The notes under the pieces are model-generated. The model made no database searches. It was given only the letters and a program-made list of their open reading frames with translations, and was not told where the DNA came from. From an uncultured Candidatus Saccharibacteria bacterium (GTDB lineage Bacteria > Patescibacteriota > 4484-211 > JAGQKX01): a stretch of DNA of 64,000 bases. Below are positions 1 to 64,000 of this stretch, in pieces. The translations under genes were made by a program, and so were the position numbers. The number at the start of each line of letters is the position of its first letter. Within the stretch, counting starts at the first letter, position 1. The stretch spans positions 41,234 to 105,233 of the forward strand of contig CAYMOT010000002.1 of the NCBI GenBank assembly GCA_964392315.1. The letters are read 5' to 3'.

Positions 1-46
1 TATTAATGAGCAATGCTACATATTTGGCCTCATTTTCTTCGAAAAT

Positions 47-934
47 TTATGATGAAGTGCCAGGATTACTATTGGCCGAATATCGAATGATTAGTTGTTC
101 TGTAGGGTGGTGTTTACTAGTAACTCCAAATAAACTTAATGCTGTATTATCTTTTGGGTTGAGACAACCAGATCCAAAAGCGCCAGTTCCAACTGATGTC
201 TCACCACAGTCCTCGTTCCAAACGTTGGCATAAAGAGGACGGACTATGTCAGATCCTTCTTCCATACTTATATTTAAAAGAAAATGCAGATTATAACCAC
301 CTTGTCTATGTATATTGGTAAAAACGGCGTCTATTTGATGGCTGGCAATTGTATTTGATGGAAAATAGTCAGGCGTTTTGAGTGTTACTGCTTGCTCTTC
401 TCCGTTCACGAGGGTTAAGGATATGCCTTGGATAGAGTCAGTATTGAAGATAATCTTTGCGTTATTTTGAATTGCTTCTAGGTAGCCCCAATCAGCAAGA
501 CACGTACCCTGACTAATCTCCGTACATGGGTTTGTGTTGAAGATAGTTATCTCCCATCCATTCTCAACAAGCCTTTGTTTATATTGGGTGGTAAGGTCAA
601 TATCGTTCTTATTAGAAGGGATGTCATCATACTCTAGGATGGTTAAATTTTGTCCATATTTATTAATTCCAATGTATTTACTCTTTGGCTCCATTCCATC
701 CAGGAGGGGGATTGAAGGATCAATAGTTATCTCGTCGTAGGTTTTATATTCATATTCCGAGATAATGATGGGCGGTGGAGTAGGTGAGGGTGAGAGAGGA
801 GTGATTTCTGTAGCAGTCTGACTATTTGCAGAGTAAAACCAAACTCCAACTACCACTACCAGTGCAATGACTGCGACCAGTGCTATTTCAATCATGCCGT
901 TCTGTATTTTAAATCGGGCAGACTTGTGCGGCAT
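47..934 (-). CDS. hypothetical membrane-anchored extracytoplasmic protein
   Basis: 295-aa ORF. N-terminal hydrophobic helix (IEIALVAVIALVVVVGVWFY), then a PSPTPPP linker and a Cys-containing domain. No recognisable family. An alternative ATG start lies at 895. Confidence 0.45.
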   Translation of the reverse strand: MPHKSARFKIQNGMIEIALVAVIALVVVVGVWFYSANSQTATEITPLSPSPTPPPIIISEYEYKTYDEITIDPSIPLLDGMEPKSKYIGINKYGQNLTILEYDDIPSNKNDIDLTTQYKQRLVENGWEITIFNTNPCTEISQGTCLADWGYLEAIQNNAKIIFNTDSIQGISLTLVNGEEQAVTLKTPDYFPSNTIASHQIDAVFTNIHRQGGYNLHFLLNISMEEGSDIVRPLYANVWNEDCGETSVGTGAFGSGCLNPKDNTALSLFGVTSKHHPTEQLIIRYSANSNPGTSS

Positions 935-967
935 ATATGTTTATATATATGAAAGGGGCAGGTTGTG

Positions 968-1270
968 TCAACGGGTGATTTGGGGCACCGGGGTTGGGGA
1001 AGTTCCAGTTTCCTCTAAGTCTAGTATTGGTTGGCAGGGATGCGGGGTAGGGGTTATGAGAATAAGGCGCCCATTCTCAATAATAGGTTGGGGGCCGTTA
1101 TAAAGAGTAGGGCATACTGTTGGGGTAGGCGATGCAAATAAAGACGAAGCTACGTTTGAAGAAGGTAGAGGTCGCAGCTGTTGAAAATTAAACATATAAG
1201 CAATTATGCCTATTATAAGAAGTAATACCACAATGCCTCCACGGGTGAAGATGTTTTTTCTCGTTGCCAT
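968..1270 (-). CDS. hypothetical small membrane-anchored protein
   Basis: ORF starting MATRKNIF with one TM helix (GIVVLLLIIGIIAYMF) and a Pro/Thr-rich tail. No family recognised. Confidence 0.35.
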   Translation of the reverse strand: MATRKNIFTRGGIVVLLLIIGIIAYMFNFQQLRPLPSSNVASSLFASPTPTVCPTLYNGPQPIIENGRLILITPTPHPCQPILDLEETGTSPTPVPQITR

Positions 1271-1327
1271 AACCACATTGTATCGCATAGCGTATGATAC
1301 TATAAATAAGAACGAGAGCTTACTGCT

Positions 1328-2356
1328 ATGAGAACTTCAAGGAAACAACCTACGCAGACAATGCAGGATTCATTTAAAAAAAAACAGAGAACTGCCAGTG
1401 TAAAACGATGGGGTATACGCATCTTTGGCTTTTGCGTATTGGCTATTGCACTCTATGCCGTTTTTAGTATTGCACAGGTTTTTCGCCATATTAGTGCGCC
1501 TATACGAGAGTTTCCTCACTTTGACCAACCCTTAGATACAAGAATAGATATGTCGCGTCAGGTATACATTGGAATCTGGTACGAGGCGGAATCATCACCA
1601 GTGAAGCAGAATGCAGTCGCTGTTTTATCTCCTGACAACGCAACGATAAGTGTGCATGTTTTGCCAAGTGACATCTCTACGCTGAATCCGACGGAACTCA
1701 TGCAGCAGACTTCTCTTCCCTTGGAGCGGTATGTGGTTATATCCCGGCATATGTCAAAAGGTCAGGATATTAAAGAATTTGTGTCTAACGCGGCAGATCA
1801 ATGGTATTCGACATTCGTGGGTATAGGCGGATACCGTGCACTGATGCATGGCATTTCTGAGGTGAAAAATGTGATGTATACGAACCTGTCTCCTCGCGAA
1901 CTATTCGATATTGCACAATTTACGAGGATTGTCTCACAGGAGGATATAACGGTCCATGGGTGGTCGCAGACGTCGGGAGACGCAGAGAAACAGCGGCTTG
2001 CGTATTTTGTAGATCCCACCATACATAAAGAAGGCAAACGAATTTGGGTGAGAAATAATACCCAAATTCCTGGTCTTGCTAATGCTGCGGCACTTCTTCT
2101 TAAAAATATCGGCTTTGAGATCGTTCGTATTGACACATTTGACTGCCCAGCACCCGGTACGAATTATTGTGACAGCACGCGAACGCATATACTAACCGGA
2201 GAAACACACGCAAATTCATATGCCATACGTCGTATGACTGAGGTTTTGGGTGGCGAGATGGAATTTTTACAAATCGAAGACTTAAGTCGTGCAGATAGTA
2301 TTGTCGTAGTAGGAGAAAATCTTGCCTATCTCGTAGAGGAAGTTGAAACTCCTTAG
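1328..2356 (+). CDS. membrane-anchored protein with C-terminal LytR_C-like (cell-envelope-related) domain
   Basis: 342-aa ORF with an N-terminal TM helix. The C-terminal segment GKRIWVRNNTQIPGLANAAALLLKNIGFEIVRIDTFD resembles the LytR C-terminal domain pattern. The central LCP motifs are not clear. Confidence 0.4.
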   Translation: MRTSRKQPTQTMQDSFKKKQRTASVKRWGIRIFGFCVLAIALYAVFSIAQVFRHISAPIREFPHFDQPLDTRIDMSRQVYIGIWYEAESSPVKQNAVAVLSPDNATISVHVLPSDISTLNPTELMQQTSLPLERYVVISRHMSKGQDIKEFVSNAADQWYSTFVGIGGYRALMHGISEVKNVMYTNLSPRELFDIAQFTRIVSQEDITVHGWSQTSGDAEKQRLAYFVDPTIHKEGKRIWVRNNTQIPGLANAAALLLKNIGFEIVRIDTFDCPAPGTNYCDSTRTHILTGETHANSYAIRRMTEVLGGEMEFLQIEDLSRADSIVVVGENLAYLVEEVETP

Positions 2357-2380
2357 ATTCAATGAAGATCTCCCACCTAA

Positions 2381-2410
2381 AGGAAATCCCCGCTTTCGCG
2401 GGGATTTCCT
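2381..2410. terminator. strong hairpin (perfect 13-bp inverted repeat AGGAAATCCCCGC-TTTC-GCGGGGATTTCCT) between convergent/consecutive genes
   Basis: Perfect inverted repeat seen directly. No long U-tract follows, so the terminator role is inferred. Confidence 0.55.
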
Positions 2411-2556
2411 TTAGGTGACCCCTTATATCTTTCGATACAGGGGAAACCATGTTTGTGGAGAGAGACAACTAAGGCAATTATAGACGATGGTTTCGCTATT
2501 TGTCAATGATCTGTCACCACGTTACAATATTTGTAGAAAGGCTGAATTCCTCACCT

Positions 2557-5109
2557 ATGTCGAGTATAACCCTAAACATTATTCTCATTATAAGCACAAT
2601 TGTCGTTATTTCTTTTGCGCTTGCACTCCGTGCCTTAAGAAGACGCCTGCAAGATACGCAAATATCACCGGGTATCAGCGATGGGATGCTCTTAGAAATT
2701 AAGGTGCCGAAGTTTAACGAACAGGGACCTGTTGCGGCAGGAATAATGTTCTCTGCACTCCACGGACTTATCGAAAAGGAAGATGAGCAGTCACATGTCT
2801 CTTTCGAAATCGCCGCGGACAAGACGGGCATTAAGTTTTATACGTATGTGCCTCGTTATTTTGAAAAATTCGTCAAATCTCAAATATATGCGCAGTATCC
2901 CGAGGCAGAGATTTTTGAAGTCGAAGACTATACCCGAACTATCGATGAGGCGAAAGGTGCCATCGCTGCAGCTAATCTTACGCTTTCTAAACCGTATTAC
3001 TTTCCTATAAAGACGTTTCCTGACTTTGAGGTTGACCCATTAGCGGCGATAACGTCGGCAGTTGATGAGCGAGCAGGGGATCAACGGGCATGGTTTCAGG
3101 TTCTGATAAACCCTATTGATGATACCTGGCAAAAGGTAGGGTATGAATACATTGCAGCTGTAAAAAATAGAGAAGATTTTGGCCCAGGAGAAAATGAAAT
3201 AGTAGTTGTCTTACGGGGGATATTTAAAGAGTTCTTTGAAGTATTTATGGACCTGGTGACAAACATTTTTACCGGATCAATAAACGGTGCAACTTCTGAT
3301 GAGAAGAAGAAAGAAGGGGAGAAGCAAAAAGCTCTAACCGCGGGTGAAGAGACTGCGATTGCCTATATAGAGAAAAAAATGTCTCGGCTTGGATTCAAAG
3401 CATCTCTGCGGGTAGTAGGGTATGGTGCGAATCCTGAGGAAGCCTCACGTCAAGTTGGTGCGCTCACTTCCGCGTTGAAGCAGTTTTCCGCAGCAAATCT
3501 CAACAGTTTTGTTACAAACATGCAAGAAGATCCGACTAAGTCTTTGCAAGATTTTAGAGAACGCATACTAGATCCAGGTAATGCAAGCAACCCGTTGATT
3601 TTTGATACCGAGGAGCTTGCCTCCATCTTCCATTTGCCGAATACATCGGTGGCGACCCCAAATATAGCATGGACAAAAGCAAAAAGAATTGAGTATCCAC
3701 TGGAATTACCGGTTGGGATAGAGCCGGTATTGGGGGTTACCTCTTTTAGAGCAGAGGAGATTGAGTTTGGAATAAAAAGAGACGATCGCCGCCGTCACAT
3801 GTACTTGGTAGGAAAAACCGGTACTGGTAAGTCTACGTTGCTCCAACGCATGGCCATTAGTGATATACAGAACGGAGAAGGCATTGCGTTTATTGACCCG
3901 CACGGTGACTCTATCGACCTCATTCTAAACTATATTCCTGATAATCGTGTGGATGACGTAATCCTTTTTGATCCAGCAGACATTTATCATCCCATTGCAA
4001 TGAACATGCTAGAACTTTTTGACCCTGAGCAAAAGAGTCTTGTTGCGAGCGCTTTAATAGAAGTATTCAAGCAGCGATTTGAGTTTAGTTGGGGTCCTCG
4101 TATGGAACACATTTTGCGAAATTGTATCCTGTCTCTTTTGGAAGTGCCTGGAAGTACGCTTCTTGGTATTTCACGCATATTAACTGATCGAACCTACAGA
4201 AGATATATCGTACATTTGTTAGAAGATCCAGTTATGATCGACTTTTGGAACAGTGAATTTCCTCAACTCGAGGAGTCTCGTCAGGGTGCTGAGGCAATCG
4301 CACCTATTCAGAACCGCCTTGGGCAATTCTTATCGAGCCCGACTGTTCGTAATATGGTGAGCAATGCACGTTCGACGGTTCGCCTTGATGAAGTAATGGA
4401 CCAAGGAAAGATTCTTCTAGCAAATCTCTCAAAAGGGAAAATAGGGGATGACAACTCGAATATTTTGGGTACGCTGCTCGTAACTCGACTGCAGTTTGCT
4501 GCGTTATCTCGAGTTAAGATTCCGGAGCAGGACCGAAAAGACTTCTTCCTTTATGTAGATGAGTTTCAAAACTTTGTCACATCATCATTTGCGACGATAT
4601 TGTCTGAGGCACGGAAATATCGGCTTGCACTGATTATCACTCATCAATACCTTGGCCAGCTTGAACAAGCAGGGCTTGCGAACCCGAAAGAAGTGCGGGA
4701 TGCTGTTTTTGGCAACGTAGGAACCATTGCTTCATATACGGTAGGGCAGGAAGATGGTGAAATCCTGTCGAAAGAATTCTCAGAAGTTTTTGACGTGAGT
4801 GACTTTGTGTCTCTTGAGCGCTTCCACTATTACATTAAGCTGATGATTGATCTGACACAAAGCAGACCGTTTAGTGCGAAAGGGTTACCAATCAATACCA
4901 ACTTAAAAACTGATAATGTGCAAAAAGTGATAGAATCATCACGAAAACAGTTTAGCGTGCCACGTGAACTTGTCGAAAAGCGTATTGATATGTGGAATAA
5001 GAAAGTATTTGCGCCGGGAATGGATGACGATAAGGTACACAAGATTAGGGAAGAGATGCGGCTTCGTGCTGATTTGTCACGGGTGCAAAAACTTGAAGAA
5101 CATGTCTAA
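2557..5109 (+). CDS. TraG/TraD/VirD4-like type IV coupling protein (T4CP, DUF87-like AAA ATPase) with N-terminal TM anchor
   Basis: Walker A YLVGKTGTGKST, Walker B FFLYVDEFQNF, and the T4CP-typical downstream RKYRLALIITHQYLGQL. Hydrophobic N-terminus. The ORF begins at 2500; I chose the internal ATG at 2557, just before the TM segment. Confidence 0.6.
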   Translation: MSSITLNIILIISTIVVISFALALRALRRRLQDTQISPGISDGMLLEIKVPKFNEQGPVAAGIMFSALHGLIEKEDEQSHVSFEIAADKTGIKFYTYVPRYFEKFVKSQIYAQYPEAEIFEVEDYTRTIDEAKGAIAAANLTLSKPYYFPIKTFPDFEVDPLAAITSAVDERAGDQRAWFQVLINPIDDTWQKVGYEYIAAVKNREDFGPGENEIVVVLRGIFKEFFEVFMDLVTNIFTGSINGATSDEKKKEGEKQKALTAGEETAIAYIEKKMSRLGFKASLRVVGYGANPEEASRQVGALTSALKQFSAANLNSFVTNMQEDPTKSLQDFRERILDPGNASNPLIFDTEELASIFHLPNTSVATPNIAWTKAKRIEYPLELPVGIEPVLGVTSFRAEEIEFGIKRDDRRRHMYLVGKTGTGKSTLLQRMAISDIQNGEGIAFIDPHGDSIDLILNYIPDNRVDDVILFDPADIYHPIAMNMLELFDPEQKSLVASALIEVFKQRFEFSWGPRMEHILRNCILSLLEVPGSTLLGISRILTDRTYRRYIVHLLEDPVMIDFWNSEFPQLEESRQGAEAIAPIQNRLGQFLSSPTVRNMVSNARSTVRLDEVMDQGKILLANLSKGKIGDDNSNILGTLLVTRLQFAALSRVKIPEQDRKDFFLYVDEFQNFVTSSFATILSEARKYRLALIITHQYLGQLEQAGLANPKEVRDAVFGNVGTIASYTVGQEDGEILSKEFSEVFDVSDFVSLERFHYYIKLMIDLTQSRPFSAKGLPINTNLKTDNVQKVIESSRKQFSVPRELVEKRIDMWNKKVFAPGMDDDKVHKIREEMRLRADLSRVQKLEEHV

Positions 5110-6007
5110 CGAAGAACTACAAAAACTCCAACAAACTTTGTCGCGTTTGCAAGATGAGGTAACACAGGCGCAACAACAGTTGAATACGCTTCTTGCTGTC
5201 GGTGATGACACCCAGCAACCAGCCGAGCCTGCAGAAACTGCCGTAGAGGCCCAGCCTGCTCCGGTTATCGAAGTACTTCCCGAAGAGGAGCGCATACCAA
5301 TCGTAGGTAGAACAGGTATGTTTGATGGGGTGTTTATGATCACGGATGATCAAAAAAAGTTTCAAGTTTCGCCAAACTATATTAGTAAGTCACAACTTGT
5401 AGTGGGGGATAGACTTGAAATTATTGACGTTGATGAAACAGGTTCCAAATATTCATTCAAACAAACAAAAAAGATACAACGTAAAGAGCTGCAGGGGATC
5501 TTGACGAAGAAAGATAATCAGTGGGCTGTGCATACAGACGCGGGAGTGTTCTTTGTGGTAGCGGCTGCGGTGCGTTTTAATAAAGCTGATGTAGGGGATA
5601 CCATAGCGATCGATATTCCAGCAGAGGATGTCGGGGTGCCGGTCGAATGGGCAGCGTTCAAGAAGATACAAAAACAAGGATTACGCGAAACCTATGAACC
5701 AAAGCCGAAGCCATATATGCAGCAAAAAGAGCAAAACGATCAAGCTCCCGGTGAAGAGCAGGAAGTCCCACACGAACAAAAAGATACTGCCGCTGGAACA
5801 GAAATAGTTAAGTCGCGTTTAACCCAACCACAAATCCCAGCTCCAGAGGTTCAACAGCCAGTACCGTCTCAAGACGACACCTTGCCGCAAAAGAAAAGTA
5901 CTGATATGGAGGCTTTGGCAGGTGAGGTCACCGTTGATACCGATAATAGTAAGCAACAGTCAGGGGAGATATCATTACAAGAAGAAGACTTGTGGGAATT
6001 AAGATAA
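5102..6007 (+). CDS. hypothetical coiled-coil protein with Q/E/P-rich acidic C-terminus
   Basis: Start MSNEELQKLQQTLSRLQDEV overlaps the upstream stop (ATGTCTAA), suggesting translational coupling to the T4CP gene. No family recognised. Confidence 0.5.
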   Translation: MSNEELQKLQQTLSRLQDEVTQAQQQLNTLLAVGDDTQQPAEPAETAVEAQPAPVIEVLPEEERIPIVGRTGMFDGVFMITDDQKKFQVSPNYISKSQLVVGDRLEIIDVDETGSKYSFKQTKKIQRKELQGILTKKDNQWAVHTDAGVFFVVAAAVRFNKADVGDTIAIDIPAEDVGVPVEWAAFKKIQKQGLRETYEPKPKPYMQQKEQNDQAPGEEQEVPHEQKDTAAGTEIVKSRLTQPQIPAPEVQQPVPSQDDTLPQKKSTDMEALAGEVTVDTDNSKQQSGEISLQEEDLWELR

Positions 6008-6029
6008 AGGTAGATCTGTATTAAATCAG

Positions 6030-6842
6030 ATGTCACGTCGTAGTCAATTCTTCCTCAGTTCTATTTTGATCATCTTGTGTTTTCCCGTAATAGGGCAGGT
6101 AGTTGGACGTCTTGGGGATATGCCTGTTGCGCTCAGTATTGGTATCTGGGCAGTAGCGAGTCTTGTATTATTTCTATATGTACTCGAGAAAAAGTATACA
6201 TTTCCTGAGCAACTCATTTTTGCCATTATTCCGTTTTTATGCGTCATGCTGGTTGCTACGCTTGGGCTCCAATTTAACATGTTCGCGGTATATCCCATTT
6301 CAGCACTGTGGGTTCTGTATTATGCAATAAGTGTAATCAGTATGTATTTTTTGTTTCTCGCACTCAATATTGTCAATGCTGCGACTGTGCGGACTGTTCC
6401 ATTGTTAAAGGCAGCCCAGACATCAATCTTGGCTATCAGTCTTCTTCTTGCGGTCGCATGGGCATTGTATGTGCAGTATGTGTTGCGTTCGCCAATCATC
6501 GCTGCATGGAGCTGGTTTATTTTTTCATACCTTCTTAGCTTAGCAGTCATTTATTTGGGACAAATTGAGGTAGTACGTGAGTTTACCGCAGTGGTAAAAG
6601 TCCCTCTGATAGAGTCGGGGATAATAGCACTTCTACAAGCATATACCGTTTTTATTACCGCAAGTTGGCAAATGAGCGTATCGATTCGTGTCATATATTG
6701 GGTGTCGTCCCTCGCCACATTCACGATGATTGTACGGGCAAGAAGGCAACGAAGTTTAACACGTAAGTTTGTGCGGGATTTTATGTTGCTACAATGGATT
6801 ATTTTTGCCGCGGTGCTTATTATTGGCCTGCGTGCCATATAA
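6030..6842 (+). CDS. hypothetical polytopic membrane protein (about 8 TM helices)
   Basis: 270-aa ORF that is almost entirely hydrophobic helices. It sits immediately downstream of the T4CP/coiled-coil pair. Confidence 0.5.
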   Translation: MSRRSQFFLSSILIILCFPVIGQVVGRLGDMPVALSIGIWAVASLVLFLYVLEKKYTFPEQLIFAIIPFLCVMLVATLGLQFNMFAVYPISALWVLYYAISVISMYFLFLALNIVNAATVRTVPLLKAAQTSILAISLLLAVAWALYVQYVLRSPIIAAWSWFIFSYLLSLAVIYLGQIEVVREFTAVVKVPLIESGIIALLQAYTVFITASWQMSVSIRVIYWVSSLATFTMIVRARRQRSLTRKFVRDFMLLQWIIFAAVLIIGLRAI

Positions 6843-7457
6843 AGAGCAGGGAAGAGGGGAGAAGGACCCTATAAAACTCGGATAGTGTATAGCGGTGTAT
6901 ATTGAAAAGTAAGCATAAGTTATAAAACTATAGGTTATTAATAATTATAGGGTAATTGTCGTCATGTGGATAACTCAACTGCTAATAGGGGGTTAGTGGA
7001 GACGTTCTGAGAGGGGGTCCTTCCCTCGGTCCGAGAGGGGCTTTTTAGGCCGTTTTATACCAATAAAATGGAGCACTACACGAAATATTACAAAAAATAA
7101 AAACCTATTATTCCCGACTTGTGGGTGCCTGGCAAAAATTCATTGAAAAGCGGGAAATCGACATATAACGTCGCTAATCATACAATTCACGACGTTGTGA
7201 ACATTGCTTTTCTTCTACTCCCCCTCGCACGTGTCAACGAATAAATATGTATATATCCAAATAAACTAATAAGCTTATTAGTTTTTATTCCTCATTTGTG
7301 TATTGGTTTATTATAAATTTGAAATTTGTCATTTTTCCCCTCTCCCCCTCCCCTACCTCAAATAATAAACAAATCCGCCAGCTGGCGGAACAAATAAACT
7401 AATAAGCAAATTTATAAGAACATTTGCTTATTTGTAGTATTTGCTTATTATCTATAT

Positions 7458-8453
7458 ATGGCTCAAGGTCTGTCAGAGGCGTTCATTGACTTCATCGAAT
7501 ATTGTGAACTTGAGAGAGGTTTATCCCATCGTACCGCGGAAAAGTACCACTATCGTTTAATGCGGTTTTTGGATTGGCTTATGCAGGTGAATGGGATACA
7601 AACCCCGTCAATAAAGGATATTACGGAAGAAACAATTAAGGAATTCCGGCTGTATTTACATAGATTCGAAAGCGAACAAACCAAAAAGCAGTTAGCAGCA
7701 TCTACACAGCAACATTATCTGGTAGCACTTCGGGCATTTCTTAAATATCTCAAACGCAAGAAAGGCTTTGACCGTTTGTCTGCTGAGGATATTTTGCTGC
7801 CCAAGGCGCAGGGCAAGACGGTCACGTTTCTCAATGTTGAGCACCTTCAAAGCTTGTTTGCACAACCTGATACGCATGAATTGGCAGGAATGCGAGATCG
7901 CGCGATGCTTGAATTATTATTCAGCACCGGGTTGCGTGTCCAAGAATTGATTAATTTAAATAAAGAAGATATTCCTGAAAAAAGCTCCCAATTCACGGTT
8001 TTAGGCAAAGGTAACCGTTACCGTGTGGTATTTTTGAGTGACGTTGCACGCGATTGGGTGCAATTATACCTTTCACGCCGTATAGATGCATGGCTGCCTC
8101 TTTTTGTTAATACTCATGGTCTAAACCCGACGCGTTCTAAGGGGTCTAAAACCGACGAAAATAAATCAGACGTCCTAGATGACCCGGATGGTGAGAGATT
8201 TCGACTTACGGTTCGTTCTGTACAACGCATTATAAAAAAATATGCAAAAATGGCAGGGTTGAGTCAGGAAGTGACGCCGCATGTAATGCGTCATAGTTTT
8301 GCTACCGATTTGTTAACGCGTGGTGCGGATCTTCGATCTGTGCAGGAGCTTCTGGGGCATAAAAATGTCGCGACCACCCAAATCTACACGCATGTTACCA
8401 ATACACGGCTGCAGGAGGTACACAAAAAGTTTCATAGTACAATAGAGGAATAA
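7458..8453 (+). CDS. xerC: tyrosine site-specific recombinase, XerC/XerD family
   Basis: N-terminal SAM-like domain plus a catalytic domain with RVQEL, HVMRHSFATDLL and GHKNVATTQIYTHV (catalytic Tyr). Contains an atypical ~45-aa insertion (NTHGLNPTRSKGSKTDENKSDVLDDPDGERFRL). Confidence 0.8.
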   Translation: MAQGLSEAFIDFIEYCELERGLSHRTAEKYHYRLMRFLDWLMQVNGIQTPSIKDITEETIKEFRLYLHRFESEQTKKQLAASTQQHYLVALRAFLKYLKRKKGFDRLSAEDILLPKAQGKTVTFLNVEHLQSLFAQPDTHELAGMRDRAMLELLFSTGLRVQELINLNKEDIPEKSSQFTVLGKGNRYRVVFLSDVARDWVQLYLSRRIDAWLPLFVNTHGLNPTRSKGSKTDENKSDVLDDPDGERFRLTVRSVQRIIKKYAKMAGLSQEVTPHVMRHSFATDLLTRGADLRSVQELLGHKNVATTQIYTHVTNTRLQEVHKKFHSTIEE

Positions 8454-8467
8454 TAAATCAGTAACTT

Positions 8468-10795
8468 ATGAACTTTGTAACGAAGCTCGTACGCTATCCC
8501 ATTTGGTTTTATAAAGATGGGTTCCAGTTTTGGATCCGATTTTTTCCCAGGACAATAACGCTGATTGCGGACATGATGGGTATAAAACCTATTTTTAAGC
8601 ATTTTCTGTCGCCTTTCCGCAAAGATACATCACCCGTTGGGTATGGCATTGGAATTTTTATACGGCTTGTGTACGGTGGAGCGGGTATTATTGCCGTTGT
8701 TGTGGCCTTTTTTGGACTTATTGGTGCAATGTTGTTTTATTTCTCCATTCCACTCTTTGGGTTTTTGTTGATCATATCGATATCTGATTACACCTGGCCG
8801 AATATCTTAGGGGTGGTGATTTTGATAGCACCACTCGTGTTCTATATCTTTTTTGTAGCGTTAAGAAATCCCAGACTTACCAAAGACGGTTATCGAGTAG
8901 ACTGGGAGCGGGATGTGATGAAGCGGCTGCAGCTCAATCCTGAGGGTGCAATTGCCGCAAAAGAGCATGGTGATTTTGAGCAATTTTTAAAAGAGCGCGG
9001 ATTAACATTAGTTGATTATGAAATTGTTCGGCAGTGGGTTGCACATCAACGCTGGCTTCGTGAAAACTGGAAATACTGGCAGGATGGGCATTATAAGCGG
9101 TTTGTGGGTACAAACCTTGGGTGGGTTTCTGGGTTTATGCGTGAAGCGAAGTATTTTACAAAAAATTTGACGCAGGATCTTCCCCGCCGAAAAGTATACG
9201 AATGGCAAGGTTTGGATCAAATAATCGAGCGCATTTTGGCTGTTCTGGTGCGGGATACGCACAACAACGTGCTTCTGGTTGGTGATTCTGGGGTAGGGAA
9301 GACCTCGGTGGTATACCAAATCGCAAAAGTCATGAATGAGCGTGGTGGTTATCAAGTGATTGACCTAAATATCGCAGGTATGCTTGCGGGCAGTGGGCAT
9401 GAGGGTGAGTTTGAACGACGATTTATAAAAGCGATGCAGGAATTTCGCAATGCCGAGATTATTTTAGTAATTGAAGACATAGAAAGGCTGGTTTCTGGTG
9501 GAGTTGCACAATATTTTTACCCAGTTTTGGACGAGGCGGACTTCCCTATTATTGCTACAACAACTCCTAAAAGTTTGCGGGACGTGCTTGACCGTGAAAC
9601 GAAATTTTTAAATGCGTTTGAGAAAATTCCTGTAGAGGAACCAGATATTCCTGATGTCCTTTTTATATTGCAGGAGAAAGTCAAGGAATTTGAACGACGG
9701 TACGGTGTCTTTATCACGCATCAAGCACTCAAAGCGACCGTAGAAATCGCGGACAGATATATTGTTGATAAAGCATTCCCTTCTAAAGCCATTGATTTGC
9801 TCGATGAGGCGTGTGCATCAGTGGCAAACGGCAGATTTGAATCAGATAAGCAAAAAACAATTCAGGCAACACACATTGAACAAATGGTGAGCGAGATGAC
9901 CGGTGTCTCATTGGGTGAGGTGACCGAAAATGAGCAAGATAAGCTATTACAACTTGAGCAACTGTTGCATGGATTTATTATTGGCCAGGATGATGCAGTA
10001 CAGGAAATTGCTGCCGCGATGCGGCGTGCGCGTTCTGGACTCAAGTCCGACGAGCGCCCGATCGGGTCTTTCTTGTTTGTCGGTCCGACTGGTGTAGGTA
10101 AGACGCTTACTGCAAAGGTATTTGCTCAGGTATATTTTGGAGATCGCGAGAAAATGGTGCGGTTTGATATGAGTGAGTACTCAGAATTTGGGATGACGGA
10201 ACGATTTTTAGATCGAATTAGCGATCAAGTGCGTTCTACTCCTTTTACGGTACTACTTCTTGATGAGTTTGAAAAAGCGGACCAAAAGATTCATAACCTC
10301 TTTTTGCAGATATTGGAAGATGGCCGTGCTACTGACACACAAGGCAATGTCGTTGATTTCAAAAACACCGTTATTATCGCAACAAGCAATGCTCAAAATG
10401 TTGAGCAAGCTTTTAGTCCAGAATTGCGCAATCGCTTCGATGGGATCGTGACATATAAGCCGCTTAATCCCGATCAGATACTTGAGGTTGTCCGGCTTGA
10501 ATTAGGAGAATTGGGTAATAAGCTGTACGAGAAGGAAATTTCGGTTACCTTCTCCCCTACCCTCATTCAGGCGGTAGCGCAACTTGGATACGACCCCAAA
10601 ATGGGCGGACGACCTATACGCAGAGCTATTCAAGATAATATAGAGAATCCTCTTGCAGATGCACTGATCAAAGAAGACATTCACGCAGGTGATTCAATTT
10701 ATCTGGATTGGGAAAATGACCACCTGGTGATAAAAAATGAGGTTCCCGTCTCCCCTGCCCCTGACCAGCCAGCGGAGGGTGAGGTGCAGGTATAA
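8468..10795 (+). CDS. Clp/Hsp100-family double AAA+ ATPase (ClpB/ClpC-like) with an N-terminal multi-TM domain in place of the Clp N domain
   Basis: D1 Walker A LLVGDSGVGKTS. The D2 signature GQDDAVQEIAAAMRRARSGLKSDERPIGSFLFVGPTGVGKT...LLLDEFEKA...VIIATSN matches ClpB/ClpC D2. The first ~130 aa form 3-4 hydrophobic helices. Confidence 0.75.
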   Translation: MNFVTKLVRYPIWFYKDGFQFWIRFFPRTITLIADMMGIKPIFKHFLSPFRKDTSPVGYGIGIFIRLVYGGAGIIAVVVAFFGLIGAMLFYFSIPLFGFLLIISISDYTWPNILGVVILIAPLVFYIFFVALRNPRLTKDGYRVDWERDVMKRLQLNPEGAIAAKEHGDFEQFLKERGLTLVDYEIVRQWVAHQRWLRENWKYWQDGHYKRFVGTNLGWVSGFMREAKYFTKNLTQDLPRRKVYEWQGLDQIIERILAVLVRDTHNNVLLVGDSGVGKTSVVYQIAKVMNERGGYQVIDLNIAGMLAGSGHEGEFERRFIKAMQEFRNAEIILVIEDIERLVSGGVAQYFYPVLDEADFPIIATTTPKSLRDVLDRETKFLNAFEKIPVEEPDIPDVLFILQEKVKEFERRYGVFITHQALKATVEIADRYIVDKAFPSKAIDLLDEACASVANGRFESDKQKTIQATHIEQMVSEMTGVSLGEVTENEQDKLLQLEQLLHGFIIGQDDAVQEIAAAMRRARSGLKSDERPIGSFLFVGPTGVGKTLTAKVFAQVYFGDREKMVRFDMSEYSEFGMTERFLDRISDQVRSTPFTVLLLDEFEKADQKIHNLFLQILEDGRATDTQGNVVDFKNTVIIATSNAQNVEQAFSPELRNRFDGIVTYKPLNPDQILEVVRLELGELGNKLYEKEISVTFSPTLIQAVAQLGYDPKMGGRPIRRAIQDNIENPLADALIKEDIHAGDSIYLDWENDHLVIKNEVPVSPAPDQPAEGEVQV

Positions 10796-11027
10796 ACATA
10801 TGAATGAAAAAGGAGGGTATCCATTTCCAACAGACATTAAGGATAAGCAAGATGTAACTGAAGGAGCTTTTGCAATTGTTAAAGAGTTTTCTCATCATCC
10901 TGAATGGATTGTTGGTGGAGAAATGGCAAGTTTGAAGAAATGCCGCAGCTGTAGAGTATTATCTCGATGGGAGACTGAATCTTATTTTTGATAGTAGTTG
11001 AGATAAGAGTGAAAAATGGAAGTGAAA

Positions 11028-11190
11028 AGAAAAAGGCCGAAGGGTTCGACCTTCCGGCCTTGCGCGCGTATAGAAGTGGCAGCCAAATGGTGCGCCTGGG
11101 GCGAATGGGCTGGTCTCGCTGACCGCCTTGCGTCTGGCCCCGGCAGCTGTTGCCGCCACTCCTGGGGGTGTGAATCCCCCGTTACAGTTT
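11028..11190. ncRNA. candidate structured RNA (unclassified; SRP RNA, tmRNA fragment or other)
   Basis: A ~160-nt island of ~60% GC in an AT-rich genome. It has several hairpins (GGCCGAAGGGTTCGACCTTCCGGCC; GGGGGTGTGAATCCCCC, which looks like a T-arm). The six-frame ORFs across it are low-complexity Ala/Arg artefacts. Confidence 0.3.
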
Positions 11191-11402
11191 GTCAAATTTT
11201 TTCTTCACAGTCCTCCATGAAGAGGGTAAACATACTAGGTTTGAAATTTGATCTCCACTTGTGGCCAGCAAGTTTCAATTGATCTAGTACCCCTAATAAA
11301 CAACTGCACATACTATAAGACATTAGGTGTCAATGGTAATTTTCTGGAGTGTTTTTGTATGTTGACTAAACAGCTAACGGTGGTTTGTGTCAGTAAATTG
11401 TG

Positions 11403-14018
11403 TTATTCAGAGGTCTCTTCCTTCTCAATCGCAGCGGCTGAGGCGACGGTGTCATCTTTATCAAGCTTAATGATATGCACGCCCTGTGTATGGCGCCCAA
11501 GTACTGGTACCGTATTAAACGGCAAGCGGATAATTTGGCCTTGTGAAGAGACAATGAGAACGTCCTCTACACGCTCGGGGTGCAGTACGGAGGCAATTTG
11601 GAGCTTGCCTGTCTTTTCGGTAACCTTTGCGGTGAAAACTCCCTGGCCTCCCCTACCCTGTTGTTGGTATTCTGTCAGTGGTGTCGTCTTGCCATACCCT
11701 TTTTCACTTAATGTGAAGAGTACGTGTGTATGTGTGGGATGATTTCTTAGAACAGACATCTGGATAGTTTCATCACCTGCTTTTGTTCTAATTCCGATAA
11801 CACCTCGGGTAGCGCGGCCTGTTTCGCGGACATCCTCCTCTGAGAACCTAATGCATTTACCGTTTTGAGTTATGATGATGAGATCATCATTGCCTGTTGT
11901 GGGTTGTACTGAGAGGAGTTCGTCATCATCTGATAGAACAATTGCGATGAGCCCTGATTTTCTAATATTTTGATACTCTGGCAGTGCGGTGCGTTTAATA
12001 AACCCGTGTTTAGTGCCAAAGGCCAAATACTTATACTCATCCTTCGTATGATCGAGTCGTACAATACTGGTGACTTTTTCATTGCTCTCAAGTTGCAGAA
12101 GGTTAACTATTGCAGTTCCCCGTGCGGTGCGACTAGCCTCCGGGATTTCATACACTCGCGTCGTAAACACCCTACCCGTATTTGTAAAATACATCATAGT
12201 ATCAAGCGTTGAGGCAGTGATCATTTCTTGAACTACGTCCTCTTCCTTGAGATTTGACATTTTTACGCCTTTCCCTCCCCTACCCTGTGTTCTAAAACTC
12301 AATGGACTGACGCGCTTGATATAGCCGCTCTTCGAAAGCATCACGATGGTATCTTCGTTTTTGACTAGGTCATCATCGGTGAGTTCGCCAGGTGCGCGTT
12401 TAAAAATTTTGGTACGGCGCTCGTCCGCGTAGTTGTCACGCAATGCTATAAGCTCATCCTTGACAGTATTTAATATGTTCTGAGGAGAGGTAAGAGTTTG
12501 TTCAATTTTGCTGATAATGGCCATTATTTCAGCGAGTTCGTCAAGTATTTTTTGCCGTTCAAGGGCAGAGAGCTTTTTAAGTTGCATGTCCAAAATTGCG
12601 TTCGCCTGGATCTCACTAAGTCCAAATCGTTCCATCAACTGCGTGCGTGCCTCAGCGGTATCTTTACTTTTCCGGATTAACTCAATTATCTCGTCGAGAT
12701 TATCCAATGCGATCTTTAAGCCCTCTAAGATGTGTCCGCGATATTTGGCCTCGAGTAATTCGTTGGTTAGACGCCGTATCGTTACTATTTGACGGTGCTT
12801 GAGATATTCTATGAGCAGTGATTTCAATGGTAATGTTTTTGGTTCATCGTCTACGAGCGCGACCATGTTTGCATTAAATGCTCGTTGCATGCCTGAGTAT
12901 TTATACAGTTGATTGAGGGTTTTTTGAGGATTTGCTGATGATTTCAGATCTATCACAATCCGCATACCATCGCGGTCAGATTCATCACGTAAGTCAGAAA
13001 CATCGTCGATTTTGCCGTCTTTGTGAAGTTGTGCAATCTGCGCAACAAGCAATGCCTTGTTTTGCTGGAATGGGATTTCCGTAATGATAATGTGAAACTT
13101 ACCGTTTTTACCTTCTTCAATTTCTGCCTTCGCGCGCATCAGGATGCGACCGCGGCCTGTCGCATATGCCTGGATAATATCTTTTTGGTTATAAATGCTT
13201 CCACCGGTAGGAAAGTCTGGGCCAGGAATATGAGTTATAAGATCTTCAACGGTGAGTGGTGAGGAAATATCAAATTCATGAATCAATACCTTCGCCTGTT
13301 CCAGATTGAAGACGGGGTTATCTTGCAATAGAGCGGCAAATGCCGGAGTGAGGTATGGGACGTGGGTTGCTTCATCAGCATCTTTCGGCAAGATTTCCAT
13401 ACTATCTATCATCGCGACGAGTGCATTAACCGTTTCACCAAGGTTGTGTGGAGGAATTTTTGTGGCCATTCCAACCGCGATACCGTCCGTTCCGTTTACC
13501 ACAAGATTTGGTAGCGCAGCAGGTAAATACGTTGGTTCTTGTCGCGTTGCATCGAAGTTGTCGATGTAGTGGACGGTTGCTTTGTTTAGGTCTCGAAGCA
13601 TCTCCTCTGCAAACTTAGTAAGCCGCGCTTCGGTATATCGCATCGCTGCAGGTGGGTCTCCGTCAATGCTTCCAAAATTCCCTTGCCCGTCTACCAGCGT
13701 GTATCGCATGCCCCAGTCTTGCGCCATATTGACCAGTGTTGGGTAGACGATACTTTCTCCGTGTGGGTGATAATTGCCTGAGGTATCACCGGCGATTTTT
13801 GCACATTTTCTATATCCGCCGGTCGATGACAGGTTGAGGTCGTTCATTGCAACGAGTATGCGTCTTTGTGATGGTTTGAGCCCATCGCGCACGTCAGGTA
13901 ATGCACGGCCGACAATAACGCTCATCGCGTAGTCTTGGTAGTTGTCTTTCATTTCGGCGGTGATGGGTCGGTTCATCACCATTCCGTAGTCAGTTTTTAG
14001 AATTGTTTCATCGTTCAT
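11403..14018 (-). CDS. gyrA: DNA gyrase subunit A
   Basis: AMSVIVGRALPDVRDGLKPSQRRIL and YHPHGESIVY motifs. 871 aa with C-terminal beta-pinwheel repeats. Lies directly downstream of gyrB. Confidence 0.95.
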   Translation of the reverse strand: MNDETILKTDYGMVMNRPITAEMKDNYQDYAMSVIVGRALPDVRDGLKPSQRRILVAMNDLNLSSTGGYRKCAKIAGDTSGNYHPHGESIVYPTLVNMAQDWGMRYTLVDGQGNFGSIDGDPPAAMRYTEARLTKFAEEMLRDLNKATVHYIDNFDATRQEPTYLPAALPNLVVNGTDGIAVGMATKIPPHNLGETVNALVAMIDSMEILPKDADEATHVPYLTPAFAALLQDNPVFNLEQAKVLIHEFDISSPLTVEDLITHIPGPDFPTGGSIYNQKDIIQAYATGRGRILMRAKAEIEEGKNGKFHIIITEIPFQQNKALLVAQIAQLHKDGKIDDVSDLRDESDRDGMRIVIDLKSSANPQKTLNQLYKYSGMQRAFNANMVALVDDEPKTLPLKSLLIEYLKHRQIVTIRRLTNELLEAKYRGHILEGLKIALDNLDEIIELIRKSKDTAEARTQLMERFGLSEIQANAILDMQLKKLSALERQKILDELAEIMAIISKIEQTLTSPQNILNTVKDELIALRDNYADERRTKIFKRAPGELTDDDLVKNEDTIVMLSKSGYIKRVSPLSFRTQGRGGKGVKMSNLKEEDVVQEMITASTLDTMMYFTNTGRVFTTRVYEIPEASRTARGTAIVNLLQLESNEKVTSIVRLDHTKDEYKYLAFGTKHGFIKRTALPEYQNIRKSGLIAIVLSDDDELLSVQPTTGNDDLIIITQNGKCIRFSEEDVRETGRATRGVIGIRTKAGDETIQMSVLRNHPTHTHVLFTLSEKGYGKTTPLTEYQQQGRGGQGVFTAKVTEKTGKLQIASVLHPERVEDVLIVSSQGQIIRLPFNTVPVLGRHTQGVHIIKLDKDDTVASAAAIEKEETSE

Positions 14019-14120
14019 AAATGTGTCATGTCGCGCTTTTCCCCTCCGCGCGTCACCTATTCATCCACTCTAGGTATCCTTCAACATTTTTGCATAATAT
14101 TCACCTAAACTTTTAATCCT

Positions 14121-16070
14121 TTACACATCTAAATCTGCCTTTTTGGCATTTGCTTGAATAAAACGTTTCCTTGGTGCAACTTCTTCACCCATAAGCATAC
14201 TAAATATTTGGTCGGCCTCGCTTGCGTCATCAACGGTGATTTTTTTCAGGATACGGCGCTCAGGGTCCATAGTGGTCTCCCATAGTTGGTCTGCATTCAT
14301 TTCTCCAAGTCCTTTGAAACGGGTAATAATGAAATTCCGTCCTTGACCAGTAAGTTCTGCAATTTTTTCATCACGTTCTTCAATGGAATACACATAGGTA
14401 ATATCTTTACCCGATTTTATCTTAAATAGTGGTGGTTGAGCCACATACACATATCCGTTCTCAAGCAATGGGCGCATAAAACGAAACAAAAAAGTTAAGA
14501 CCAAAGCAGTGATGTGCTTGCCATCTACATCAGCATCATTCATGAGAATGAGGCGATGATAGCGAAGTTTATCCAAATTAAGATCCTCCCCTACCCCTGC
14601 CCCAAGGGCTATCAAGAGGTTTCGGAAGTTTTCATGATCAAGGATTTTCTCGAGACGCGACTTCTCTGCATTTAATGACTTTCCACGAAGCGGAAGTATG
14701 GCTTGGAATTTGCGGTCCCTCCCCTGTTTTGCTGGTCCGCCTGCAGAGTCTCCCTCAACAACAAATATTTCAGCTTGTGCAGGGTCCCTGCTTTGACAAT
14801 CAGCTAGTTTACCGGGCAAGGACGAGCTTTCTAGGGCGCTTTTACGTTGTACGGTTTCTTTTGCTTTCTGTGCAGCAAGGCGTGCCTCTTGCGCTATAAG
14901 GTTTTTTTGGATTATCGCGCTTGCTTCTGCTGGGTGTTCTTCAAGGTAGGTAGCAAGTGCATTACCGACAACGGTTTCGACTATCGGTCGAACCTCTTGA
15001 TTTCCTAGTTTTGTTTTTGTTTGTCCTTCGAATTGTAACCGTTCAGAGGACATCTTGATTGATACGATCGCTGTAAGTCCTTCCCGAATATCTTCACCGG
15101 ACAGCGTCGCGTCACCTTTGAGTAGTTCGTTCTTCTTGGCGTAATCATTGAGCACGCGTGTCAGGGCCGCCTTGAAGCCTGTCTCGTGAAACCCACCTTC
15201 TTTGGTCTCAATGTTATTGGTGAAAGAGAGGATATCGGTGTGATAGTCGTTGTGATATTGTAAGGCAACCTCAACAAAAACATCGTCTTTTTCCCCTTCC
15301 ACGCTAAATGGTGGTTGATGGAGAGGTGCGTGTGACTTGTTTAGGTACGTGACAAAAGATCGTATTCCTCCTTCAAAGTGAAATCCATATTTTTCAGGAA
15401 GTGGTTGAGTTCGATCGTCGGTAATAAGAAAGGTTAGACCTGGTGTGAGAAAAGCATAATTTCTGAGTAACTTCTTTATCCGGTCACTATCAAAAGTCAT
15501 ATCTTTGAAAATTTCGGTATCAGGCTTAAAAGTGAACGCAGTCCCACTATTGAACTCGGATAGTATCGCGGCAACCCCGTCTTTTGTCAGGTCTGTTTTA
15601 GAGAGTTCTTGTAAAGAAGTTGTTACTGTACCGCGTGAATATGATTGGCGATAGAATTTGCCTTCTTTTTTAACGGTCACCGTTGTGTCTTCAGAAAGTG
15701 CGTTAACAATGGATATACCGACTCCATGCAACCCTCCGGACACTTTGTAAGCCTTACCTTCAAACTTTCCTCCCGAATGAAGGGTAGTCATCATCACTTC
15801 AAGTGCGCTTTTTTTGTATTTCGGCATCTCGTCAACCGGAATGCCACGTCCATTGTCTATGACAGTCACAGCGCCATTGGGGTGAAATGTAACGAGTGTA
15901 GTGTTCGCATACCCAGCAAGTGCCTCATCAACGGCATTATTGATAATTTCTCTGAGCAAGTGGTGAAACCCATACTCCCCGGTATCGCCAATGTACATCC
16001 CCGGGCGCTTTCTGACGGGGTCCAAACCTTCTAAAACTTGTATTGAGCTTGCATCGTATCGATCAGGCAT
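14121..16070 (-). CDS. gyrB: DNA gyrase subunit B
   Basis: GHKL ATPase motifs (LHHLLREIINNAVDEALAGY; GLHGVGISIVNALS), TOPRIM EGDSAGG, 649 aa. Confidence 0.95.
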   Translation of the reverse strand: MPDRYDASSIQVLEGLDPVRKRPGMYIGDTGEYGFHHLLREIINNAVDEALAGYANTTLVTFHPNGAVTVIDNGRGIPVDEMPKYKKSALEVMMTTLHSGGKFEGKAYKVSGGLHGVGISIVNALSEDTTVTVKKEGKFYRQSYSRGTVTTSLQELSKTDLTKDGVAAILSEFNSGTAFTFKPDTEIFKDMTFDSDRIKKLLRNYAFLTPGLTFLITDDRTQPLPEKYGFHFEGGIRSFVTYLNKSHAPLHQPPFSVEGEKDDVFVEVALQYHNDYHTDILSFTNNIETKEGGFHETGFKAALTRVLNDYAKKNELLKGDATLSGEDIREGLTAIVSIKMSSERLQFEGQTKTKLGNQEVRPIVETVVGNALATYLEEHPAEASAIIQKNLIAQEARLAAQKAKETVQRKSALESSSLPGKLADCQSRDPAQAEIFVVEGDSAGGPAKQGRDRKFQAILPLRGKSLNAEKSRLEKILDHENFRNLLIALGAGVGEDLNLDKLRYHRLILMNDADVDGKHITALVLTFLFRFMRPLLENGYVYVAQPPLFKIKSGKDITYVYSIEERDEKIAELTGQGRNFIITRFKGLGEMNADQLWETTMDPERRILKKITVDDASEADQIFSMLMGEEVAPRKRFIQANAKKADLDV

Positions 16071-16232
16071 ACAGAAAAAATAAGCAAATAACCAAATAAA
16101 ACAGAAGTCATTTGCATATCTGCATATTGGATTATTTGCTTATTTTACAAACAAAATGACAACATTGCCATTGTACATTCGAAGACCATTGTAACACTTG
16201 GGTATGATCCGGGCAAAGAGAGCAGTGTTCCG

Positions 16233-16886
16233 CTAGGTAACGGTCAGTAATGCATTATCTAGTGCCATTCGTATATTTACATTTTGCATAAGAAGCTCCT
16301 TTGTCGAAAGGAGTAGTGAAAGGATTTGCGCTTTGCGTTTTGACTTAAGGCTTGAATCCTCATGAATCCGCACTATAAGTGCGTCTATTCGGTTAAGTAC
16401 CTCTGTGCGTTCGAGTTTTGATATGCGTTCTGTACCTGTAAACAGCTCTTTAAAGCTTGGGTTACTCGTAAAAAGGGTATATAGATCATCATCTTGGTGG
16501 GAGGATTCCGAGGAAGAATCGGACCACTGTATGAAGGGTTCGTTTCCCTGAATTTCGTCAATATGATGAATGATTTCGCACCTACTGACAATGGTTTGCA
16601 ATACATTTTGTGGATCGTTGACATGGATCAAAAAGTGCGTTGCGGTCGGTGGCTCTTCTAAGAGTTTGAGTATAGCGTTCTGTGCTTCGTGGGTAGCGGT
16701 GTGGAAATTCGCCAGGAGCGCGTATTTCGACTGCTTATTAAATGGTTTGAGGTATGCCCAATCTTTCAATTGACGGATTTCTGTAATACCGATAGATCCT
16801 TGATTGCTCGGGTTCAGTACATAGTGATCAGGGTGGCTTGGTAAGCTAGGGACTTTGTTGCGTGAAATGAGGAGCTTAGTGGACAT
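16233..16886 (-). CDS. holB: DNA polymerase III delta-prime-like clamp-loader subunit (no Walker A P-loop visible)
   Basis: Sensor motifs AQNAILKLLEEPP and TIVSRC are typical of delta-prime/tau. The ORF is only ~217 aa and lacks a GxxGxGK P-loop. Confidence 0.6.
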   Translation of the reverse strand: MSTKLLISRNKVPSLPSHPDHYVLNPSNQGSIGITEIRQLKDWAYLKPFNKQSKYALLANFHTATHEAQNAILKLLEEPPTATHFLIHVNDPQNVLQTIVSRCEIIHHIDEIQGNEPFIQWSDSSSESSHQDDDLYTLFTSNPSFKELFTGTERISKLERTEVLNRIDALIVRIHEDSSLKSKRKAQILSLLLSTKELLMQNVNIRMALDNALLTVT

Positions 16887-17090
16887 GATAGGAAATAAAC
16901 AAATACAACAGATGCACATTAGTATTATTTGCGTATTGGTTGTTTACGTTACATTGACTCTCCTACGCCGAAAGTATAGCATGATTAAATAGACGAATAT
17001 GCAAATACTACCAATAAACAAATAAGCAAAATAAGTAGTACTTTGCATATTTATCATTTGCTTATTGGCTTATTTGTATATTAATTCCCA

Positions 17091-18809
17091 ATGGCTGAAC
17101 GAACTGATCTTGTAGATATACTGCTCCAAAATAACGTTATAAGTGAAGACCAGGCGTCGCAGGTACGGCTTGAACATATCAATACCGGCAAGACGCTCAA
17201 AGAAATTGTCCTCGAACGTAAACTTGCTGATACAAAGCAAATCGTGCAAGCCGAGGCACGAATTCTTAATGTCGAATATATTGACCTCGCCCAGAACGCG
17301 ATTTCTCCTGAAATTCTTACCAAAATTCCCGAGTCTGTAGCGCGCCACTATACGCTTATACCGGTTGAGATGCGCGATGGAAAGCTCGCAGTCGCGATGA
17401 AAGACCCGATGGATCTACAGATTATAGAATTCTTGGAGACAAAGACTGGGGATGAAATTCATCCCATGATGGCGGATGAAGATAGCATCAATAATGCCAT
17501 CTCAGAAATGTACTCGGTGGGTATTGAGCGGGAAGTGCGGGCTGCCCTAAAAGAAAGCGAAAAGGATGCAGCACGTGTCACCCAAAATATTGAGACGGTT
17601 GACGATCTGCGAAAAGCGGTAGAAAGCGCTCCAGTCGCGCGGATTGTCTCCACAATTTTTGAATATGCAATCAAGGTCGGTGCATCGGACGTACATATTG
17701 AACCGGGACCAAGCCACACCCGTATCAGGTATCGAATAGATGGCATTCTGCGTGAGCGGTTGGCACTCCCCCGCCGAGTACACGATTCGGTTGTTTCCCG
17801 TATTAAGATACTCTCGAGTATGAAAATAGATGAGCGCCGGATTCCGCTAGATGGACGGTTCACTTATTCGTTAGAAGATCAGGTTGTGGATATGCGTGTG
17901 TCTACCCTTCCGACTATGCACGGCGAAAAAGTGGTCGCACGACTACTCCGAAAATCAACGAAAGTTCCTACATTAGAAGAACTTGGGCTTCGCGGTCTCG
18001 CGCTCAAACAGTTCAAAGAGGTCATACGTAAGCCAAATGGTATCGTATTAGTCACTGGTCCTACCGGGAGTGGAAAAACTACCACACTTCGTACTGCTGT
18101 AAGTATGGTTAATTCTACCGACGTCAATATTGTGACTTTAGAAGACCCGGTTGAGTATGAAATTCCAGGAATAAATCAAGTACAAACAAATGAGCAAGCT
18201 GGTCTCACTTTTGCTTCTGGACTTCGAAGTTTCTTGCGACAGGACCCAGATATTATTTTGGTCGGTGAAATACGTGATAGCGAAACGATGCAGCTTGCGA
18301 TTCAGGCGTCCCTTACGGGGCATTTAGTCTTCTCTACCCTACACACCAATTCGGCTTCAGGGACGTTGCCTCGATTGATGGATATGGGAGCTGAACCATT
18401 TCTTCTCGCGTCTACGATGGAGCTTGTTCTTGCACAACGTCTTGTGCGTATTCTCTGCCCGGATTGTAGAAAAGAACATAAAGCAACCCCCGAAGAATTA
18501 GAGAAAATTCGGGAGATGCTCTCTGATTTAGCAGATAAATACGCTCCTGCGGAAAAGGAAATTTCCATATATCAGGCACAAGGATGTTCTAAATGTAACG
18601 ATACCGGATACATTGGTCGAATGGGCGTCTTTGAAGTATTGGTGGTCTCAGAGAAGATTGGAAGATTAATTTTAGAGCGCGAAACTGCGGATACTATTGA
18701 AAAGGCGGCTATAGAATCTGGTATGATAAGAATGTTGCAAGATGGTATATTAAAAGTGTTGGACGGGACCACTACGTTAGCTGAGATATTGAGAGTAGCG
18801 AAAGAGTAA
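17091..18809 (+). CDS. pilB: type IV pilus assembly ATPase PilB (GspE family)
   Basis: N-terminal GSPII domain, Walker A LVTGPTGSGKTTT, the tetracysteine motif CPDC...CSKC, 572 aa. Confidence 0.9.
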   Translation: MAERTDLVDILLQNNVISEDQASQVRLEHINTGKTLKEIVLERKLADTKQIVQAEARILNVEYIDLAQNAISPEILTKIPESVARHYTLIPVEMRDGKLAVAMKDPMDLQIIEFLETKTGDEIHPMMADEDSINNAISEMYSVGIEREVRAALKESEKDAARVTQNIETVDDLRKAVESAPVARIVSTIFEYAIKVGASDVHIEPGPSHTRIRYRIDGILRERLALPRRVHDSVVSRIKILSSMKIDERRIPLDGRFTYSLEDQVVDMRVSTLPTMHGEKVVARLLRKSTKVPTLEELGLRGLALKQFKEVIRKPNGIVLVTGPTGSGKTTTLRTAVSMVNSTDVNIVTLEDPVEYEIPGINQVQTNEQAGLTFASGLRSFLRQDPDIILVGEIRDSETMQLAIQASLTGHLVFSTLHTNSASGTLPRLMDMGAEPFLLASTMELVLAQRLVRILCPDCRKEHKATPEELEKIREMLSDLADKYAPAEKEISIYQAQGCSKCNDTGYIGRMGVFEVLVVSEKIGRLILERETADTIEKAAIESGMIRMLQDGILKVLDGTTTLAEILRVAKE

Positions 18810-18829
18810 CTGTTTTCGCTGTACTGCCC

Positions 18830-19885
18830 ATGACTATACAAACACTTCTTGAAGAGGTTGTAAAAAGAGACGCATCAGATTTGCACTTAAGTGTTGGTGC
18901 ATTGCCGACACTTCGAATTGATGGCACGCTCGTGTTCATAGAAGGTACGCACCCCCTTGCAAAAGAGGAGGTCGAAGAATTGGTTCTCACCGTGCTTACC
19001 GACGAACAGCGTGAATTGCTTTTTGCAAACAAAGAAGTTGACCTCTCGTTTGCGCTTGGTGAAATTGCCCGATTTCGTGTAAATGTCTATCACCAGAAAG
19101 GATATCTTGGTGCAGCGTTCCGTCATATTCCCCAAAAAATACGTTCAGTAGAAGAGCTAAATTTACCCGGTATTATTTCCAATTTCACCAAACTGCCACA
19201 AGGGTTTGTCTTGGTAACAGGACCAACAGGCCATGGAAAGTCAACGAGCCTTGCCGCGCTTATCGACAAGATCAACCAAGAACAATCAAAACATATCGTG
19301 ACTATAGAAGATCCAATAGAGTATGTATTTCCCCATAGGCAAAGCTTGATCACCCAACGTGAAATGCACACAGATACCCATTCATGGAAGGTTGCACTGC
19401 GTAGTGTATTGCGTGAAGACCCTGATGTGGTGATGGTTGGAGAAATGCGTGACTACGAAACAACCGAAGCCGCATTACTTGTGGCCGAAACTGGGCACTT
19501 AGTCTTCTCTACCCTACACACAAATTCTGCCGCACAAACTATTAACCGTATTATTGACCAATTTCCTGAGCATCAGCAACAACAAGTTCGTACTCAATTA
19601 TCTTCTGTGCTCGTTGCCGTAATATCGCAACGTCTTATCCCGGCAATTGGTGGTGGACGCTACCCGGCCACAGAAATTCTTGTAGCGACACCTGCGATTA
19701 AAAACATGATTCGTGAGAACAAAGTACATCAGATTGATAACCTTATTCTAACCAGCGAAGAAGCAGGAATGATCAGCTTAGAAGCGTCGCTTGCGAGCCT
19801 CGTACGAGCGGGTAAGATTAATATGGAGCAAGCACGTGAGCATACTTTACGGCCGGAAGTACTCAAGAGGATGCTTAATAAGTAA
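18830..19885 (+). CDS. pilT: type IV pilus retraction ATPase PilT
   Basis: LVTGPTGHGKSTSLAALID Walker A, GEMRD and AETGHLVFSTLHT motifs, 351 aa. Confidence 0.9.
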   Translation: MTIQTLLEEVVKRDASDLHLSVGALPTLRIDGTLVFIEGTHPLAKEEVEELVLTVLTDEQRELLFANKEVDLSFALGEIARFRVNVYHQKGYLGAAFRHIPQKIRSVEELNLPGIISNFTKLPQGFVLVTGPTGHGKSTSLAALIDKINQEQSKHIVTIEDPIEYVFPHRQSLITQREMHTDTHSWKVALRSVLREDPDVVMVGEMRDYETTEAALLVAETGHLVFSTLHTNSAAQTINRIIDQFPEHQQQQVRTQLSSVLVAVISQRLIPAIGGGRYPATEILVATPAIKNMIRENKVHQIDNLILTSEEAGMISLEASLASLVRAGKINMEQAREHTLRPEVLKRMLNK

Positions 19886-19974
19886 TTAATAAACAAATAT
19901 GCATATAAACAAATATGCAAATAGGATGACATCTGCTTATTTGTAGAATTTGACTATTTGTTTATTTTCCCTTC

Positions 19975-21180
19975 ATGCAAACATACGTTTACACCGCAGT
20001 TACAAAAGAAGGCGACCGACGAAAAGGTGAACTTGAGGGTATTGACGAACGGCAAGTTGCCGAAATTCTCAGAGATCAAGATCTCATTGTTACGGGTATT
20101 GAACCGAAGCCAGAATATGATTTGCTCAAGCGTCTCAAAAGTGCACGTGGCGTGCCTGGTACGGATTTGGCAATTTTTACCCAGCAACTTGCTACCATGA
20201 TCAATTCGGGGCTTCCGATTACCCAAGGCCTTTCGATTCTGGAAAAACAAACTTCGAATGCAGTACTCAAAGAAGCAATTACCAAAATTTCCCAAGGACT
20301 CGATGCTGGGCAGAACATGCACCATATGTTGGGAGAATACCCGAACATATTCAATCGACTCTATATTTCACTCGTCCGTGCAGGAGAAGCATCCGGTAAG
20401 TTAGGAGAGATTTTGGAGGAAATGGGAGATGTGCTTGAGCGTGAGAATGAGTTTCGGGCACGGGTGAAAGGCGCGATGATTTACCCAATCATTGTGTTGA
20501 TCGTAATGCTTATTGTGATGCTGGTAATGATGATCTTTGTGATCCCCCAGTTGACCGAGCTCTATGAGGATCTCGATGTAGAGTTGCCACTTCCCACGAA
20601 GATATTTATTAGTATGAGTGATTTCTTTGTTGCAAATTGGTATTTGATCCCCATTGTTACGATAGGCGGCATATTAGGATATCGATGGTATTCCAGTACC
20701 TTGCAAGGCAGGTACCTCATTGATGAAATAAAGATGAAGATGCCAGTATTTGGGAAACTGCTTCTTCACGCACAATTGACGTCTTTTGCACGGACACTTT
20801 CTCTTTTGTTAACTGCGGGTATTCCTATGTTAGAAGCGATTGATATTTCAGGGGAGACGCTTACGAATATTCACCTGCGTGAAGCTGCTGCCCAATCAGG
20901 CAAAATGATCGAAAAGGGACGTTCTCTCTCCGAAACGTTTCGATCAAGTGAAAAGTTTCCTCCGTTGGTGGCGGAGATGGTCGCAGTCGGTGAACAAACG
21001 GGTAAGGTAGATGAGGTCTTGGTAAAGATTGCGGGCTATTTTGAAAACCTGGCAACGAAAGCTACAGAGAATCTTTCTGCCGCACTCGAGCCAATTATTA
21101 TTGTTATTCTTGCAATTGGTGTTGGTACGCTAGTCATCAGTTTTATTTTGCCTATCTACTCGTTGACAAGCTCATTTTAG
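19975..21180 (+). CDS. pilC: type IV pilus platform protein PilC (GspF family)
   Basis: Two GspF repeats with 3 TM segments, 401 aa. Adjacent to pilB and pilT. Confidence 0.88.
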   Translation: MQTYVYTAVTKEGDRRKGELEGIDERQVAEILRDQDLIVTGIEPKPEYDLLKRLKSARGVPGTDLAIFTQQLATMINSGLPITQGLSILEKQTSNAVLKEAITKISQGLDAGQNMHHMLGEYPNIFNRLYISLVRAGEASGKLGEILEEMGDVLERENEFRARVKGAMIYPIIVLIVMLIVMLVMMIFVIPQLTELYEDLDVELPLPTKIFISMSDFFVANWYLIPIVTIGGILGYRWYSSTLQGRYLIDEIKMKMPVFGKLLLHAQLTSFARTLSLLLTAGIPMLEAIDISGETLTNIHLREAAAQSGKMIEKGRSLSETFRSSEKFPPLVAEMVAVGEQTGKVDEVLVKIAGYFENLATKATENLSAALEPIIIVILAIGVGTLVISFILPIYSLTSSF

Positions 21181-21225
21181 CGATGTTACGGTTAGATATA
21201 GTAGAAGGGGGGTGAATTCGAGCAT

Positions 21226-21687
21226 ATGAAAAAAGCATTTAACAGAGGTTTTACGCTTATCGAGCTTTTGGTTGTTATCGCAGTATTGGGAATTTTGGCA
21301 GCCGTTGTATTGGTAGCGATTAACCCTCAAGCTCGTATTCAGGACGCCCGGAATTCCGGCGTAAGAGCCGACATTGGACAGATTGCGACTGCACTCGAAG
21401 CTTCCTTTACTGATAATGAAGGTGTATATCCAGCAGCTCTCACCGACCTACAAACTGAAGATCAACTGAAAAACATACCAGTTCCTCCAACAGGACGTAC
21501 CGGTTGTGATGAAACAGCAGCTTACGGATATCTAACCGCAGGAGGAGAAGCTGCAGTATGGGCTGATCTTGAGCCGTGCGATTCCGCAACAGAAACTAAC
21601 TACGTGTACTGGACAATTTGTGGTAAAGCAATGGAATCAAACGTACAGCCAGTAGCAAGTGAAATTACGGATACAAGTAACTGTTAG
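21226..21687 (+). CDS. pilA: type IV major pilin (prepilin with class III signal peptide)
   Basis: MKKAFNRG|FTLIELLVVIAVLGILAAVVLVAI: the canonical G/FTLIE prepilin cleavage and methylation motif. 153 aa with C-terminal cysteines. Confidence 0.85.
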   Translation: MKKAFNRGFTLIELLVVIAVLGILAAVVLVAINPQARIQDARNSGVRADIGQIATALEASFTDNEGVYPAALTDLQTEDQLKNIPVPPTGRTGCDETAAYGYLTAGGEAAVWADLEPCDSATETNYVYWTICGKAMESNVQPVASEITDTSNC

Positions 21688-21730
21688 TCGTTCGCTTTAG
21701 CTGTACAGTACTAGTACTGTAGTTATACAT

Positions 21731-21770
21731 AACAAGCGCGTGGAAACACGCGCTTTGTTATATTTCTACG
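21731..21770 (+). terminator. rho-independent terminator after the pilin gene
   Basis: AACAAGCGCGTG-GAAA-CACGCGCTTTGTT hairpin with a GAAA tetraloop, followed by TATATTTCT. It is preceded by a second perfect palindrome, TACAGTACTAGTACTGTA (21705-21722). Confidence 0.65.
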
Positions 21771-21808
21771 AAATATTCAGAAAGTTGTGGCTTGTTATAA
21801 TGTATGTC

Positions 21809-23821
21809 ATGAATCGTATCGCGGTTTTAATCCGATCGAACTTGCTCGAGTTACTCGTATTCTCGTTATCTCTCCTTCTTTATACTTATACTGCTCCACC
21901 GCACATTTTTTCAGGCGATAGTGCTGAACTCACAACGGCTGCAGCAACAGGAGGGTATGCCCACCCTCCAGGATATCCACTCTATTCACTTCTGGGGTCG
22001 ATCTGGATTAAGGTCTTTGCATTAGGGACGATTGGGTGGCGGATGAATATGTTTTCGGTGATCTGGGCTGCTTTATGTGTGGTGGTTATTTTTAAGCTTG
22101 TGTTTGCACTAACCAAGCATCGTATTGCTGCGGTGATAAGTGCGTGTACCGTGGTTGTAGCGAATTCATATTGGCTCTATGGGATCGTAGCCGAAGTGTT
22201 TTCGTTGCATGCTTTTTTGAATATGCTTCTATTGTATGCGGTTGTGCAGTTTTATTTGACAAAAAAATTGTACTACACCTACGTAGCAGCGATTGCTTTT
22301 TCATTGGAGATCGCACATCAACACCTTGTTATTTTGTCTGTTCCTGGAATCCTCGTGGTACTTCTAACAATGCGCTTTTGGAAGCACATATCAGCTAAGC
22401 ATCTTGTGGCACTTTTTGTTATTAGTGTATCTGGATTACTGTGGTATTTGTATCTTCCCCTATCAAAAGCACTCAGCGGCATATACTACTGGGGTTCCCC
22501 AGATACACTTTCTGGGGTTATCGACCTATTTTTACGCAGACAGTATGGCACATTTGATATTACCCACGGTGGGTCATCTTTAACTTTATTGCAAAGGCTC
22601 GAATATGTTAAAGCATTTCTCATGTTGTATGCTTTTAATTATGGAATACCGGGTTTATTGCTGACTTGTATAGGGATTGTGTACTTTTTGAAAAAGCGGA
22701 CTACCCTTGCAATTTCTTTTTTCCTTATCTTTATCGTGACGAGTATCATATTCCTTGTATATGCAGGTCTTGAGACAGTAAACATATTTCGATTGGGCAT
22801 GGTTGAAAAGTTTAGTGTTTTTCCTATCGCCGTTGGGGGAATTTTTATTGGCTATGGAGTATTGTGGGTGTCCCAGAACAAGTTTATACAGAGATATTCT
22901 GCTCTTTTAAAAAATAGGTCAATACCTTTTGTGATAGCGGGTCTTATGTTTGTATTACCCTTATATTTATTGGTGAATCATTGGGATACACTCAATCTTC
23001 GTAATTATTGGGAAGGGTGGTATTTGGGTGTTGATACCTTGATGTATGTCCCTGACTATTCTTTTGTAGGTGTCTCAGGGGATACGATGTCATTTAATAC
23101 GCGTTACATCAATGAAGTAGAGCGTCCACGTCGAAATATTATAATTACTAACTCCCCTCGTGAACCGGTCATTATACAAACTCGACGGTTGCTTGGTGAC
23201 TTGCAACTAGAACCGTCCGTGCCCATTGAAAATGAGCAATTTATCAATGAAATGATCAAGAAGTATCCTAAGGAGTTATCGTATTTCGTTCGCAGTCAGG
23301 TAACCGTTCCAAGTGGGTATGAGCTTGTTCCGGTTGGAGCATTGAACCAGGTGTTGCTTACAGATACCCTGCCCCCTAGAGAAGAGACGCTTGGGCAGCT
23401 GCGACATTTTCTGAATAATTCGTTTATGTTAAATCAATCGGGACTTGATACTTCTCTTCCTCCTCTAGCAGATAGCATTCGTGATGACTACGGTTTGATT
23501 TTGAACAATATTGGATGGTACTTGATACATGAACGAGAATATGAGGTTGCACGGGAAGTCTTCAAAAAAGGTAGTAGTATTGATCCGGGAAGACTCGAGC
23601 ATACACTTGGGTTTTATGCAATAGAGCGAGAAAAAGGTAATTGTCAAGCTGCTGGTGCTATCCTTGATGCATACGACGCAGACAGTGCTATCAAGCGCTT
23701 CACGATACTTCGTGAAAAAGCGGTTCTTTATCGGGTGTGCTACAAAGATGAGGAGAAGGTAACTGAATTGTTAAAAGAACTGGAATCAATACAATTACCT
23801 AGTGGCGCCTCTGGGACATAG
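21809..23821 (+). CDS. GT-C fold membrane glycosyltransferase (DUF2723 / PMT-like) with C-terminal TPR-like repeats
   Basis: FSGDSAELTTAAATGGYAHPPGYPLYSLLG matches the N-terminal catalytic-loop signature of DUF2723/PMT_2 (ArnT/PMT-like). More than 10 TM helices, then a soluble C-terminal repeat region. The ORF begins at 21740 inside the terminator, so I chose the ATG at 21809. Confidence 0.55.
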   Translation: MNRIAVLIRSNLLELLVFSLSLLLYTYTAPPHIFSGDSAELTTAAATGGYAHPPGYPLYSLLGSIWIKVFALGTIGWRMNMFSVIWAALCVVVIFKLVFALTKHRIAAVISACTVVVANSYWLYGIVAEVFSLHAFLNMLLLYAVVQFYLTKKLYYTYVAAIAFSLEIAHQHLVILSVPGILVVLLTMRFWKHISAKHLVALFVISVSGLLWYLYLPLSKALSGIYYWGSPDTLSGVIDLFLRRQYGTFDITHGGSSLTLLQRLEYVKAFLMLYAFNYGIPGLLLTCIGIVYFLKKRTTLAISFFLIFIVTSIIFLVYAGLETVNIFRLGMVEKFSVFPIAVGGIFIGYGVLWVSQNKFIQRYSALLKNRSIPFVIAGLMFVLPLYLLVNHWDTLNLRNYWEGWYLGVDTLMYVPDYSFVGVSGDTMSFNTRYINEVERPRRNIIITNSPREPVIIQTRRLLGDLQLEPSVPIENEQFINEMIKKYPKELSYFVRSQVTVPSGYELVPVGALNQVLLTDTLPPREETLGQLRHFLNNSFMLNQSGLDTSLPPLADSIRDDYGLILNNIGWYLIHEREYEVAREVFKKGSSIDPGRLEHTLGFYAIEREKGNCQAAGAILDAYDADSAIKRFTILREKAVLYRVCYKDEEKVTELLKELESIQLPSGASGT

Positions 23822-24023
23822 TGCGGTACTTTATAAAAAGGTACTAGAAGCTATTTCAAAACCCAACGATACGCTCGTAGAGATAGCAAAAAATGTTCGT
23901 CATCAAGGCGCACCAACAGATCATGATACGTTTCGGACATCGACGTTGATGCCAGCACATTTTTTGTATCTCACTTGCGTTGGTTGGTCAGGTTTTGGAA
24001 TAGCTTCTAGTATCGAAAACGCT

Positions 24024-24824
24024 ATGTTTATTATTTATTTAACTCTTATTGCACTCCTTGTTGGCTCATTTCTCAACATGCTCATAGATCGGTTACATAC
24101 CAAAGAGCAAATAATTGGCCTGTCACGCTCTCATTGTGATACGTGCGGACATATATTGGGAGTACGTGACCTTGTTCCGATAGTTTCGTGGCTTATGTTA
24201 AGAGGCAAATGTCGGTATTGTGGAGCACCTATTCCGGCACGAAATGCGTTAGTCGAGCTAGTCACTGCTGCCTTGGTTGTGTTGACCTATGTGGAATTAT
24301 TTGAGAGCAACTTATTGAGTATTGAGGAGATACCAGTCTTTGTTTTGGTTACCATCATTCTTTGTGCGCTTCTTGTGTTGCTGGTTTTTGACGTGTATCA
24401 CCAAATTCTCCCAGACAGTGTTATGGTTGTGGCATTACTTGCGACGATAGGGCTCCATGGTTTCTTTTTTGTGGAAAACGGCATCCTATTCGGAAATATC
24501 AGTTTCATGAATAGTATGCTTAGTGCGTTTGGGTCTGCACTCCCCTACTTCATACTTATTCTCATGACCAAAGGTGCCGGAATGGGTGGTGGGGATCTAA
24601 AATTAGCGTTTGTAATGGGGCTGTTGTTAGGGTATCCAAAGATATTTGTCGCACAGTACATTGCCTTTATTTTGGGAGGGATTGTCGCGATTGTCTTACT
24701 TATGGGGGGCAAAAAACGTTTCGGTCAGACAATGGCATTTGGTCCGTTTATGATCATAGGAACATGTTCTGTGTTGTTTTGGGGCGACGAAATTATTAAG
24801 AGATTCGCATATTGGATTCCTTAA
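24024..24824 (+). CDS. pilD: prepilin peptidase PilD (A24 family)
   Basis: LLVGSFLNMLIDRL, then the zinc-binding CDTCGH...CRYCG, GGGDLKL and polytopic TM helices. The ORF extends upstream to 23802; the start may instead be at 23949. Confidence 0.8.
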   Translation: MFIIYLTLIALLVGSFLNMLIDRLHTKEQIIGLSRSHCDTCGHILGVRDLVPIVSWLMLRGKCRYCGAPIPARNALVELVTAALVVLTYVELFESNLLSIEEIPVFVLVTIILCALLVLLVFDVYHQILPDSVMVVALLATIGLHGFFFVENGILFGNISFMNSMLSAFGSALPYFILILMTKGAGMGGGDLKLAFVMGLLLGYPKIFVAQYIAFILGGIVAIVLLMGGKKRFGQTMAFGPFMIIGTCSVLFWGDEIIKRFAYWIP

Positions 24825-24902
24825 CGAAAGGTATTGGTGGGCTTTAAGATGCCAGTAGAACGCTGCTTTTAACACGTCTTGCGTTATGATACGCTGTATC
24901 TA

Positions 24903-25433
24903 ATGAAAATATTTGGCTTGAATGATAAAGGTGTCACGATTATCGAACTCATTATTGTGACAGTTTTGATTGCTATCCTTGCAGCGTTTGCATTGCCGCA
25001 GTTTCAAAAGGTTGCTCTCCGGCAAGAATTTATTTCACAAGTGGATGCGGTAATGGATGATCTTCGGGTAGCACAAAGTTCGGCACGTAATTCTATTGAG
25101 GATAAGCAGGTAGATCCACTATTACCTCCTGTTCCGGTCGTCGCATATCAGTTTATCCCAATATTAGATGGTGAAGGGTATGAAATCAGGCAATTACTTG
25201 AAAATGGAAATACCCCGGTGATTGCAACAAACAACCTCGCCTTAAAAAGAATAGCTATAACAATGCCCGCTGAGGCATCAGGTGGATTCCAATTTAATGT
25301 GCCAAGCGGCAGAACGGCAGACCTCACTGGGGACCCATATTTAAATGTAAAATTTGACCTACAATTTCTGCATGCTGGACTTCAAGAAACGATTAGTGTT
25401 AGTATAGATCCAAGCGGAACTATATCTCGATGA
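24903..25433 (+). CDS. minor pilin / pseudopilin (prepilin-type N-terminus)
   Basis: MKIFGLNDKG|VTIIELIIVTVLIAILAAFALP: class III signal peptide with E at +5. Confidence 0.7.
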   Translation: MKIFGLNDKGVTIIELIIVTVLIAILAAFALPQFQKVALRQEFISQVDAVMDDLRVAQSSARNSIEDKQVDPLLPPVPVVAYQFIPILDGEGYEIRQLLENGNTPVIATNNLALKRIAITMPAEASGGFQFNVPSGRTADLTGDPYLNVKFDLQFLHAGLQETISVSIDPSGTISR

Positions 25434-25900
25434 AAAACCGTATTGCATCACTGCCACAACTTTTTAAGTCACAAGACGGACTCTCCCTAATTGAAATCCT
25501 CGTTTCTATTGTCTTGGTTGTCATTATTGGTACGGTTGCGGTAACCGTTGGTAGTGGTACGTTGCTTGATGCCCAAGCAAATCAAGACCGCGCTCGTGCG
25601 CTCTCTTACACCCTAGAAGCACTCGAGCAGGTTCGTTCGATTCGTGATACCGATCCTGACTCCTTGTTTGCTCTCCCAGATGGAACGTATGTATTGACAG
25701 AAACAGCCCTTAATCCCGTATCTGCATTTAACGAAGCTTCTCCCGAACCACATCTTATTCCAGATACCACTCGATATTACCGAGTTGTTGAGATATCGGG
25801 GGATTCGGAACGTAAAGAAGTGCATGTGGTGACCTATTTTAAAGAAAAGTCGGTATTCCGTTCTGTAGAAACCACGGCCTATCTCACTGATTGGCAATAA
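25430..25900 (+). CDS. minor pilin / pseudopilin
   Basis: G|LSLIEILVSIVLVVIIGTVAV N-terminal methylation motif. Overlaps the previous gene by 4 nt. Confidence 0.7.
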   Translation: MKNRIASLPQLFKSQDGLSLIEILVSIVLVVIIGTVAVTVGSGTLLDAQANQDRARALSYTLEALEQVRSIRDTDPDSLFALPDGTYVLTETALNPVSAFNEASPEPHLIPDTTRYYRVVEISGDSERKEVHVVTYFKEKSVFRSVETTAYLTDWQ

Positions 25901-25903
25901 GGT

Positions 25904-26518
25904 ATGCATTATGACACCCAAAAGTTTTTTAAAACAATTAGATCGCAGCAAGGGCTTACACTTGTTGAAATATTAGTAAGTACGGTCATTGTTTCGGCAG
26001 TGACTGTTGCACTTGTCACAATTTACCTAACTGCGTACAAAGGATACGATCGAAGCAACGCCATAAACCTCATGCAAGAAGAAGGTAATAGAATTATTTC
26101 CGTCATGACGCGAAGTATCCATGCAAGCACACTCGCAGAAAATACTGGCGCTAACTTGGTATTGACGCTTGATCCAGATAGTATTGAGTACAAGGAAAAT
26201 GGAGAATGTAAGACGGTGACATTCGTATTTGTACCTGGAGATGCAGTGAGCGATGGAACTATTAGGCAAGTATTTACCGGGTGCGCGGATCCAACACTGC
26301 TGGGAGGTTACGAAAATACATTGAGTAACCAAGGTAATACCACAGGTATTCATGTGGTGAATTTTTCTACATCAGTACGCGGAGGGGCACTTGATCGGAC
26401 ACAATTAGTAAGTATAGATTTTGTTCTTGCGCAGTCACGGAGCAGAAACGATCGAGGGAATTACGATGTTGAAGTTCCGTTTCAGACAAAAATCAGTACG
26501 AGAGGGTATGCAAGCTAA
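25904..26518 (+). CDS. minor pilin / pseudopilin (PilV/PilW-like)
   Basis: QQG|LTLVEILVSTVIVSAVTVALV prepilin motif. Confidence 0.7.
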   Translation: MHYDTQKFFKTIRSQQGLTLVEILVSTVIVSAVTVALVTIYLTAYKGYDRSNAINLMQEEGNRIISVMTRSIHASTLAENTGANLVLTLDPDSIEYKENGECKTVTFVFVPGDAVSDGTIRQVFTGCADPTLLGGYENTLSNQGNTTGIHVVNFSTSVRGGALDRTQLVSIDFVLAQSRSRNDRGNYDVEVPFQTKISTRGYAS

Positions 26519-26536
26519 AGGGCAGATCAAACTCTT

Positions 26537-27961
26537 GTGGTAATGTTAAAAAGTTCATACTATACGATAAGTAATATGTATAAAAATAAAAACATCTTTC
26601 TAAATCAGCAAGGTCAGGTACTTCTTCTTACCATACTTATTTCAGTCATTGTCATGACAATTGCTATTGCAGCCTCACGGAGAACAACGGTGGATGTAAA
26701 GCAACTCAATGCATCTACGGAATCTAATAGAGCACTATCAGCGGCAGAGGCAGGTGTGGAAGAGGCGCTACTTGCGTTAAAAAATGGTGTTACGCTTGCG
26801 AATTGTCATGATGAAGCAAGTTGTGGCATTGACTTGGGCACCGGTAAGGTCAAATCAATTGAAGTAGTAGAACAATCAATGCTATCGATGGCAAATGTTC
26901 CAACTGAGCAAACAATTCAAGTGCTCCTTCACGATTCAGCTGTTGACTTTAACGGTGTTGTTACGCTTCGGTGGGATGCGGGTACTTCGGTTGTCGTGAG
27001 TGTACTCTTACGAGATAGCAGTAACCCGCCTCGGTATGCGTTATATCGTGAAGCATACAATTGTGGGAACGGTACAGTGAATAATGGTTTTCAGGACATT
27101 TCTCCAACAAACGGCCAGTGTGAAATATCAGTAGACATCAATGACATTGAAACAAACCTGTATCCTGGCTATACTGCAATACTGATGCGTATCAGGATGA
27201 TGTACGATAGCTCAAGTATTTTTGTACAAGGCAATGTAGATTTACCAACACAAGCATTTAGTATCGATTCTACGGGAGATTCGGGCGACGCAGAACGAAC
27301 TATCCAGGCAACACGCACAAATGCTTCTTTGCCGAGTATCTTTGACTTTGCGCTCTTTAACGGCTCTTCAAACACGTTGCAAAATATACCAGGCGGAACG
27401 TCATGGTTTCAGTTTATGAATGGTGACGTTCACTCGTCAGGTAACGGTGGTATTAATGTTGACATTCCGGGTGGTTCTGTACTTTGTACGGGAGACATGG
27501 GATGTGTTGTTACTTCTGAGGATGGGATTGATACCGGTGGTGGTTCGATAAGTGATGAAAACTGGTTTGATAATGATTATGACGAGGACTTCAATATTGA
27601 GCGGTTTTCATATGATGCATTATTAACTCGACTATCGCCGGATATTCCCAACACCCATATAGGTAATAACTTAGCGAATGTGCAAGGGGTTTTACATCAG
27701 CCTTCGATAGTTCGTATCAAAGGTACGGGTGGAGTAGTGTCGCTCAATCAAGGAGAATTTGATAAATTGACCGATGAGCCCACCGTAGTGTTTGTGGGGA
27801 ATGAAGCAGGACAGGCCGATGTAAATTTGGAAATTACGGTGCCTGAATTTATCAATAAAAATGTTGTATTTATTGTCAGTGGTGACGTTGTGGTGTCGCC
27901 AGTAGTAAAGAAGCTAGAGGCTGCAGTTATCTTTGATGGGCTTATGACGGTTAAGAACTAG
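26537..27961 (+). CDS. large PilX-N-like minor pilin / putative pilus-associated adhesin
   Basis: N-terminal GQVLLLTILISVIVMTIAIAASRRT resembles the PilX N domain (no Glu at +5). It is followed by a 420-aa Gly/Asp/Thr/Asn-rich, likely beta-rich extracellular domain. Confidence 0.45.
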   Translation: MVMLKSSYYTISNMYKNKNIFLNQQGQVLLLTILISVIVMTIAIAASRRTTVDVKQLNASTESNRALSAAEAGVEEALLALKNGVTLANCHDEASCGIDLGTGKVKSIEVVEQSMLSMANVPTEQTIQVLLHDSAVDFNGVVTLRWDAGTSVVVSVLLRDSSNPPRYALYREAYNCGNGTVNNGFQDISPTNGQCEISVDINDIETNLYPGYTAILMRIRMMYDSSSIFVQGNVDLPTQAFSIDSTGDSGDAERTIQATRTNASLPSIFDFALFNGSSNTLQNIPGGTSWFQFMNGDVHSSGNGGINVDIPGGSVLCTGDMGCVVTSEDGIDTGGGSISDENWFDNDYDEDFNIERFSYDALLTRLSPDIPNTHIGNNLANVQGVLHQPSIVRIKGTGGVVSLNQGEFDKLTDEPTVVFVGNEAGQADVNLEITVPEFINKNVVFIVSGDVVVSPVVKKLEAAVIFDGLMTVKN

Positions 27962-27987
27962 GCAAAAAAACGTTCTTTTCTCCTGTC

Positions 27988-28016
27988 TTGACACCCCTAG
28001 CGCTATCCCCCATACT
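27988..28016 (+). promoter_or_regulatory. sigma70-like promoter for pilM (TTGACA-N17-CATACT) placed for a leaderless transcript
   Basis: TTGACA at 27988-27993, a 17-nt spacer, CATACT at 28011-28016. The pilM ATG at 28023 is 7 nt downstream with no SD. Confidence 0.45.
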
Positions 28017-28022
28017 GTATAT

Positions 28023-29075
28023 ATGGTTGAATTTTTTGGCTTAGATATAGGCACATATTCACTAAAACTCGTCGAGCTTGACGCTACTAATAATGGTAAA
28101 CGGTTATCCGCTATTGGATTAGTTACACCACCTCCAAATCTCATTTTTTCTGACTCAGAAGTAGATAAACAGACACTTGCTGATCATATTAAAAAGTTGG
28201 TAAAGGAGTCTGGAGCACATACCCGCAATGTTGTTGCGGCATTTCCCGAAAGCATGACCTTTACCCGAGTCATTGAGATGCCAAAAATTTCCGATCAAGA
28301 ACTCGCGAGTGCGATTGAATGGAGCGCTGAACAGTATATTCCAATGCCTTTGTCCGAAGTAAAGCTGTCATGGATGGTATTGGGTACAGAAGATGACAAA
28401 TCAAAACCAGGAGCAAAAATTGCCCGGATTCTCTTAGTAGCTGCACCGACATCCCTTATTGAACGGTATATGAGTATATTAGAGGCGGCCGATCTTGAAC
28501 CATACGCGTTCGAAACGGAGGTTATTGCAATATCACGTGCACTCATGACAACCGATCAATCAGGTCCGACAACTTTGAATGTATCTATTGGTGCCTCTAC
28601 AACCGACCTCTCAATAGTAGACGCACAAAATATCCAATTTACTCGCAGTATTGGTACCGGAGGCAATGCGTTAACACGGGCGATTAGTCAAGAACTTGGG
28701 TTTGAGCAAGGTCAATCAGAGGAATACAAACGCTCATACGGATTATTAGAAGATCAGCTTGAAGGGAAAATTATGAATATTCTCAAGCCGGTAGTTGATG
28801 TCATAATCAGCGAAGTTGAGCGTGCGGTACTCTCCTACCAGACCAAACACCCAGTAAACCCGGTTAAACGCGTTGTGATAACTGGAGGTTCAGCGCAATT
28901 GCCGGGACTTGTGGTGTATATGGCGAGTAGTTTGGGTATAGAAGTGCAAATCGGTAATCCTTGGCAGAATATCGAAATTCCTGAAAAGCTCAAATTCTCC
29001 ACGGAGGATACGCAGAACCAAGTGAGCTACACGGTAGCGCTCGGGTTGGCAAAACGAGATGTCGAAAACAATTAA
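28023..29075 (+). CDS. pilM: type IV pilus assembly protein PilM (actin-like ATPase fold)
   Basis: MVEFFGLDIGTYSLKLVELD N-terminus and the ITGGSAQLPGL C-terminal actin-like motif, 350 aa. Confidence 0.85.
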   Translation: MVEFFGLDIGTYSLKLVELDATNNGKRLSAIGLVTPPPNLIFSDSEVDKQTLADHIKKLVKESGAHTRNVVAAFPESMTFTRVIEMPKISDQELASAIEWSAEQYIPMPLSEVKLSWMVLGTEDDKSKPGAKIARILLVAAPTSLIERYMSILEAADLEPYAFETEVIAISRALMTTDQSGPTTLNVSIGASTTDLSIVDAQNIQFTRSIGTGGNALTRAISQELGFEQGQSEEYKRSYGLLEDQLEGKIMNILKPVVDVIISEVERAVLSYQTKHPVNPVKRVVITGGSAQLPGLVVYMASSLGIEVQIGNPWQNIEIPEKLKFSTEDTQNQVSYTVALGLAKRDVENN

Positions 29076-29598
29076 CCTTCTGCCCGATCCAGTTATTGAA
29101 ACCCAACGGCAGGCAACTACCGTATATCAAGGGACTGTTGTCAGCATTATTGGGTTTATTATTTTTGTTCTTCTGAACCTCATCTTCCTTTTTTTCGTTG
29201 TACGGACAAATGGCCAGTATGATCAAGTAGTTAAAGAAGCAGAACGCATAGAGCAGGAAATCAGGACATATGCGGATATCAGTACTGATTTGCGTTCTTT
29301 GCGTGGTTTGATACAACGGCATGTCCGTATGCAACGAGGACACATGAGGGTTGGCGAAGTTATTGAGTCAGTCACGACCGATGGTGATTCACTGGTTGTA
29401 TTTAACGAAATTGAATTGAAAGACGGTGAGCTTGTTCTGACAAATAGCACAAGCTCCTTAGAAGACGCGGTGACGTTTTTGCGAAGCGTGCGTACCAACA
29501 GTCTCTTTTCTGACATAGTAGTGAATGACATTGGATATAAAGGACTTACTCAGGATATTATCTTTAAAACCACGGTAACGCTCGCAAACGTCTTATGA
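29059..29598 (+). CDS. pilN: PilN-like pilus assembly protein
   Basis: INLLP motif at residues 5-9 and a single TM helix, 179 aa. Overlaps pilM by 17 nt. Confidence 0.65.
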   Translation: MSKTINLLPDPVIETQRQATTVYQGTVVSIIGFIIFVLLNLIFLFFVVRTNGQYDQVVKEAERIEQEIRTYADISTDLRSLRGLIQRHVRMQRGHMRVGEVIESVTTDGDSLVVFNEIELKDGELVLTNSTSSLEDAVTFLRSVRTNSLFSDIVVNDIGYKGLTQDIIFKTTVTLANVL

Positions 29599-30296
29599 AA
29601 CAACAGATAAACAGCATACTCATTCCACTAGCCACTTTGGGAATCATAATAGCGATAGGTGTGTTCTGGACTATCCCAACAGTGAAAAATTACTTGCGGG
29701 TCAAAAGCGATATCGTGCTTGAACAAAAAGAACTCAATGAGTCGCTTATCCCACAGCGGGATATTCTCGCAAATGCAGAATCTGGAGAAATAGAAGCCGG
29801 GCAAGAGGTTTTGGGCAAAGCAATTCTTGCAGAGCCTGATCCTGGTTTACTCCTTGCGATTGTAGAAGATATTGCCAATACAACCGGGGTGACAGTAACA
29901 AATCAACAGTATATTGGAAAAGAGATTAAACAGCAGACGATTCAATGCAGCTTTCGGGTCTTTGGGCCGGTGAGTCGGGTTCGAGACTTTTTGGTACAGT
30001 TAGAAGCGGTTAACCCCACCATATATGTACAGGAAATTGCTAGCGTGCTTGCGGGCGTTGGAGAAGATGATTCTATCTATCCTGGTCTTACCATTATGAA
30101 TACATTTGTAACTGCTGAGGCACCATATGGCACGCAACCGGCAGCAATTGAAGGTTATGCTGCGCTTGTAGTCTCTGAAGAAGATAAACAACTTATACAA
30201 GACATTGAACTGAGGCATAATTACCTTGATACTCCACTCTACTACCAAACACATGGACCATTCCCTGCAGGGAAGCAAGATCCATTTACCGAATGA
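29595..30296 (+). CDS. pilO: PilO-like pilus assembly protein
   Basis: Single N-terminal TM, then a coiled segment and a periplasmic-type domain. Sits in the canonical pilMNO order. 233 aa. Confidence 0.5.
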   Translation: MKQQINSILIPLATLGIIIAIGVFWTIPTVKNYLRVKSDIVLEQKELNESLIPQRDILANAESGEIEAGQEVLGKAILAEPDPGLLLAIVEDIANTTGVTVTNQQYIGKEIKQQTIQCSFRVFGPVSRVRDFLVQLEAVNPTIYVQEIASVLAGVGEDDSIYPGLTIMNTFVTAEAPYGTQPAAIEGYAALVVSEEDKQLIQDIELRHNYLDTPLYYQTHGPFPAGKQDPFTE

Positions 30297-30311
30297 GAAA
30301 GGCAGTTAACC

Positions 30312-30839
30312 ATGGCGTTACAAGATATAAACCTCTTACCCGAACAAGCGATTGAGGCATTGCAGCATGATAAGCTGCGCAAACAGAAACTCTATTACCT
30401 CATTGCTATTGTAGTTTCTCTTCTTGTAGTGACGATCCTTAGTGTTTTTGTGTATCACGCGTATGTACAAACGGTAGAAGCAGAGCAAGAATTACTTGCA
30501 GAACAAGAAGCACGTTTAGAGAACCTTAACCCGCTATGGAACGAAATCATACAACTCAATACAGGTGTACAAATGATACCTCCTGCGAGAGCACAAATTA
30601 CTCAATTACGAAAAACACTCGAAGTGGTGACAACCGGTCTTGAAGGCCTTACTCTTTTACAATTTAACTATCCAGGTGAGGGAATATATGAATTGGATAT
30701 ACAAGCGCTCAACAAAGAAGAATCTAAGAGATATGTACAATACCTGCAAGAATCACTGCCTACAGCGCGAGTGGCACAGGTTGAATCAATACGAGAGCTC
30801 AATGAAATAATATATTTCACAGTTCGTATCGAATATTAA
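30312..30839 (+). CDS. second PilN-like protein (INLLP motif)
   Basis: MALQDINLLPEQ, then a TM helix LYYLIAIVVSLLVVTILSVFVY, 175 aa. Confidence 0.5.
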   Translation: MALQDINLLPEQAIEALQHDKLRKQKLYYLIAIVVSLLVVTILSVFVYHAYVQTVEAEQELLAEQEARLENLNPLWNEIIQLNTGVQMIPPARAQITQLRKTLEVVTTGLEGLTLLQFNYPGEGIYELDIQALNKEESKRYVQYLQESLPTARVAQVESIRELNEIIYFTVRIEY

Positions 30840-30871
30840 GTCTGTATTACGATAGGCTTAGTTTTTACACT

Positions 30872-31744
30872 ATGAAAGAACAACAAAAAGAACAAATACA
30901 TTCACCAACTCTACGGCAAGAACCTCCTCCTTCGTTGCCACCGCAGGATCCACCACAGTCTATGCTTGATACGATCTCGGGACAAGCAGTGGTAGAACAA
31001 GAACAAGAAACCGTGCAGAAAAAGAAGCGATTTTCTTTGCCTCGAATAACCCCTGAAATGTTTTTTGAGCACAGTCGTTTGAAGCGAAAGGTCAAATTTG
31101 TCATAGCCGGATATATAGTCTTAGTGGTAGTGCCGCTTATATATGGTTTCTATACACAGTGGCAAAAAAATAATGACTTAGAGGCCCAACGGGAACTCAG
31201 GGAACAACAATTCATTTTTCCGCTTACTACCCTTGATAATGCTGAGTACATCGCCACTCGGCAATTGTTGTACACGACGATGCAGGTAGAGCGTGATCCG
31301 GTGTATGCATTATATGCACTTGAACAGCTTGCAAGCCGTGCAGAGGTGAGGCTTATCAATCCGACATACAACATAGATACTTCAAAAACAGACAAACCGA
31401 TTGGCGTTCATGTCACTACCATTGTCAAGGGAACACACAGTGCACTGCTTACGTATCTCAAAGAGCTCGAGCAATTTCGGTATGTAATCACTATTGACCA
31501 GTTTGTAGTACGGGTTACTGATACGGGAGAATCGGAAGCGGATCTGGTATTGGAGTATGTATTTGCACCAAAGATTACAGAAGAACAAACAGAAATGAGT
31601 CAGAAACTGGCACAAGGTCTGCGGGTAGACTATCCAATAGCGGGTGCCGACACACTGATCGAACAGCTACAATCCTTTACAGAAATAATTATGGATAAAC
31701 TAGGAACATACGTGGTTGGGAAGGGAGATTTGTTCGCGTCGTAA
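30872..31744 (+). CDS. PilO/PilP-like single-TM pilus assembly protein with low-complexity Pro/Gln-rich N-terminus
   Basis: 290 aa with a TM helix near residue 95. Its position after pilMNO suggests a PilP/PilO-type component. No diagnostic motif. Confidence 0.35.
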   Translation: MKEQQKEQIHSPTLRQEPPPSLPPQDPPQSMLDTISGQAVVEQEQETVQKKKRFSLPRITPEMFFEHSRLKRKVKFVIAGYIVLVVVPLIYGFYTQWQKNNDLEAQRELREQQFIFPLTTLDNAEYIATRQLLYTTMQVERDPVYALYALEQLASRAEVRLINPTYNIDTSKTDKPIGVHVTTIVKGTHSALLTYLKELEQFRYVITIDQFVVRVTDTGESEADLVLEYVFAPKITEEQTEMSQKLAQGLRVDYPIAGADTLIEQLQSFTEIIMDKLGTYVVGKGDLFAS

Positions 31745-31754
31745 AGAAGAATCA

Positions 31755-32042
31755 CTATGCTTCGTCTTCGGGTAATTCGGTTGCTAGGGCATCACCTGAC
31801 CGATCGGGTTTCTCATTGGTGAGATCTAAATAGACACGTTTGCCTTCCTTTATAGCTTGTATCTTGATTAAATTTCGTATTGCGTTGATTACCTTTCCCT
31901 CTTTTCCGATGACAAGACCAGCATCGTTCGGGTCTACTGTGATATGAAATCGTACTGCCCCTTCCTCTTCTTCTTGTGTTATTGAAACATTTTCAGGATT
32001 CTCTACTATCTTCTTTACAATATACTCAAGGAAATCGTGCAT
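31755..32042 (-). CDS. khpA: KH-domain RNA-binding protein (KhpA/YlqC family)
   Basis: VIGKEGKVINAIRNLI KH core, 95 aa. Conserved position downstream of rpsP. Confidence 0.8.
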   Translation of the reverse strand: MHDFLEYIVKKIVENPENVSITQEEEEGAVRFHITVDPNDAGLVIGKEGKVINAIRNLIKIQAIKEGKRVYLDLTNEKPDRSGDALATELPEDEA

Positions 32043-32045
32043 AAT

Positions 32046-32282
32046 TTATGAGGTGTACTTCTTTATCAGGTCACGCACCGTATCTGTTGGTTGTGCTCCT
32101 TGTAAAAGCCACTTGTCGTATTGTTCTTTATTTACTTCAAAAACTTTCGGATCTACGAGTGGATCATAGTAGCCGAGGTACGCTATAGCTTTGCCGCCGC
32201 GTTTGCTTTTGGCATTCATTGCCGCAATTCGGTAGGAGGGTCTATGTTTTCTTCCAGTTCTGATGAGTTTTATCTTAACCAT
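32046..32282 (-). CDS. rpsP: 30S ribosomal protein S16
   Basis: MVKIKLIRTGRKHRPSYRIAAMNAKSKRGGKAIAYLGYYDP: the canonical S16 N-terminus. Confidence 0.95.
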   Translation of the reverse strand: MVKIKLIRTGRKHRPSYRIAAMNAKSKRGGKAIAYLGYYDPLVDPKVFEVNKEQYDKWLLQGAQPTDTVRDLIKKYTS

Positions 32283-32300
32283 ATCGTCGAGATTGTAACA

Positions 32301-32987
32301 TTAAGTTTCCCAGTCCTCAAGCGCAGTTTGGGCGGCTTCTATCTCTGCCTTTTGCTTACTCGATCCCTCCCCTGCCCCAACCTGTTTTTTGCCCAAAAAG
32401 ACGCCAACTTTGAAAGTTTTTTGATGATCAGGTCCCCACTCTTCCAAGACTTCGTAATGCGGTGTTACATTTAACACTTCTTGCGAAAGCTCCTGCAATT
32501 TGCTTTTCGCATCTTTATAGAGCTTGTTTTGGATTATGTGCTCAAGTTTTATGGTTACGTAGTTATGTACGACCTCCGTTACCTTTTGATAGCCGAATTC
32601 TAGATATATTGCACCAAGGAGTGCTTCAAACGTGTTGGCAAGCAGATATTCAGAATTTCTGCCATTGCTTGCTGCCTCTCCCCTACTCAGTAATAAATAT
32701 GCTCCCAAATCAAGCTGTCTGGCGCAATCGGCAAGGGATTGAGTATTTACAATAGCCGACCGATAGTTTGTGAGATCTCCTTCGGGGTTCTCGGGATACG
32801 TACGAAATAAGTGTTCAGACACGGCAAGTTCAAGGCAAGCATCCCCTAAAAATTCCAAGCGTTCATTAGATTGCAAGTGAAACCGAGGATTCTCGTTAAG
32901 ATATGAACGATGAATGAATGCGTTTAGCAGCAGGTCTTTATTTTGAAAATTGATGCCTAATTTTTCTTCTAAACTTTCAAGAGACAT
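32301..32987 (-). CDS. rnc: ribonuclease III
   Basis: ERLEFLGDACLELAVSEHLF catalytic signature plus a C-terminal dsRBD, 228 aa. Confidence 0.93.
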   Translation of the reverse strand: MSLESLEEKLGINFQNKDLLLNAFIHRSYLNENPRFHLQSNERLEFLGDACLELAVSEHLFRTYPENPEGDLTNYRSAIVNTQSLADCARQLDLGAYLLLSRGEAASNGRNSEYLLANTFEALLGAIYLEFGYQKVTEVVHNYVTIKLEHIIQNKLYKDAKSKLQELSQEVLNVTPHYEVLEEWGPDHQKTFKVGVFLGKKQVGAGEGSSKQKAEIEAAQTALEDWET

Positions 32988-33046
32988 AGGTAGGAATAAT
33001 ATACAAATAAGAAAATATGCAAATAGAATTCTGAATTAAATAGTTA

Positions 33047-33508
33047 CTAGTTCCCTTGGTTACTATTTTCTACGTGTTCTTTTACGACGGTGCCGAGAAC
33101 GCCATTAACAAACTTGCTGCTCGCGTCGCTCCCAAATTCTTTCGCGAGTTCTACCGCCTCGTCTATTGTAACTTTTACTGGTGCCTCTTTGCGATACAGC
33201 AATTCATAAATTGCTATACGAAGGATATTTGCATCAATACGCGAGATCTGATCTACCGGCCATTCAGGCGCACACTTTCCAATAATACTGTCAATTGACT
33301 CCTTATTGCCGATAGCGCCCCGTATGAGATCTTCTGCCATGTCGTATTTAACATTTTTTTCGGCATATACCTCCTCCATGCTTTGAAATGTCTTTTGGAT
33401 GAGATCATCAATTGTAGGTTCGGAGTCATCTTTTCTGATGCTTAATTGGTATAGCGTTTGAAGTGCAACTTTGCGGGCGAGGTGTCGTGGGTCTTTATTG
33501 GTTTTCAT
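33047..33508 (-). CDS. nusB: transcription antitermination factor NusB
   Basis: [13 protein letters not shown]... NusB helical-fold signature, 153 aa. Confidence 0.85.
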
Positions 33509-33729
33509 TATTGCTTTTTTGCACTATCGACTTTAGTCACTTTTGTGTCTGTTTCTAAAACTTGGATGCCGTTGTACATGCCACAATTTTTACAGACACG
33601 GTGGGGCAATTTGAGTGAACCACACTCGGTACATGGTTGTAGTGCGGGTAAGGAAAATTTATTTTGCCAGGCTGTGTGACGATGTCTGCGTCTTGTTAAA
33701 CTTGGTTTCTTTTTTGGTACTGCTGCCAT
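33508..33729 (-). CDS. rpmF: 50S ribosomal protein L32
   Basis: [23 protein letters not shown]-terminus and the zinc-ribbon [18 protein letters not shown]. The ORF is longer; I chose the ATG at 33729. Confidence 0.9.
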
Positions 33730-33832
33730 GGATAAAAATAGACAAATATGCCTGCCTGCGCAGGCAGGCAAATAAGCAAATTTGCAAATAATATCGGTGT
33801 TATTATAGCGAAATTACATAAAAAATCCAGCA

Positions 33833-34405
33833 CTAAACAGATATTGTGTAAAAACAGACTCCAGTTGTGCCGTACTTTCGGGGCTCTGAACGAACCCATA
33901 TGTTTCCTCGAATATCTCTAATCTGTGGTTGAGGAGTGTAGTGAGCATCATGTAGAAACACTAATGTCCCTTGTGGTTTCAGTATCTGTACAATGTCAGC
34001 TAATGTAAGAGTATCTGCCAATTTGTATGGTGGGTCTAAAAAAATGACATCGTATAGAACTGGGAATTCGCGTTGGACAAATGTATTTGCATTTGCTTGG
34101 ACTATCCTCGATTTCGTGTCAAAGCCTGTTTTTTGTAAATTCTCAGCAAGAATTTGTATGTGTGCTTTGTCTTTTTCGACAAAATCGACGTGGTGCGCAC
34201 CACGAGAGAGTGCTTCAATGCCGAGCGCGCCAGTTCCTGCGAACAGGTCAGCAACAAGCATGTTTTGATAGCCGACCTCGGACAAGTAGTTGCTTTCGAG
34301 CATGCTAAAAATTGCCAGCCGTACTTGGTTCTGGCTTGGACGGAGTGAGCGCTCTGCAGGGGCTTTGAGTTTGAATCCGCGGACCGATCCGCCTGTCACT
34401 TGCAT
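33833..34405 (-). CDS. rsmD: 16S rRNA (guanine966-N2)-methyltransferase RsmD
   Basis: DLFAGTGALGIEALSRGA SAM motif and the VIFLDPPY motif, 190 aa. Confidence 0.88.
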   Translation of the reverse strand: MQVTGGSVRGFKLKAPAERSLRPSQNQVRLAIFSMLESNYLSEVGYQNMLVADLFAGTGALGIEALSRGAHHVDFVEKDKAHIQILAENLQKTGFDTKSRIVQANANTFVQREFPVLYDVIFLDPPYKLADTLTLADIVQILKPQGTLVFLHDAHYTPQPQIRDIRGNIWVRSEPRKYGTTGVCFYTISV

Positions 34406-34450
34406 ACTTTTACAATAGTACTATTATATATATAGTCACCACTGCTTTCT

Positions 34451-35566
34451 ATGCAACGCTTTTTTAGTACAAAGCCTCCGCGTATTGCCCGTATTTTAGC
34501 GGGTACATTACTCCTTCTTGCTGCAATAGGAGTATCCATAACCGCCAAAAGCATAGATCCAGACCATTTGCGTGCGACTACGGCGTCTTTGTTGAATGGA
34601 GGAATTATTATTTCTGATGATCCAGGTGTTGGCATTATTGGAGATAGTAACAGTGATGAGTATAGAGGCGATGAAAACTTAGGTGGTGCTTTTAAAAAAG
34701 ATACACTCAACTGGGTTGAGCAACTTGCACAGAGTCGCTTGGTCAATTTTGGAAGCTGGACTGATAGTGCACGACCTGAACCCCGAAGAAAAGGATTCGA
34801 ATTCAACTGGGCTCGGTATGGGGCGAGAACGGCGGACTTGATAAATCAAGGGCAGCACACAGCAATAGCGGAACAAATAAAACAGGGTAAAATAAAGTTG
34901 GTCATTGTTCATATTGGTGCTAATGATTACGCACCGTACTATCCGGATGGCTATAATCCCATTTACTCTGGAACTTTAAGCGATACACAGATTTCCCAAA
35001 AAGTTAACGCAATTATCACAAACTTAGACACTGCCCTACGCACTGTTTCTCAGGCAGGTAATGGCCAAATAGGAATTATCGTTACTAATATCATGGATTG
35101 GAATCTGCACCCGCTCGTAAAGAGCAATTACCCTGACCAAGTTGGACGAGCGAGAGTAACCAGAGCAATAAATGAAACCAACGCTCGGATGGAAGCACTC
35201 GCCGCGAATTATAACGCCGTGTATAACGATCTTAATGCATTTGCGCATACCATTGTATCTAGACTTGATAAAAAGGGGCGGTATGTTGTTGGGGGAGAGT
35301 ATATTCGTGTACTGGCCATTGGAGATGAGCCACATAGAGGGTTTCTTGGTGATCAGATACATGCGGGGACTGTGTTAGAAGGGCTTTTTGCGAATGAATA
35401 TATCAAGCTATTTAATACAACGTATGGTTCGATAATTGGTTACACCATTCCACCATTGACAGAATTAGAGATTTTACAAAACGCTGGAATAGTATATCAA
35501 CCGCTTGAGTGTTTAAGGAAAGTCCGTTATTCTGTTCGTCTAGCGTGCCTGAAGAATCAACTATAG
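34451..35566 (+). CDS. secreted SGNH/GDSL-family hydrolase
   Basis: Signal/TM N-terminus, GDSNSDEY block I (catalytic Ser), IVHIGANDY block III, and DQIH near the C-terminus (catalytic His). 371 aa. Confidence 0.7.
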   Translation: MQRFFSTKPPRIARILAGTLLLLAAIGVSITAKSIDPDHLRATTASLLNGGIIISDDPGVGIIGDSNSDEYRGDENLGGAFKKDTLNWVEQLAQSRLVNFGSWTDSARPEPRRKGFEFNWARYGARTADLINQGQHTAIAEQIKQGKIKLVIVHIGANDYAPYYPDGYNPIYSGTLSDTQISQKVNAIITNLDTALRTVSQAGNGQIGIIVTNIMDWNLHPLVKSNYPDQVGRARVTRAINETNARMEALAANYNAVYNDLNAFAHTIVSRLDKKGRYVVGGEYIRVLAIGDEPHRGFLGDQIHAGTVLEGLFANEYIKLFNTTYGSIIGYTIPPLTELEILQNAGIVYQPLECLRKVRYSVRLACLKNQL

Positions 35567-35588
35567 TTCATCTGCATATAGCTTGTTA

Positions 35589-37553
35589 TTACTTATAAGT
35601 TGCAATTTCCAGTGCCTTCCGTGTATCCTCGATTAATTTGATATTGGTGATTTCTGCAAACCGTAACTCCCCTACCCCGTGCTGCTTAGTTCCAAATAAT
35701 TGGCCGGGTCCACGTAATTTTAAGTCAATCTCTGCGAGTTCTAATCCATTATGGTGGGTTTCCATTGCTTTGAGCCGTGTAAGTGCCAAGTCGTCATCTG
35801 TAGCAGTGAAAAGAAAACAATACCCTTGTTGTCCGCGTCTTCCCACCCTACCCCGTAATTGGTGGAGGGTAGATAAGCCAAAGCGTTCGGCATTTTCAAT
35901 GACAATTATTGACGCACCAGGTGCATCAATACCGACTTCCACTACCGATGTCGTGACAAGGATATCAATGTTCCCACTGCGAAATTGATCGATGATCTGA
36001 TTTTTTTGCTTTGCCGGTAGTCGACCATGAATAAGCGCAAGTCTTAGACTTCCAAATTCCTTTTGTAACCTCTCAAATTCAGATGTCGCTGCCTTAACGT
36101 CGGTGAGGGTTTCATGTTCTGATTCGTTGATAAGTGGATAGACAATAATTGCTTGAGGTGATCCGTTCATGTGCGAGATTTGTTCATGGATCCAGTTGTA
36201 TGAATCCTGTCTCTTTATTTGTGGTACCACCCATGTTTTCACCGGGAGCCTCCCGGGTGGCAACTCGTCAATAACTGATAAATCTTGGTCTCCATACAAC
36301 GTAAGTGCAATACTTCTTGGGATAGGTGTTGCGGTCATTGCGAGGACATGTGGCGTTATTTTCTGCCCTGTGACAAGTTGTGCACGTTGTTCTACCCCAA
36401 ATTTGTGTTGTTCATCTACGATGAGGAGCCCTAATCGCTCAATGGTGTCTTTCTGATTAAACAATGCGTGGGTACCGACAATGATGTCTGCAGCATGAAA
36501 CTCGTCTGTTTTAGTGCTTCCCGTCACGATAGCTATTGTCAGCGCATGTTCTTTGAACAGTTCTTGGAGTGTTGAAGCGTGCTGTTGGGCCAACACTTCT
36601 GTAGGTGCGAGTATGACGGTTTTATATCCATGTAGATGTGCAATATATGCACCAATTGCTGCGATGACTGTCTTTCCCGATCCGACATCTCCTTGTAGTA
36701 GCCTATTCATAGGCTGATTTTTTGATAAGTCTGTAAGGAGGTGTTTTGCCACACGATGTTGTGCATCGGTTAAGGTGAAGGGCAATTTGGCAATAAAATT
36801 AATTATCCCGTCGTTATGCTTAGCCATGTCAACAAGAAACGGTGCAGGTTGTTTATTCCATTGCATGCGACGCTTTTGGGATTCCTTTTGAATACTGAAC
36901 ACCTCTTCAAAAGCGAGCCGGTAACGCGCTTGTTCTGTCTTCGTCAGGTCTGTGGGAAAGTGCAGGATTTCGAGTGTTTCCACCAGCGTTGGTAAATTGA
37001 AGTCTTGCAAAATGGATTCGTGGAGCGTTTCGACCAGGAGGTGTTTATTTTTTTGCCACGCGCTTTTTACAATTTTAGCGAGCCAGCTGCTTTGTACACC
37101 TTCTGTCTCGGGGTAAATGGGCAGTACGTCGCCTATTGCAGGTTCGCCTTCATCAATCTTCTTCCATACTGGGGCGATGATTGCTCTCTTGCGGTCCCAC
37201 CATGAAACTTTACCAGAAGCACGAATCCGGTCACCTGCATATAATACCTTTGTCAAAAATACCTGGTTGAACCAAACAAGCTGTATTGAGCCCGTTTCAT
37301 CCTGTACCGTCGCGGTAGTAATTTTTTTGTGGCGGCGGGTATATGTATTCTTGATTTCAGTAATTGTGCCGGTTATCGTATACGTTTCGTCGATTTGTAT
37401 ATTTTTTATTTGTGCAACTTTACTAAAATCGAGATAACGATGGGGTATATGAAAAATGAGGTCGTATACCGTGAATATTCCCAACTTCTCAAGTCTTTTT
37501 GCGTACTTCTCCCCTACCCCAGATAGTGTAGTAACGGGATTAGTTAGTGACAT
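35589..37553 (-). CDS. recG: ATP-dependent DNA helicase RecG
   Basis: N-terminal wedge/OB domain, helicase motifs LLQGDVGSGKT, DEQHKFG and TATP, 654 aa. Confidence 0.92.
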   Translation of the reverse strand: MSLTNPVTTLSGVGEKYAKRLEKLGIFTVYDLIFHIPHRYLDFSKVAQIKNIQIDETYTITGTITEIKNTYTRRHKKITTATVQDETGSIQLVWFNQVFLTKVLYAGDRIRASGKVSWWDRKRAIIAPVWKKIDEGEPAIGDVLPIYPETEGVQSSWLAKIVKSAWQKNKHLLVETLHESILQDFNLPTLVETLEILHFPTDLTKTEQARYRLAFEEVFSIQKESQKRRMQWNKQPAPFLVDMAKHNDGIINFIAKLPFTLTDAQHRVAKHLLTDLSKNQPMNRLLQGDVGSGKTVIAAIGAYIAHLHGYKTVILAPTEVLAQQHASTLQELFKEHALTIAIVTGSTKTDEFHAADIIVGTHALFNQKDTIERLGLLIVDEQHKFGVEQRAQLVTGQKITPHVLAMTATPIPRSIALTLYGDQDLSVIDELPPGRLPVKTWVVPQIKRQDSYNWIHEQISHMNGSPQAIIVYPLINESEHETLTDVKAATSEFERLQKEFGSLRLALIHGRLPAKQKNQIIDQFRSGNIDILVTTSVVEVGIDAPGASIIVIENAERFGLSTLHQLRGRVGRRGQQGYCFLFTATDDDLALTRLKAMETHHNGLELAEIDLKLRGPGQLFGTKQHGVGELRFAEITNIKLIEDTRKALEIATYK

Positions 37554-37807
37554 ATGTGAGATTGTACCAAGCAGGCTTGATACGCTGTGTAGGGATGTTA
37601 CGTCGTGTACTTAAATGTAGAGAAGTACAGATAAAATAGGCATGAGAACCATGCTAATTGAAATAATTATAGCGAGTACGAGGAATATTTTGTGATGTCT
37701 TCTGAAAAACTTGAGCATACTCAAATTGTAATCAACAAATAATCAAATAGGCAAATATACAAATGAACGAAAAAACCGGTCTGCCGACAAACAAGCAATA
37801 ACCTAAT

Positions 37808-38995
37808 TTACTCAGAAATTATCTTGAAAAACGTTCCTTTACCTATTTTAACTATCGATTCTGTAGGTTGCACCATGTATTGCATATCTTGTACCTTTTC
37901 ACCATCTATGCTGACTCCGCCCTGTTCTATCAATCTCCGCGCCTCTGATTTGCTCGTAATTTGTGCATGCATGACCAGAAAATCGACCAAATCGAGTTGT
38001 TGATTAAGAGAAATAGTCGCAATATCTGTAGGTACCTCGTCACTTTGTACAACGCGTGAGAATTTATTGCCCGCATCATTTGCTTGATTTTCATCATATA
38101 ACCACGCAACTATTTTAAATGCTAGGTCTTTCTTAGCCTGCAATGGGTTTGTTTGCACGAGATGGGTCAATTCTTCCGTTTGCTCAGCGAAAATCATGTC
38201 GTAATAATGTGAAATAAGATCATCGTGTATGGACATGACTTTACGATACATTTCAAATGGTTCGTCACGAAGGCTGATAAAATTGTTTTTGCTTTTACTC
38301 ATTTTTTTCCCATCAAGTCCCATCAAAAACGGACACGTTATGACAAACTTGTCTTTGTCCTTTAACTTCTTAAGCAAATCTCTTCCAGCCAACATATTAA
38401 ACGTTTGGTCAGTGCCACCAACTTCCACATCAACATTCATCATTACACTGTCGTATCCTTGCATAAGTGGATAGAAGAATTCATGCATATAAATAGGCTT
38501 GTTCTCTTTGATGCGTTCTTGGAACATATCTCTCTCAATCATTTGCTGAAGAGTAAAATGTGAGGAAAGCTCGATTAGGTCTGTGAATGTCAACGGTGCG
38601 AGCCACTGGCTATTAAACTTCATTTCCGCAGGATTGTTTGGATCATCAAACTGGAGCACTTTGGAGATTTGCTCTTTATACAATGCAGCGTTTTTTTGTA
38701 CCTGCTCCTCGGTCATTTTTACCCGTTCTGACAATTGATCAGTGGGGTCTCCGATTCGTGCCGTGAAATCGCCCAACAAGAATATGACCTTGTGTCCGAG
38801 TAGCCGGAACTGTTCGAGTTTCTTGTATACTACCGCGTGGCCCAAATGGACATCAGGTATTGTAGGATCGATGCCAAGGTAAAAGGTGAGCACTTCTCCG
38901 CTGGCGAGCCTTTTTGCAAGTGCCTCCTTAGATGGGTAAATTTCTGCTATATTATGAGTGAGAAGTGAGTTTATTTTTTCGAGATCGGTAGACAT
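37808..38995 (-). CDS. tyrS: tyrosyl-tRNA synthetase
   Basis: HLGH-type motif (DVHLGHAV), KMSKS, and a C-terminal S4 domain. The ORF starts at 39058; I chose the ATG at 38995 (MSTDLEKINSLL). Confidence 0.92.
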   Translation of the reverse strand: MSTDLEKINSLLTHNIAEIYPSKEALAKRLASGEVLTFYLGIDPTIPDVHLGHAVVYKKLEQFRLLGHKVIFLLGDFTARIGDPTDQLSERVKMTEEQVQKNAALYKEQISKVLQFDDPNNPAEMKFNSQWLAPLTFTDLIELSSHFTLQQMIERDMFQERIKENKPIYMHEFFYPLMQGYDSVMMNVDVEVGGTDQTFNMLAGRDLLKKLKDKDKFVITCPFLMGLDGKKMSKSKNNFISLRDEPFEMYRKVMSIHDDLISHYYDMIFAEQTEELTHLVQTNPLQAKKDLAFKIVAWLYDENQANDAGNKFSRVVQSDEVPTDIATISLNQQLDLVDFLVMHAQITSKSEARRLIEQGGVSIDGEKVQDMQYMVQPTESIVKIGKGTFFKIISE

Positions 38996-39127
38996 GCAGT
39001 TATTGTAACATGGGAGAAATAAACCAATATACCAATACGCAAATAAGCAAATATGCAAATATGCAAATGAAAAACGATTTGCTTATTTTCACATTTACTT
39101 GTTTTATTGGTAAAATTACACAATAGT

Positions 39128-41785
39128 ATGGCAGGTCCTTCATTTCCCCGAAAATCTAAGGGTCATAGTGACCAATCCTACTGGGCGTCCCGTGCGAAGC
39201 GCTCTATTCGTCGTGCAAAACATACACGAAAGATGCGCGTGATGTCTATTGCGGCAACCGTAGTGATAGCGGGAGTATTACTGGCAACTGCCACAGGGGT
39301 GGGGGCAGTGGTTTACTTTAGTAAGGATCTCCCCTCTCCTGACAGGTTGACAGAACGTGAAATTGCCCAAACAACCAAGATTTACAGTAGGCAAGGTGAT
39401 TTGCTCTATGAAATATTTGATGAAGAGAAGCGCACATTAATTACTCTTGATCAGATACCTGAACATCTCAAACAAGCTACACTCTCAGCAGAAGATGCCG
39501 ACTTTTATAAACACTCGGGTTTTGATGTCATGGGAATTTTGCGTTCCGCATATTACATGATCTCGTCAGGTCAGATTCAGGGAGGCGGTTCAACCATTAC
39601 ACAGCAATTGGTCAAGAACGTCTTTTTGTCACCTGAGCGTACATTCACCCGAAAACTCAAAGAAGTCATTTTGGCAATGCAGCTTGAAGCAAAGTTCAGT
39701 AAGGATGAAATACTTCAAATGTACTTTAATGAAGTAGGATACGGAGGTAACTACTATGGTGTAGGTGCAGCATCAGAAGGGTATTTCGGTAAAGCAGTTG
39801 CTGACTTAACGCTTGAGGAGGCAGCATTTCTGGCGGGATTACCACAATCCCCCAGTCTATATAGTCCTCGAAGCGGAGATCCGGAGTTAGCGCTAGCACG
39901 GTATGAGTTGGTGCTTGATTTGATGAATAGGTTTGGGTACTTGACTGAGGAGCAAGCTAATACTGCAAAAGGAGTAGATGTACTCGCTGCCGTAAAGCCA
40001 CTTGATGCAAATATCCGCGCACCGCATTTTGTGTTTTACGTTCGGCAGGAACTCATGAAGCAATTTGGAGAAAAAACTGTCGAACAAGGAGGCTTAAAGG
40101 TGACTACAACCTTAGATATGGGTAAGCAAATCATCGCGGAGGAAGAAGTTCGGTTTCAGCTCGATCGACTTGCACAGCGAAAAGCAAATGTGAACAATCA
40201 AGCTCTGGTTTCAGTAAACCCCAAAACAGGTGAGGTGTTATCGATGGTAGGCTCTGCCGACTATTTTAACGAAGAAATTGACGGAGAGGTAAATGTGACG
40301 TTGGCTAGGCGTCAACCAGGTTCAGCTATCAAACCGATTGTGTATATCAGAGGATTACAGATGGGATATACAGCGGCCTCGTTTTTGCCTGACATTTCTG
40401 CGTGTTTCGGAATTGGTGGAGATGGTAAAGAATACTGTCCAGGCAACTCTGACGGACGGTTTTGGGGGCCGTTATCCATGCGGGAAGCACTTGCTAACTC
40501 CAGGAACACGCCTGCAGTGCGTATGGGACAGTTAATCGGGGTACACAATATCATTGAACAAGCACAGGAACTAGGAATTACCACACTTGATCAACCGGAA
40601 CGCTATGGACTTTCACTATCTTTGGGATCAGGCGAAGTAAAACCAATAGAATTGGCAAATGCATATGCAGCGTTTGCAAATAGTGGGCAACAATACGATC
40701 TCATCTCGATTCTAAAAGTTGAGGACAGTAGTGGTAAGGTGATTTTTGAGAATAAGCTTGATGAGCGAAAAGCCAAACAAGTTGTCCCCGCAGAGCACGC
40801 ATATGTTCTTACACATATCTTGTCAGATAATGAAGCACGTAAACGGTTATTTGGTGCGAATAACATGCTGGAGATAGGCCGCCCTGCAGGTGTAAAAACC
40901 GGTACTACTAACGACAACAAAGACGCCTGGACCTGCGGGTATGTTCCTCAGCTTGCGACCTGTGTATGGACGGGAAACACGGACAATACCCCCATGGCAC
41001 AAAATATCCAGGGATCAACTGGTGCTACTCCAACATTTCACCATTACATGCGTCGAGCACTAGAAGGGGTACCAGTTGAGGATTTTGTACGCCCTGCGGG
41101 TATCGTAGAAGCTACCGTAGATCGGCTTTCTGGAAAGTTACCGAGAGAAGGTGCATCCTATCCAACTAAGGTTGATGTATTTGTGCGAGGTACAGTACCG
41201 ACCGAGATTGACGATTTCCACCAAACCGTTGAAATCTGTACAAGTAAAGGACTCCTTGCCACGGATTACCATCGCCTTATCGGTGACGTTGAAAAGAAAA
41301 CGTATACCTATATCATCGAACCAAATCCATCTTTACAGAAATATTCGGATGAATGGATGTCAAAAACAGAAGGATATGGCAAACCACCAACAGAGACCTG
41401 TCCGATTATAGACGATCAAGGCAATCGGCTTGAAGGACCGTATGTACAGATCATCGCTCCTGCAGATGATACAGAACTTTCGGATACAACATTTCAAGTA
41501 ACGGCAGAAGCTTACAGTGAGGAGCGTATCCTGAAACTTGAATTTTATTGGGATGACACACTCGTAAAAACAGTGACATCAGCGCCGTATACGGTTGAGT
41601 TTTCGGTATCGCAGGACACCTCTGGTTCTCATTCGGTCAAGGTAGTTGCATTTGACGGTGCTGGTGACCAATCGGAAGATAGTGTGACGGTCAATTTTCC
41701 GGACGAAGATGAGGTGACTCCTACTCCAACACCGGAAGATGATGACGGCGGCCCTGGTATTTTCCCCTCAGGAATTTTTCAGTAA
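39128..41785 (+). CDS. class A penicillin-binding protein (PBP1A-type bifunctional glycosyltransferase/transpeptidase) with C-terminal Ig-like extension
   Basis: GT51 motifs EDADFYKHSGFD and GGSTITQQLVKN. Transpeptidase motifs SAIKP, SRN and KTGTT. N-terminal TM. C-terminal ~120 aa beta-rich domain. The ORF begins at 39107; the start is uncertain between 39107 and 39128. Confidence 0.85.
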   Translation: MAGPSFPRKSKGHSDQSYWASRAKRSIRRAKHTRKMRVMSIAATVVIAGVLLATATGVGAVVYFSKDLPSPDRLTEREIAQTTKIYSRQGDLLYEIFDEEKRTLITLDQIPEHLKQATLSAEDADFYKHSGFDVMGILRSAYYMISSGQIQGGGSTITQQLVKNVFLSPERTFTRKLKEVILAMQLEAKFSKDEILQMYFNEVGYGGNYYGVGAASEGYFGKAVADLTLEEAAFLAGLPQSPSLYSPRSGDPELALARYELVLDLMNRFGYLTEEQANTAKGVDVLAAVKPLDANIRAPHFVFYVRQELMKQFGEKTVEQGGLKVTTTLDMGKQIIAEEEVRFQLDRLAQRKANVNNQALVSVNPKTGEVLSMVGSADYFNEEIDGEVNVTLARRQPGSAIKPIVYIRGLQMGYTAASFLPDISACFGIGGDGKEYCPGNSDGRFWGPLSMREALANSRNTPAVRMGQLIGVHNIIEQAQELGITTLDQPERYGLSLSLGSGEVKPIELANAYAAFANSGQQYDLISILKVEDSSGKVIFENKLDERKAKQVVPAEHAYVLTHILSDNEARKRLFGANNMLEIGRPAGVKTGTTNDNKDAWTCGYVPQLATCVWTGNTDNTPMAQNIQGSTGATPTFHHYMRRALEGVPVEDFVRPAGIVEATVDRLSGKLPREGASYPTKVDVFVRGTVPTEIDDFHQTVEICTSKGLLATDYHRLIGDVEKKTYTYIIEPNPSLQKYSDEWMSKTEGYGKPPTETCPIIDDQGNRLEGPYVQIIAPADDTELSDTTFQVTAEAYSEERILKLEFYWDDTLVKTVTSAPYTVEFSVSQDTSGSHSVKVVAFDGAGDQSEDSVTVNFPDEDEVTPTPTPEDDDGGPGIFPSGIFQ

Positions 41786-41828
41786 TTTCAGTCAGGTAAT
41801 GAGTTTCAGTGAGGAATTTAGAGATTTG

Positions 41829-44228
41829 CTATTGGACCCTGCAGTCAAACTTGTTTTGTAATTCCTGGATTATTGCTTGTACATTATCTGCTATCTCTAC
41901 TTTGCTCAGGGACCGATCTGGAGCCTGATACGTTAAACGCATCGTAATTGCCTTTTGCTCCGCACCGAATTTTTCTGGATATTTTTGCACATGGTATATA
42001 GCAGCGTCTTGTAAGAACTCGGAACCACTTTTCTTTGCTATCTCTAGCAATGAGTCGAGTGAAATATCTTCATGAACTATACATGAAATATCAATTGCAA
42101 TAGAGGGGTGAGGTGAAACTGGTTTGTATCGCATACCCGTATCCGTTAATTCAAAAACTACATCTGCATTAAGTTCTGCCACGCCTACCGTTTGTGAGAG
42201 TCCAAAAGCAATTTGCACTTCAGGGTGTATTTCACCGATGTAACCAAGCAATTCCTCCTCCGCAAACACAGCGGCGGCACGTTGTTCGTCAAGTAATTGT
42301 AGAAAGGGATCGTGTGTTTTGGGTTGTTCATATCGTACGCCAGGAATATGCAAAGTTGCCAACAGCTGGTCAACGATACCTTTGATATGTGTGTAGCCAC
42401 CTTCTTTTTGGTAGAGGGCCATTGCAAGCGTATCTTCTTCACGCGGTAAATCAAATCCGTCTCTTTTAATTCTCCGTTCCAACTCAAATAACCGCACGGA
42501 ATTAAATGTGTTTTTATTGTGTGCGATATTTTCTAAAAGCTGTGGTACAAGAGATGGCCGAATATATTCTGCCTCAGGTGCGACAGGATTTGCCAATTTT
42601 ATTTCTAATGACTCCCCTACCCGACACTTATCGTAGAGTGCCTTACCCACAAAGCTATAATTATATGTTTCAGTGAACCCAAGACGCACAGCGAGCTGCT
42701 TAATTCGACGTTGCCACAATATGTGCTTATTTGCTGTAGCAGGTGATATATCACGGTATGGCAGTGTCGGGGTAATATTGTCATAACCGATAATGCGTGC
42801 AATCTCTTCAACAATATCTTCTGGAATAGTGAGGTCAGGTCTAAAGGTGGGCGGTACAGCTCCAAGATGTTTACCATGTTCTACTACTTCTATACCCAAA
42901 TGCGTAAGGGTCTTTTTGATTTCACTTTCATGTATCAGTTTTGTTCCACCAATCTTTTGGTTAATGTAGTCTGCGGAAAAAGGTATGATCCTCTCTTCGC
43001 GGCCGACGTAGGTCTGATCAGAGGTAAAATCTGCATCAAGTGAAGAGGTAGTAACGTCTCCATACTCTTTCAGTAACTCAAGTGCTTTTAATAATGCTGG
43101 TTCGGTCGTAGAAGGATCCTGATTTTTGGAAAACCTGATAACTGCCTCAGTCTGGAGTCCGAGCTGCCGAGAGGTTTTGCGAATAGTGAAATGTTCAAAA
43201 TTTGCTGATTCGAGTATGATACTGTTAGTAGTATCGGTTACTTCAGTATCAATGCCCCCCATGATGCCCGCGAGTGCTATTGGTTTTTCCTCATCAGCAA
43301 TTACGAGCATCTCCTGGGTTAATTCTCGCGTTTGTCCATCGAGTGTGGTGATTTGCTCGTGTGGAGTTGCAGTACGCACAATGATCGTATCAGATGCGAG
43401 TGTATTCCGATCGAACGCATGCAGTGGCTGCCCCATGTCATACATAATGTAATTGGTGATGTCTACAATATTATTAACTGGCCGTGTGCCTATTCTTCTA
43501 AGGCGTTGCTGCAACCAAAGTGGTGAAGGCTTTATAGTCACGTTTGGTATGATGATGCCAGTGTACCGGCGGCAAAGTTGTGCGTTTTGAATAGCAAGAT
43601 CCAACTCAATGTCCATGTCAAGAGATAGCGGGATTTTATCCGGCAATTTTTCGCTGAAAGAAGACCCAAACATCGTTGCTAACTCCCGTGCGATACCACG
43701 ATGTGAAAATGTATCAGGCCGGTGCGTCAGCGCCTTATTTTCGATCTCAATAATCACGTCTTTTGTTTCAAAGAGTGAGTCGAATCGTTCCCCTACTTTG
43801 ATACCCGGTTCTGCATTGAGTAGCATAATACCCGAGTGATCATTTGAAATTCCAAGTTCGCGGGGTGAACAAAGCATGCCGTGTGACACTTCCCCGCGTA
43901 CCTCACGTGCTTCAATTCGCAGGTCAGTATTAGGGAGCGTATTACCGACCAAGATCACTGGTACATAATCTCCCACTGCGATGTTTGGTGCGCCGCAGAC
44001 AATAGAAAGGGTTTCTTTTCCAACATCTACTTTAGTAAGCTGCAGTTTGTCTGCATTGGGGTGTTTTGCGATATCTACAATCTTGCCAATTACTACGCCG
44101 TCAAACGTGTCCACTATCTCGTGGATATCCTCAACTTCTGCCAGCGAAGCAGAAATCCTATTAGCGAGAACCGCGGGAGTTTCGGTGACGTGGGTATATT
44201 CGTTTAACCAATTAAGAGAAAGTTTCAT
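41829..44228 (-). CDS. pheT: phenylalanyl-tRNA synthetase beta subunit
   Basis: MKLSLNWLNEYTHV canonical N-terminus with tRNA-binding, B3/B4, B5 and FDX-ACB domains in order, 799 aa. Confidence 0.95.
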   Translation of the reverse strand: MKLSLNWLNEYTHVTETPAVLANRISASLAEVEDIHEIVDTFDGVVIGKIVDIAKHPNADKLQLTKVDVGKETLSIVCGAPNIAVGDYVPVILVGNTLPNTDLRIEAREVRGEVSHGMLCSPRELGISNDHSGIMLLNAEPGIKVGERFDSLFETKDVIIEIENKALTHRPDTFSHRGIARELATMFGSSFSEKLPDKIPLSLDMDIELDLAIQNAQLCRRYTGIIIPNVTIKPSPLWLQQRLRRIGTRPVNNIVDITNYIMYDMGQPLHAFDRNTLASDTIIVRTATPHEQITTLDGQTRELTQEMLVIADEEKPIALAGIMGGIDTEVTDTTNSIILESANFEHFTIRKTSRQLGLQTEAVIRFSKNQDPSTTEPALLKALELLKEYGDVTTSSLDADFTSDQTYVGREERIIPFSADYINQKIGGTKLIHESEIKKTLTHLGIEVVEHGKHLGAVPPTFRPDLTIPEDIVEEIARIIGYDNITPTLPYRDISPATANKHILWQRRIKQLAVRLGFTETYNYSFVGKALYDKCRVGESLEIKLANPVAPEAEYIRPSLVPQLLENIAHNKNTFNSVRLFELERRIKRDGFDLPREEDTLAMALYQKEGGYTHIKGIVDQLLATLHIPGVRYEQPKTHDPFLQLLDEQRAAAVFAEEELLGYIGEIHPEVQIAFGLSQTVGVAELNADVVFELTDTGMRYKPVSPHPSIAIDISCIVHEDISLDSLLEIAKKSGSEFLQDAAIYHVQKYPEKFGAEQKAITMRLTYQAPDRSLSKVEIADNVQAIIQELQNKFDCRVQ

Positions 44229-44229
44229 G

Positions 44230-45267
44230 TTAGAATTGTTCCAAAAACCTCAGGTCTCCTGAGTGAAATAACCGGATATCCTCGATGCCGTATTTGATCA
44301 TAACAAGCCTATCAAGGCCCATGCCCCACGCAAATCCACTATATTCTTCGTGATCGAGTCCCGCCATCTCTAATACATTTGGATGTATTGGTCCGGCCGG
44401 TACGAGTTCGATCCAGCGTTTGTTGCGACATGTTGAACAAGGAATATTTTCTTGATGACAGATAACACAACCAATCATAATTTCAAGCCCTGGCTCAACA
44501 AAGGGAAAATAGCTTGGCTGGATTTTTAACACAACATCCTGCCCATAAAATGTAGACAAAAATGCTTTGAGTGTACCGATAAGGTCACCCAAGGTAATTC
44601 CTTTGTCTACGTAGACACCTTCGATTTGGTAAAAGGTGTGTCCGTGCGTCGCGTCGGTTGCCTCATGGCGAAAGCACCGTCCAGGAACGATAGCGCGGAT
44701 AGGTGGTTGTGTTTCTTTGATTATTCTATGCTGCATTGCAGAAGTATGAGTAATAGGGATGTGGCCGTCTTCCGTCCAAAATGTATCCCACATGTCTCGG
44801 GCGGGGTGTCCAGTAGGGATATTCAGTGCTTCAAACACATGGTAGTCGTTGTCTATGGTTCGTGGTTCAATTATTTCAAAACCCATTCTCATAAAGATAT
44901 CCTCAGCGTATTCCCGTAGTTGTGTGATCGGATGCAGGTGTCCAACTGAAATAGTCTCTCCGGGTGCTGATATGTCTATCCAGGATTTATCTTTAAGCTC
45001 ATGTATCTGCTGTTGGCGAAGTTCGGCTTCACGTTTTTGGTATTCACCAGCAAGTGCCGCTAAAACTCGATTAATCTCTTTTCCAAGTTCTTTTCGTTCA
45101 TTTGTATCGCTAATATTCGGTAATTGGTCTTTAATATCCTTTAGAGGTCCTTTCTTTGCCAAATAGTTAACTTTGGTGGATTCGAGGGAGTCGAGAGATT
45201 GAGAGGATGCTATTTCGTGAAGTATAGTTTGTTCAAGTTGTGTAAGCTCTGTGATAAGTTGAGACAT
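44230..45267 (-). CDS. pheS: phenylalanyl-tRNA synthetase alpha subunit
   Basis: Class II aaRS motifs FRHEATDATHGHTFYQIEG and FPFVEPGLEI, N-terminal coiled coil. I chose the ATG at 45267. Confidence 0.95.
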   Translation of the reverse strand: MSQLITELTQLEQTILHEIASSQSLDSLESTKVNYLAKKGPLKDIKDQLPNISDTNERKELGKEINRVLAALAGEYQKREAELRQQQIHELKDKSWIDISAPGETISVGHLHPITQLREYAEDIFMRMGFEIIEPRTIDNDYHVFEALNIPTGHPARDMWDTFWTEDGHIPITHTSAMQHRIIKETQPPIRAIVPGRCFRHEATDATHGHTFYQIEGVYVDKGITLGDLIGTLKAFLSTFYGQDVVLKIQPSYFPFVEPGLEIMIGCVICHQENIPCSTCRNKRWIELVPAGPIHPNVLEMAGLDHEEYSGFAWGMGLDRLVMIKYGIEDIRLFHSGDLRFLEQF

Positions 45268-45375
45268 AGATGATGATGATGGTAATGCAAATATATACAA
45301 ATATGCAAATGTAAATTTGCTTATATGCCTGCCTGCGCAGACAGGTAATGTTTGATCATTTGCTTATTCCGTTTT

Positions 45376-45582
45376 TTACGAAAACAACGCAGCCATTCCG
45401 CGTAGAATGAGATTGAGTATTGTGAAGATTACGGTAATGACAATTGAAGGTACGAGGTACTTGGGTTTAATCAATTCTCCGAGTGCGTAAAAAAAGTCTT
45501 TACGATATTGAAACGTAATAAATGCGAATAGAACCTGAAGAAGTCCAAAAACTAGTAGACCTTGTTTAAGAATGGAGCCCAT
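45376..45582 (-). CDS. hypothetical small two-TM membrane protein
   Basis: 68-aa ORF that is strongly hydrophobic. Lies between rplT and pheS. Confidence 0.4.
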   Translation of the reverse strand: MGSILKQGLLVFGLLQVLFAFITFQYRKDFFYALGELIKPKYLVPSIVITVIFTILNLILRGMAALFS

Positions 45583-45636
45583 ATGATGTAAAGGAATAAA
45601 GGCAAAACGTTAAGAGATTAATGCTCGGCACTTCTC

Positions 45637-45999
45637 TTACTTACCAGCACTGTTTTGTACCTTTTCAATTATCTTACCAAATGTCATTGGGTCTTGTACA
45701 GCAATCTCACTGAGTACATGTCGATCAACCTGTACCGAGGATTGTGTCAGGGCATTCATGAATTTGCTATATGACAAACCATGCTCGCGGAGTCCTGCAT
45801 TAATGCGGGTTATCCACAATTGGCGCATCGTACGTTTCTTGCGTTTTCTGTCAACATAGGAATGCTTTAAAGCTTTTATAAGACCTTCTCGTGCACCCCT
45901 AAACGTGCGTCCATGATGTCCACTGAACCCTCGTTTTGTCGCTTCTTTGCGTATTTTGTTGTGTTTTCTTCGGCGTACTACGCCAGTTCGTATTCGCAT
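45637..45999 (-). CDS. rplT: 50S ribosomal protein L20
   Basis: MRIRTGVVRRRKHNKIRKEATKRGFSG...RQLWITRINAGLRE canonical L20. Confidence 0.95.
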   Translation of the reverse strand: MRIRTGVVRRRKHNKIRKEATKRGFSGHHGRTFRGAREGLIKALKHSYVDRKRKKRTMRQLWITRINAGLREHGLSYSKFMNALTQSSVQVDRHVLSEIAVQDPMTFGKIIEKVQNSAGK

Positions 46000-46004
46000 A
46001 TCGT

Positions 46005-46217
46005 TTAATGCTTAACTCCGTACGGCAAAAAGTTCTTGATATGTTTGAGAAATCCCTTTGGGACATCCACCATCTTTGTCTTTGCCCGGATAGATTTTCT
46101 GCGTAAGCCGGTTCGGCCATGGCGTACACCGATTTGTAACCCCATAAGCTTACCGCTTCCTCCCTTGGTAGCATGAAATCTCTTTAAAACTGATTTGTTT
46201 GTTTTCATCTTTGGCAT
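46005..46217 (-). CDS. rpmI: 50S ribosomal protein L35
   Basis: MPKMKTNKSVLKRFHATKGGSGKL canonical L35, 70 aa. Confidence 0.93.
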   Translation of the reverse strand: MPKMKTNKSVLKRFHATKGGSGKLMGLQIGVRHGRTGLRRKSIRAKTKMVDVPKGFLKHIKNFLPYGVKH

Positions 46218-46340
46218 AAGCGTAAGAATATTAAAATTTATATAAATAATAGAAATACTATAAATGATGAAATTAGGTTAATTCTACAAACATTTATATT
46301 ATTGCTATCATTTTCTTATTTCTATTATTGCCCTTTCTTC

Positions 46341-46847
46341 CTACTTCGGTCGTACGATGAGCATCATATTTCGCCCTTCGACCCAGATGTCCTTCTCAAC
46401 GGTAATAGTTTCCCCGAGTTGTGCAATAATACGCTCGAGTTTTTGCCGGCCTACATCCTTATTAGCGATCATGCGGCCTTTGAATTGTACGATAAACTTG
46501 ACTTTATCGCCATCTTCCAAAAATTCCTGTGCTCGTCGGATCCGTACCTCCAGATCGTGATCTCCGATATTTGGTCCGAGTCGCAATTGCTTCAGATCTT
46601 GTCTGCTTTTTCGCTGTGCTCTTCGCTCTTCTTCTTGCTGTTGGCGAAGGAAATGCTTAAAGTCAAGTATTTTTGCGACGGGTGGCTTGGCTTGTGTGCT
46701 TACCACTACCAAATCTAGCCCTGCTTCTTGTGCGAGGGCAAATGCTGCTTCGGTTGTCATGACCCCACGATTTTCTCCGCCATTATCGATAACTCGTAGT
46801 TCAGGATCTTTTATTTTGTCGTTGATCGGATAATACTTTTTTACCAC
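46341..46847 (-). CDS. infC: translation initiation factor IF-3
   Basis: INDKIKDPELRVIDNGGENRGVMTTEAAFALAQEAGLDLVVVS N-domain and a C-domain signature. The ORF-track start is GTG; the true start may be the non-canonical AUU/AUA typical of infC. Confidence 0.9.
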   Translation of the reverse strand: MVKKYYPINDKIKDPELRVIDNGGENRGVMTTEAAFALAQEAGLDLVVVSTQAKPPVAKILDFKHFLRQQQEEERRAQRKSRQDLKQLRLGPNIGDHDLEVRIRRAQEFLEDGDKVKFIVQFKGRMIANKDVGRQKLERIIAQLGETITVEKDIWVEGRNMMLIVRPK

Positions 46848-46949
46848 AATACCTTTGCGTTATTTTACCAAATTAACACGTGGGATAATAGCATACCTAG
46901 ATGTATTTCGGAAGAAGTAATGGTTTCAGCTTATTAACCTTCAGATAAC

Positions 46950-48707
46950 TTATAAATCTAAATCTTTAGAAATGATTTTATGGTTAATCCTCTCAATGAC
47001 TTCATCGACTGGCAGTGCACCGAGATCTTCGCCGGTTCTTAGTCGTACACTCACGGTTCCGTCTTCCATTTCACGTTTGCCGACGATGAGCATATAGGGA
47101 ACTTTTTGTAATTGTGCATCCCGAATACGCGCGTTTAAGCTTTCGCTTCGTGCGTCTTCTGCTGCGCGTATTTCAGCCGCTAGGAGTTTTTGATGCACCT
47201 CATGTGCGTATTGATACTGGTCCATGCCAATCGGTAAAATCTTGGTTTGCACTGGATGTAACCACACCGGAAACGCACCAGCAAAGTGCTCAATGAGGAC
47301 AGATAGGAATCGTTCGATTGCGCCCATGATTGCCGCGTGAATCATGACAATTCTCTCTTTCTCCCCTTCTTCATTGATGCAGAATAGATCAAATCGTTCT
47401 GGCATATTTCGATCCACCTGAATAGTAGCAACCTGCCACTCTCTCCCGAGCGAGTCGTAGCTCATAAAGTCAATTTTGGGACCATAAAACGCCGCTTCGC
47501 CTTGAGCTTCATAGTAATTAGCATGTCTTTGCTTGAGTAATTCTCGTAGTTGATCTTCTGCATGTTCCCATACCTCCCGGGTACCCAAATATTTTTCAAA
47601 ATGCTCTGGATCATGCAGGGAAAGTCGAATTTTTAAATCACCAAAGCCTGTTCCTTTATAGAACGCTTCAATGATGTCCCAGATTGCGTATGCTTCTTCC
47701 TGCACTTGTGATTCCCGACAGAAAACATGGGCATCGTCCTGGGTTATGCTACGTACGCGTGACAGACCGGTCAACTCGCCTGACTGCTCGTCACGATAAA
47801 CCATCGTGGTATTCGCATATCGCTGAGGCATCTCGCGATAACTATGCGGCTTACGGTCGAATATCTGCGTATGGAATGGGCAATTCATCGGCTTCATTGC
47901 AAACATATGGCCTTCACGTGTTTCAATTTTGAAAAGCTCATCAGAGAACTTATCCCAGTGTCCGCTTGTTTCGAATAGGTCTTTTTTGGTGATATGAGGG
48001 ATCTCTACTTTTTCATAGCCTTTTTCTTTACGCAATTCCCATACAAATCCGTCCAAAAGATTTCGTAACAATGTGCCGTTGGGTGTCCAGAGTGGAAGCC
48101 CGCCCCCGACTTTTTCAGAAAAGGTGAATAAGTCTAATTCCCTACCGATGACTTTATGATCCCTCTTTTTTACCTCCTCCAAAAACGTGAGGTGGTTCTC
48201 TAGTTCCTGCGCCGTCTCAAAAGCGGTGCCATAGATACGAGTAAGCATCTTGTTGCGTTCATCACCGCGCCAGTATGCACCAGCAACTGATAAAAGTTTA
48301 AAATGTTTCAGCGCCTCAAATGGATTTTCTACATGTCCGCCGCGGCACAGGTCACGAAAGCTGCCTGATTGGTAAATAGAAAGGTCTTGGCCATCTTGGG
48401 CGAATTCATTAATAAGCTCTTTTTTGTACTCGTTGTCGCTAAATTCAGCTAGGGCGTCTTCTTTTGACGCCTCATGCCGTTCAAACATTTTCCAATCAGC
48501 AACTATCTCGTGCATTTTCTCTTCAATCTTAGTCAGATCGTCTTCCGACACTTTGATATCTCCAAAATCAAAGTCATAATAGAAACCATTCTCAATTGAA
48601 GGTCCTATTGTTCGTTTGGCGTGTGGCCATAAATCTGTAACCGCCGCAGCCAAAAGATGTGCCGCTGAATGCCGTAAATTGTGCAGTCTATCGTTTTTGT
48701 TCGACAT
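46950..48707 (-). CDS. thrS: threonyl-tRNA synthetase
   Basis: Editing-domain HRDL-type motifs, a class II core, and a C-terminal anticodon-binding domain. I chose the start MSNKNDRLHNLRHSAAHLL at 48707. Confidence 0.92.
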   Translation of the reverse strand: MSNKNDRLHNLRHSAAHLLAAAVTDLWPHAKRTIGPSIENGFYYDFDFGDIKVSEDDLTKIEEKMHEIVADWKMFERHEASKEDALAEFSDNEYKKELINEFAQDGQDLSIYQSGSFRDLCRGGHVENPFEALKHFKLLSVAGAYWRGDERNKMLTRIYGTAFETAQELENHLTFLEEVKKRDHKVIGRELDLFTFSEKVGGGLPLWTPNGTLLRNLLDGFVWELRKEKGYEKVEIPHITKKDLFETSGHWDKFSDELFKIETREGHMFAMKPMNCPFHTQIFDRKPHSYREMPQRYANTTMVYRDEQSGELTGLSRVRSITQDDAHVFCRESQVQEEAYAIWDIIEAFYKGTGFGDLKIRLSLHDPEHFEKYLGTREVWEHAEDQLRELLKQRHANYYEAQGEAAFYGPKIDFMSYDSLGREWQVATIQVDRNMPERFDLFCINEEGEKERIVMIHAAIMGAIERFLSVLIEHFAGAFPVWLHPVQTKILPIGMDQYQYAHEVHQKLLAAEIRAAEDARSESLNARIRDAQLQKVPYMLIVGKREMEDGTVSVRLRTGEDLGALPVDEVIERINHKIISKDLDL

Positions 48708-48860
48708 AAAAATAAAAACCACCTTTGTGTATCGGAGCCCTCGCGGTTCCATCCGATTAGGTGGCTTACTTGTCCCGTTTCGCACGGTGCGTGCAGCTTT
48801 GAGGTTGGTGAGGTCTCATGCAAATGCTGCAATTAACTTAGGCTAAGTATAGAGTAATTA
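48708..48860 (-). promoter_or_regulatory. structured 5' leader of thrS with T-box-like motif and intrinsic terminator/attenuator
   Basis: Minus-strand reading: AUCGGA-UGGAACCGCG-AGGGC-UCCGAU nested in CCACCU...AGGUGG, then UUUUUAUUUUU immediately before the AUG. UGGAACCGCG matches the T-box core (GGGUGGNACCGCG). Confidence 0.35.
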
Positions 48861-48988
48861 ACCAAATATGCAAATAAGCAAATAAATATTGTGTGATATG
48901 CTGTCTTTTGTAATTCAACAGTTATAACTTCAGAGATCGCATTTGCATTGATTGAAAACCGATCCCCTACCCTGTACAATTTCTGTAC

Positions 48989-50380
48989 ATGCTAAGTCCT
49001 CATATATTTCGTTCGTATGATATTCGTGGAGTAGTTGGAGAAGATTTCCCTCCGGGTAGCGTTTCCGATATTGGCCGCGCGTACGGGACGTTTTTGATCC
49101 GCAAGGGTACGTATGATGCGCTGGTTGGCCATGATACTCGAGAATCATCCCCAGAATTTGCAGAGTCTTTTATAAAAGGTCTTCTTTCAACGGGCGTGAG
49201 TGTTCATTATATTGGCCATTGCCTTACGCAGGGCTTGTATTATGCGCGGCATCATTATGACATTGATGGTGGAGCGATGATTACCGCATCACACAACCCC
49301 TCTCAGTATAACGGATTCAAGCTCTGCCATGGTCTCAAGGCATTATCGGAAGAAGAACTCAAGTCATTGCATACGCTTGTGGAAAACGGAGATTTTGAGC
49401 GTGGAGAAGGAAAATTCCATTTAACAAAAACAGCAATGGATGAATATATGCGGGCGGTGAAGCACCGTATAACGCTTAAGCGTCCTCTGAAAGTAGTAGT
49501 AGATTTAGGAAATGGCACCGGAGGACTTTTCGTACCGCGTTTACTACGTATGCTTGGATGCGAGGTGCATACATTGTTTGCAGACGTTGATCCCACCTTC
49601 CCTAATCACATTCCAGACCCGGTCAAGTTAGATAACCATACTGCTATTATTGATGAAGTCAAAAGGCTTAACGCAGATATTGGCATCATGATTGATGGCG
49701 ATGGCGATCGGGTCGGAACAGTCGATGACAAAGGCAATGTATGGCTCGGGGATATGGTGTTAATTGCGCTGATGCGGAAAATGCTGCCCGATAATCCCGG
49801 TCGCAAGGTAATCGTTGAAGTAAAAAATACCGAAGCAGTCATAGAAGAATGTGAACGGCTTGGTGGTGTTCCGGTATTCTGGAAAACAGGCCATGCGCTC
49901 ATTGACCCCAAAGTAGCAGAAGAAGATGCGATCTTGGCAGCTGAAATGAGCTGCCATTACTGGGTAACGCCCAATTGGTATGTATTTGACGATGGACTTT
50001 TTGCCATTTGCACTTTACTTCAATTATTATCAGAACAAGATAAGTCGTATTCACAAATAATGGCAGACATTCCACAATATCCGGTAACACCTGAATATCG
50101 GGTGTCATGCCCAGAAGATCGGAAAACCGCTATAGTAGAAAGCGCAAAAAAGTATTTTATGGAAAAATGCACCAAAGTTATCGATGTAGACGGTATACGG
50201 GGTTACTACGACGATGGATGGTTTCTTATTCGACAATCTAACACTCAACCGGTGATTGCTGTTCGCGTTGAGGCAAAAACTCCCGATGGTCTTGAGCGCG
50301 TGAAGTCATTTGTTCAGGAGCACCTCAACAGCTACCCTGAAATAAATCTAGACTGGGAGCGGCAGTACGACGCGGAGTAA
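48989..50380 (+). CDS. phosphohexomutase (phosphoglucomutase/phosphomannomutase or GlmM-like)
   Basis: Active-site loop ITASHNPSQYNGFK, the metal-binding MIDGDGDRVGTVD, and a sugar-binding GEMSCHY. 463 aa. Confidence 0.85.
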   Translation: MLSPHIFRSYDIRGVVGEDFPPGSVSDIGRAYGTFLIRKGTYDALVGHDTRESSPEFAESFIKGLLSTGVSVHYIGHCLTQGLYYARHHYDIDGGAMITASHNPSQYNGFKLCHGLKALSEEELKSLHTLVENGDFERGEGKFHLTKTAMDEYMRAVKHRITLKRPLKVVVDLGNGTGGLFVPRLLRMLGCEVHTLFADVDPTFPNHIPDPVKLDNHTAIIDEVKRLNADIGIMIDGDGDRVGTVDDKGNVWLGDMVLIALMRKMLPDNPGRKVIVEVKNTEAVIEECERLGGVPVFWKTGHALIDPKVAEEDAILAAEMSCHYWVTPNWYVFDDGLFAICTLLQLLSEQDKSYSQIMADIPQYPVTPEYRVSCPEDRKTAIVESAKKYFMEKCTKVIDVDGIRGYYDDGWFLIRQSNTQPVIAVRVEAKTPDGLERVKSFVQEHLNSYPEINLDWERQYDAE

Positions 50381-50469
50381 ATTATAAGCGAATAATCTAA
50401 TAAACAAATATTCGAATAGACTAATGTCATCAATTTGTTAATTCGTGTATTAAATTATTTGTATAGTTG

Positions 50470-50796
50470 TTATTTAATTATCTGCCACGCAATCAGAGCT
50501 TCCAAGATCCACGGAATGATACCAAGGAGCAGTAAAACCATTCCCAGAAACCGACGCTTGTCAGCTTCTTTATATTTTTTCTTCTGAAGTGGATCAAAGG
50601 CTGGATTGTATGGTCCGATTTCTTTGGCGTTAATTTTTGGAGGCTTGTGACGGAGGGTCAATATTATTGCTATGATAATCAGCACACTGCCAATGACCAA
50701 ATACGCAGGTCGTATCAGGATATATACCTCAGTAATAACTGCGAGTGTTCGGGTTATTGCCTGTGCTGCAGCATCAGCAGGAGCGTTGAGAAACAT
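50470..50796 (-). CDS. hypothetical small membrane protein (2 TM)
   Basis: 108 aa with two hydrophobic helices flanking a Lys-rich loop. No family recognised. Confidence 0.4.
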   Translation of the reverse strand: MFLNAPADAAAQAITRTLAVITEVYILIRPAYLVIGSVLIIIAIILTLRHKPPKINAKEIGPYNPAFDPLQKKKYKEADKRRFLGMVLLLLGIIPWILEALIAWQIIK

Positions 50797-50854
50797 ATCA
50801 TTATTATACCCTCATGAGATACAGACAGGAGTGTGATATAACCTGTGTATACGT

Positions 50855-51364
50855 ATGATTAATGAATCGCGTACTGGTATAACTCGGCTTCAAATTATTC
50901 TTGTAGTACTTCTCACGATTTTTTATTTTTGCTACATGCTTATTCCCAATCCGGACCAGATGACCGAGGTACGTGGTGTGTATTACGGGTCGTATGTTTG
51001 GCCTGTTGGAATTTTTTTGTTTCGATTGCTGGGTAGTTTCGGTTGGGTACTCTTTGGAACAGGTATGGCAATCTGGTTTTGGTATTCGCTGCCTATTTAT
51101 ATTTTGTTGCAAGAAATTCTTAATATACAAATTCCCTTCACCGCCTCCCCTACCCTCAATGGTGAATACCCTCTGGCTTGGTGGGGCTGGTTATTGATGG
51201 GCTTTTTAGTTGTTCTGTACAATTTTTTATTGACATTAGCGATACCACACCTCAAGTCTGTCTTTCGTTTTTTCTTTAAAAGTGCCGAACATATGAGCTT
51301 AAAACAGTCTGATGATGTGCTTGGTTCAAAAGATATGAAACAACGTGGATTTCAAGAGAGCTAA
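50855..51364 (+). CDS. hypothetical polytopic membrane protein (4 TM, Trp-rich)
   Basis: 169-aa ORF transcribed divergently from the previous gene. No family recognised. Confidence 0.45.
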   Translation: MINESRTGITRLQIILVVLLTIFYFCYMLIPNPDQMTEVRGVYYGSYVWPVGIFLFRLLGSFGWVLFGTGMAIWFWYSLPIYILLQEILNIQIPFTASPTLNGEYPLAWWGWLLMGFLVVLYNFLLTLAIPHLKSVFRFFFKSAEHMSLKQSDDVLGSKDMKQRGFQES

Positions 51365-51370
51365 TACGTT

Positions 51371-51775
51371 ATGGATATTCCGGTATACATTGATAATTCA
51401 GAAACATTACAGATTCGTGGTGTACACGCTTCTCGACGAATACACAAAGGTGAGCTTATAGAAAGTTGTCCGATTATTCCGTTGCGGGAAGAGGACACAG
51501 CTCATATCGACGAAACAGTACTAACGAAGTACTACTTTGGGTGGAAAGATGAAACAAATTGTATTGTCTTGGGGTATGGGAGTTTATACAACCATTCAGA
51601 TAATCCGAATGCAGAGTACCGGAGAAATTTCGCTGACCATGTTCTAGAATTTTATGCACTTCGTGATATCCGGGAGGAAGAGGAAATCACGATCAAGTAC
51701 AATCAGGGCGATAGAGAATTACTACCCAAAGATGACGAACATTTGGATTTTAATAGCGATATTAACGTAGATTAG
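51371..51775 (+). CDS. SET-domain protein (putative protein-lysine methyltransferase)
   Basis: GYGSLYNHSDNPNAEY (NHSxxPN motif) and EEITIKY (ELxFDY-like post-SET Tyr), in a 134-aa minimal SET fold. Confidence 0.65.
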   Translation: MDIPVYIDNSETLQIRGVHASRRIHKGELIESCPIIPLREEDTAHIDETVLTKYYFGWKDETNCIVLGYGSLYNHSDNPNAEYRRNFADHVLEFYALRDIREEEEITIKYNQGDRELLPKDDEHLDFNSDINVD

Positions 51776-53067
51776 GATTCTTGAATTTCGGCGCCCAACA
51801 TTCTTAAATTCCCCAGAAAATTCGGATGAGCCCTGTAGATGCTATCTATGTTCTTGAGTTTTGAAGTACCATTAGCTGCCATTGCGGCCATCATAAGAGC
51901 AACCGTTGCTCGTATGATGGGAGGACACTGAATAGTCGCTCCTTTTAGTTCGGTAGGGCCAAGAACAATGATTCTGTGTGGGTCGGCCATCTCAATTTTT
52001 GCATTCATTTTTACTAATTCGCTAATCCAAAAGAGTGCAGCCTCGTAGACTTTATTCCAAAACCGTATGGGACCGTTCGTTTTGAGTGAAAGAGCAACCA
52101 TAAGCGGCAAGATGTCTGCAGGAAAATATGGCCATGGAGCAGCCTCTATGCGTGGAATGTAGTTTGTCGTAAATGGTTTTTCTGGCTCGAAGCTCTGATT
52201 TTTACGAACAATCGCAGTGTCACCCTCATATTCAATATTGACGCCTAGTTTTTTAAATTCATGCACAATTAGCGGAAAATGATGAGGAATTGCATTGGTC
52301 ACTCGAATTTCTCCATGTGTCATTGCACCTAGTGCAAGAAATGTTGCAATCTCCTGATGGTCTGATGAAACAGTACCTTCTCCCCCAGTGAGCTTTTCAA
52401 CACCTTCAATGACGAGCTTAGAAGAACCAATTCCTTCGATCTTTGCACCAACTGAATTGAGAAACACACAGAGATCTTGCACATGGGGCTCAGCAGCTGC
52501 GTTCATTAAGGTGGTTGTTCCCTTTGCTAAAACAGCAGCCATAATAACATTTTCAGTACCCGTGACACTCGCATAGTTAGGCCATAAGTCAGTTCCACGC
52601 ATACCGTTAGTTGCATCAAATATGATTTTGCCGTCATCCTCCTGTATATCTGCAGCCATGCTGCGTAGCATCGGAACGTGTGGATCAAGTTCTCGTATTC
52701 CAAGCGCACATCCCCCGACATTATTATTGATAACCACTTTTCCAAATCGGTGCATCATTGGCGCAAATAACAAAATGCTTGCGCGCATATCGATAGGTAT
52801 ACCAGTCTTCTCAAAACTTTCGAGGCTGAGGTTTTTATTAGAGATAGAGAGTGTTTTTTGTTTTTTGCTCCACGATACGGAGCCACCCAATGACCGTATC
52901 AAGCTTACGATCTTTTTTACGTCTTCAATTTCGGGGACATTATTGATTTTGACTGGTTCGTCGATCATGATCGTTGAACACAGCATTGGTAAAATCGCGT
53001 TCTTATTGCCAGAGGGGGTTATAGTTCCGTTGAGTTGTGCACCACCAGTGATGAGAAGGTCAGACAT
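51772..53067 (-). CDS. murA: UDP-N-acetylglucosamine 1-carboxyvinyltransferase
   Basis: MSDLLITGGAQLNGTITPSGNKNAILPML N-terminus of the EPT family, 431 aa. Overlaps the SET gene by 4 nt, convergently. Confidence 0.92.
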   Translation of the reverse strand: MSDLLITGGAQLNGTITPSGNKNAILPMLCSTIMIDEPVKINNVPEIEDVKKIVSLIRSLGGSVSWSKKQKTLSISNKNLSLESFEKTGIPIDMRASILLFAPMMHRFGKVVINNNVGGCALGIRELDPHVPMLRSMAADIQEDDGKIIFDATNGMRGTDLWPNYASVTGTENVIMAAVLAKGTTTLMNAAAEPHVQDLCVFLNSVGAKIEGIGSSKLVIEGVEKLTGGEGTVSSDHQEIATFLALGAMTHGEIRVTNAIPHHFPLIVHEFKKLGVNIEYEGDTAIVRKNQSFEPEKPFTTNYIPRIEAAPWPYFPADILPLMVALSLKTNGPIRFWNKVYEAALFWISELVKMNAKIEMADPHRIIVLGPTELKGATIQCPPIIRATVALMMAAMAANGTSKLKNIDSIYRAHPNFLGNLRMLGAEIQES

Positions 53068-53150
53068 AAAGATTAATTAATAAATAATATAAATATTCAA
53101 ATAAACAAATATGCAAAGTGTTAGCTCTGATTGTAGTCCATATTTGGCTA

Positions 53151-53945
53151 TTAATTCAACTTGATGGGTTCGGCGATATTCCAAAGGAGTTCAAAAATCG
53201 ACTTTTGTGTTTTTACAAATTCCGCGTTATCAATCTCTACTCCCACAATTTCTCCCTTTTTCCAATACAAGACTGCGAACGTGTCATTATAAATTGCGGT
53301 ATCGCCCGACACATAAAGTTTACTCATGGGGAGTGTTCGGATATTAACATCAGTGATATGGTGCCATTTTGGCATGATATATTTTTCGATTGTTGCGAGT
53401 ATGTCTTTAGTAGGGTTGGTAATAACTCTATCAACTAACCCCAAATTTCGAAATTCTTCGGCATATCTCTTTTCAAACTGCATGCCGACGATTTCTACGC
53501 GTCCAAATACCGAATAACCTACGACGTCTTTTTCAGCCTTGAGTGAGTTCCACATCATTTGCTGCATACCTTCCTTGCTGCGATAGTAGCGGACTTCTGT
53601 GGCACCTACTACACCAGCAAACTTCGTAATATTTTTTTCGATCGTTTTGAATGATGACTCTAATAACTCCAGCTCACTCTTTTTTCGGTCAAGAATAAGC
53701 TTGAGCATTTCGATGGGGTACGCTTTTATTTTCTGGCTTTTAAAAGTAACTACTTTTTCTAATAATCCTTTTTCAATGAGTCGCTGCGCGTTGTCATAAA
53801 TTGACGTGCGGGGAATTGCCAATTGCCTCGAAAGATCGAGCATTGTTTGTGGTGGATTATTTAAAAGATGTAGGTAGATTTTTGTTTCGACTTCGTTAAG
53901 TCCGAATGCAGTGAGTTCTTTGGAAAGATCAAATGAGCCAGGCAT
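53151..53945 (-). CDS. TrmB-family transcriptional regulator (wHTH plus C-terminal TrmB-type domain)
   Basis: LNEVETKIYLHLLNNPPQTMLDLSRQLAIPRTSIYDNAQRLIEKGLLEKV winged-helix region. I chose the ATG at 53945. Confidence 0.6.
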   Translation of the reverse strand: MPGSFDLSKELTAFGLNEVETKIYLHLLNNPPQTMLDLSRQLAIPRTSIYDNAQRLIEKGLLEKVVTFKSQKIKAYPIEMLKLILDRKKSELELLESSFKTIEKNITKFAGVVGATEVRYYRSKEGMQQMMWNSLKAEKDVVGYSVFGRVEIVGMQFEKRYAEEFRNLGLVDRVITNPTKDILATIEKYIMPKWHHITDVNIRTLPMSKLYVSGDTAIYNDTFAVLYWKKGEIVGVEIDNAEFVKTQKSIFELLWNIAEPIKLN

Positions 53946-54030
53946 GATAGTAGTTATTTTACAATTCCTAGATGTCGGACACAACCGACGACAAGTATGC
54001 TACTATAGGTTACTTAGATAAAATGCATTT

Positions 54031-54930
54031 ATGTTCAGTACTCATACTATACGAAAAGGTGGGATATATCTCATTTTATCGGCGTTATGTTACAGCATAA
54101 TGCCGCTTCTTATTCGCACCCTTAATGATGCGGTTCCGCCATTTACGCAAGTTTTTCTTCGGTTAATGGTGGCTTTTTTCGTAGCATGTTTCTATCACAA
54201 AGCATTTTCGAAAAAGAAAATTAAAGCGAAAAAAAGCCTAAGAGAAGTGATCTCAGTGGGTCTCCTCGGAGTTATAGGATATGCGGGGTCAAGCATACTT
54301 TTTACGTATGCGGTGCTTAATGCATCGGTGAGTACCGTATTGTTCACGTTTTATACCTTTCCGTTCATTGTGCCGTTATTGGAATTTCTCGTGGCACGGT
54401 CACCAGTAAAAACAAGAGACATCTTTAGCCTTGCACTTGCCGGGGTCGGACTCTTGTGTATTTTATACCCGACGAGCGGTAATGGCTGGCAGTTAGGAAT
54501 AGTATTTGCGTTGGGTGCTGCGGTAACACAGGCATATTACCTTATTGGACGACGTGCGGTTCTTTCGTATACATCATCTGAACTCATGGTGGTTAACACT
54601 TTTTTGGGGTGGTTAAGTGCAGGCCTAGTGGCACTTATAACTGAACGCAATTTTTACCACGTACACGCACTTGCTCATCTTACCCTGCAGACGTATGTTG
54701 TAATAATTGTATTCGGCATCATTAACTTCCTGGGTTGGTTTCTTCTGAACAAAGGGTTCGAAAACATATCAGCGACACAAGGAGCGGTTATCTTGCTATC
54801 AGAACTAGTATTTGGTGTGATTATTGCACTGGTGTTTTTAAATGAAATTCCATCAGTACTTACTGTAGTAGGTGGTGTAAGTATTCTTTGCGCAAATGTA
54901 TATATTCTTCGGGATAAGACGGGCGGTTAG
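54031..54930 (+). CDS. EamA/DMT-superfamily transporter (10 TM)
   Basis: Two EamA-like 5-TM repeats, 299 aa. Confidence 0.65.
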   Translation: MFSTHTIRKGGIYLILSALCYSIMPLLIRTLNDAVPPFTQVFLRLMVAFFVACFYHKAFSKKKIKAKKSLREVISVGLLGVIGYAGSSILFTYAVLNASVSTVLFTFYTFPFIVPLLEFLVARSPVKTRDIFSLALAGVGLLCILYPTSGNGWQLGIVFALGAAVTQAYYLIGRRAVLSYTSSELMVVNTFLGWLSAGLVALITERNFYHVHALAHLTLQTYVVIIVFGIINFLGWFLLNKGFENISATQGAVILLSELVFGVIIALVFLNEIPSVLTVVGGVSILCANVYILRDKTGG

Positions 54931-55343
54931 TGTGCCGTTTTTCTTCGGAGATACTGCTCCAAGCTGGGTAATACATTGTAGTGGGCCAGTTCAGCGAGTG
55001 TGACCCATTTGTATTGGGTATGCTTTGGGTCCAGTTTGAGTGATGTTTCGGTTGTAGTTGCTTCATAGATGACGATTGTCTCACTGTGTCCGTCGGGTAA
55101 GGTGATAGTGAACTCGCCTGCGTTTTTCTCAATGTGCAGAGGTATCTTATATTGGGCCGAAATAACACCCTCTATCTCTTCAAATGTAGGTGTCCCCTCT
55201 CCTTCATCAGCAAGAGCCGTTGGTATTCCCCAGAAATGTGGAAAATACGCGTTGAGGTCTGAACGCTGTAAAATTAAAACTTGCCCATCATTCTGTAAGA
55301 GCACCTTGTGTAGTCGTTTTGGGGGTGTTATCTTTTGCTCCAT
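54927..55343 (-). CDS. Nudix-like hydrolase (degenerate Nudix box)
   Basis: VLLQNDGQVLILQRSD...WGIPTALADEGEGTPTFEEIEGV resembles the Nudix fold, but the REx2EE box is degenerate. 138 aa. Confidence 0.4.
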   Translation of the reverse strand: MEQKITPPKRLHKVLLQNDGQVLILQRSDLNAYFPHFWGIPTALADEGEGTPTFEEIEGVISAQYKIPLHIEKNAGEFTITLPDGHSETIVIYEATTTETSLKLDPKHTQYKWVTLAELAHYNVLPSLEQYLRRKTAH

Positions 55344-55490
55344 AGGCTTTATTATAGCACTAAACTTAGCACTGTTGGGTCATTTCTCGTGGTGGATTCG
55401 ACTATTTGTATAAAAAGCCATTCTTTCTTACGTAAAAACTGCATATAAATCTCGTTATGAATAAAAGAAATATAAGGACTTTCATATTTC

Positions 55491-55568
55491 TGGTGGGTGA
55501 TACAAGATTCGAACTTGTGACCTCCACCGTGTCGAGGTGGCGCTCTAACCAACTGAGCTAATCACCCA
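55491..55568 (-). tRNA. tRNA-Val (anticodon GAC) with encoded CCA
   Basis: The reverse complement folds as a cloverleaf: acceptor GGGTGAT/ATCACCC, D-arm GCTC-AGTTGGTTA-GAGC, anticodon arm CCACC-TCGACAC-GGTGG (GAC in the centre; position 33 is C, which is unusual), T-arm ACAAG-TTCGAAT-CTTGT, then ACCA. Confidence 0.8.
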
Positions 55569-55619
55569 GGAAGAATAAGCAAATACTACAAATAAACTTG
55601 CCTACCTACGCAGGCAGGT

Positions 55620-56732
55620 CTATTTGCTTATTTCATTCTTGGGCATGTTCCATTCTACCAATTGCCTGATTACCTTGTCACGGCGCATCAGGTATCGCAA
55701 GTGTTCTTTTCGGTCGGGGTCATTGAACAGCTGTTTTGCATTTGGTTCCTTGCTTGCATCAATTTCAGCTTTTACTTCTTCATCAGAAACGCTTATATTT
55801 TCAAGTTCTGCAATCTTTGCCGTTATAAACTCTATAGTATATTCGTGTTCCAGGTCATCTTTCCATTGCTTTTTTAATTCCTCCACTGTAGTTTGCTGTT
55901 TCTTTGAGTAACCTTCTAGGTCTAATCCCATTTTTTCTAGCTCTTCAGTCTTATGTTTCTCCTGGTGCTCTAAATCGTGTTGAATGAGCTTTTTTGGAAG
56001 TGATAAATTAGTCTTTTCTTTCAGTGCATTTAAAACTTCTTGGGTAAATTTATTACCGGATATATAAAAACGCTCGAGGGTTAAATTAGCTTGTAATCGT
56101 TGTGTAAGATCATCGAGATTTTCAGCCCCTAGTGTAATTGCCCATTCGTCATCTGGCTTGTCTTTAGTGTTTGCTAGAGGGGCTTGTTTTTTATGACTGG
56201 TGGCTTTGTCGTTTGCTTCTTCCAAAGTCGTTGCAGTCTCGATTTTCGTGCCTTCTTCCTTAGTGCGCTCTTTCCACGTAGCAAAAAGCTCATCTAATGC
56301 TTTTTGTGTATCTTCGGGCGTGATTGTGGGCTCTTCGTATGTAACGCCGAGGCTTTTATAATCAGGAAGTTCAGGCTCTGGTCGCACTGTTACCACAAAG
56401 ACGAATTCAGGATTTCCCTCCCCTTTCATGAGTGCTTCTTCATTATTAATTTTTATCTGAGGCTGTATAAGAGGAAATATTTTCTCGTCTTGCAATATCT
56501 TCCGGTATGCACCCTCCACTAATTGCTCCAAAGTCTCCTGAAATAATCGGTACTCCCCTACTCTTTTTCTGATTTCATTCACCGGTGCCTTGCCTGGCCG
56601 AAATCCGGGTATATTGATATCACGACCAAGGAGTTCTAACGCAAGGGTTTGAGCAATTTTCGTATCACTTGCGTCGGTCGTTACCGTGAATTCTATCTCG
56701 CAATCAGGTAAGTCTTTTCTGGTGATGTTCAT
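55620..56732 (-). CDS. tig: trigger factor (ribosome-binding and chaperone domains; short)
   Basis: N-terminal ribosome-binding domain with the GFRPGKAP signature loop. 370 aa, which is short, so the PPIase domain may be reduced. Confidence 0.85.
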   Translation of the reverse strand: MNITRKDLPDCEIEFTVTTDASDTKIAQTLALELLGRDINIPGFRPGKAPVNEIRKRVGEYRLFQETLEQLVEGAYRKILQDEKIFPLIQPQIKINNEEALMKGEGNPEFVFVVTVRPEPELPDYKSLGVTYEEPTITPEDTQKALDELFATWKERTKEEGTKIETATTLEEANDKATSHKKQAPLANTKDKPDDEWAITLGAENLDDLTQRLQANLTLERFYISGNKFTQEVLNALKEKTNLSLPKKLIQHDLEHQEKHKTEELEKMGLDLEGYSKKQQTTVEELKKQWKDDLEHEYTIEFITAKIAELENISVSDEEVKAEIDASKEPNAKQLFNDPDRKEHLRYLMRRDKVIRQLVEWNMPKNEISK

Positions 56733-57304
56733 ACAGGCCTCATTATAAGTGCATTTTGCAAATCCGCCAACTAGCGGAGCATATAAAGAAATATCTAAAA
56801 ATGCTATAGGTGTTGTGCAATTGTGATTAGTAAAAAATGACGTTATAATCCGTCAAAATAATGCTGCACATTAAAAGTGGAGGCAGTTTGGGACTTGAAG
56901 GGTGGGTATAAGAAGTCTCTTTTCGGACTTTTTGTATCCCCCCTTCGTTTTTTAACCCCAAATTCCTCCGAAAACTGTTCCCAACAGATCGACAAATCCT
57001 ACAAACTCACGCTGTCCCCCGAGTTTAATGGATACAAGTCCTTACCGTTTCCTCTTTGGTCAAATTCCAATCATTCCCCTTTTAAATACATTGTGCCATC
57101 ACACAATGTATTTCCTCGCTTTATTCCCCTCCCAGGCTTGAGGAAGCCTCCCCATGGTAAGGCATATATTCAAGCTCCTCCTCCCCGGAGGAGTGAAGCA
57201 CACAGCTGATGCGGCTGTGTGTACCTAGAATGTGCTCAAAAGACGAAAGCCCTAAGAGAGCATGTTCTGTTTATTGGCTAGGGCACTATGTAAGAAGGAG
57301 ATTG

Positions 57305-57814
57305 ATGATTCCCCTAGAGCAAAGGGTACGTAATCCCGTAAAGATCGATGTCCCCGGTCTTTGTGTACGCACGCTTGTGGATGAGGTGTTTTGCAGGCGT
57401 GGTGTTTTCGTAGTCCCCTTTCGACGAGGGGATTTCATTCCAGAGAGAGGGGATCTCGTTGCAGAGATTTTGATTATCAATGACCAGAGTGTTCCGATTC
57501 CTTTGGTCTGCCTTCGGGTAAAAAGAGAAGGCAATAGGTACTGGTTCGGGCGGATCTTTCGATTGGTCGATTTTTCCGAAAAGGTTCGTCGAGAAGATGA
57601 GCAAGTTCGGTTGGTCGATGAACAAGGTCGAGAGATTCCTAACACTCCAGAAGATCGGCTCGCTCACATTCTGCGAATGCGTGTCCTTCCTCGGAATGAC
57701 GCACAAAAGAAGCAGTGGGCGTATTGGGGTGATGAATATTGGGTAGCTGCTATCTTCAGCGAACTTCGTCGCCTTAAGGTGCAGGCTGTTCGTGCGGTAG
57801 CCTCGAGGAGGTAG
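57305..57814 (+). CDS. hypothetical protein (Arg-rich), GC-rich region
   Basis: RBS AAGGAG 4 nt before the ATG. 169 aa. No family recognised. Confidence 0.45.
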   Translation: MIPLEQRVRNPVKIDVPGLCVRTLVDEVFCRRGVFVVPFRRGDFIPERGDLVAEILIINDQSVPIPLVCLRVKREGNRYWFGRIFRLVDFSEKVRREDEQVRLVDEQGREIPNTPEDRLAHILRMRVLPRNDAQKKQWAYWGDEYWVAAIFSELRRLKVQAVRAVASRR

Positions 57815-57816
57815 CC

Positions 57817-57912
57817 ATGAGTGCGTTTGGCCGGCTTCTATTGGTCTACTTTGCCTTAATGTGCTTGCTTATGGCGGGGATATTTATGCTCGCCAACATC
57901 CTTGGAGGATGA
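57817..57912 (+). CDS. 31-aa hydrophobic micro-protein (MSAFGRLLLVYFALMCLLMAGIFMLANILGG)
   Basis: GGAGG RBS 5 nt upstream. Its stop overlaps the RBS of the next gene. Not in the ORF track because it is under 60 aa. Confidence 0.35.
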   Translation: MSAFGRLLLVYFALMCLLMAGIFMLANILGG

Positions 57913-57913
57913 C

Positions 57914-58453
57914 ATGACGCATCAAGTGGTGTACGCCCCGTATGGGGCGCGGATTGAGATGGAGTTGGATAGCATACCGTTTCGCGTAGAAATGGGCATG
58001 CACGTGCAGGCGGACACGAAGAGTCTGCTAGGACGGCAGGCGGTTCGCTCGTTGCAGGAATGCAAGTTGCAGCCGCAGCTCTTCGTGACCCTCGATTCTC
58101 GCGGGCTTCCCATCGAGCCAGTGCTGCTTTCGCAGCGGCACGAGGTCTACGGTGTCGAGCTTGCGCTCGCGTGGACCACGCAGGCGTCCAGCTTCGTCGG
58201 CTGGGGGCCGCTGATGGCTCCCTGGATCTACGATCCCAGCTTCGACTGGGAACTGCGCGTCAAAGCTTTGGCGCAAGCGATTGCGGTCAAGCTGTTTCCG
58301 ACGGCGAAGTGCGAGTCAGTGTTCACATTTGCGGGCGGCATCATGATCGCCTATGACACAGACTTGCTGCGTTTGACCAATCGTTCGGCGCAGTTTGAAA
58401 TCCAGATGCCTATGCCCGCAGTGGGTGCTTCGGCCGTCGCTGTGACGGCATAG
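57914..58453 (+). CDS. hypothetical protein
   Basis: GGAGGA RBS 4 nt upstream of the ATG (MTHQVVYAPYG...). 179 aa, Ala/Leu-rich, high-GC third positions. Followed by a terminator. Confidence 0.5.
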   Translation: MTHQVVYAPYGARIEMELDSIPFRVEMGMHVQADTKSLLGRQAVRSLQECKLQPQLFVTLDSRGLPIEPVLLSQRHEVYGVELALAWTTQASSFVGWGPLMAPWIYDPSFDWELRVKALAQAIAVKLFPTAKCESVFTFAGGIMIAYDTDLLRLTNRSAQFEIQMPMPAVGASAVAVTA

Positions 58454-58472
58454 AGAGATAGCTGAATGGCAA

Positions 58473-58508
58473 GGCCGACCCGTCTGACGGGCCGGCCTTT
58501 TGTTTTTT
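58473..58508 (+). terminator. rho-independent terminator
   Basis: GGCCGACCCG-TCTGA-CGGGCCGGCC hairpin followed by TTTTGTTTTTT. Confidence 0.75.
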
Positions 58509-58587
58509 ACTCACATTTTCTCAACAAATTCAGATAACCAGCCTGTAAAAGTATCAATGAGCTCTCATTACAAAAAGGCTTATAGTA

Positions 58588-58617
58588 TTGACATGAGGGT
58601 GTAATTTTTGCTATAAT
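58588..58617 (+). promoter_or_regulatory. near-consensus sigma70 promoter (TTGACA-N18-TATAAT)
   Basis: TTGACA at 58588-58593 and TATAAT at 58612-58617, in an AT-rich spacer upstream of the lipoprotein gene. Confidence 0.55.
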
Positions 58618-58687
58618 GCCGCCAGTTTTCGCACCTCCAGTCCCGAGCGGGTCTGGAAGAATTCACAAGCAGAAGATGGAGGTTTCG

Positions 58688-59362
58688 ATGAAAAAGTTCG
58701 GTTTGTTGTTTGTTTTGTTGCTGGCTCTGGCCCTGGCCGCGTGCGGCGGCAACCCGGCGGCCGATACGACCGGCGGCGCGGCCGCGCCGACGGTGGCCCC
58801 CACAGTCACCCCTGCGGAGACGCCGGAGGGGCAGGATCCCCTACTGGCGGCCCCGGTCGGCAACTCTGGGTACGACAACTGCCTCGATCCGTGGGATCTG
58901 GGGCGGGTGCGCGAGGCCTACAAGTCGAAGATAAGTCCGACAGGTTACGCAGGGACGGTCGTCCTGCTCACCTGGACTCGGGAGGCTGGGCCCCAGAACT
59001 TCGATGAGTGCTACACGAACCGGCATGGCCAATTCGTGTTTACCAAGCACGATGTACCCATCACTGAAGAGCTTTACGAGCGTCTGACCGGCGGCCGGAA
59101 CGACCTGACGGTCCTGGCGCCCGTCCACGCTACGCAGGTACCCTCGGGGTGGGAAGCTTCGATGTGGGTGCATGACTATGTTAATGGTTTCATGACCTAC
59201 GAAGAAGTCAACTCCTACACCCTCTGGGCCTTCCAGAACGACGCAGAAGGCTACCAGATGGTCGCCGGCATGGTGGCGGCCGGCCTCATCGGTGCCTTGC
59301 TCGTTCCCGCGTTGCTCGGGGGCCCGATGGTCCCTGACTGCGGCATGAACAGCTGCGGCTAG
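58688..59362 (+). CDS. lipoprotein (lipobox LAAC) with Ala/Pro/Thr linker and a hydrophobic Cys-rich C-terminus
   Basis: MKKFGLLFVLLLALALAAC|GG signal peptide with a GGAGG RBS. The C-terminal MVAGMVAAGLIGALLVPALLGG TM-like segment ends in DCGMNSCG. The ORF track starts at 58616. Confidence 0.6.
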   Translation: MKKFGLLFVLLLALALAACGGNPAADTTGGAAAPTVAPTVTPAETPEGQDPLLAAPVGNSGYDNCLDPWDLGRVREAYKSKISPTGYAGTVVLLTWTREAGPQNFDECYTNRHGQFVFTKHDVPITEELYERLTGGRNDLTVLAPVHATQVPSGWEASMWVHDYVNGFMTYEEVNSYTLWAFQNDAEGYQMVAGMVAAGLIGALLVPALLGGPMVPDCGMNSCG

Positions 59363-59389
59363 AACGGCCGCAAGGAGAGTAACAATATA

Positions 59390-59428
59390 AAAAGACCCCG
59401 CCCTACTGTAGGACGGGGTCTTTCACGT
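59390..59428. terminator. bidirectional terminator between convergent genes
   Basis: AAAGACCCCGCCCTAC-TG-TAGGACGGGGTCTTT, a near-perfect 15-bp palindrome flanked by A/T runs. Confidence 0.7.
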
Positions 59429-59449
59429 TTATGGGTGTAAATAAAAGCG

Positions 59450-59980
59450 TCAAATACTCACAGATAGTTTCTGATATCCAAGTCTTTCCAAATCTGAGGC
59501 AATGTCATTATAAGACTTCCCTGCTAATCTCCCACCTGCGATAAAGTCTTCTTGGGTGACGTCAGCCAAGCAAAAATCCGGTACCACAAAGTTCTCCTTT
59601 TCTTCTTCAGATGAGAACTCAAAATCTACAAGCACTAAGCCTTCCAAAGCATCCGCGAATACATCCACCTCAGCAGCATGCCCGTTGTAATCAAATGAAT
59701 ATCGAAATTTTCGCAATTTCCTAGCAGGAATATTTCTAAATGCAGCGAATTCGTGCTCTTCCAAATCAATAGTATGCTCTTCATGTTGCGATGCGTCTCC
59801 TCTTTCAATAGGAATCTTTTTGACAAAGGTGTATTTGTCGCCACTTTTTCGAATACGAATTCGAGGATGTGTGGCATCTATGGGTAGATACATATCAATA
59901 ATTTCTTTTTTTGTTGCGTGATGAATGTCGGCGGGGATATATTTTGCCAGAAATGTTAATTCAAGTTCTAATTCAGTCAT
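59450..59980 (-). CDS. CYTH-domain protein (CyaB/thiamine-triphosphatase-like triphosphate tunnel metalloenzyme)
   Basis: RIRIRKSGDKYTFVKK, RKFRYSFDYNGHAAEVDVFADALEGLVLVDFEFSSEEE and FVVPDF match CYTH core strands. AT-rich codon usage like the first part of the window. Confidence 0.6.
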   Translation of the reverse strand: MTELELELTFLAKYIPADIHHATKKEIIDMYLPIDATHPRIRIRKSGDKYTFVKKIPIERGDASQHEEHTIDLEEHEFAAFRNIPARKLRKFRYSFDYNGHAAEVDVFADALEGLVLVDFEFSSEEEKENFVVPDFCLADVTQEDFIAGGRLAGKSYNDIASDLERLGYQKLSVSI

Positions 59981-59994
59981 ACTGCCAAGTGTAG

Positions 59995-60024
59995 CACAAA
60001 AAAAGGGACACCCGGCGGGTGTCC
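59995..60024 (-). terminator. rho-independent terminator (minus strand)
   Basis: GGGACACCCGCCGGGTGTCCC hairpin followed by TTTTTTT on the minus strand, between gene 60061-60414 and the CYTH start. Confidence 0.7.
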
Positions 60025-60060
60025 CAGTGGAGCTACTGCTCCTTTGCGTTGTCTCTCAAA

Positions 60061-60414
60061 CTACTGCCGCCGGCGCGCTCCGTGACGGATCTCGTCTAAC
60101 GCATCAGCGCCATCAACGTCATCGGTGGCGATTTCGGTCTTTCCCGTGTGTTGCTCGAGGCCTTCAATGAAGAAGGCGAAGAGCACCAAGTTCGGTTCTG
60201 CGGTTACGATCTGCAGGCTGTAGCCTCCTTCGAAGAAGAAAGGATACACGCCGATATGGTCGAGGAATCGCTCAAGACTCTCAGGGGTGACGATCTTGTC
60301 GTCAGGCCTGAACACGTAGATGAGCCTGTCGCCGACCAGAATTCCCCAGTTATCCGTACCGAAGAAGTTCGTGAGGAGCCTCTGGACGACTTTCAGAATC
60401 TTCGTTTTGCTCAT
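60061..60414 (-). CDS. hypothetical protein
   Basis: 117-aa ORF with high-GC codon usage. No family recognised. Confidence 0.45.
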   Translation of the reverse strand: MSKTKILKVVQRLLTNFFGTDNWGILVGDRLIYVFRPDDKIVTPESLERFLDHIGVYPFFFEGGYSLQIVTAEPNLVLFAFFIEGLEQHTGKTEIATDDVDGADALDEIRHGARRRQ

Positions 60415-60424
60415 AGAACCCTCC

Positions 60425-60787
60425 TTACGGACGATTTATCCAGAATGTCGTGAGGGTGGCGAATAGTGTAAACACCAACCAAATGGTCTGCCACCTCATC
60501 GACTTTCGGTACATTGCGATGATCATCGCCACGTAGGGCACGATGATCAACAGCGCTATTGGCATACCGATCGAATCCACGCTCACGGCGATTATGCCCA
60601 TACTCAGGGCAGTGGCGACCGATACACGAGAATCAAAGTATGCCATACCGATTGCAGAGGACAGCACGAGAAATGCAGCAATGTATGCACCTTGTTCGCT
60701 TCCGGAGAATACATACCCCATCAGAAAAACGAAAAGTGCAAACTTGCAGATGTCTCGATACCCATTACTTTTGTATGTGTTGTCCAT
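60425..60787 (-). CDS. hypothetical membrane protein (3-4 TM)
   Basis: 120 aa with hydrophobic helices. Confidence 0.5.
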   Translation of the reverse strand: MDNTYKSNGYRDICKFALFVFLMGYVFSGSEQGAYIAAFLVLSSAIGMAYFDSRVSVATALSMGIIAVSVDSIGMPIALLIIVPYVAMIIAMYRKSMRWQTIWLVFTLFATLTTFWINRP

Positions 60788-60796
60788 GGGGCACCT

Positions 60797-61105
60797 CTAA
60801 GCAGCTTCCCTCTCTTCTTCGTCCGGGAAGACGAGGAAGGCAAAGATGGTGATTGTCAGCTCACCGATTGCCAGGACGACTGTCTTGCCTGTGGCGAAGG
60901 GAAGGCGTTCGAAGCCCCCATACTCCATAACCGACTCGATCTGCGCTTCGGTCATGGTCCCTTGGACAATGACCATACAGACGTTGCCATCGATGAAGAA
61001 GTGGAAGTCCACTTCATTTTCGATTGCAAAGTCAAAGGCGTAAGGAAGGGTGTCTCTGACGTACTCTTCCTTTTCGTATCTCGTTCCTACGTATCTCCTT
61101 GTCAT
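60797..61105 (-). CDS. hypothetical protein
   Basis: AAGGAG RBS 5 nt before the ATG (MTRRYVGTRYEKEEY...). 102 aa. Preceded on its strand by a hairpin plus T-tract at 61127-61160. Confidence 0.5.
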   Translation of the reverse strand: MTRRYVGTRYEKEEYVRDTLPYAFDFAIENEVDFHFFIDGNVCMVIVQGTMTEAQIESVMEYGGFERLPFATGKTVVLAIGELTITIFAFLVFPDEEEREAA

Positions 61106-61180
61106 TGTTCTCCTTCTTGCATGAAAAAAGGGTGCCGCCACCTGCGCGGCGCGCACCCTCTTGCTAGTTCAGTTGCGACT

Positions 61181-61354
61181 TCACTCGAGATCGTCGATGG
61201 TGAAGAGGTAGAAATCCTCTTCTCTCCACCAATCGCTGAAGTCTTCCACAGCCTGGCCATCAAATGGCAGGCCAAGGAAATCAGCGACTGCATCGATCAG
61301 GTCACGGATGTTCGGAATCCGTGCCTTCGTACCAGTAGTGCATAAACGCAACAT
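61181..61354 (-). CDS. hypothetical small acidic protein (57 aa)
   Basis: ATG preceded by GAGAGAGGAAATAA. Protein MLRLCTTGTKARIPNIRDLIDAVADFLGLPFDGQAVEDFSDWWREEDFYLFTIDDLE. Under the 60-aa ORF-track cut-off. Confidence 0.35.
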   Translation of the reverse strand: MLRLCTTGTKARIPNIRDLIDAVADFLGLPFDGQAVEDFSDWWREEDFYLFTIDDLE

Positions 61355-61450
61355 TTATTTCCTCTCTCAGTTGGTGAGCCCGCAAAGGCTCAGTTGTTTG
61401 AAATTGGTGCCGCCCATAGGCGGCGGCACCATACAGCTTACTTCAGACTG

Positions 61451-61687
61451 CTACTCGGGCATGCCATCGAAAGGCAAGTCCCAATCGCCACCCATCCAGA
61501 TATTCGGATAATCTGATGTGGGGCACTGGGCAGCCTTCACGGCGGTGGTACCAGCATTCTCGGTCCCGACGATCTCGATGGTAACGTTGTCAGGGGAAAC
61601 GCCCAGCAGCTGCGCAACTTGCTGCAACAGCCTGCCAGTATCGCCCCAGTACACTATCCTATCTGCCCGAATTACGATATCTGTCAC
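61451..61687 (-). CDS. hypothetical 78-aa protein (GTG start)
   Basis: GAGGAGG RBS 5 nt before the GTG. VTDIVIRADRIVYWGDTGRLLQQVAQLLGVSPDNVTIEIVG... The longer ATG-initiated ORF to 61810 has no RBS. Confidence 0.4.
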   Translation of the reverse strand: MTDIVIRADRIVYWGDTGRLLQQVAQLLGVSPDNVTIEIVGTENAGTTAVKAAQCPTSDYPNIWMGGDWDLPFDGMPE

Positions 61688-61755
61688 AGTGTCCTCCTCA
61701 AACTGGTGTGTCCTCCGTGCCCGGAGGACACGGAGGACATGCGCATGTTCGACGC

Positions 61756-62067
61756 CTACAGTGCCGCCGGGTTGGCGAGCATCGGGTAGTTGGCCCGATG
61801 CAGACCGCACCGCTGCGGGTGGAGCCCATGACGGCGAGTCGTCCTACTGCAGCCGGGGATGGTGCACAGCCGCCGCGGGGCGACGCTGTGGTCCCGGGTG
61901 GAGGCCACTTCATAGTGGCCGCTGCAGTTATCGCCACCCTGGTAATCGGGCGTCTGATGGGCAGCATTGATCCTGACGAGGTCATTCGGCGTCATGTTGA
62001 TGAGACGCCGCTTGCGACCGCAGGTCTTGCATTCGACCCTCGTAATAACGCTTTGCCTATTTTTCAA
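61756..62067 (-). CDS. hypothetical Cys-rich (zinc-ribbon-like) basic protein
   Basis: VECKTCGRKRRL...DNCSGH...LCTIPGC Cys pairs. AAGGAG RBS 5 nt before the TTG at 62067 (the ORF extends to an ATG at 62115). Third-position GC favours this strand over the antisense plus-strand ORF. Confidence 0.4.
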   Translation of the reverse strand: MKNRQSVITRVECKTCGRKRRLINMTPNDLVRINAAHQTPDYQGGDNCSGHYEVASTRDHSVAPRRLCTIPGCSRTTRRHGLHPQRCGLHRANYPMLANPAAL

Positions 62068-62120
62068 CTTTGCTCCTTTTTGGGTGTGACCTCGCCGGCT
62101 ATCCGGCGAGGCCACCTAGG

Positions 62121-62537
62121 TTAGTTCAGACTAATTGGAAAGGTCTGGCCGACGAAAGCCGGCATTTCCTGCCGGCCGACTGGAACGACGATCTGAACTC
62201 TCCCTTCGTAGTCGTCGATCCAAATGCCAGCAACTTTGAACCCATGCTTCTGCAGCTCATCCATAGTGTGAGTCAGGAGATCTTGAGGATCTCCATTCAC
62301 TACCTCACAGCTACGATGCGCCGCCAGAACGACCAGGTCAGCGTCGCGGTGCTCCACGAGAATTTGGTCAACCGCATTCTCAGAAGCACCTCCGCCGTCC
62401 ATCTGGAGGTATTCGATATAGGCAATTCCTTCGGTATCGTCAGTGGACATCACTTGCGTAATCGCCACAGGAAGGATATCGCTGAATATCGCAGCATCTG
62501 GGTTGCACGCCACGAACAAGACACGTGCCGTTCTCAT
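62121..62537 (-). CDS. hypothetical alpha/beta protein (138 aa)
   Basis: MRTARVLFVACNPDAAIFSD...DLVVLAAHRSCEVVNGD: alternating buried beta-strand-like segments suggest a Rossmann/flavodoxin-like fold. Its ATG overlaps the upstream stop (ATGA). Confidence 0.45.
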   Translation of the reverse strand: MRTARVLFVACNPDAAIFSDILPVAITQVMSTDDTEGIAYIEYLQMDGGGASENAVDQILVEHRDADLVVLAAHRSCEVVNGDPQDLLTHTMDELQKHGFKVAGIWIDDYEGRVQIVVPVGRQEMPAFVGQTFPISLN

Positions 62538-62683
62538 CGCCCGCGTTCCTCCCAGAGCCTGTCCTGACGCATCTTCCACAGAAGGATGATGGTCAGGATG
62601 ACCATGGATTGTGGCACGAAGATGGCGGTGATGGCCAGCTTGGCCAGGTCGAGTTTGGCCTGGAGGGTGAGTTTAGGCTTCAT
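62534..62683 (-). CDS. 49-aa single-TM micro-protein
   Basis: GGGAGGTGGTGAG RBS. MKPKLTLQAKLDLAKLAITAIFVPQSMVILTIILLWKMRQDRLWEERGR. One-nt gap to the upstream stop and ATGA overlap with the downstream start. Confidence 0.45.
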   Translation of the reverse strand: MKPKLTLQAKLDLAKLAITAIFVPQSMVILTIILLWKMRQDRLWEERGR

Positions 62684-62684
62684 C

Positions 62685-63119
62685 TCACCACCTCCCATAC
62701 TCGACATACACACGTTCGGCCTCGGGGTGCGGGTCCCCATCGAACCAGGCCTGCACTTCCTTCAGGACGTCCCCGGCGCATATCAATTCGCCATTGCCTT
62801 TGATGAAGTGAATGCCGTCGCCGTAGTTCGTGAGCCATCCCAAGCACGGGACTTCCACGAGCCACGAGCCGTCGATATTCGGTGGGACCATGACGTAGGT
62901 GAGACGGCGGGCCGGGGTTTTGCCCCAGAACAGGGGGAAGTACCCTCCCGCTATCACGCTGAAGATCGCGATGCCCGACAAGGCCGCGGCTGTACTGGAC
63001 ATGCCAACATACTGCGATGCCAGCAGTAGGCCCAGGAGCACGAATACCGACCCGAACAACATGGCGACCCAGATTCGGAACAATACCGGGTCGTACTCCT
63101 TCTTCGAATTACTCAACAT
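62685..63119 (-). CDS. membrane protein with two N-terminal TM helices and a C-terminal bacterial PH-like (bPH_2/DUF304-type) domain
   Basis: AAGGAGGT RBS 6 nt before the ATG (MLSNSKKEYDPVLFRIW...). Two TM helices plus a ~75-aa soluble domain matches the YdbS/YdbT architecture. The assignment is by architecture only. Confidence 0.45.
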   Translation of the reverse strand: MLSNSKKEYDPVLFRIWVAMLFGSVFVLLGLLLASQYVGMSSTAAALSGIAIFSVIAGGYFPLFWGKTPARRLTYVMVPPNIDGSWLVEVPCLGWLTNYGDGIHFIKGNGELICAGDVLKEVQAWFDGDPHPEAERVYVEYGRW

Positions 63120-63135
63120 GATCGACCTCCTTACC

Positions 63136-63399
63136 TTAGCCGTGACTAAACTCTGAGAGCACGACGCGCAGCCTATCAAGCGCGCGCACAACGCTCCAAC
63201 CCTTTTCCGTAAGGTGAATCTCGCAGCAGGTGTACTTTCCGGAGAGTTCCACCCAGCCGCGTTCTTCCATCTTCTTGATGATCTCGTCGACCTTCGCGAC
63301 CCCGAGCCGCTGAATTGGTTTGTACCATTCGCACGACATTACGGCGTCGAGGATTGAGATGTAGATCATCAGTTGCTGAGCATGCTTCTGAAATTCCAC
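63136..63399 (-). CDS. small winged-helix DNA-binding protein (putative transcriptional regulator)
   Basis: AAGGAGG 6 nt before the GTG. YKPIQRLGVAKVDEIIKKMEERGWVELSGK is a wHTH recognition helix-wing pattern. 87 aa. Confidence 0.5.
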   Translation of the reverse strand: MEFQKHAQQLMIYISILDAVMSCEWYKPIQRLGVAKVDEIIKKMEERGWVELSGKYTCCEIHLTEKGWSVVRALDRLRVVLSEFSHG

Positions 63400-63449
63400 G
63401 GCAAGCCTCCTTGGGGAGGGGCGTCGTCGGACGACACCCCTCAGTAGAT

Positions 63450-63761
63450 TTAGCCCGGACCCAAGGTCACGGGCAGGACCCAATCGGATAGGTCCTGGTT
63501 GCGGCGGCGTTGCCGTTTCTTGTTGGCGTAGCGGACCTTCTTCGCAGCCGGCCGCTCCTTGCCATCCTGAGACCGGTGCGACCCGATCTCAAAGGTGACC
63601 TTTGCCCCGAACTTCAACTTCTTCTCGTCTCCGTCCCGCGGGATGACCGCGCTGACGTGGACGAAAATCCGCTGATCGCGGCCAGCGTCATCGGTGTATT
63701 TGATCTCACCGTAACGCCGGCTGCTGTGAACCCGAATCATGTAGCCGGACAGACTGTTCAC
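63450..63761 (-). CDS. cold-shock-domain (CSD/OB-fold) nucleic-acid-binding protein with basic C-terminal tail
   Basis: YGEIKY (FGFI-like RNP1), IFVHVSAV (RNP2), GAKVTFEIG and RPAAKKV match the CspA-family pattern. C-terminal KKRQRRRNQ tail. GTG start with a GGGAGG RBS and GTGA overlap with the upstream gene. Confidence 0.55.
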   Translation of the reverse strand: MNSLSGYMIRVHSSRRYGEIKYTDDAGRDQRIFVHVSAVIPRDGDEKKLKFGAKVTFEIGSHRSQDGKERPAAKKVRYANKKRQRRRNQDLSDWVLPVTLGPG

Positions 63762-63982
63762 GATGTAAGTGCCTCCCTGAAGCCCTTGATGAGGGCATCG
63801 GTGTTCCCGCTGAACGGGCCGAGGATCGAAGCGAGCTTCGTGTCGTCGACGAATGTAAGCTCAATTGGCCGCACTTGATGCTCAAGGAGCACGTCGATCA
63901 GATAGGCGCCATTTCTTGCCATCATACCGTCGAACCCGCAAGCGGCCCAAAACCGTCGAGTCGCCTCGCGTACAGTTATCAC
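63758..63982 (-). CDS. hypothetical protein (may extend beyond the window end)
   Basis: GTG start with GAAGG 4 nt upstream. 74 aa. No upstream in-frame stop occurs before the window edge. Confidence 0.35.
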   Translation of the reverse strand: MITVREATRRFWAACGFDGMMARNGAYLIDVLLEHQVRPIELTFVDDTKLASILGPFSGNTDALIKGFREALTS

Positions 63983-64000
63983 TTCGCCTTCGACCCCAGT

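What the first reader, a model, noticed from the sequence alone, without database searches (positions are those of the whole stretch)
48708..48860. thrS 5' leader with a T-box-like core (UGGAACCGCG) inside a terminator hairpin directly abutting the start codon
Read on the minus strand, the leader contains CCACCU-A-AUCGGA-UGGAACCGCGAGGGC-UCCGAU-ACACAA-AGGUGG, then UUUUUAUUUUU and the AUG. The bulge-like UGGAACC plus GCG matches 13 of 17 fixed positions of the T-box consensus AAUUAGGGUGGNACCGCG. It is identical to the 7-nt bulge of model glyQS antiterminators. Upstream, a stem GCAGC...GCUGC encloses ACC triplets (Thr codons). thrS is a classic T-box-regulated gene in Firmicutes. However, the terminator and the putative antiterminator helices are nested rather than mutually exclusive, so this may instead be an intrinsic attenuator or a ThrS operator-like mimic.
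Basis: partly seen in the sequence, partly recalled or inferred. Interest (0 to 1): 0.55.

Follow-up and report, generated by a model that had tools for sequence, protein, structure and literature searches.

The report
Minimal T-box tRNA sensor before thrS
The untranslated leader of the threonyl-tRNA synthetase gene in this candidate-phyla-radiation bacterium is a very reduced, database-invisible relative of the T-box riboswitch (an RNA that reads uncharged tRNA), and its stop signal is wired differently from every described T-box.

Summary
On the minus strand, 48831..48708 holds a specifier-like hairpin, a small pseudoknot, and a UGGAACC bulge between two helices. All of this sits inside an outer helix CCACCU/AGGUGG, followed by a U-tract and the thrS ATG.

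Rfam's T-box model finds nothing here, even at E<=10. Comparison with about 170 thrS loci from Patescibacteria (CPR) MAGs gives a different answer:
- About 30 loci carry the same leader.
- UGGAACC is enriched upstream of thrS: 34 found against 3.7 expected.
- A Thr codon (ACC, or ACU) followed by A sits in the terminal loop of a covarying hairpin.
- Helices A1 and A2 covary.
- Many relatives have a textbook competing terminator or a Shine-Dalgarno/AUG sequestrator.

A covariance model built only from those conventional relatives picks the window's leader as its best hit (27.6 bits, E=3.6e-4).

I conclude it is a T-box-type tRNA-Thr sensor with four departures from described T-boxes:
- Stem I is ultrashort.
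- There is no Stem II.
- There is no separate Stem III.
- The platform is "nested": the terminator/SD-sequestering helix flanks the tRNA-end-binding module instead of sharing strands with it. At least eight lineages have this arrangement.

How tRNA opens that helix is inferred, not shown. The discriminator-base match could not be tested. Verdict: a new variant of a known kind.

The parts
48846..48874 (-). Promoter-like site: -35 TTTGCA (48874-48869), 17-nt spacer, -10 TATACT (48851-48846). Predicted start near 48839, about 8 nt before Stem I.
   Evidence: Consensus scan. Relatives have TTGACx-17-TAxAAT in the same place just upstream of Stem I (sequences), read by eye. Not proof of function.
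48792..48831 (-). Ultrashort Stem I.
- Outer helix UGCAGC (48831-26) pairs with GCUGCA (48797-92).
- Asymmetric internal loop: AUUUGCA (48825-19) opposite AA (48799-98).
- Inner helix UGAG (48818-15) pairs with CUCA (48803-00).
- Terminal loop ACCUCACCAAC (48814-04).
   Evidence: Same two-helix hairpin parsed in 23 of 25 family members examined (two lack the outer helix). All 12 pairs of the two helices show changes on both sides, and the CM-made alignment confirms this.
48806..48809 (-). Specifier: Thr codon ACC (48809-48807) followed by the conserved purine A (48806), presented in the terminal loop.
   Evidence: ACC+A sits at the homologous loop position in all members. L002 and L123 have ACU, which is still Thr. 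The columns A-C-C-A are invariant in alignment A1.
48775..48791 (-). Stem IIA/B-like pseudoknot directly after Stem I, with no Stem II.
- S1: CGC (48791-89) pairs with GCG (48783-81).
- Loop ACCGU.
- S2: CCGU (48787-84) pairs with ACGG (48778-75).
- The loop is F-box-like (CCGU).
   Evidence: Found in WIN, L169, L170, L174, L173, L046, L051, L113 and L120 with different complementary S2 sequences: UCCC/GGGA, GCUUUG/CAAAGC, ACCC/GGGU, UACCG/CGGUA, ACCUU/AAGGU. Score >=20 in 8 of 23 members against 1.7% of shuffles. L116 has UGGG/CCCA.
48765..48774 (-). Purine-rich linker GACAAGUAAG ending in the conserved AAG (48767-65), a candidate 'RAG' motif.
   Evidence: AAG lies 0-3 nt 5' of the outer-helix 5' strand in all 11 nested-class leaders (0-1 nt in most; 2-3 nt in L174). 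Stem III-less relatives have RAG-N6-8-A1 ('pre' fields). The functional assignment is inference from PMC11297988.
48759..48764 (-). Outer helix, 5' strand (O5) CCACCU. It can extend to AAGCCACCU by pairing into the U-tract.
   Evidence: Conserved as YCACC in 10 nested leaders and replaced by ACCGUU, with a complementary partner, in L123.
48731..48757 (-). tRNA 3'-end-binding module.
- Helix A1: AUCGGA (48757-52) pairs with UCCGAU (48736-31).
- 7-nt T-box bulge UGGAACC (48751-45).
- Minimal helix A2 with its loop, GCGAGGGC (48744-37), only 2 bp.
   Evidence: A1 is 5-7 bp and A2 up to 8 bp at the same positions in members generally, but the simple parse found no A2 pairs in L011 and L100 and only one in L173. 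A1 has 6 of 7 pairs and A2 4 of 4 pairs with both-side changes. L116 has the compensatory AUUGGA/UCCAAU. Model R1 aligns its T-box core here.
48719..48730 (-). 3' linker ACACAA (48730-25) and outer helix 3' strand AGGUGG (48724-19). AGGUGG is also the only Shine-Dalgarno-like sequence, 11 nt before the AUG.
   Evidence: The SD role is inferred from sequence and spacing.
48708..48718 (-). U-tract UUUUUAUUUUU immediately after the outer helix. Together they form an intrinsic-terminator-like signal. The thrS ATG follows at 48707.
   Evidence: All nested-class leaders have a U-tract directly after O3, whether thrS starts 0 or more than 400 nt downstream.
46950..48707 (-). thrS, the regulated gene (585 aa, no TGS domain). 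It is the first gene of thrS-infC-rpmI-rplT-pheS-pheT.
   Evidence: Translation, Pfam, ORF list.

Best explanation
The thrS leader is a highly reduced T-box-type riboswitch that senses uncharged tRNA-Thr.

Inferred from homology with T-boxes, not shown here: the tRNA anticodon (GGU) pairs with the ACC specifier in the terminal loop of an ultrashort Stem I. The small IIA/B-like pseudoknot orients the linker. The tRNA 3' NCCA end pairs with UGGA of the 7-nt bulge between helices A1 and A2.

Shown by sequence and comparison: the output element is an outer helix (AAG)CCACCU/AGGUGG(UUU). It encloses the A1-bulge-A2 module, ends in a U-tract and contains the SD-like AGGUGG. When closed it should both terminate transcription just before the AUG and hide the ribosome site.

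My commitment, as inference: docking of uncharged tRNA keeps this helix open. In Stem III-less relatives the 5' strand of the helix corresponds to the RAG-to-A1 linker (AAG-N7-A1), which has to lie single-stranded against the tRNA-end/bulge duplex. The switch would therefore work by capture of a flanking linker, aided by the bulk of the tRNA complex next to the RNA polymerase exit channel. It would not work by the classical exchange of the A1/A2 3' strands. Charged or absent tRNA leaves the linker free, the hairpin closes, and thrS (with infC-rpmI-rplT-pheST) is off.
For: 1. Gene and context. The leader precedes thrS and follows a promoter-like site. The upstream gene is divergent, so the hairpin is not its terminator.

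2. Family.
- UGGAACC is about 9-fold enriched upstream of thrS in CPR relatives, P about 2e-21.
- A descriptor requiring the bulge plus adjacent A1 and A2 finds 24 sense-strand sites upstream of thrS. It finds 6 scattered false sites in about 2.6 Mb and no other site in the window.

3. Covariation.
- Hand-registered alignment: 22 of 23 pairs have changes on both sides, with 197 compensatory cells against 60.8 +/- 7.9 in shuffles, and <=42 when partners are slid.
- Alignment made by Infernal: 95.3% paired, 187 compensatory cells against 56.6, and <=44 when slid.
- The pseudoknot S2 covaries.

4. Specifier. The codon is Thr in every member (ACC; ACU in L002 and L123) and is followed by A.

5. 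Conventional relatives.
- L003, L055, L167, L168, L113, L017, L028, L011, L026 and L002 have terminators that use the A1/A2 3' strands.
- L044, L049 and L164 have SD or AUG sequestrators.
- L164 and L048 have AAGAG-Stem III-AAAA-A1.

6. Independent model. R1 was built from 12 conventional relatives only. It hits window 48732-48829(-) full length at 27.6 bits, E=3.6e-4; the next hit has E=0.78. All its hits in 174 loci are sense-strand and upstream of thrS.

7. Bridge to RF00230. L055 scores 34 bits (E=7e-4) with Rfam's T-box model and 34.5 bits with R1.

8. The nested platform is conserved in 11 distinct leaders from at least 8 lineages, with ThrS identity down to 48%. Compensatory changes occur in A1 (L116) and in the outer helix (L123: ACCGUU/AACGGU).

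9. Sibling lineages regulate the same gene with a seven-Thr leader peptide attenuator. This leader position is therefore a threonine-responsive control point.
Against: - Rfam RF00230 gives no hit at E<=10.
- The defining mutually exclusive terminator/antiterminator is absent in the window. tRNA stacking on A1 would, if anything, stabilise part of the hairpin.
- A docked single-stranded linker is a weak kinetic barrier against a helix worth about -10 kcal/mol.
- Stem II, which is reported to be essential when Stem I is truncated (PMC7583486), is missing.
- A2 is only 2 bp and lacks the G-U wobble sensor.
- An alternative mapping fits the flanks equally well. In it the outer helix is a permuted Stem III: the 3' linker ends in NAG just before O3, and the 5' linker is A-rich like the canonical 'AA'. 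That mapping would keep the helix closed in the tRNA-bound state.
- The outer helix is almost invariant in sequence (YCACC/GGUGG) in 10 of 11 leaders, which pairing alone does not explain.
- The tRNA-Thr discriminator base could not be checked.
- There are no binding or transcription data.
Confidence: 0.7

Rival explanations
1. It is a T-box sensor with a topologically permuted discriminator. The outer helix is the functional Stem III, stacking on A1 and formed across the antiterminator rather than as its own hairpin. It stays closed when tRNA is bound. Read-through would then come from steric exclusion of the bulky tRNA-discriminator complex at the RNA exit channel, or from tension in the 7-10-nt linker to the pseudoknot that prevents the AAG:UUU base pairs from invading the hybrid.
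For: - The 3' linker ends in (N)AG directly before O3 in 9 of 9 nested leaders, like RAG before Stem III.
- The 5' linker before A1 is A-rich (A, AAAA, AAAUU, AAGUA), like the canonical AA.
- Stem III is reported to stack on the antiterminator and to be needed for binding the tRNA end (bioRxiv 10.1101/2023.02.28.530422; PMC7583486).
- The linker from the pseudoknot to O5 has a nearly constant length of 7-10 nt.
Against: - The helix contains the only SD-like sequence in the window, L169, L116 and L056, so keeping it closed would block translation in the ON state.
- Sensing would need O3, which emerges only at the moment of the termination decision.
- Stem III-less conventional relatives show that Stem III is dispensable in this family.
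- L123 has UUUU, not A-rich, as its 5' linker.
Confidence: 0.2
2. It is a relic T-box. The lineage inherited T-box parts but lost switching, and the hairpin now acts as a constitutive partial terminator/SD-masking attenuator that only sets the basal thrS level.
For: - Nested helices with no competing structure.
- A2 reduced to 2 bp.
- No Rfam hit.
- Unremarkable folding z-scores.
Against: - A relic would decay. Instead the specifier ACC+A, the bulge, the pseudoknot and the helices are kept, with compensatory changes, in at least 8 nested-class lineages at 48-100% ThrS identity.
- The leader is identical at 95% ThrS identity and nearly so at 72%.
Confidence: 0.08
3. It is an E. coli-type autoregulatory operator. 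ThrRS protein binds tRNA-like hairpins next to the ribosome site and blocks translation.
For: - The operon order is the same as in E. coli (thrS-infC-rpmI-rplT-pheST).
- Structured hairpins abut the SD and AUG.
Against: - The conserved hairpin loop carries the codon ACC, not a Thr anticodon (CGU/UGU/GGU) in an anticodon-like loop.
- The conserved UGGAACC bulge has no role in that mechanism.
- Relatives have classical T-box terminators far from the AUG.
Confidence: 0.03
4. It is ribosome-mediated (leader-peptide) attenuation on the ACC triplets.
For: - Three ACC triplets are close together.
- Relatives L171 and L172 really do use a seven-Thr leader peptide.
Against: - The only leader ORF (48819-48766) encodes MRPHQPQSCTHRAKRDK, has a single Thr, and reads the ACC triplets out of frame.
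- Its AUG is not conserved in family members such as L046 and L044.
Confidence: 0.02

Closest known systems
T-box riboswitch, transcriptional class I (Rfam RF00230; B. subtilis tyrS, glyQS)
   Same: - It lies in the 5' leader of an aminoacyl-tRNA synthetase gene.
- A codon for the cognate amino acid, followed by a purine, sits in a Stem I loop.
- It has the 7-nt bulge UGGNACC between helices A1 and A2.
- It has a IIA/B-type pseudoknot.
- A hairpin plus U-tract is the output.
- Relatives in the same family have the classical competing terminator.
   Different: - There is no Rfam hit.
- Stem I is a roughly 40-nt hairpin with the codon in the terminal loop, with no K-turn/specifier internal loop/distal T-loop platform.
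- There is no Stem II and no separate Stem III.
- A2 is 2 bp and has no G-U wobble.
- The terminator flanks the A1-bulge-A2 module and shares no strand with it.
Ultrashort-Stem-I translational T-boxes of Actinobacteria (ileS; TBDB class II; M. tuberculosis and M. smegmatis structures)
   Same: - The specifier is in the terminal loop of a short hairpin.
- A IIA/B pseudoknot and a purine (RAG-like) linker are present.
- SD sequestration is part of the output in the window and in some relatives.
   Different: - That class is described as regulating only ileS with tRNA-Ile, and as depending on a Stem II S-turn (bioRxiv 10.1101/2023.02.28.530422; PMC7583486).
- Here the gene is thrS, the phylum is Patescibacteria, and Stem II is absent.
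- Most members end in intrinsic terminators, so they are transcriptional.
E. coli thrS translational operator (ThrRS binds tRNA-Thr anticodon-arm mimics)
   Same: The gene and operon are the same, and the regulatory structure overlaps the ribosome binding site.
   Different: The effector there is the protein, and its loops mimic the anticodon. Here the loop shows the codon, and a tRNA-acceptor-binding bulge is conserved.
Leader-peptide attenuation (thr, his, trp operon type)
   Same: It is a threonine-responsive terminator control in a 5' leader. It is actually used for thrS in sibling lineages L171 and L172.
   Different: The window has no Thr-rich leader ORF, so sensing would be by direct tRNA-RNA contact.

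Membership tests
T-box riboswitch (RF00230 sensu lato) | Reaches the curated Rfam gathering score (93 bits) | tested here: not met
   No hit in the window at gathering or at E<=10 in 48600-49100. The best relatives score 34, 28.4, 22.5 and 19.7 bits.
T-box riboswitch (RF00230 sensu lato) | Located in the 5' leader of an aminoacyl-tRNA synthetase or amino-acid gene | tested here: met
   It lies directly upstream of thrS and follows a promoter-like site. All family hits are sense-strand and upstream of thrS.
T-box riboswitch (RF00230 sensu lato) | Specifier codon matching the regulated gene's amino acid, followed by a conserved purine, in a Stem I loop | tested here: met
   ACC+A at 48809-48806. 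It is ACC in all members, or ACU in L002 and L123, and so always Thr. Caveat: only thrS loci were sampled, so codon-gene covariation across different genes is untested.
T-box riboswitch (RF00230 sensu lato) | 7-nt bulge UGGNACC between helices A1 and A2 (antiterminator) | tested here: met
   48757-48731. The bulge is invariant apart from N and two UGGAAAC variants. A1 and A2 covary.
T-box riboswitch (RF00230 sensu lato) | N of UGGN complementary to the tRNA discriminator base (predicts U73 in tRNA-Thr) | not testable with these tools
   There is no tRNA-Thr gene in the window or in the first 160 related loci (the 14 loci fetched later were not scanned).
T-box riboswitch (RF00230 sensu lato) | Terminator (or SD sequestrator) mutually exclusive with the antiterminator through shared A1/A2 3' strands | tested here: not met
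   In the window the outer helix encloses A1/A2. The feature is met in relatives L003, L055, L167, L168, L113, L017, L028, L011 and L044.
T-box riboswitch (RF00230 sensu lato) | Long Stem I with K-turn, internal specifier loop and distal tRNA-elbow platform | tested here: not met
   Stem I is 40 nt with the codon in the terminal loop.
T-box riboswitch (RF00230 sensu lato) | Stem II with S-turn, followed by the Stem IIA/B pseudoknot | tested here: inconclusive
   A IIA/B-like pseudoknot is present and covaries. No Stem II exists, because the pseudoknot starts directly after Stem I, with no intervening nucleotide.
T-box riboswitch (RF00230 sensu lato) | Stem III flanked by RRRxG ... AA | tested here: not met
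   The window has no separate Stem III. A conserved AAG precedes the outer-helix strand. Relatives L164 and L048 have AAGAG-Stem III-AAAA.
T-box riboswitch (RF00230 sensu lato) | Binds uncharged cognate tRNA and switches expression | not testable with these tools
   This needs in vitro transcription and binding assays.
CPR thrS T-box-like family defined here (model R1) | Significant full-length match to a covariance model built without the window or any nested-class sequence | tested here: met
   27.6 bits, E=3.6e-4, model positions 1-108, at 48732-48829(-). The next hit has E=0.78.
Ultrashort-Stem-I (class II) ileS T-boxes | Terminal-loop specifier plus a Stem II S-turn claw, regulating ileS by SD sequestration | tested here: not met
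   The terminal-loop specifier is met. Stem II is absent, the gene is thrS, and a U-tract terminator is present.
E. coli-type thrS operator | Anticodon-arm mimics with a Thr anticodon in a 7-nt loop next to the SD | tested here: not met
   The conserved loop carries ACC (the codon), and no conserved anticodon-like loop is present.
Leader-peptide attenuator | Short ORF rich in the regulatory codons, overlapping alternative hairpins | tested here: not met
   The leader ORF MRPHQPQSCTHRAKRDK has 1 Thr. This contrasts with MTNFVVITTTTTTTC in L171 and L172.

The most novel reading that the evidence does not exclude
Patescibacteria carry a previously unrecognised T-box lineage that works with neither a long Stem I nor a Stem II. 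In one sub-class, which includes this window, the genetic decision is made without strand exchange. The terminator/SD-masking helix is built from the two segments that flank the tRNA-acceptor-binding module, in the positions of the RAG linker and Stem III. tRNA would then control closure of a helix it does not share strands with, through tertiary capture, steric exclusion or tension. That would be a new switching principle for T-boxes and the smallest natural tRNA-sensing riboswitch architecture.
Probability: 0.4. Interest if true: 0.8.

Novelty: new variant of a known kind. Interest (0 to 1): 0.62.

Why it matters
T-boxes are the model system for RNA-RNA recognition and a proposed antibiotic target. 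Current reviews make three general statements:
- The discriminator core and its strand-exchange switch are essentially universal.
- Transcriptional T-boxes need a long Stem I.
- Truncated Stem I needs Stem II.

This family, if functional, contradicts all three. It also extends T-boxes to the candidate phyla radiation, where almost no riboswitches have been described and where Rfam-based annotation sees nothing.

The leader is about 125 nt long and comes in many natural variants (conventional, SD-sequestering, nested). That gives a compact, directly testable system for two questions: what is the minimum needed to read tRNA identity and charging, and can a riboswitch gate a terminator by capturing a flanking linker?

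It also shows that the same gene in sister lineages switches between T-box and leader-peptide control.

Tried and rejected
- Rfam at gathering and at E<=10 gave nothing in the window. It gave only sub-threshold T-box hits in relatives.
- RNAalifold on a raw MAFFT alignment recovered only the inner Stem I helix, because the loops differ in length. I replaced it with a field-registered, N-padded alignment and with an Infernal alignment.
- The registered alignment chooses helices by maximising pairing. I therefore checked the parser on shuffled flanks. Per sequence the signal is only moderate: about 4% of Stem I shuffles and 2.7% of A1+A2 shuffles reach the observed median. The weight rests on many lineages and on the variety of pair types.
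- A codon-agnostic two-helix descriptor for Stem I was too loose. Spurious hairpins outscored the true ones, so I dropped it.
- ARAGORN found no tRNA-Thr in the first 160 fetched loci (the 14 loci fetched later were not scanned) or in the window, so the discriminator test failed for lack of data.
- Searches for alternative partners found nothing conserved. I looked at the upstream leader, the pseudoknot 3' strand, the bulge (UGG:CCA) and the specifier loop (UCACC:GGUGG) as partners for O5 and O3. These were assessed by eye.
- Literature searches for T-box together with Patescibacteria, CPR, Saccharibacteria or Parcubacteria returned no papers.
- Three primary papers (PMC4313828, PMC6953718, PMC5899468) are not held. 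What I say about them comes from the reviews and papers I could read.
Full report
**What is in the window.** On the minus strand the ORF 46950..48707 encodes a 585-aa threonyl-tRNA synthetase. It has a class II core, an anticodon-binding domain and the SAD editing domain, but no TGS domain. It is followed by infC, rpmI, rplT, pheS and pheT. The upstream neighbour is a divergently transcribed phosphoglucomutase gene (48989..50380, +). The 280-nt gap is therefore a promoter/leader region and not the end of another gene. A sigma-70-like site (TTTGCA-17-TATACT, 48874..48846) predicts a transcript start near 48839. ThrS relatives are all from Patescibacteria (CPR) MAGs, at 69% identity or less among species representatives. 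The genome is therefore a CPR genome.

**Checking the observation.**
- CCACCU-A-AUCGGA-UGGAACC-GCGAGGGC-UCCGAU-ACACAA-AGGUGG-UUUUUAUUUUU-AUG.
- The count of 13 of 17 T-box consensus positions is correct.
- The GCAGC/GCUGC stem encloses three ACC triplets.
- The nesting of the antiterminator-like element inside the terminator-like hairpin is what folding predicts.

Taken alone, none of this exceeds chance. TGGNACC occurs 20 times in the window against 23.4 expected. Folding z-scores are -2.1 for the hairpin and -1.1 for the whole leader. Rfam finds only a tRNA-Val in the window and nothing at all in 48600-49100 at E<=10.

**Comparative evidence reverses that.** I collected thrS loci from GTDB representative genomes, from JGI metagenomes, and from contigs encoding the closest ThrS proteins.
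- In 134 distinct loci with at least 300 nt upstream, UGGAACC occurs 34 times in the 91.9 kb upstream on the sense strand. The rest of the same loci predict 3.7 (P about 2e-21).
- About 30 leaders share an anatomy that can be read directly.

That shared anatomy is:
- **(i)** A hairpin made of an outer helix, an asymmetric internal loop (5-10 nt opposite 2-5 nt), an inner helix, and a 7-11-nt terminal loop with consensus A(U/C)UCACCAA.
- **(ii)** In many, a small H-type pseudoknot directly after it.
- **(iii)** A purine-rich linker with AAG or GAG.
- **(iv)** Helix A1, the 7-nt bulge UGGAACC, helix A2, and the return strand of A1.

The triplet at the fixed loop position is ACC everywhere, or ACU in L002 and L123. 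That is always threonine, and it is always followed by A.

**Covariation.**
- On an alignment registered by structural fields, 22 of 23 pairs in the four helices show changes on both sides. There are 197 compensatory cells against 60.8 +/- 7.9 in column shuffles (0 of 500 shuffles reach it), and 15-42 when partners are slid by 1-3 columns.
- That alignment was built by a pairing-maximising parser, so I tested the parser on shuffled flanks. Stem I gave 10.0 bp against 2.8 +/- 3.5, and A1+A2 gave 9.7 against 4.9 +/- 2.9. One sequence is not convincing on its own. Twenty-four sequences with different helix sequences at the same places are.
- An independent alignment made by Infernal gives the same picture: 95.3% paired, 187 compensatory cells against 56.6, and <=44 when slid.
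- The pseudoknot's second helix uses a different complementary pair in almost every lineage: CCGU/ACGG in the window, then UCCC/GGGA, GCUUUG/CAAAGC, ACCC/GGGU, UACCG/CGGUA, ACCUU/AAGGU, and UGGG/CCCA in L116. L113 and L120 are otherwise near-identical but have unrelated first helices and keep the loop-to-downstream pairing.

**Link to T-boxes proper.** Many relatives have the textbook expression platform.
- In L003, L055, L167, L168, L113/L120, L017/L028, L011, L026 and L002, the 3' strands of A2 and A1 pair with a downstream segment followed by a U-tract.
- In L044, L049 and L164 they pair with the SD or the start codon.
- L164 and L048 carry AAGAG-Stem III-AAAA-A1, the RRRxG-Stem III-AA motif of the T-box discriminator described in PMC7583486.
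- Rfam's RF00230 gives sub-threshold but position-correct hits to four of them: L055 34 bits (E=7e-4), L108 28.4, L011 22.5 and L044 19.7, against a gathering score of 93.

I then built a covariance model (R1) from 12 conventional relatives only, leaving out the window and every leader of its sub-class.
- In the 64-kb window, both strands, its best hit is 48732-48829(-): full length, 27.6 bits, E=3.6e-4. The next hits have E=0.78 and 2.7.
- In all 174 loci, every hit at E<=1 is on the thrS sense strand upstream of thrS.
- A simple bulge+A1+A2 descriptor finds no second site in the window.

I therefore regard the leader as a diverged member of the T-box superfamily that senses tRNA-Thr. I put about 0.85 on this identity and 0.7 on the full statement that includes regulatory direction.

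**How it differs from described T-boxes.**
- Stem I is about 40 nt with the specifier in the terminal loop. This is the "ultrashort" design that the literature describes only for translational ileS T-boxes of Actinobacteria (bioRxiv 10.1101/2023.02.28.530422).
- There is no Stem II. The pseudoknot begins directly after Stem I. Stem II is reported to be essential when Stem I is truncated (PMC7583486).
- Most family members nevertheless end in intrinsic terminators. Reviews state that transcriptional T-boxes need the long Stem I.
- In the window A2 is only 2 bp, and the G-U wobble at its base is not conserved in the family (A-U, G-C, U-A).

**The nested sub-class.** The window and ten other distinct leaders share this arrangement:
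- L169 and L170 (72% ThrS identity);
- L174 and L001 (69%);
- L173 (67%);
- L116, L046, L051, L056 and L123 (48-55%).

In these the hairpin that ends in the U-tract does not use the A1/A2 3' strands. An outer helix closes around the whole A1-bulge-A2 module: (AAG)YCACC(U), then a 1-6-nt linker, the module, a 5-8-nt purine-rich linker, then (A)GGUGG(YUU) and the U-tract.
- The full hairpin is worth -14 to -27 kcal/mol. The module contributes -7 to -13 of that.
- The architecture persists whether thrS starts right after the U-tract (window, L169, L056, L123) or 70 to more than 400 nt later, sometimes with an ORF inserted (L170, L174).
- L116 shows a compensatory change in A1 (AUUGGA/UCCAAU).
- L123 replaces the outer helix by ACCGUU/AACGGU.

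Both points argue that the pairing itself is selected. In the window the 3' strand AGGUGG is the only SD-like sequence, 11 nt before the AUG. The closed helix should therefore both terminate transcription and mask the ribosome site.

**Mechanism (inference).** Physiology and every known T-box require that uncharged tRNA-Thr turns thrS on, so the tRNA-bound state must prevent closure of the outer helix. My preferred reading runs as follows.
- Stem III-less conventional relatives have RAG-N6-8-A1, for example AAG-UAUUAA-CGAAG in L113 and GAG-AAAUAA-UCGGAG in L167.
- The window has AAG-CCACCUA-AUCGGA, with the same spacing.
- In solved T-box complexes the RAG purines contact the tRNA's terminal A and the bulge (PMC11297988).
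- If the conserved AAG does the same here, the 7 nt between it and A1 must run single-stranded along A1, and those 7 nt are the terminator's 5' strand.
- Charged or absent tRNA leaves the linker free, and the hairpin closes.

The weakness is that a docked single strand is a poor barrier to a helix worth about -10 kcal/mol. Steric hindrance from the tRNA complex at the RNA exit channel, or kinetic control, would have to help.

The main alternative is that the outer helix is a permuted Stem III. Its 3' strand is preceded by (N)AG in 9 of 9 leaders, and its 5' strand is followed by an A-rich linker into A1, which are the canonical flanks. That fits the structural literature: Stem III stacks on the antiterminator and is needed for binding the tRNA end. 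It would, however, keep the SD paired in the ON state.

I cannot decide between these two readings computationally. Comparing the affinity of tRNA for leaders with and without the 3' strand would decide.

**Rivals rejected.**
- A leader-peptide attenuator is excluded for the window. Its only leader ORF is MRPHQPQSCTHRAKRDK.
- An E. coli-type ThrRS operator is unsupported, because the conserved loop carries the codon and not the anticodon.
- A decayed relic is unlikely given conservation with compensatory change across at least 8 lineages.

**Limits.**
- The discriminator-base rule (UGGA predicts U73) could not be tested. No tRNA-Thr gene lies in the window or in the first 160 fetched loci (the 14 loci fetched later were not scanned).
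- Only thrS loci were sampled, so the codon-gene rule is tested on one amino acid only.
- Full-text searches found no paper linking T-boxes with CPR, Patescibacteria, Saccharibacteria or Parcubacteria. The library lacks most subscription journals, so prior description cannot be excluded.

**Verdict.**
- The T-box interpretation is supported in substance, although Rfam does not see it.
- This is a new variant of a known kind, with an unresolved and potentially new switching topology.

Noticed in passing
L171 632-820 and L172 1013-1164 (upstream of thrS; ThrS 69% identical to the window's): These two loci have no T-box. A leader ORF encodes MTNFVVITTTTTTTC* in L171 and MKNFVVITTTTTTTC* in L172, with seven consecutive Thr codons. 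It is followed by a GC hairpin plus U7. This is a classical leader-peptide attenuator on the same gene in a sister lineage.
   Followed up: partly
L001 2620-3000: The closest species-level relative has a nested T-box ending about 230 nt before thrS. After it comes a 30-codon ORF with 8 Thr (MHYPLTTIHNRQSLKPDHCTLATTSTTITL*) and a second hairpin plus U-tract. This may be tandem T-box and leader-peptide control.
   Followed up: partly
L170 1097-1465; L174 1287-1499; L168 373-831: ORFs are inserted between the T-box terminator and thrS: 122 aa with a 23S_rRNA_IVP domain in L170, 70 aa in L174, and 152 aa in L168. In these loci the leader would control the inserted gene as well.
   Followed up: no
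window 48759-48764 and 48719-48724; nested-class leaders in L001, L046, L051, L056, L116, L169, L170, L173, L174: The outer helix is almost invariant in sequence (YCACC/GGUGG), while every other helix covaries. Its 5' strand contains a Thr codon and resembles both the specifier loop (UCACCAA) and the 16S anti-SD (CACCU). Its 3' strand resembles an SD and contains GGU. Only L123 uses a different pair. This is unexplained.
   Followed up: partly
L116 1140-1146 and L123 1452-1458: Two nested-class leaders have the bulge UGGAAAC instead of UGGAACC. The change is at the C that, in M. tuberculosis, pairs with the G of the RAG motif.
   Followed up: no
window 56000-64000: G+C rises from about 0.42 to 0.49-0.56 at the right end of the window. 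This may be foreign or otherwise distinct DNA. Rfam finds no rRNA there.
   Followed up: no
window 46950-48707: ThrS lacks the N-terminal TGS domain (585 aa), as do its CPR relatives. The operon order thrS-infC-rpmI-rplT-pheS-pheT is the E. coli order.
   Followed up: partly
L005 / L082, about 2775-3000: Inverted copies of GUCAUUGCGAG...CUCGCAAUGAC flank a UGGGACC upstream of thrS. This looks like a repeat element rather than a T-box.
   Followed up: no
window 55430-55518 (-): The second-best R1 hit (E=0.78) overlaps the 5' part (D-arm side) of the tRNA-Val gene. I treat it as a chance resemblance (GUUCGAAUC...UCACC), not a second leader.
   Followed up: no

What the first reader, a model, noticed from the sequence alone, without database searches (positions are those of the whole stretch)
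56733..60060. Abrupt compositional switch from AT-rich to GC-rich DNA near 56.9 kb, with an AT-rich CYTH gene embedded in the GC-rich block
Upstream of ~56.8 kb the genes are AT-rich, and most inspected start codons are preceded by no Shine-Dalgarno sequence. Downstream the genes are GC-rich, Ala/Pro-rich, use AAGGAGG SDs and have GC hairpin terminators. The CYTH gene (59450-59980) reverts to AT-rich codon usage and is bracketed by two strong terminators. This mosaic suggests horizontally acquired DNA, such as a genomic island, prophage remnant or integrative element, inserted about 1.2 kb from tRNA-Val. The alternative is a chimeric assembly join.
Basis: seen in the sequence. Interest (0 to 1): 0.65.

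Follow-up and report, generated by a model that had tools for sequence, protein, structure and literature searches.

The report
Foreign 39-kb island in Saccharibacteria genome
The jump from AT-rich to GC-rich DNA is real and marks one edge of a 39-kb block of foreign-looking, mostly unknown genes that sits stably in the small genome of a Saccharibacteria (TM7) bacterium; it is not an assembly error, and it shows no sign of being a prophage or a tRNA-targeted element.

Summary
G+C rises from 42.9% (sd 2.6, 113 windows of 500 nt) to about 52.5% at 56.9-57.2 kb, and the tetranucleotide signature flips at the same place. Third-position G+C is 0.32-0.45 in host genes and 0.47-0.80 in block genes. 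No strong Shine-Dalgarno site precedes any of 46 host genes, while 47 of 53 block genes have one. By walking along an identical public contig I found the far edge. The block is about 39 kb, from 56.9 kb to about 96.2 kb in window-equivalent coordinates. It lies between tig and an AT-rich aminotransferase gene. More than eight independent assemblies span the near junction, and three that I examined span the far one, so a chimeric join is excluded. I found no integrase, transposase, phage or conjugation genes, no tRNA-Val repeat and no flanking direct repeats. Nearly all genes are orphans. The exceptions are two cold-shock proteins, UPF0182, a CitMHS transporter, a GHKL ATPase and a very divergent Rho. 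The block is present in every strain sampled, and diverged versions occur in related lineages, so the acquisition is old. The AT-rich CYTH gene is a true CYTH of a family common in CPR bacteria and DPANN archaea, with host-type expression signals. Verdict: an old, anchored genomic island. The donor and the function are unknown.

The parts
55491..55567 (-). tRNA-Val(GAC). A neighbour of the block, not part of it.
   Evidence: ARAGORN and Rfam, 69.4 bits. No fragment of 12 nt or more is repeated elsewhere in 97.7 kb.
55620..56732 (-). Trigger factor (tig), the last host gene before the block. It lacks a PPIase domain.
   Evidence: Pfam Trigger_N and Trigger_C only. GC3 0.38 and no Shine-Dalgarno site.
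56733..57304 (+). Near boundary. It holds divergent promoter-like sites (56742-56770 on the minus strand for tig; 56821-56849 on the plus strand reading into the block), a hairpin at 56904-56941, and then a leader of about 250 nt that is C-rich and G-poor on the sense strand.
   Evidence: Promoter scan. GC skew -0.34. 36 C against 10 G in the most skewed 100 nt. No Rfam match.
57305..57814 (+). First block gene: a 169-aa orphan with intermediate composition.
   Evidence: AAGGAG Shine-Dalgarno site, GC3 0.47. No Pfam, PHROG or PADLOC match. A 67%-identical homologue occurs in a related lineage. The AlphaFold model is unusable, pLDDT 36.
57817..57912 (+). 31-aa hydrophobic peptide gene.
   Evidence: GGAGG Shine-Dalgarno site. 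Called in several independent assemblies.
57914..58453 (+). 179-aa orphan.
   Evidence: GC3 0.75, GGAGG site. It has one homologue (64% identity) among 1.84 billion representative proteins.
58470..58508 (+). GC-rich hairpin followed by a T run: an intrinsic terminator after the first operon.
   Evidence: Read directly from the sequence.
58588..58617 (+). Consensus sigma-70 promoter, TTGACA-18-TATAAT with an upstream TG, inside an AT-rich patch.
   Evidence: 12 of 12 matches.
58688..59362 (+). Lipoprotein of 224 aa (lipobox LAAC; Ala/Pro/Thr-rich linker).
   Evidence: Translation. GC3 0.80, GGAGG site. No family match.
59390..59424 (.). Two-way terminator hairpin between the lipoprotein gene and the CYTH gene.
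   Evidence: 16-bp stem.
59450..59980 (-). CYTH-like gene with host-type composition and signals, embedded in the block.
   Evidence: PDB 2fbl/3typ at E=1e-9. phrog_6660 at 8.9e-9. 367 homologues, the named ones mostly from CPR bacteria and DPANN archaea. GC3 0.32, no Shine-Dalgarno site. Present at the same place in six further assemblies.
60005..60025 (-). Terminator hairpin ending the long leftward operon, just upstream of the CYTH gene.
   Evidence: 9-bp stem followed by T7.
60061..61354 (-). Four small orphan genes: 117 aa (60061-60414), 120 aa with several membrane spans (60425-60787), 102 aa (60797-61105) and 57 aa (61181-61354). Hairpins lie between them.
   Evidence: GC3 0.59-0.72, Shine-Dalgarno sites. 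100% identical in other strains. No family match.
61451..64000 (-). The part of the operon that varies most between strains: 78 aa (61451-61687), 103-aa Cys-rich zinc-finger-like protein (61756-62067), 138 aa (62121-62537), 68 aa (62534-62740), 144 aa (62685-63119), 87-aa winged-helix regulator (63136-63399), 96-aa cold-shock-domain protein (63450-63740), and the start region of a 168-aa gene (63758 onwards, which ends at 64264 outside the window).
   Evidence: CSD at 1.5e-6. phrog_11046 transcriptional regulator at 4e-4. Zf_WRKY19 at 0.009. For the zinc-finger gene, the minus-strand frame is the better conserved (66-68% against 50%). The segment is 38-87% identical at protein level between strains whose flanks are at least 98.8% identical at DNA level.

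Best explanation
Window 56.9-64.0 kb is the first 7 kb of a genomic island of about 39 kb and 53 genes. It lies between tig and an aminotransferase gene in the chromosome of an uncultured Saccharibacteria (TM7) species.

Shown:
- The island differs from the core genome in base composition, codon usage and translation-initiation signals.
- Both of its junctions are real.
- It carries no recognisable mobility, phage or conjugation genes.
- It is present in every sampled strain of the species, and diverged versions occur in related lineages.
- It takes part in the same homologous recombination between strains as the flanking core genes.

Inferred:
- The DNA came long ago from a donor, or from a mobile gene pool, that was richer in G+C and relied on Shine-Dalgarno sites. 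That source has no sequenced relatives.
- The element has since lost whatever machinery brought it in and is now inherited vertically.
- It has picked up host-type pieces: the CYTH gene, and two AT-rich palindromic modules of about 150 nt that carry the host's intergenic motif.
- Its operons are expressed as mRNAs with long leaders: a promoter region, then a hairpin, then a C-rich and G-poor leader, then genes with Shine-Dalgarno sites. Host genes look leaderless.
- The island's own divergent Rho-like ATPase and its two cold-shock-domain proteins are candidates for controlling read-through of those C-rich leaders, which resemble Rho loading sites. This last step is speculation from the anatomy.

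The cargo consists of membrane proteins and lipoproteins, a UPF0182 protein, a CitMHS transporter and a GHKL ATPase. Its cellular role is unknown; cell-surface or host-contact functions are a guess.
For: Composition and signals.

Far edge. G+C falls to 0.37-0.45 at L027 1-1500, where arginase and aminotransferase genes have GC3 of 0.35 and no Shine-Dalgarno site. The composite sequence matches the window at 100% over the 18,381-nt overlap.

Junctions in independent assemblies:
- Near junction: ERR2586217 (113-kb contig), SRR7051044, SRR13871837, SRR36123269, SRR31594169, SRR25569717, SRR12898367, SRR3464626x, and GTDB genome GCA_964493575.1 contig 30.
- Far junction: ERR2586217, GCA_964493575.1 contig 33, and SRR25569717.

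Orphan content. Only CSD (twice), UPF0182, CitMHS and HATPase_c were found among 50 proteins. The 226-aa protein has 2 hits in 5.8 billion proteins. The 179-aa protein has 1 hit in 1.84 billion. The nearest UPF0182 is 25-31% identical.

Age:
- A strain about 11% diverged keeps the far junction.
- Lineage L011 (tig 89% identical at DNA level) has GC-richer small genes with Shine-Dalgarno sites and the same CYTH gene next to tig.
- Lineage L043 has the first operon at 65-67% protein identity, with Shine-Dalgarno sites and a C-rich leader.
- Clustered mismatch tracts occur in both host and island DNA.

Host-type inserts. The motif TATTTGCTTATT occurs 32 times in host DNA. In the island it occurs only in the two palindromic modules, each upstream of a leftward operon.

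C-rich leaders. Rho-like protein.

Genomic islands are already documented in Patescibacteria (PMC12455944).
Against: - No donor lineage could be named.
- No insertion scar was found. There are no flanking direct repeats, and the two ends share only weak inverted similarity (z=3.4; 3 of 300 shuffles reach it).
- No empty site was found in any relative, so the acquisition itself is inferred from composition and signals only.
- If the block predates the split of lineages whose proteins are now 65-77% identical, its sharp compositional contrast needs explaining. GC3 is in fact lower in the other lineages (0.42-0.59).
- The proposed Rho and cold-shock control of the leaders is untested.
- I did not see the rest of the genome, so other such blocks may exist.
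Confidence: 0.7

Rival explanations
1. The block is a very divergent or degraded prophage or integrative element. It may derive from a phage or mobile element shared between the epibiont and its GC-richer bacterial host, which relies on Shine-Dalgarno sites. Its structural and integration genes would be unrecognisable or lost.
For: - The size, about 39 kb, is typical of a prophage.
- It has many small orphan genes, overlapping co-directional gene runs, winged-helix and cold-shock-domain regulators, helix-hairpin-helix proteins and a GHKL ATPase.
- Island sequences are often more conserved between strains than the flanking tig gene, and contigs break at the 5' end of tig in many samples.
[quoted passage not shown] An Actinobacteria prophage expresses genes and replicates to a limited extent in TM7x (PMC13578794).
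Against: - Pfam, PHROGs and PADLOC found no terminase, portal, capsid, tail, lysis, integrase or replication protein.
- tblastn against 50,697 phage records returned no match for the 20 proteins of the window-proximal part and only generic cold-shock hits for 15 proteins of the far part. One 11-protein stretch and the last five proteins were never sent.
- Neither of the two proteins I queried against IMG/VR has a relative there.
- No protein is long enough to be a tape measure apart from the membrane protein UPF0182.
- The cargo includes cellular-type genes (UPF0182, CitMHS, Rho).
- No attachment-site repeats were found.
- The block sits at the same place in all strains.
Confidence: 0.15
2. 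The block is native. It is a lineage-specific, fast-evolving compartment of Saccharibacteria genes whose higher G+C comes from GC-biased gene conversion in a recombination-prone region. These genes use Shine-Dalgarno sites because they are expressed from long-leader operons. No horizontal transfer is involved.
For: - The block is present in all strains, and cognate operons occur at the same locus in related lineages.
- Recombination tracts are dense.
- It contains host-type motifs and a host-type CYTH gene.
- GC3 differs between lineages, 0.42-0.59 elsewhere against 0.47-0.80 here.
- No mobility genes and no donor were found.
Against: - The switch is abrupt at both edges and coincides exactly with the change in Shine-Dalgarno use (0 of 46 against 47 of 53) and in tetranucleotide signature.
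- Internal genes of host operons also lack Shine-Dalgarno sites, so operon position alone does not explain the difference.
- Recombination tracts also occur in the flanking host genes, which stay AT-rich.
- UPF0182 and Rho are only distantly related to any known homologue.
Confidence: 0.12
3. The window is a chimeric assembly that joins a Saccharibacteria contig to DNA of a GC-richer organism.
For: The change in composition and signals at 56.9 kb is abrupt. In the GTDB genome the contig ends 108 nt into tig.
Against: - The same junction, at 97.7-100% identity, occurs in assemblies of at least eight separate samples, including three contigs of 50-200 kb that run tens of kb on both sides.
- AT-rich host genes resume on the far side of the block on the same contigs.
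- Contig breaks at tig coincide with an 18%-divergent strain tract inside tig. That tract explains the breaks.
Confidence: 0.02

Closest known systems
Old, anchored genomic islands that have lost their mobility genes (for example the Salmonella pathogenicity islands), and the genomic islands reported in Patescibacteria (PMC12455944)
   Same: A large contiguous block with atypical composition and codon usage, accessory cargo rich in membrane and surface proteins, a fixed position in the species, and no working mobility module.
   Different: There is no tRNA target, no direct repeats and no remnant of an integrase or insertion sequence. Nearly all genes are orphans. The island also differs from the core genome in how translation starts (Shine-Dalgarno against none), and it encodes its own Rho-like factor.
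Prophages of Saccharibacteria and other CPR bacteria (PMC10746230), and the Actinobacteria prophage Xhp1 that enters TM7x (PMC13578794)
   Same: Size of about 40 kb, many small orphan genes, residence in a Saccharibacteria chromosome, and composition and signals resembling those of a GC-richer partner organism.
   Different: No hallmark phage gene was detectable, there is no similarity to deposited phage genomes or IMG/VR contigs, and no attachment sites were found.
CYTH / triphosphate tunnel metalloenzymes, for example NeuTTM of Nitrosomonas europaea (PDB 2fbl, 3typ)
   Same: The 176-aa protein aligns over residues 5-145 at E about 1e-9. The two glutamates of the N-terminal motif and other charged tunnel residues are invariant across the family.
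   Different: The N-terminal motif reads ELELT here and ELEKT in most relatives, instead of ExExK. The family has a conserved C-terminal extension (DFCLADVTQEDFIAGG). This protein does not reach any Pfam threshold.
Transcription termination factor Rho
   Same: The island's 585-aa protein matches solved Rho structures over the OB-fold RNA-binding domain and the ATPase domain. It has a Walker A motif (GPPGSDKS) and the Rho signature SGKTLSGGLDP.
   Different: The match is very weak (E of 2e-6 at best) and Pfam finds nothing. The protein has a C-terminal extension of about 290 aa and is encoded inside an island. I did not check whether the genome also has a standard rho gene.

Membership tests
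Genomic island (horizontally acquired block) | Base composition and codon usage differ from the core genome | tested here: met
   42.9% against 52.5% G+C; GC3 0.32-0.45 against 0.47-0.80; the tetranucleotide signature flips at 57 kb.
Genomic island (horizontally acquired block) | Large contiguous block (about 10-200 kb) flanked by core genes | tested here: met
   About 39 kb between tig and the aminotransferase and arginase genes.
Genomic island (horizontally acquired block) | Inserted at the 3' end of a tRNA or tmRNA gene | tested here: not met
   tRNA-Val is 1.3 kb away with its 5' end facing the block and tig in between. There is no tRNA inside or at the far edge and no repeated tRNA fragment.
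Genomic island (horizontally acquired block) | Flanking direct repeats | tested here: not met
   The two boundary regions share no direct 9-mer, and blastn of the region against itself finds nothing. The 12-mer AGTTGTTAACGT is at the far edge and at two internal sites, but not at the near edge.
Genomic island (horizontally acquired block) | Mobility genes (integrase, transposase, insertion sequence) | tested here: not met
   None among 50 proteins in Pfam. The only tyrosine recombinase in the window (7458-8453) is 50 kb away and AT-rich.
Genomic island (horizontally acquired block) | Patchy presence among close relatives | tested here: not met
   Every contig that reaches the junctions carries the block. 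Cognate operons occur in related lineages. No empty site was found.
Prophage | Hallmark genes (terminase, portal, major capsid, tail, lysis, integrase) | tested here: not met
   Pfam, PHROGs, tblastn against phage records (covering 35 of the 53 proteins) and IMG/VR (two proteins) were all negative, apart from generic cold-shock hits. Fold-level searches were not possible: the only model had pLDDT 36.
Integrative conjugative or mobilisable element | Relaxase, coupling protein or FtsK-like translocase, type IV secretion genes, integrase | tested here: not met
   None in the block. A TrwB-like ATPase lies at window 2500-5109, in AT-rich host DNA 52 kb away.
CYTH / triphosphate tunnel metalloenzyme (gene 59450-59980) | Sequence relationship to solved CYTH proteins | tested here: met
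   2fbl and 3typ at E=1.1e-9 and 1.3e-9 over residues 5-145. Several family members carry PF01928.
CYTH / triphosphate tunnel metalloenzyme (gene 59450-59980) | N-terminal ExExK motif | tested here: inconclusive
   E5 and E7 are invariant, but the lysine position holds Thr (ELELT). Most relatives read ELEKT, with the lysine shifted by one position. Catalytic competence cannot be judged from sequence.
Assembly chimera | The junction is absent from independent assemblies | tested here: not met
   The near junction was recovered in at least eight samples and one GTDB genome; the far junction was recovered in three assemblies I examined. Read-level support could not be tested.

The most novel reading that the evidence does not exclude
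The block is not inert acquired cargo. It would be a self-contained foreign expression compartment kept inside a reduced epibiont genome, with its own Rho-like terminator, cold-shock-type RNA chaperones, C-rich leaders resembling Rho loading sites, and Shine-Dalgarno-dependent translation, in a cell whose core genes are leaderless. It would descend from, and perhaps still exchange with, a mobile element or phage pool shared with the GC-richer bacterial host on which the epibiont lives. In that case its foreign signals would persist because the genes must also work in that partner.
Probability: 0.1. Interest if true: 0.8.

Novelty: new member of a known kind. Interest (0 to 1): 0.45.

Why it matters
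Saccharibacteria are ultra-small epibionts with genomes of about 1 Mb, in which every kilobase is expected to be under pressure. One block of 39 kb would be roughly 4-5% of such a genome. This block is conserved across strains, made almost entirely of orphan genes, and uses translation signals that the core genome does not use. That raises three questions:
- Where does such DNA come from? The bacterial host of the epibiont and its phages are obvious suspects.
- How does a cell that appears to translate leaderless mRNAs express genes that depend on Shine-Dalgarno sites?
- What do the encoded membrane proteins and lipoproteins do at the contact between epibiont and host?

The result also has practical uses. 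The compositional break is not a mis-assembly, so binning tools that discard such contigs would lose real genome content; in the GTDB genome the block is split over two separate contigs. The sharp contrast between host and island signals also gives a simple marker for finding similar blocks in other CPR genomes.

Tried and rejected
- Integration at tRNA-Val: rejected. No repeated tRNA fragment exists, and the orientation and spacing are wrong.
- Long terminal repeats, direct or inverted: not found by blastn of the region against itself. There is only a weak inverted resemblance between the two boundary leaders (z=3.4; alignment A1). I attribute this to their shared C-rich leader architecture.
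- The two 169-aa end genes as paralogues: rejected.
- A non-coding RNA in the boundary region: no Rfam match beyond the tRNA. The long AT-rich hairpin gave only spurious microRNA hits.
- Prophage: PHROGs, tblastn against phage records (35 of the 53 proteins sent) and IMG/VR (two proteins) were all negative.
- Defence island: PADLOC was negative for the 10 proteins sent.
- JGI metagenomes: no relative of the 564-aa protein, and the organism seems to be absent from that collection.
- Structure prediction of the 169-aa protein: unusable, pLDDT 36.
- Run accessions searched in the paper library to learn the habitat: nothing found.
- Empty site: none of the contigs carrying variants of tig or of the aminotransferase lacks the block.
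- AGTTGTTAACGT as a promoter -35 element: no convincing -10 box at the right spacing, so it is left unexplained.

Full report
**Observation**

The compositional switch is real and sharp.
- 1-kb windows read 0.386-0.481 G+C over window 1-57000 and 0.478-0.592 from 57001 to 64000.
- For 500-nt windows the host part averages 0.429 (sd 0.026, maximum 0.502, n=113). The GC-rich part averages 0.526 (sd 0.046).
- Every 3-kb chunk up to 57 kb correlates at r=0.80-0.90 with the host tetranucleotide centroid. Every chunk after 57 kb gives -0.23 to 0.45.
- GC3 is 0.32-0.45 in host genes and 0.47-0.80 in genes beyond 57.3 kb.
None of 46 host genes has a GGAGG/AGGAG site at the right distance. 47 of 53 genes of the GC-rich block have a Shine-Dalgarno site, 45 of them strong.
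- Terminator-like hairpins are enriched: 15 against 7.0 +/- 2.9 in shuffles. Two strong ones bracket the CYTH gene, at 59390-59424 and 60005-60025.
- The only tRNA in the window is tRNA-Val(GAC) at 55491-55567 on the minus strand.

**Who the host is**

The AT-rich side carries core genes: gyrA, gyrB, pheS, pheT, thrS, infC, rplT, tyrS, recG, a clpB-like gene, PBP1A, murA, a type IV pilus cluster, and tig without a PPIase domain. A search of one genome per species found a single related locus. It is contig 30 of GCA_964493575.1, titled 'uncultured Candidatus Saccharibacteria bacterium'.

**The join is not a chimera**

Exact-protein look-ups returned a 113-kb Logan contig (ERR2586217) that is 100% identical to window 28722-64000 and continues 78 kb further. 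Two more contigs of 50-200 kb have the same gene order. These proteins are also on record on a 270,893-bp NCBI contig.

Contigs from other samples span the tig/block junction at 97.7-100% identity: SRR7051044, SRR13871837, SRR36123269, SRR31594169, SRR25569717, SRR12898367 and SRR3464626x. The GTDB genome spans it at 98.8%.

Many short contigs stop within about 10-110 nt of the tig start. This is explained by an 18%-divergent tract inside tig (56442-56671) that differs between strains found together, while the block side is identical.

The CYTH gene lies between the same GC-rich neighbours in six further assemblies.

**True extent**

I walked along the ERR2586217 contig using proteins as handles. 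This gave a composite of 97,696 nt in window-equivalent coordinates, identical to the window over the 18,381-nt overlap.
- The GC-rich state persists to about 96.2 kb.
- G+C then drops to 0.37-0.45 in an aminotransferase gene (GC3 0.35, no Shine-Dalgarno site) and an arginase-family gene.
- The block is therefore about 39 kb with 53 genes, of which the window holds the first 7 kb.
- The far junction is also present in contig 33 of the GTDB genome (97% identical) and in a strain about 11% diverged.

**What the block contains**

Pfam scans of 50 block proteins found only two cold-shock domains, UPF0182 (1,033 aa), a CitMHS transporter, a GHKL (HATPase_c) ATPase and a marginal zinc-finger hit.
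- The PHROGs and PADLOC scans I ran on subsets of the block proteins added nothing of substance.
- tblastn of 35 of the block proteins against 50,697 phage records gave nothing but generic cold-shock matches; the remaining 16 were not sent.
- Neither of the two proteins queried against IMG/VR has a relative there, and the one queried against JGI metagenomes has none either.
- The genes are true orphans. The 226-aa protein has 2 matches in 5.8 billion proteins. The 179-aa protein has 1 match in 1.84 billion representatives. The nearest UPF0182 is 25-31% identical.
- By eye and then by a PDB search, the 585-aa protein is a very divergent Rho: OB domain plus ATPase, with GPPGSDKS and SGKTLSGGLDP motifs, at E=2e-6.
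- The rest is dominated by small membrane proteins, lipoproteins, winged-helix proteins and helix-hairpin-helix proteins.
- I found no integrase, transposase, terminase, portal, capsid, relaxase or secretion gene.

**Edges**

- No 12-mer of tRNA-Val recurs anywhere.
- The two boundary regions share no direct 9-mer and show only a weak inverted resemblance (z=3.4; 3 of 300 shuffles reach it).
- Both boundaries consist of a promoter-like AT-rich stretch, a hairpin, and then a tract of 200-300 nt that is C-rich and G-poor on the sense strand of the first inward-reading operon.

**Internal anatomy**

- The host's intergenic motif TATTTGCTTATT occurs in palindromic arrays with an 8-nt period. It is found 32 times in 58.5 kb of host DNA.
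- Inside the block it occurs only in two AT-rich palindromic modules of about 150 nt, at 64957-65103 and 75333-75479. The two are 73% identical to each other, and one is 74% identical to host region 50380-50465. Each lies upstream of a leftward operon.
- Nearly every block operon is preceded by a C-rich, G-poor sense-strand tract, with C minus G of +22 to +33 per 100 nt. Only 0.5% of block windows reach 25. Every block window with an absolute skew of 27 or more lies in such a position, in sense orientation; one of these falls inside a doubtful 154-aa ORF just upstream of the CitMHS gene.
- An exact 12-mer, AGTTGTTAACGT, occurs three times in 97.7 kb, always on the same strand: at 65156, 75499 and 96192. 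Each copy lies upstream of a hairpin plus C-rich leader. Its role is unexplained.
- A perfect sigma-70 promoter lies at 58588-58617.

**The CYTH gene**

- Pfam gives no hit. The protein does match the solved CYTH proteins 2fbl and 3typ (NeuTTM) at E about 1e-9.
- It has 367 homologues at 50-58% identity. The named ones are mostly from CPR bacteria (Amesbacteria, Pacebacteria, Moranbacteria, Gracilibacteria) and DPANN archaea.
- Its N-terminal motif is ELELT, where the family has ELEKT and classical CYTH proteins have ExExK.
- In another Saccharibacteria genome (GCA_964633995.1) the homologue sits among ordinary AT-rich genes.
- Here it has host-type GC3 (0.32), no Shine-Dalgarno site, and a TACACT box 7 nt before the ATG. 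It is therefore a host-type gene embedded in the block.
- The same arrangement is conserved in a related lineage. In L011 the CYTH is 77% identical and lies among GC-richer genes with Shine-Dalgarno sites. A classical CYTH paralogue and then tig (89% identical at DNA level) follow on the same contig.

**Age and population behaviour**

- Strain comparisons show blocks of 100% identity alternating with tracts of 70-90% identity, in host and block DNA alike. The block therefore recombines like the chromosome around it.
- The stretch from about 61.47 to 64.26 kb is the most variable: 38-87% protein identity between strains whose flanks are at least 98.8% identical at DNA level.
- A lineage with 65-67% identical proteins (L043) keeps the first operon, its Shine-Dalgarno sites and a C-rich leader, with lower GC3 of 0.42-0.53.
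- The block therefore predates these splits. It is an old, anchored island, not a recent insertion.

**Interpretation**

The best-supported reading is an anciently acquired genomic island with these properties:
- Its donor is unknown and is not among sequenced organisms.
- Its mobility functions are gone.
- It has since taken in host-type pieces.

The anatomy suggests that its operons are expressed as long-leader, Shine-Dalgarno-dependent transcripts, in a cell whose own genes look leaderless. The TATAAT box sits 9 nt before the tig ATG, and host motifs lie 10-30 nt before start codons. C-rich leaders resemble Rho loading sites, and the island has a Rho paralogue and two cold-shock proteins, so I propose conditional read-through control. 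This is inference only.

Published work makes such blocks plausible:
- Genomic islands and prophages make up to 13% of some Patescibacteria genomes (PMC12455944).
- Most CPR groups keep the anti-Shine-Dalgarno motif (PMC9297842).
- An Actinobacteria prophage expresses genes in TM7x (PMC13578794).

A divergent prophage remnant and a native fast-evolving compartment remain possible. A chimera does not.

**Limits**

- There were no reads, so depth and spanning support are untested.
- I did not see the rest of the genome or the 16S rRNA.
- No empty site and no donor were found.
- Fold-level annotation failed for lack of homologues.

Noticed in passing
window 7412-7449, 16090-16144, 16905-17074, 19899-19966, 33017-33036, 39045-39087, 48876-48895, 55585-55632: Host intergenic regions carry palindromic arrays, with an 8-nt period, of the motif TATTTGCTTATT / AATAAGCAAATA. 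There are 32 hits with at most one mismatch in 58.5 kb, usually 10-30 nt before start codons that lack Shine-Dalgarno sites. They are probably promoter or operator elements of leaderless or short-leader mRNAs.
   Followed up: partly
window 55620-56732: The trigger factor has only the N- and C-terminal domains, with 56 residues between them. The PPIase domain is missing.
   Followed up: no
L027:11789-13546 (minus strand); window-equivalent 84151-85908: The island encodes a 585-aa, very divergent Rho-like ATPase with a C-terminal extension of about 290 aa rich in Ala and Glu. Pfam does not detect it; PDB Rho structures match at E=2e-6.
   Followed up: partly
window 56920-57200, and window-equivalent 64871-64990, 66341-66460, 90361-90570, 91621-91760, 95911-96120: C-rich, G-poor tracts (C minus G up to +33 per 100 nt) lie on the sense strand upstream of nearly every island operon. 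They resemble Rho loading sites.
   Followed up: partly
window-equivalent 65156, 75499, 96192 (L001:4814-4825 minus strand; L027:1494-1505): The exact 12-mer AGTTGTTAACGT occurs three times in 97.7 kb, always on the same strand. Each copy lies upstream of a hairpin and C-rich leader. A strain about 11% diverged has one mismatch in the far-edge copy. Its function is unknown.
   Followed up: partly
window-equivalent 64957-65103 and 75333-75479 (L001:4872-5040; L018:14500-14650): Two AT-rich palindromic modules of about 150 nt lie inside the island. They carry the host intergenic motif and are flanked by purine-rich and pyrimidine-rich arms. One resembles host region 50380-50465 (74% identity).
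   Followed up: partly
window 61470-64000 (continuing to 64258): This segment varies strongly between strains: 76-85% DNA identity or unalignable, and 38-87% protein identity. The DNA on both sides is at least 98.8% identical.
   Followed up: partly
window 56442-56671: An 18%-divergent recombination tract inside tig (41 mismatches in 230 nt) is shared by three strains. Assemblies tend to break here.
   Followed up: yes
window 58588-58617: A perfect extended sigma-70 promoter (TTGACA-18-TATAAT with TG) sits in an AT-rich patch before the lipoprotein gene.
   Followed up: no
window 2500-5109 and 7458-8453: A TrwB/VirD4-like coupling ATPase (869 aa) and a Xer-like tyrosine recombinase lie in AT-rich host DNA about 50 kb from the island.
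   Followed up: no
L011:3842-4411 and 6449-6982: In the related lineage, the tig-adjacent block holds a GC-rich adenylate kinase with a Shine-Dalgarno site, and a second, classical CYTH gene (EIEKKY motif, AT-rich) next to tig.
   Followed up: no

What the first reader, a model, noticed from the sequence alone, without database searches (positions are those of the whole stretch)
60061..63982. GC-rich minus-strand array of ~11 small, translationally coupled genes (CSD protein, wHTH regulator, bPH-like membrane protein, micro-proteins, Zn-ribbon-like protein) of unknown collective function
From 63982 down to 60061 every gene is on the minus strand and encodes a product of 49-144 aa. Several junctions are ATGA/GTGA overlaps or 1-nt gaps. 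Each gene has a strong AAGGAGG-type RBS. GC-rich hairpins separate sub-blocks. Recognisable pieces are a cold-shock-domain protein with a basic tail, a wHTH regulator, a 2-TM plus PH-like membrane protein, two micro-proteins and a Cys-rich protein. None of these forms a known housekeeping operon. The organisation resembles a phage or integrative-element early region, or a compact accessory module such as a defence or toxin-antitoxin-like system. It continues past the window end.
Basis: partly seen in the sequence, partly recalled or inferred. Interest (0 to 1): 0.75.

Follow-up and report, generated by a model that had tools for sequence, protein, structure and literature searches.

The report
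Small-gene operon behind large structured RNA
A tightly packed operon of twelve tiny, otherwise unknown genes in a Saccharibacteria (TM7) genome is real, lies in a foreign-looking island, and is headed just beyond the window end by an undescribed 0.7-0.95 kb structured RNA that is better conserved than any neighbouring gene.

Summary
Window 64000-60061 (minus strand) carries 12 real, co-directional small genes with GGAGG-type ribosome-binding sites, -4/+1 junctions, intergenic GC-rich hairpins and a strong terminator at 60025-60005. The first gene (168 aa) is cut by the window end. The organism is an uncultured Saccharibacteria. All products are ORFans except a marginal cold-shock domain. One protein (138 aa) has a beta-carbonic-anhydrase-like fold with an invariant Cys/His/Cys. 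No phage, plasmid, defence or toxin-antitoxin hallmark was found. The operon lies in a region of at least 17 kb with a foreign 'dialect': third-codon-position GC (GC3) 0.69 versus 0.40, and every gene Shine-Dalgarno-led, whereas native genes show no Shine-Dalgarno motif (0/17). The same gene order recurs at the same locus beside trigger factor in a second lineage. A third lineage has a different island there. Alleles are shuffled between lineages. Directly upstream, outside the window, is a conserved promoter and about 955 nt of non-coding sequence with 28 helices and 24 covarying pairs. It is 79-80% identical between lineages (tig DNA 71%) and has no Rfam family. Best reading: an RNA-centred accessory operon on a horizontally exchanged island. 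Its function is inferred, not shown.

The parts
63758..64000 (-). 3' part of the first gene of the operon (168 aa; full gene is window-equivalent 64264-63758 = L001 9498-10004)
63450..63761 (-). Cold-shock-domain protein, 103 aa, with a basic tail (K+R 23) and a C-terminal motif LPVT(L/Y)(G/L)PG kept in most alleles; GTGA overlap with the upstream gene
   Evidence: Pfam CSD 1.1e-6, 28.9 bits against a cutoff of 27. Junction -4. Hypervariable between lineages, 42-51% identity to L001.
63136..63399 (-). 87-aa putative winged-helix protein
   Evidence: Only weak hits, all to wHTH-type families: phrog_11046 'transcriptional regulator' 9.4e-4 and sub-threshold Pfam wHTH families. AAGGAGG SD.
62685..63119 (-). 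144-aa membrane protein: two N-terminal TM helices plus a soluble C-terminal domain of about 80 aa
   Evidence: Hydropathy. No family hit. The most variable gene, 24-43% identity.
62534..62683 (-). 49-aa single-TM micro-protein; starts 1 nt after the 144-aa stop; ATGA overlap with the next gene
   Evidence: Start chosen from the GGGAGGTG SD and the L003 49-aa call. Codon-position substitutions [7,2,13]. TM segment.
62121..62537 (-). 138-aa acidic protein with a beta-carbonic-anhydrase-like fold and invariant Cys11/His74/Cys77 and GGGA48-51
62086..62115 (-). GC-rich hairpin (13-nt arms) between the 138-aa and Cys-rich genes
   Evidence: Inverted repeat I3, 92% complementary.
61756..62067 (-). 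103-aa basic Cys/His-rich protein (CxxC...CSGH, then CxxPGC...RRH..H..CGxH); likely two Zn sites; TTG start after AAGGAG
   Evidence: Third-position-biased substitutions [23,22,53] against [43,18,20] for the rival opposite-strand ORF. All Cys/His kept in L003, L009 and L022. Called on this strand in L019-L021.
61708..61731 (-). Perfect 10-bp hairpin between the Cys-rich and 78-aa genes
   Evidence: Inverted repeat I6, 100% complementary.
61451..61687 (-). 78-aa acidic protein; conserved N-terminal 43 aa, variable C-terminus
   Evidence: Substitutions [13,12,26].
61181..61354 (-). 57-aa acidic protein, the best conserved protein of the block (78% identity between lineages)
61134..61150 (-). Terminator-like hairpin plus T-run upstream of the 102-aa gene (possible internal attenuator)
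60797..61105 (-). 102-aa acidic protein with one C-terminal TM segment; present only in the window-type lineages
   Evidence: Absent from L009 and L022.
60425..60787 (-). 120-aa multi-TM membrane protein (a 140-aa multi-TM protein sits at this position in L009/L022; no sequence similarity detected)
60061..60414 (-). 117-aa soluble protein, last gene of the operon (47-48% identity between lineages)
60005..60025 (-). Intrinsic terminator (10-bp GC-rich stem, then T7): 3' end of the operon
57305..59362 (+). Three divergently oriented island genes sharing the same dialect and conserved with the operon: 169 aa; 179 aa; 224-aa lipoprotein-like protein with signal peptide/lipobox and a C-terminal TM
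   Evidence: SD-led, GC3 0.685. The 224- and 179-aa genes are 53-62% identical to the L009/L022 counterparts at the same position; no homolog of the 169-aa gene was detected there.

Best explanation
The flagged array is one transcription unit of a lineage-restricted accessory island in a Saccharibacteria chromosome.

Shown:
- A sigma-70-type promoter (L001 8506-8534, window-equivalent about 65.25 kb) lies upstream of the operon.
- It is followed by about 955 nt of conserved, heavily structured non-coding sequence. This consists of an early terminator-like hairpin, a long hairpin whose 3' arm is a pyrimidine tract, and then about 630 nt folded into about 28 helices.
- Next come 12 small SD-led, tightly packed genes.
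- A strong intrinsic terminator at 60025-60005 ends the unit.
- The island (at least 17 kb) uses a different coding and translation dialect from the host genome. Its alleles are exchanged between lineages.

Inferred:
- The module is RNA-centred. The large RNA is made with, or just ahead of, the operon.
- Its pyrimidine tract (UCUCC) can occlude the first gene's SD (GGAGA), or alternatively pair with an upstream purine tract.
- The operon's basic nucleic-acid binders bind this RNA: the CSD protein with a basic tail, the two-site Zn protein and the small wHTH protein. They would either regulate read-through and translation (Csp-type hairpin melting or antitermination), or assemble a ribonucleoprotein.
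- The four small membrane proteins would tether that particle to the envelope.
- The Cys/His/Cys beta-CA-fold protein would be a metal-binding subunit rather than a canonical carbonic anhydrase.
For: Anatomy:
- Gene calls, SDs, junctions, hairpins and terminator.
- Coding is confirmed by codon-position substitution patterns.

RNA:
- The 'gene-free' 1.1 kb upstream of gene 1 is 79-80% identical in DNA between the L001 and L022 lineages. For the same pair, tig DNA is 71% and most island CDS 44-65%.
- 175 local pairs in 28 helices; 98.4% of cells are paired.
- 24 pairs have compensatory double changes, against 9.6 +/- 1.9 in shuffles (0/500) and 1-5 in the slid controls.
- Single-sequence fold z = -9.6. 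The MFE and centroid structures pair 5' UCUCC with the SD of gene 1.
- The -35 TTGTCT and -10 TATACT hexamers are invariant while the spacer varies, on the operon strand.
- There is no Rfam family even at E <= 10.
- The RNA is present in every locus that includes the sequence upstream of gene 1. It is absent from L030, which also lacks the operon.

Proteins:
- CSD above the Pfam cutoff.
- The CSD and Zn proteins are basic (K+R 23 and 17). Four products have TM segments.
- Beta-CA-like fold with invariant C/H/C.

Island:
- GC3 0.69 against 0.40. SD in 11/11 block genes against 0/17 native genes.
- Same order at the same locus in L022, where tig is 72% identical in protein.
- Allele shuffling between lineages.

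Precedent for a large RNA plus membrane and small RNA-binding proteins: the OLE RNP (PMC7936274, PMC12265935).
Against: - There are no expression data. The ends of the RNA, and its physical continuity with the operon mRNA, are inferred from a consensus promoter and the absence of a strong terminator before gene 1.
- A conserved terminator-like hairpin 50-85 nt after the putative start could mean that only a short sRNA is made there.
- The G-U versus A-C test does not favour either strand (55 versus 57).
- The SD-occluding pairing involves invariant bases, so it has no covariation support.
- The link between the RNA and the proteins rests only on adjacency and co-conservation.
- The CSD hit is marginal (28.9 versus 27 bits). 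The wHTH assignment is weak.
- The beta-CA similarity is at fold level only, and the Asp-Arg catalytic dyad is not conserved.
- Only about 8 distinct RNA sequences from about 4 sub-lineages exist, so the covariation statistics are based on few independent events.
Confidence: 0.4

Rival explanations
1. The block is the early/accessory (moron-like) region of an integrated mobile element, such as a prophage, satellite or ICE, or its decayed remnant. The element sits at a preferred site beside tig-tRNA-Val. The large RNA would be an element-borne ornate RNA, like ROOL or GOLLD in prophages.
For: - Foreign dialect over at least 17 kb: GC3, universal SD.
- Many tiny overlapping ORFans.
- Mosaic allele shuffling typical of phage modules.
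- The same site holds a different SD-using island in a third lineage.
- Island content varies: UPF0182 versus Band_7; extra genes of 146, 61 and 125 aa.
- ROOL and GOLLD RNAs are encoded in prophages near tRNAs (PMC12286853).
- The flanking GHKL ATPase hits an unannotated PHROG at 1e-8.
Against: - No integrase, recombinase, att repeat, capsid, tail, terminase or conjugation gene appears in the roughly 20 kb visible.
- No PHROG hits for the block itself.
- Nothing in IMG/VR, INPHARED or PLSDB.
- The island is not directly next to the tRNA; tig lies between them.
- Gene order is stable across lineages whose tig differs by 28% in protein.
Confidence: 0.3
2. The non-coding element is purely a cis-acting leader (thermosensor, attenuator or riboregulator) controlling a stress-response operon whose key product is the cold-shock-domain protein. 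There is no RNP and no trans function.
For: - The element ends about 12 nt before the SD of gene 1.
- The 5' pyrimidine tract can pair with that SD, or with an upstream purine tract.
- There is an early terminator-like hairpin.
- The CSD gene is second in the operon.
- From established knowledge, cspA mRNAs carry long structured, temperature-sensing 5' UTRs, and Csp proteins act as antiterminators.
Against: - About 955 nt and 28 helices is far beyond known leaders.
- Loops and junctions, not just stems, are invariant over 30-nt stretches, which suggests tertiary structure or protein binding.
- The RNA is more conserved than the genes it would regulate, including the hypervariable CSD.
Confidence: 0.17
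3. The block is an anti-phage defence or toxin-antitoxin-like module located in a variable defence island.
For: - It sits at a variable chromosomal site.
- Some genes are hypervariable while neighbours are conserved, and alleles are shuffled, as expected under an arms race.
- It contains small acidic and basic protein pairs and membrane proteins that could act as effectors.
Against: - No PADLOC model matches better than E = 1e-3, and those matches are short, sub-significant hits to E2 and CARF models.
- There is no nuclease, NTPase, TIR, Sir2, protease, RT or known toxin/antitoxin domain.
- Twelve co-conserved genes with a 0.95-kb structured RNA match no described defence architecture.
Confidence: 0.08
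4. The ORFs are largely spurious reading frames in GC-rich non-coding or decaying DNA.
For: - No family hits for most ORFs.
- GC-rich DNA produces long ORFs on both strands.
- Gene callers disagree at one position.
Against: - Substitutions are biased to the third codon position.
- All ORFs are kept intact, with SDs, in versions down to 24-50% protein identity.
- Two confident AF2 models were obtained from tiny alignments.
Confidence: 0.02

Closest known systems
OLE RNA ribonucleoprotein (OLE RNA with OapA membrane protein, OapB and OapC) of Bacillota
   Same: A structured RNA of about 600 nt is encoded directly next to genes for a small multi-TM protein and small RNA-binding proteins. The RNA is more conserved than most neighbours. 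Function is unknown or stress-linked (PMC7936274, PMC9723947, PMC12265935).
   Different: No sequence or structure homology: Rfam finds no OLE hit at E <= 10. The proteins are unrelated ORFans, the phylum is different (CPR), and here the RNA heads a 12-gene operon in a foreign-dialect island. RNP formation is untested.
ROOL and GOLLD large ornate RNAs of prophages and phages
   Same: Size class of 0.6-0.8 kb, many helices, location in horizontally acquired DNA near a tRNA gene, no known function (PMC12286853).
   Different: No Rfam match. No phage genes nearby. This RNA abuts an operon's SD, whereas ROOL and GOLLD are stand-alone genes. Distribution is extremely narrow: no exact match to two invariant motifs in JGI metagenome contigs, nor to the one motif scanned in IMG/VR.
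cspA-type cold-shock genes with long structured 5' UTRs, and Csp-mediated antitermination (established knowledge)
   Same: A CSD protein is encoded behind a long structured leader. The leader has terminator-like hairpins and SD occlusion that a nucleic-acid-melting CSD protein could relieve.
   Different: The leader is about 6 times longer. The CSD is the second of 12 genes, carries a basic tail, is highly diverged (NCBIfam Csp models only 14-18 bits) and is hypervariable.
Beta-class carbonic anhydrases (Cab-type, PDB 1g5c) and related CS2/COS hydrolases
   Different: It is 30-60 residues shorter. There is no Pfam Pro_CA hit, no PDB-sequence hit and no hit in 1.84e9 representatives. The CxDxR Asp-Arg dyad is replaced by C-(N/D/E)-P-x.
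Early or 'moron' regions of temperate phages and leading regions of conjugative elements
   Same: Arrays of co-directional 50-150-aa ORFans with overlapping stop/start codons, strong SDs and mosaic allele exchange.
   Different: No mobility or virion genes are visible and there are no viral relatives. Gene order is stable at one chromosomal locus across deep lineages.

Membership tests
Cold-shock domain proteins (Pfam PF00313) | Significant match to the CSD profile over the five-stranded OB fold | tested here: met
   E 1.1e-6, 28.9 bits against a gathering score of 27, residues 11-77. This is marginal. NCBIfam Csp equivalogs score only 14-18 bits against cutoffs above 115.
Cold-shock domain proteins (Pfam PF00313) | RNP1 (K/R-G-F-G-F-I) and RNP2 (V-F-V-H) nucleic-acid-binding motifs | tested here: inconclusive
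   Read from the sequences: RRYGEIKY / RQYGFITY and IFVHVS / LFVHxN. Aromatic and His positions are partly kept.
Beta-class carbonic anhydrase | Beta-CA alpha/beta fold | tested here: met
Beta-class carbonic anhydrase | Zn ligands Cys, His-x-x-Cys | tested here: inconclusive
   C11, H74 and C77 are invariant in 6 aligned members and in P0022. Their spatial convergence in the model could not be inspected.
Beta-class carbonic anhydrase | Catalytic Asp-Arg dyad (C-x-D-x-R) and sequence-level family membership | tested here: not met
   The motif is ACNPD / ACDPR / ACEPS / ACEPT. No Pfam hit. The profile finds no beta-CA in PDB sequences or in 1.84e9 representatives.
Prophage / integrative element | Integrase or recombinase, att direct repeats at a tRNA, virion or conjugation genes | tested here: not met
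   None within the visible 20 kb. The gene next to the tRNA-Val is trigger factor, not an integrase. The left boundary was not reached, so the test is incomplete.
Prophage / integrative element | Homologs in phage protein families or viral genomes | tested here: not met
   PHROGs gives only a weak regulator hit. IMG/VR scans with 4 proteins and one RNA motif found nothing. tblastn of all 16 island proteins against INPHARED matched only the unrelated 176-aa gene. BFVD fold search: no hit with E <= 0.001.
Known anti-phage defence systems (PADLOC-DB) | Match to any defence-system protein model | tested here: not met
   The best match is E 1.1e-3 to an E2 model over 35 residues. All other matches have E >= 0.02.
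Toxin-antitoxin systems | Recognisable toxin and antitoxin domains in a two- or three-gene cassette | tested here: not met
   No Pfam or NCBIfam toxin or antitoxin family. The architecture is a 12-gene operon.
Known large structured RNAs (OLE, ROOL, GOLLD, HEARO, RNase P, tmRNA, group I/II introns, riboswitches; Rfam 15) | Covariance-model match | tested here: not met
   No match in L001 8785-9497 at E <= 1 (10.7 kb scan), and only noise at E <= 10 (881-nt scan). ARAGORN finds no tmRNA.
Structured RNA (generic) | Conserved secondary structure supported by compensatory changes | tested here: met
   24 covarying pairs in 13 of 28 helices. 98.4% of cells paired, against 35-39% in slid controls. 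0 of 500 shuffles reach the observed values. z = -9.6.
Winged-helix transcription regulators | Significant profile match or wHTH fold | tested here: inconclusive
   phrog_11046 at 9.4e-4. Pfam wHTH families at E 0.04-0.06, below their cutoffs. No structure was predicted.
Bacterial PH (bPH_2, YdbS/YdbT-like) membrane proteins | Two TM helices followed by a PH-like domain; Pfam PF03703 match | tested here: inconclusive
   The two TM helices are confirmed. There is no Pfam match.

The most novel reading that the evidence does not exclude
The locus encodes a previously unknown ribonucleoprotein system. It would consist of a new class of large (about 0.7-0.95 kb) ornate RNA and a dedicated set of about 12 tiny proteins: CSD, Zn-binding, wHTH, a beta-CA-fold metal protein and membrane anchors. 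It is carried on a horizontally exchanged island that brings its own Shine-Dalgarno-dependent translation dialect into an otherwise SD-independent, leaderless-type Saccharibacteria genome. The system might be used in the episymbiont's interaction with its host, or with its own parasites.
Probability: 0.3. Interest if true: 0.85.

Novelty: new variant of a known kind. Interest (0 to 1): 0.7.

Why it matters
- **New large RNA.** Large, highly structured bacterial RNAs are rare, and each new class (OLE, GOLLD, ROOL, HEARO) has opened a line of research. This one has strong covariation support, has no Rfam family, and is physically tied to a defined set of tiny proteins that are obvious candidate partners. 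That makes its function directly testable.
- **Unusual host.** It sits in Saccharibacteria, a CPR episymbiont group with very few characterised non-coding RNAs or accessory systems.
- **Translation contrast.** The sharp difference between an island in which every gene is Shine-Dalgarno-led and a host genome with no detectable SD use is a natural experiment on how foreign genes are translated in SD-independent bacteria. It is also a practical marker for horizontally acquired DNA in CPR genomes.
- **Annotation.** The work corrects automatic annotation: a real Zn-binding gene is replaced by a spurious opposite-strand ORF in several public gene calls.

Tried and rejected
- **Integrase at the tRNA.** The 370-aa ORF beside tRNA-Val is trigger factor, with no PPIase-domain match.
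- **Profile libraries.** Pfam, PHROGs, PADLOC and NCBIfam on all block proteins and on the flanks of three lineages gave only CSD, the GHKL ATPase and housekeeping hits.
- **Viral or plasmid origin.** Four IMG/VR protein scans, one IMG/VR RNA-motif scan and tblastn of 16 concatenated island proteins against INPHARED and PLSDB found nothing, except hits to the separate 176-aa gene.
- **Distant homologs.** Three indexed searches and one exhaustive profile search returned only the same tiny families.
- **More RNA copies.** Two exact-motif scans of JGI metagenome contigs gave zero hits. nhmmer found no second copy in the window or in L030.
- **RNA strand from wobble pairs.** The test was neutral, 55 versus 57. 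The strand is assigned from the conserved promoter instead.
- **Opposite-strand 98/137-aa ORF.** Rejected by codon-position analysis.
- **The 176-aa gene as CYTH.** My initial idea that this AT-rich gene is a CYTH enzyme orthologous to the CYTH gene beside tig in L030 is not supported. There is no Pfam hit and BLASTP gives E = 3.2. It is a separate unit with its own terminator and is absent from L009 and L022.
- **Other dead ends.** The afdb50 fold library was unavailable. The sample accessions were not found in the literature.

Full report
**Context**

The window is about 43% GC up to about 57 kb and 50-64% GC from there to its end. The only RNA gene in the window is tRNA-Val at 55491-55567. 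The ORF beside it (55620-56732) is trigger factor, not an integrase.

Exact-protein look-ups recovered the same locus on a 113-kb Logan contig (L001). It is 100% identical to the window over the 10,551-nt overlap, with window coordinate = 73762 minus L001 coordinate. The locus is also on an NCBI MAG contig titled uncultured Candidatus Saccharibacteria.

Twelve co-directional genes occupy 64264-60061 on the minus strand.

- Every gene has a GGAGG-type SD.
- Junctions are -4 (168/CSD and 49/138), +1 (144/49) or 5-16 nt.
- GC-rich hairpins lie at 62086-62115, 61708-61731 and 61134-61150.
- A 10-bp stem plus T7 terminator at 60025-60005 closes the unit.
- The next gene (176 aa, 59450-59980) is AT-rich, has no SD and has its own terminator. 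It is missing from other versions of the locus, so it is not part of the operon.

Coding is supported by third-position-biased substitutions between two strains and by retention of every ORF in diverged versions. At one position the automatic gene callers chose an opposite-strand ORF of 98 or 137 aa.

**What the proteins are**

Only the CSD protein reaches a curated threshold. The 87-aa protein has weak winged-helix hits. PADLOC, NCBIfam and PHROGs add nothing.

The families are tiny:
- 1-2 sequences per 90% cluster, on 3-8 contigs.
- 4 clusters for gene 1 and 6 for the 138-aa gene among 5.8 billion proteins.
- 3 clusters at 50% identity for the 138-aa family among 1.84 billion representatives.

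Structure predictions gave two usable models.

Hydropathy shows four membrane proteins. The CSD and Zn proteins are strongly basic, and four proteins are acidic.

**No mobile-element or defence hallmark was found**

There are no relatives in IMG/VR, INPHARED or PLSDB, apart from hits to the separate 176-aa gene. No integrase, att repeat or virion gene is visible within the roughly 20 kb available.

**The region is nevertheless foreign in character**

| Gene set | GC1 | GC2 | GC3 |
|---|---|---|---|
| Native genes | 0.55 | 0.37 | 0.40 |
| Block genes | 0.57 | 0.40 | 0.69 |

Native genes lack SDs altogether. None of 17 genes in tight native operons has an SD-like motif at any candidate start. 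Gene-caller starts often have TATAAT 7-9 nt before the ATG, which points to leaderless mRNAs.

All block genes, the three divergent neighbours and everything visible to the left are SD-led with elevated GC3. That includes the GHKL ATPase, the 238-, 76- and 226-aa genes, UPF0182 and the 101- and 131-aa genes. The distinct region is therefore at least 17 kb, and its left boundary was not reached.

**Comparative genomics**

L022 comes from a lineage whose trigger factor is 72% identical in protein. It has the same operon in the same order at the same place next to tig-tRNA-Val, at 24-78% protein identity. It has three extra small genes, lacks the 102- and 176-aa genes, and has Band_7 in place of UPF0182.

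L030 is a third, roughly equidistant lineage. At that site it has a different set of SD-led ORFans, and only the beta-CA-like gene is shared.

Among near-clonal strains, stretches with zero substitutions over 1.6 kb abut stretches with about 30% or more DNA divergence. Per-gene identities are phylogenetically incongruent. For example, L009 and L022 are 93-99% identical in four genes but 39-57% identical in four others.

Together these results show a long-resident but recombining accessory island at a variable site.

**The key extra finding lies just beyond the window**

The 1.1-kb 'gene-free' stretch between the 131-aa gene and gene 1 (L001 8384-9497, window-equivalent 65378-64265) is 79-80% identical between the L001 and L022 lineages. 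For the same pair, tig DNA is 71% identical and most island CDS 44-65%.

- Eight distinct full-length copies fold into about 28 helices.
- 98.4% of cells are paired, and 24 pairs show compensatory double changes. The expectation from shuffles is 9.6 +/- 1.9, and slid controls give 1-5.
- A single sequence folds with z = -9.6.
- Indels rule out a hidden ORF.
- Rfam has no match, even in a sensitive 881-nt scan.
- The -35 and -10 hexamers at 8506-8534 are invariant while their spacer varies. This places transcription on the operon strand from about 8541. The wobble-pair test is neutral.
- A conserved terminator-like hairpin follows at 8591-8625.
- Next comes a long hairpin whose 3' arm is a pyrimidine tract. 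That tract can alternatively pair with the SD of gene 1.
- The RNA accompanies the operon in every locus that includes the upstream sequence. It is absent where the operon is absent.

**Interpretation**

Shown: the operon anatomy, the ORFan status of its proteins, the foreign dialect, the conserved synteny with allele shuffling, and the existence of a large conserved structured non-coding element directly upstream.

Inferred, at about 40% confidence: the module is RNA-centred. The RNA would be a giant regulatory leader, a ribonucleoprotein scaffold, or both. The operon's CSD, Zn and wHTH proteins would bind it, and its membrane proteins would anchor it. This resembles the OLE RNP in how it might work, but it is not a member of that family.

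Rivals:
- Cargo of an unseen integrative element (about 30%).
- A purely cis-acting leader of a stress operon (about 17%).
- A defence or TA module (about 8%).
- Spurious ORFs (about 2%).

**Verdict**

Its interpretation is partly supported: this is an accessory module of foreign character, but there is no evidence for the phage, defence or TA labels.

Noticed in passing
L001 8384-9497 (window-equivalent 65378-64265, beyond the window end): About 1.1 kb of conserved non-coding sequence upstream of the operon. It contains three hairpins after the 131-aa gene, a promoter with invariant hexamers, an early terminator-like hairpin, a long AT-rich imperfect palindrome (8653-8821) and a core of about 630 nt with 28 helices and 24 covarying pairs. 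There is no Rfam family.
   Followed up: yes
window 1-57000 versus 57300-64000; also L022 and L030: Native genes show no Shine-Dalgarno motif (0/17) and often have TATAAT 7-9 nt before the start codon, which is leaderless-like. Every gene of the GC3-rich island is SD-led. The same dichotomy is seen in three lineages.
   Followed up: yes
window 61828-62124 (+): Public gene calls place a 98- or 137-aa ORF on the opposite strand, over the real Cys/His-rich gene. Codon-position analysis shows that the opposite-strand ORF is spurious.
   Followed up: yes
window 59450-59980 (-): A 176-aa AT-rich gene (GC3 0.32) without an SD and with its own 16-bp-stem terminator (59424-59390). It is absent from the L009 and L022 versions. 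Its only relatives are hypothetical proteins on Streptomyces and Rhizobium plasmids and in two uncultured phages. An EXEXK-like N-terminus suggested CYTH, but Pfam and a comparison with L030's CYTH do not support that.
   Followed up: partly
window 55620-56732 (-): The trigger factor is only 370 aa and matches only the Trigger_N and Trigger_C domains, with about 56 residues between them. The central PPIase domain appears to be missing. tRNA-Val follows it in the two lineages where the downstream sequence was scanned.
   Followed up: no
window 57305-59362 (+): Three divergently transcribed island ORFans: 169 aa, 179 aa, and a 224-aa lipoprotein-like protein with a lipobox, a low-complexity Ala/Pro/Thr linker, a C-terminal TM and a terminal CGMNSCG motif. 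The 224- and 179-aa genes are conserved with the operon in L009 and L022 (53-62% identity).
   Followed up: partly
L001 vs L003/L014; L009 vs L022: Divergence is extremely mosaic. There are 0 substitutions over 1.6 kb next to segments with about 30% or more DNA divergence. CSD, gene-1, Zn and 2-TM alleles are swapped between lineages.
   Followed up: yes
L001 3347-6427 versus L022 3736-5138: At the same island position one lineage has a 1026-aa UPF0182 membrane protein, and the other has a Band_7/SPFH protein plus a 77-aa membrane protein. Further left, both have a 613-aa GHKL-type ATPase with a prealbumin-like domain, which hits an unannotated PHROG at 1e-8.
   Followed up: partly
L030 1-11200 (JGI 3300009868): A third Saccharibacteria lineage carries a different SD-using ORFan island at the tig-proximal site. 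It includes an adenylate-kinase-like gene. Only the beta-CA-like gene is shared with the window's operon, and the RNA is absent.
   Followed up: partly
L022 8715-9155, also L009 and L011: An extra 146-aa 2-TM protein is inserted between the CSD and wHTH genes. It is 95-99% identical across lineages whose neighbouring genes are only 36-53% identical, which suggests a recently spread cassette.
   Followed up: no
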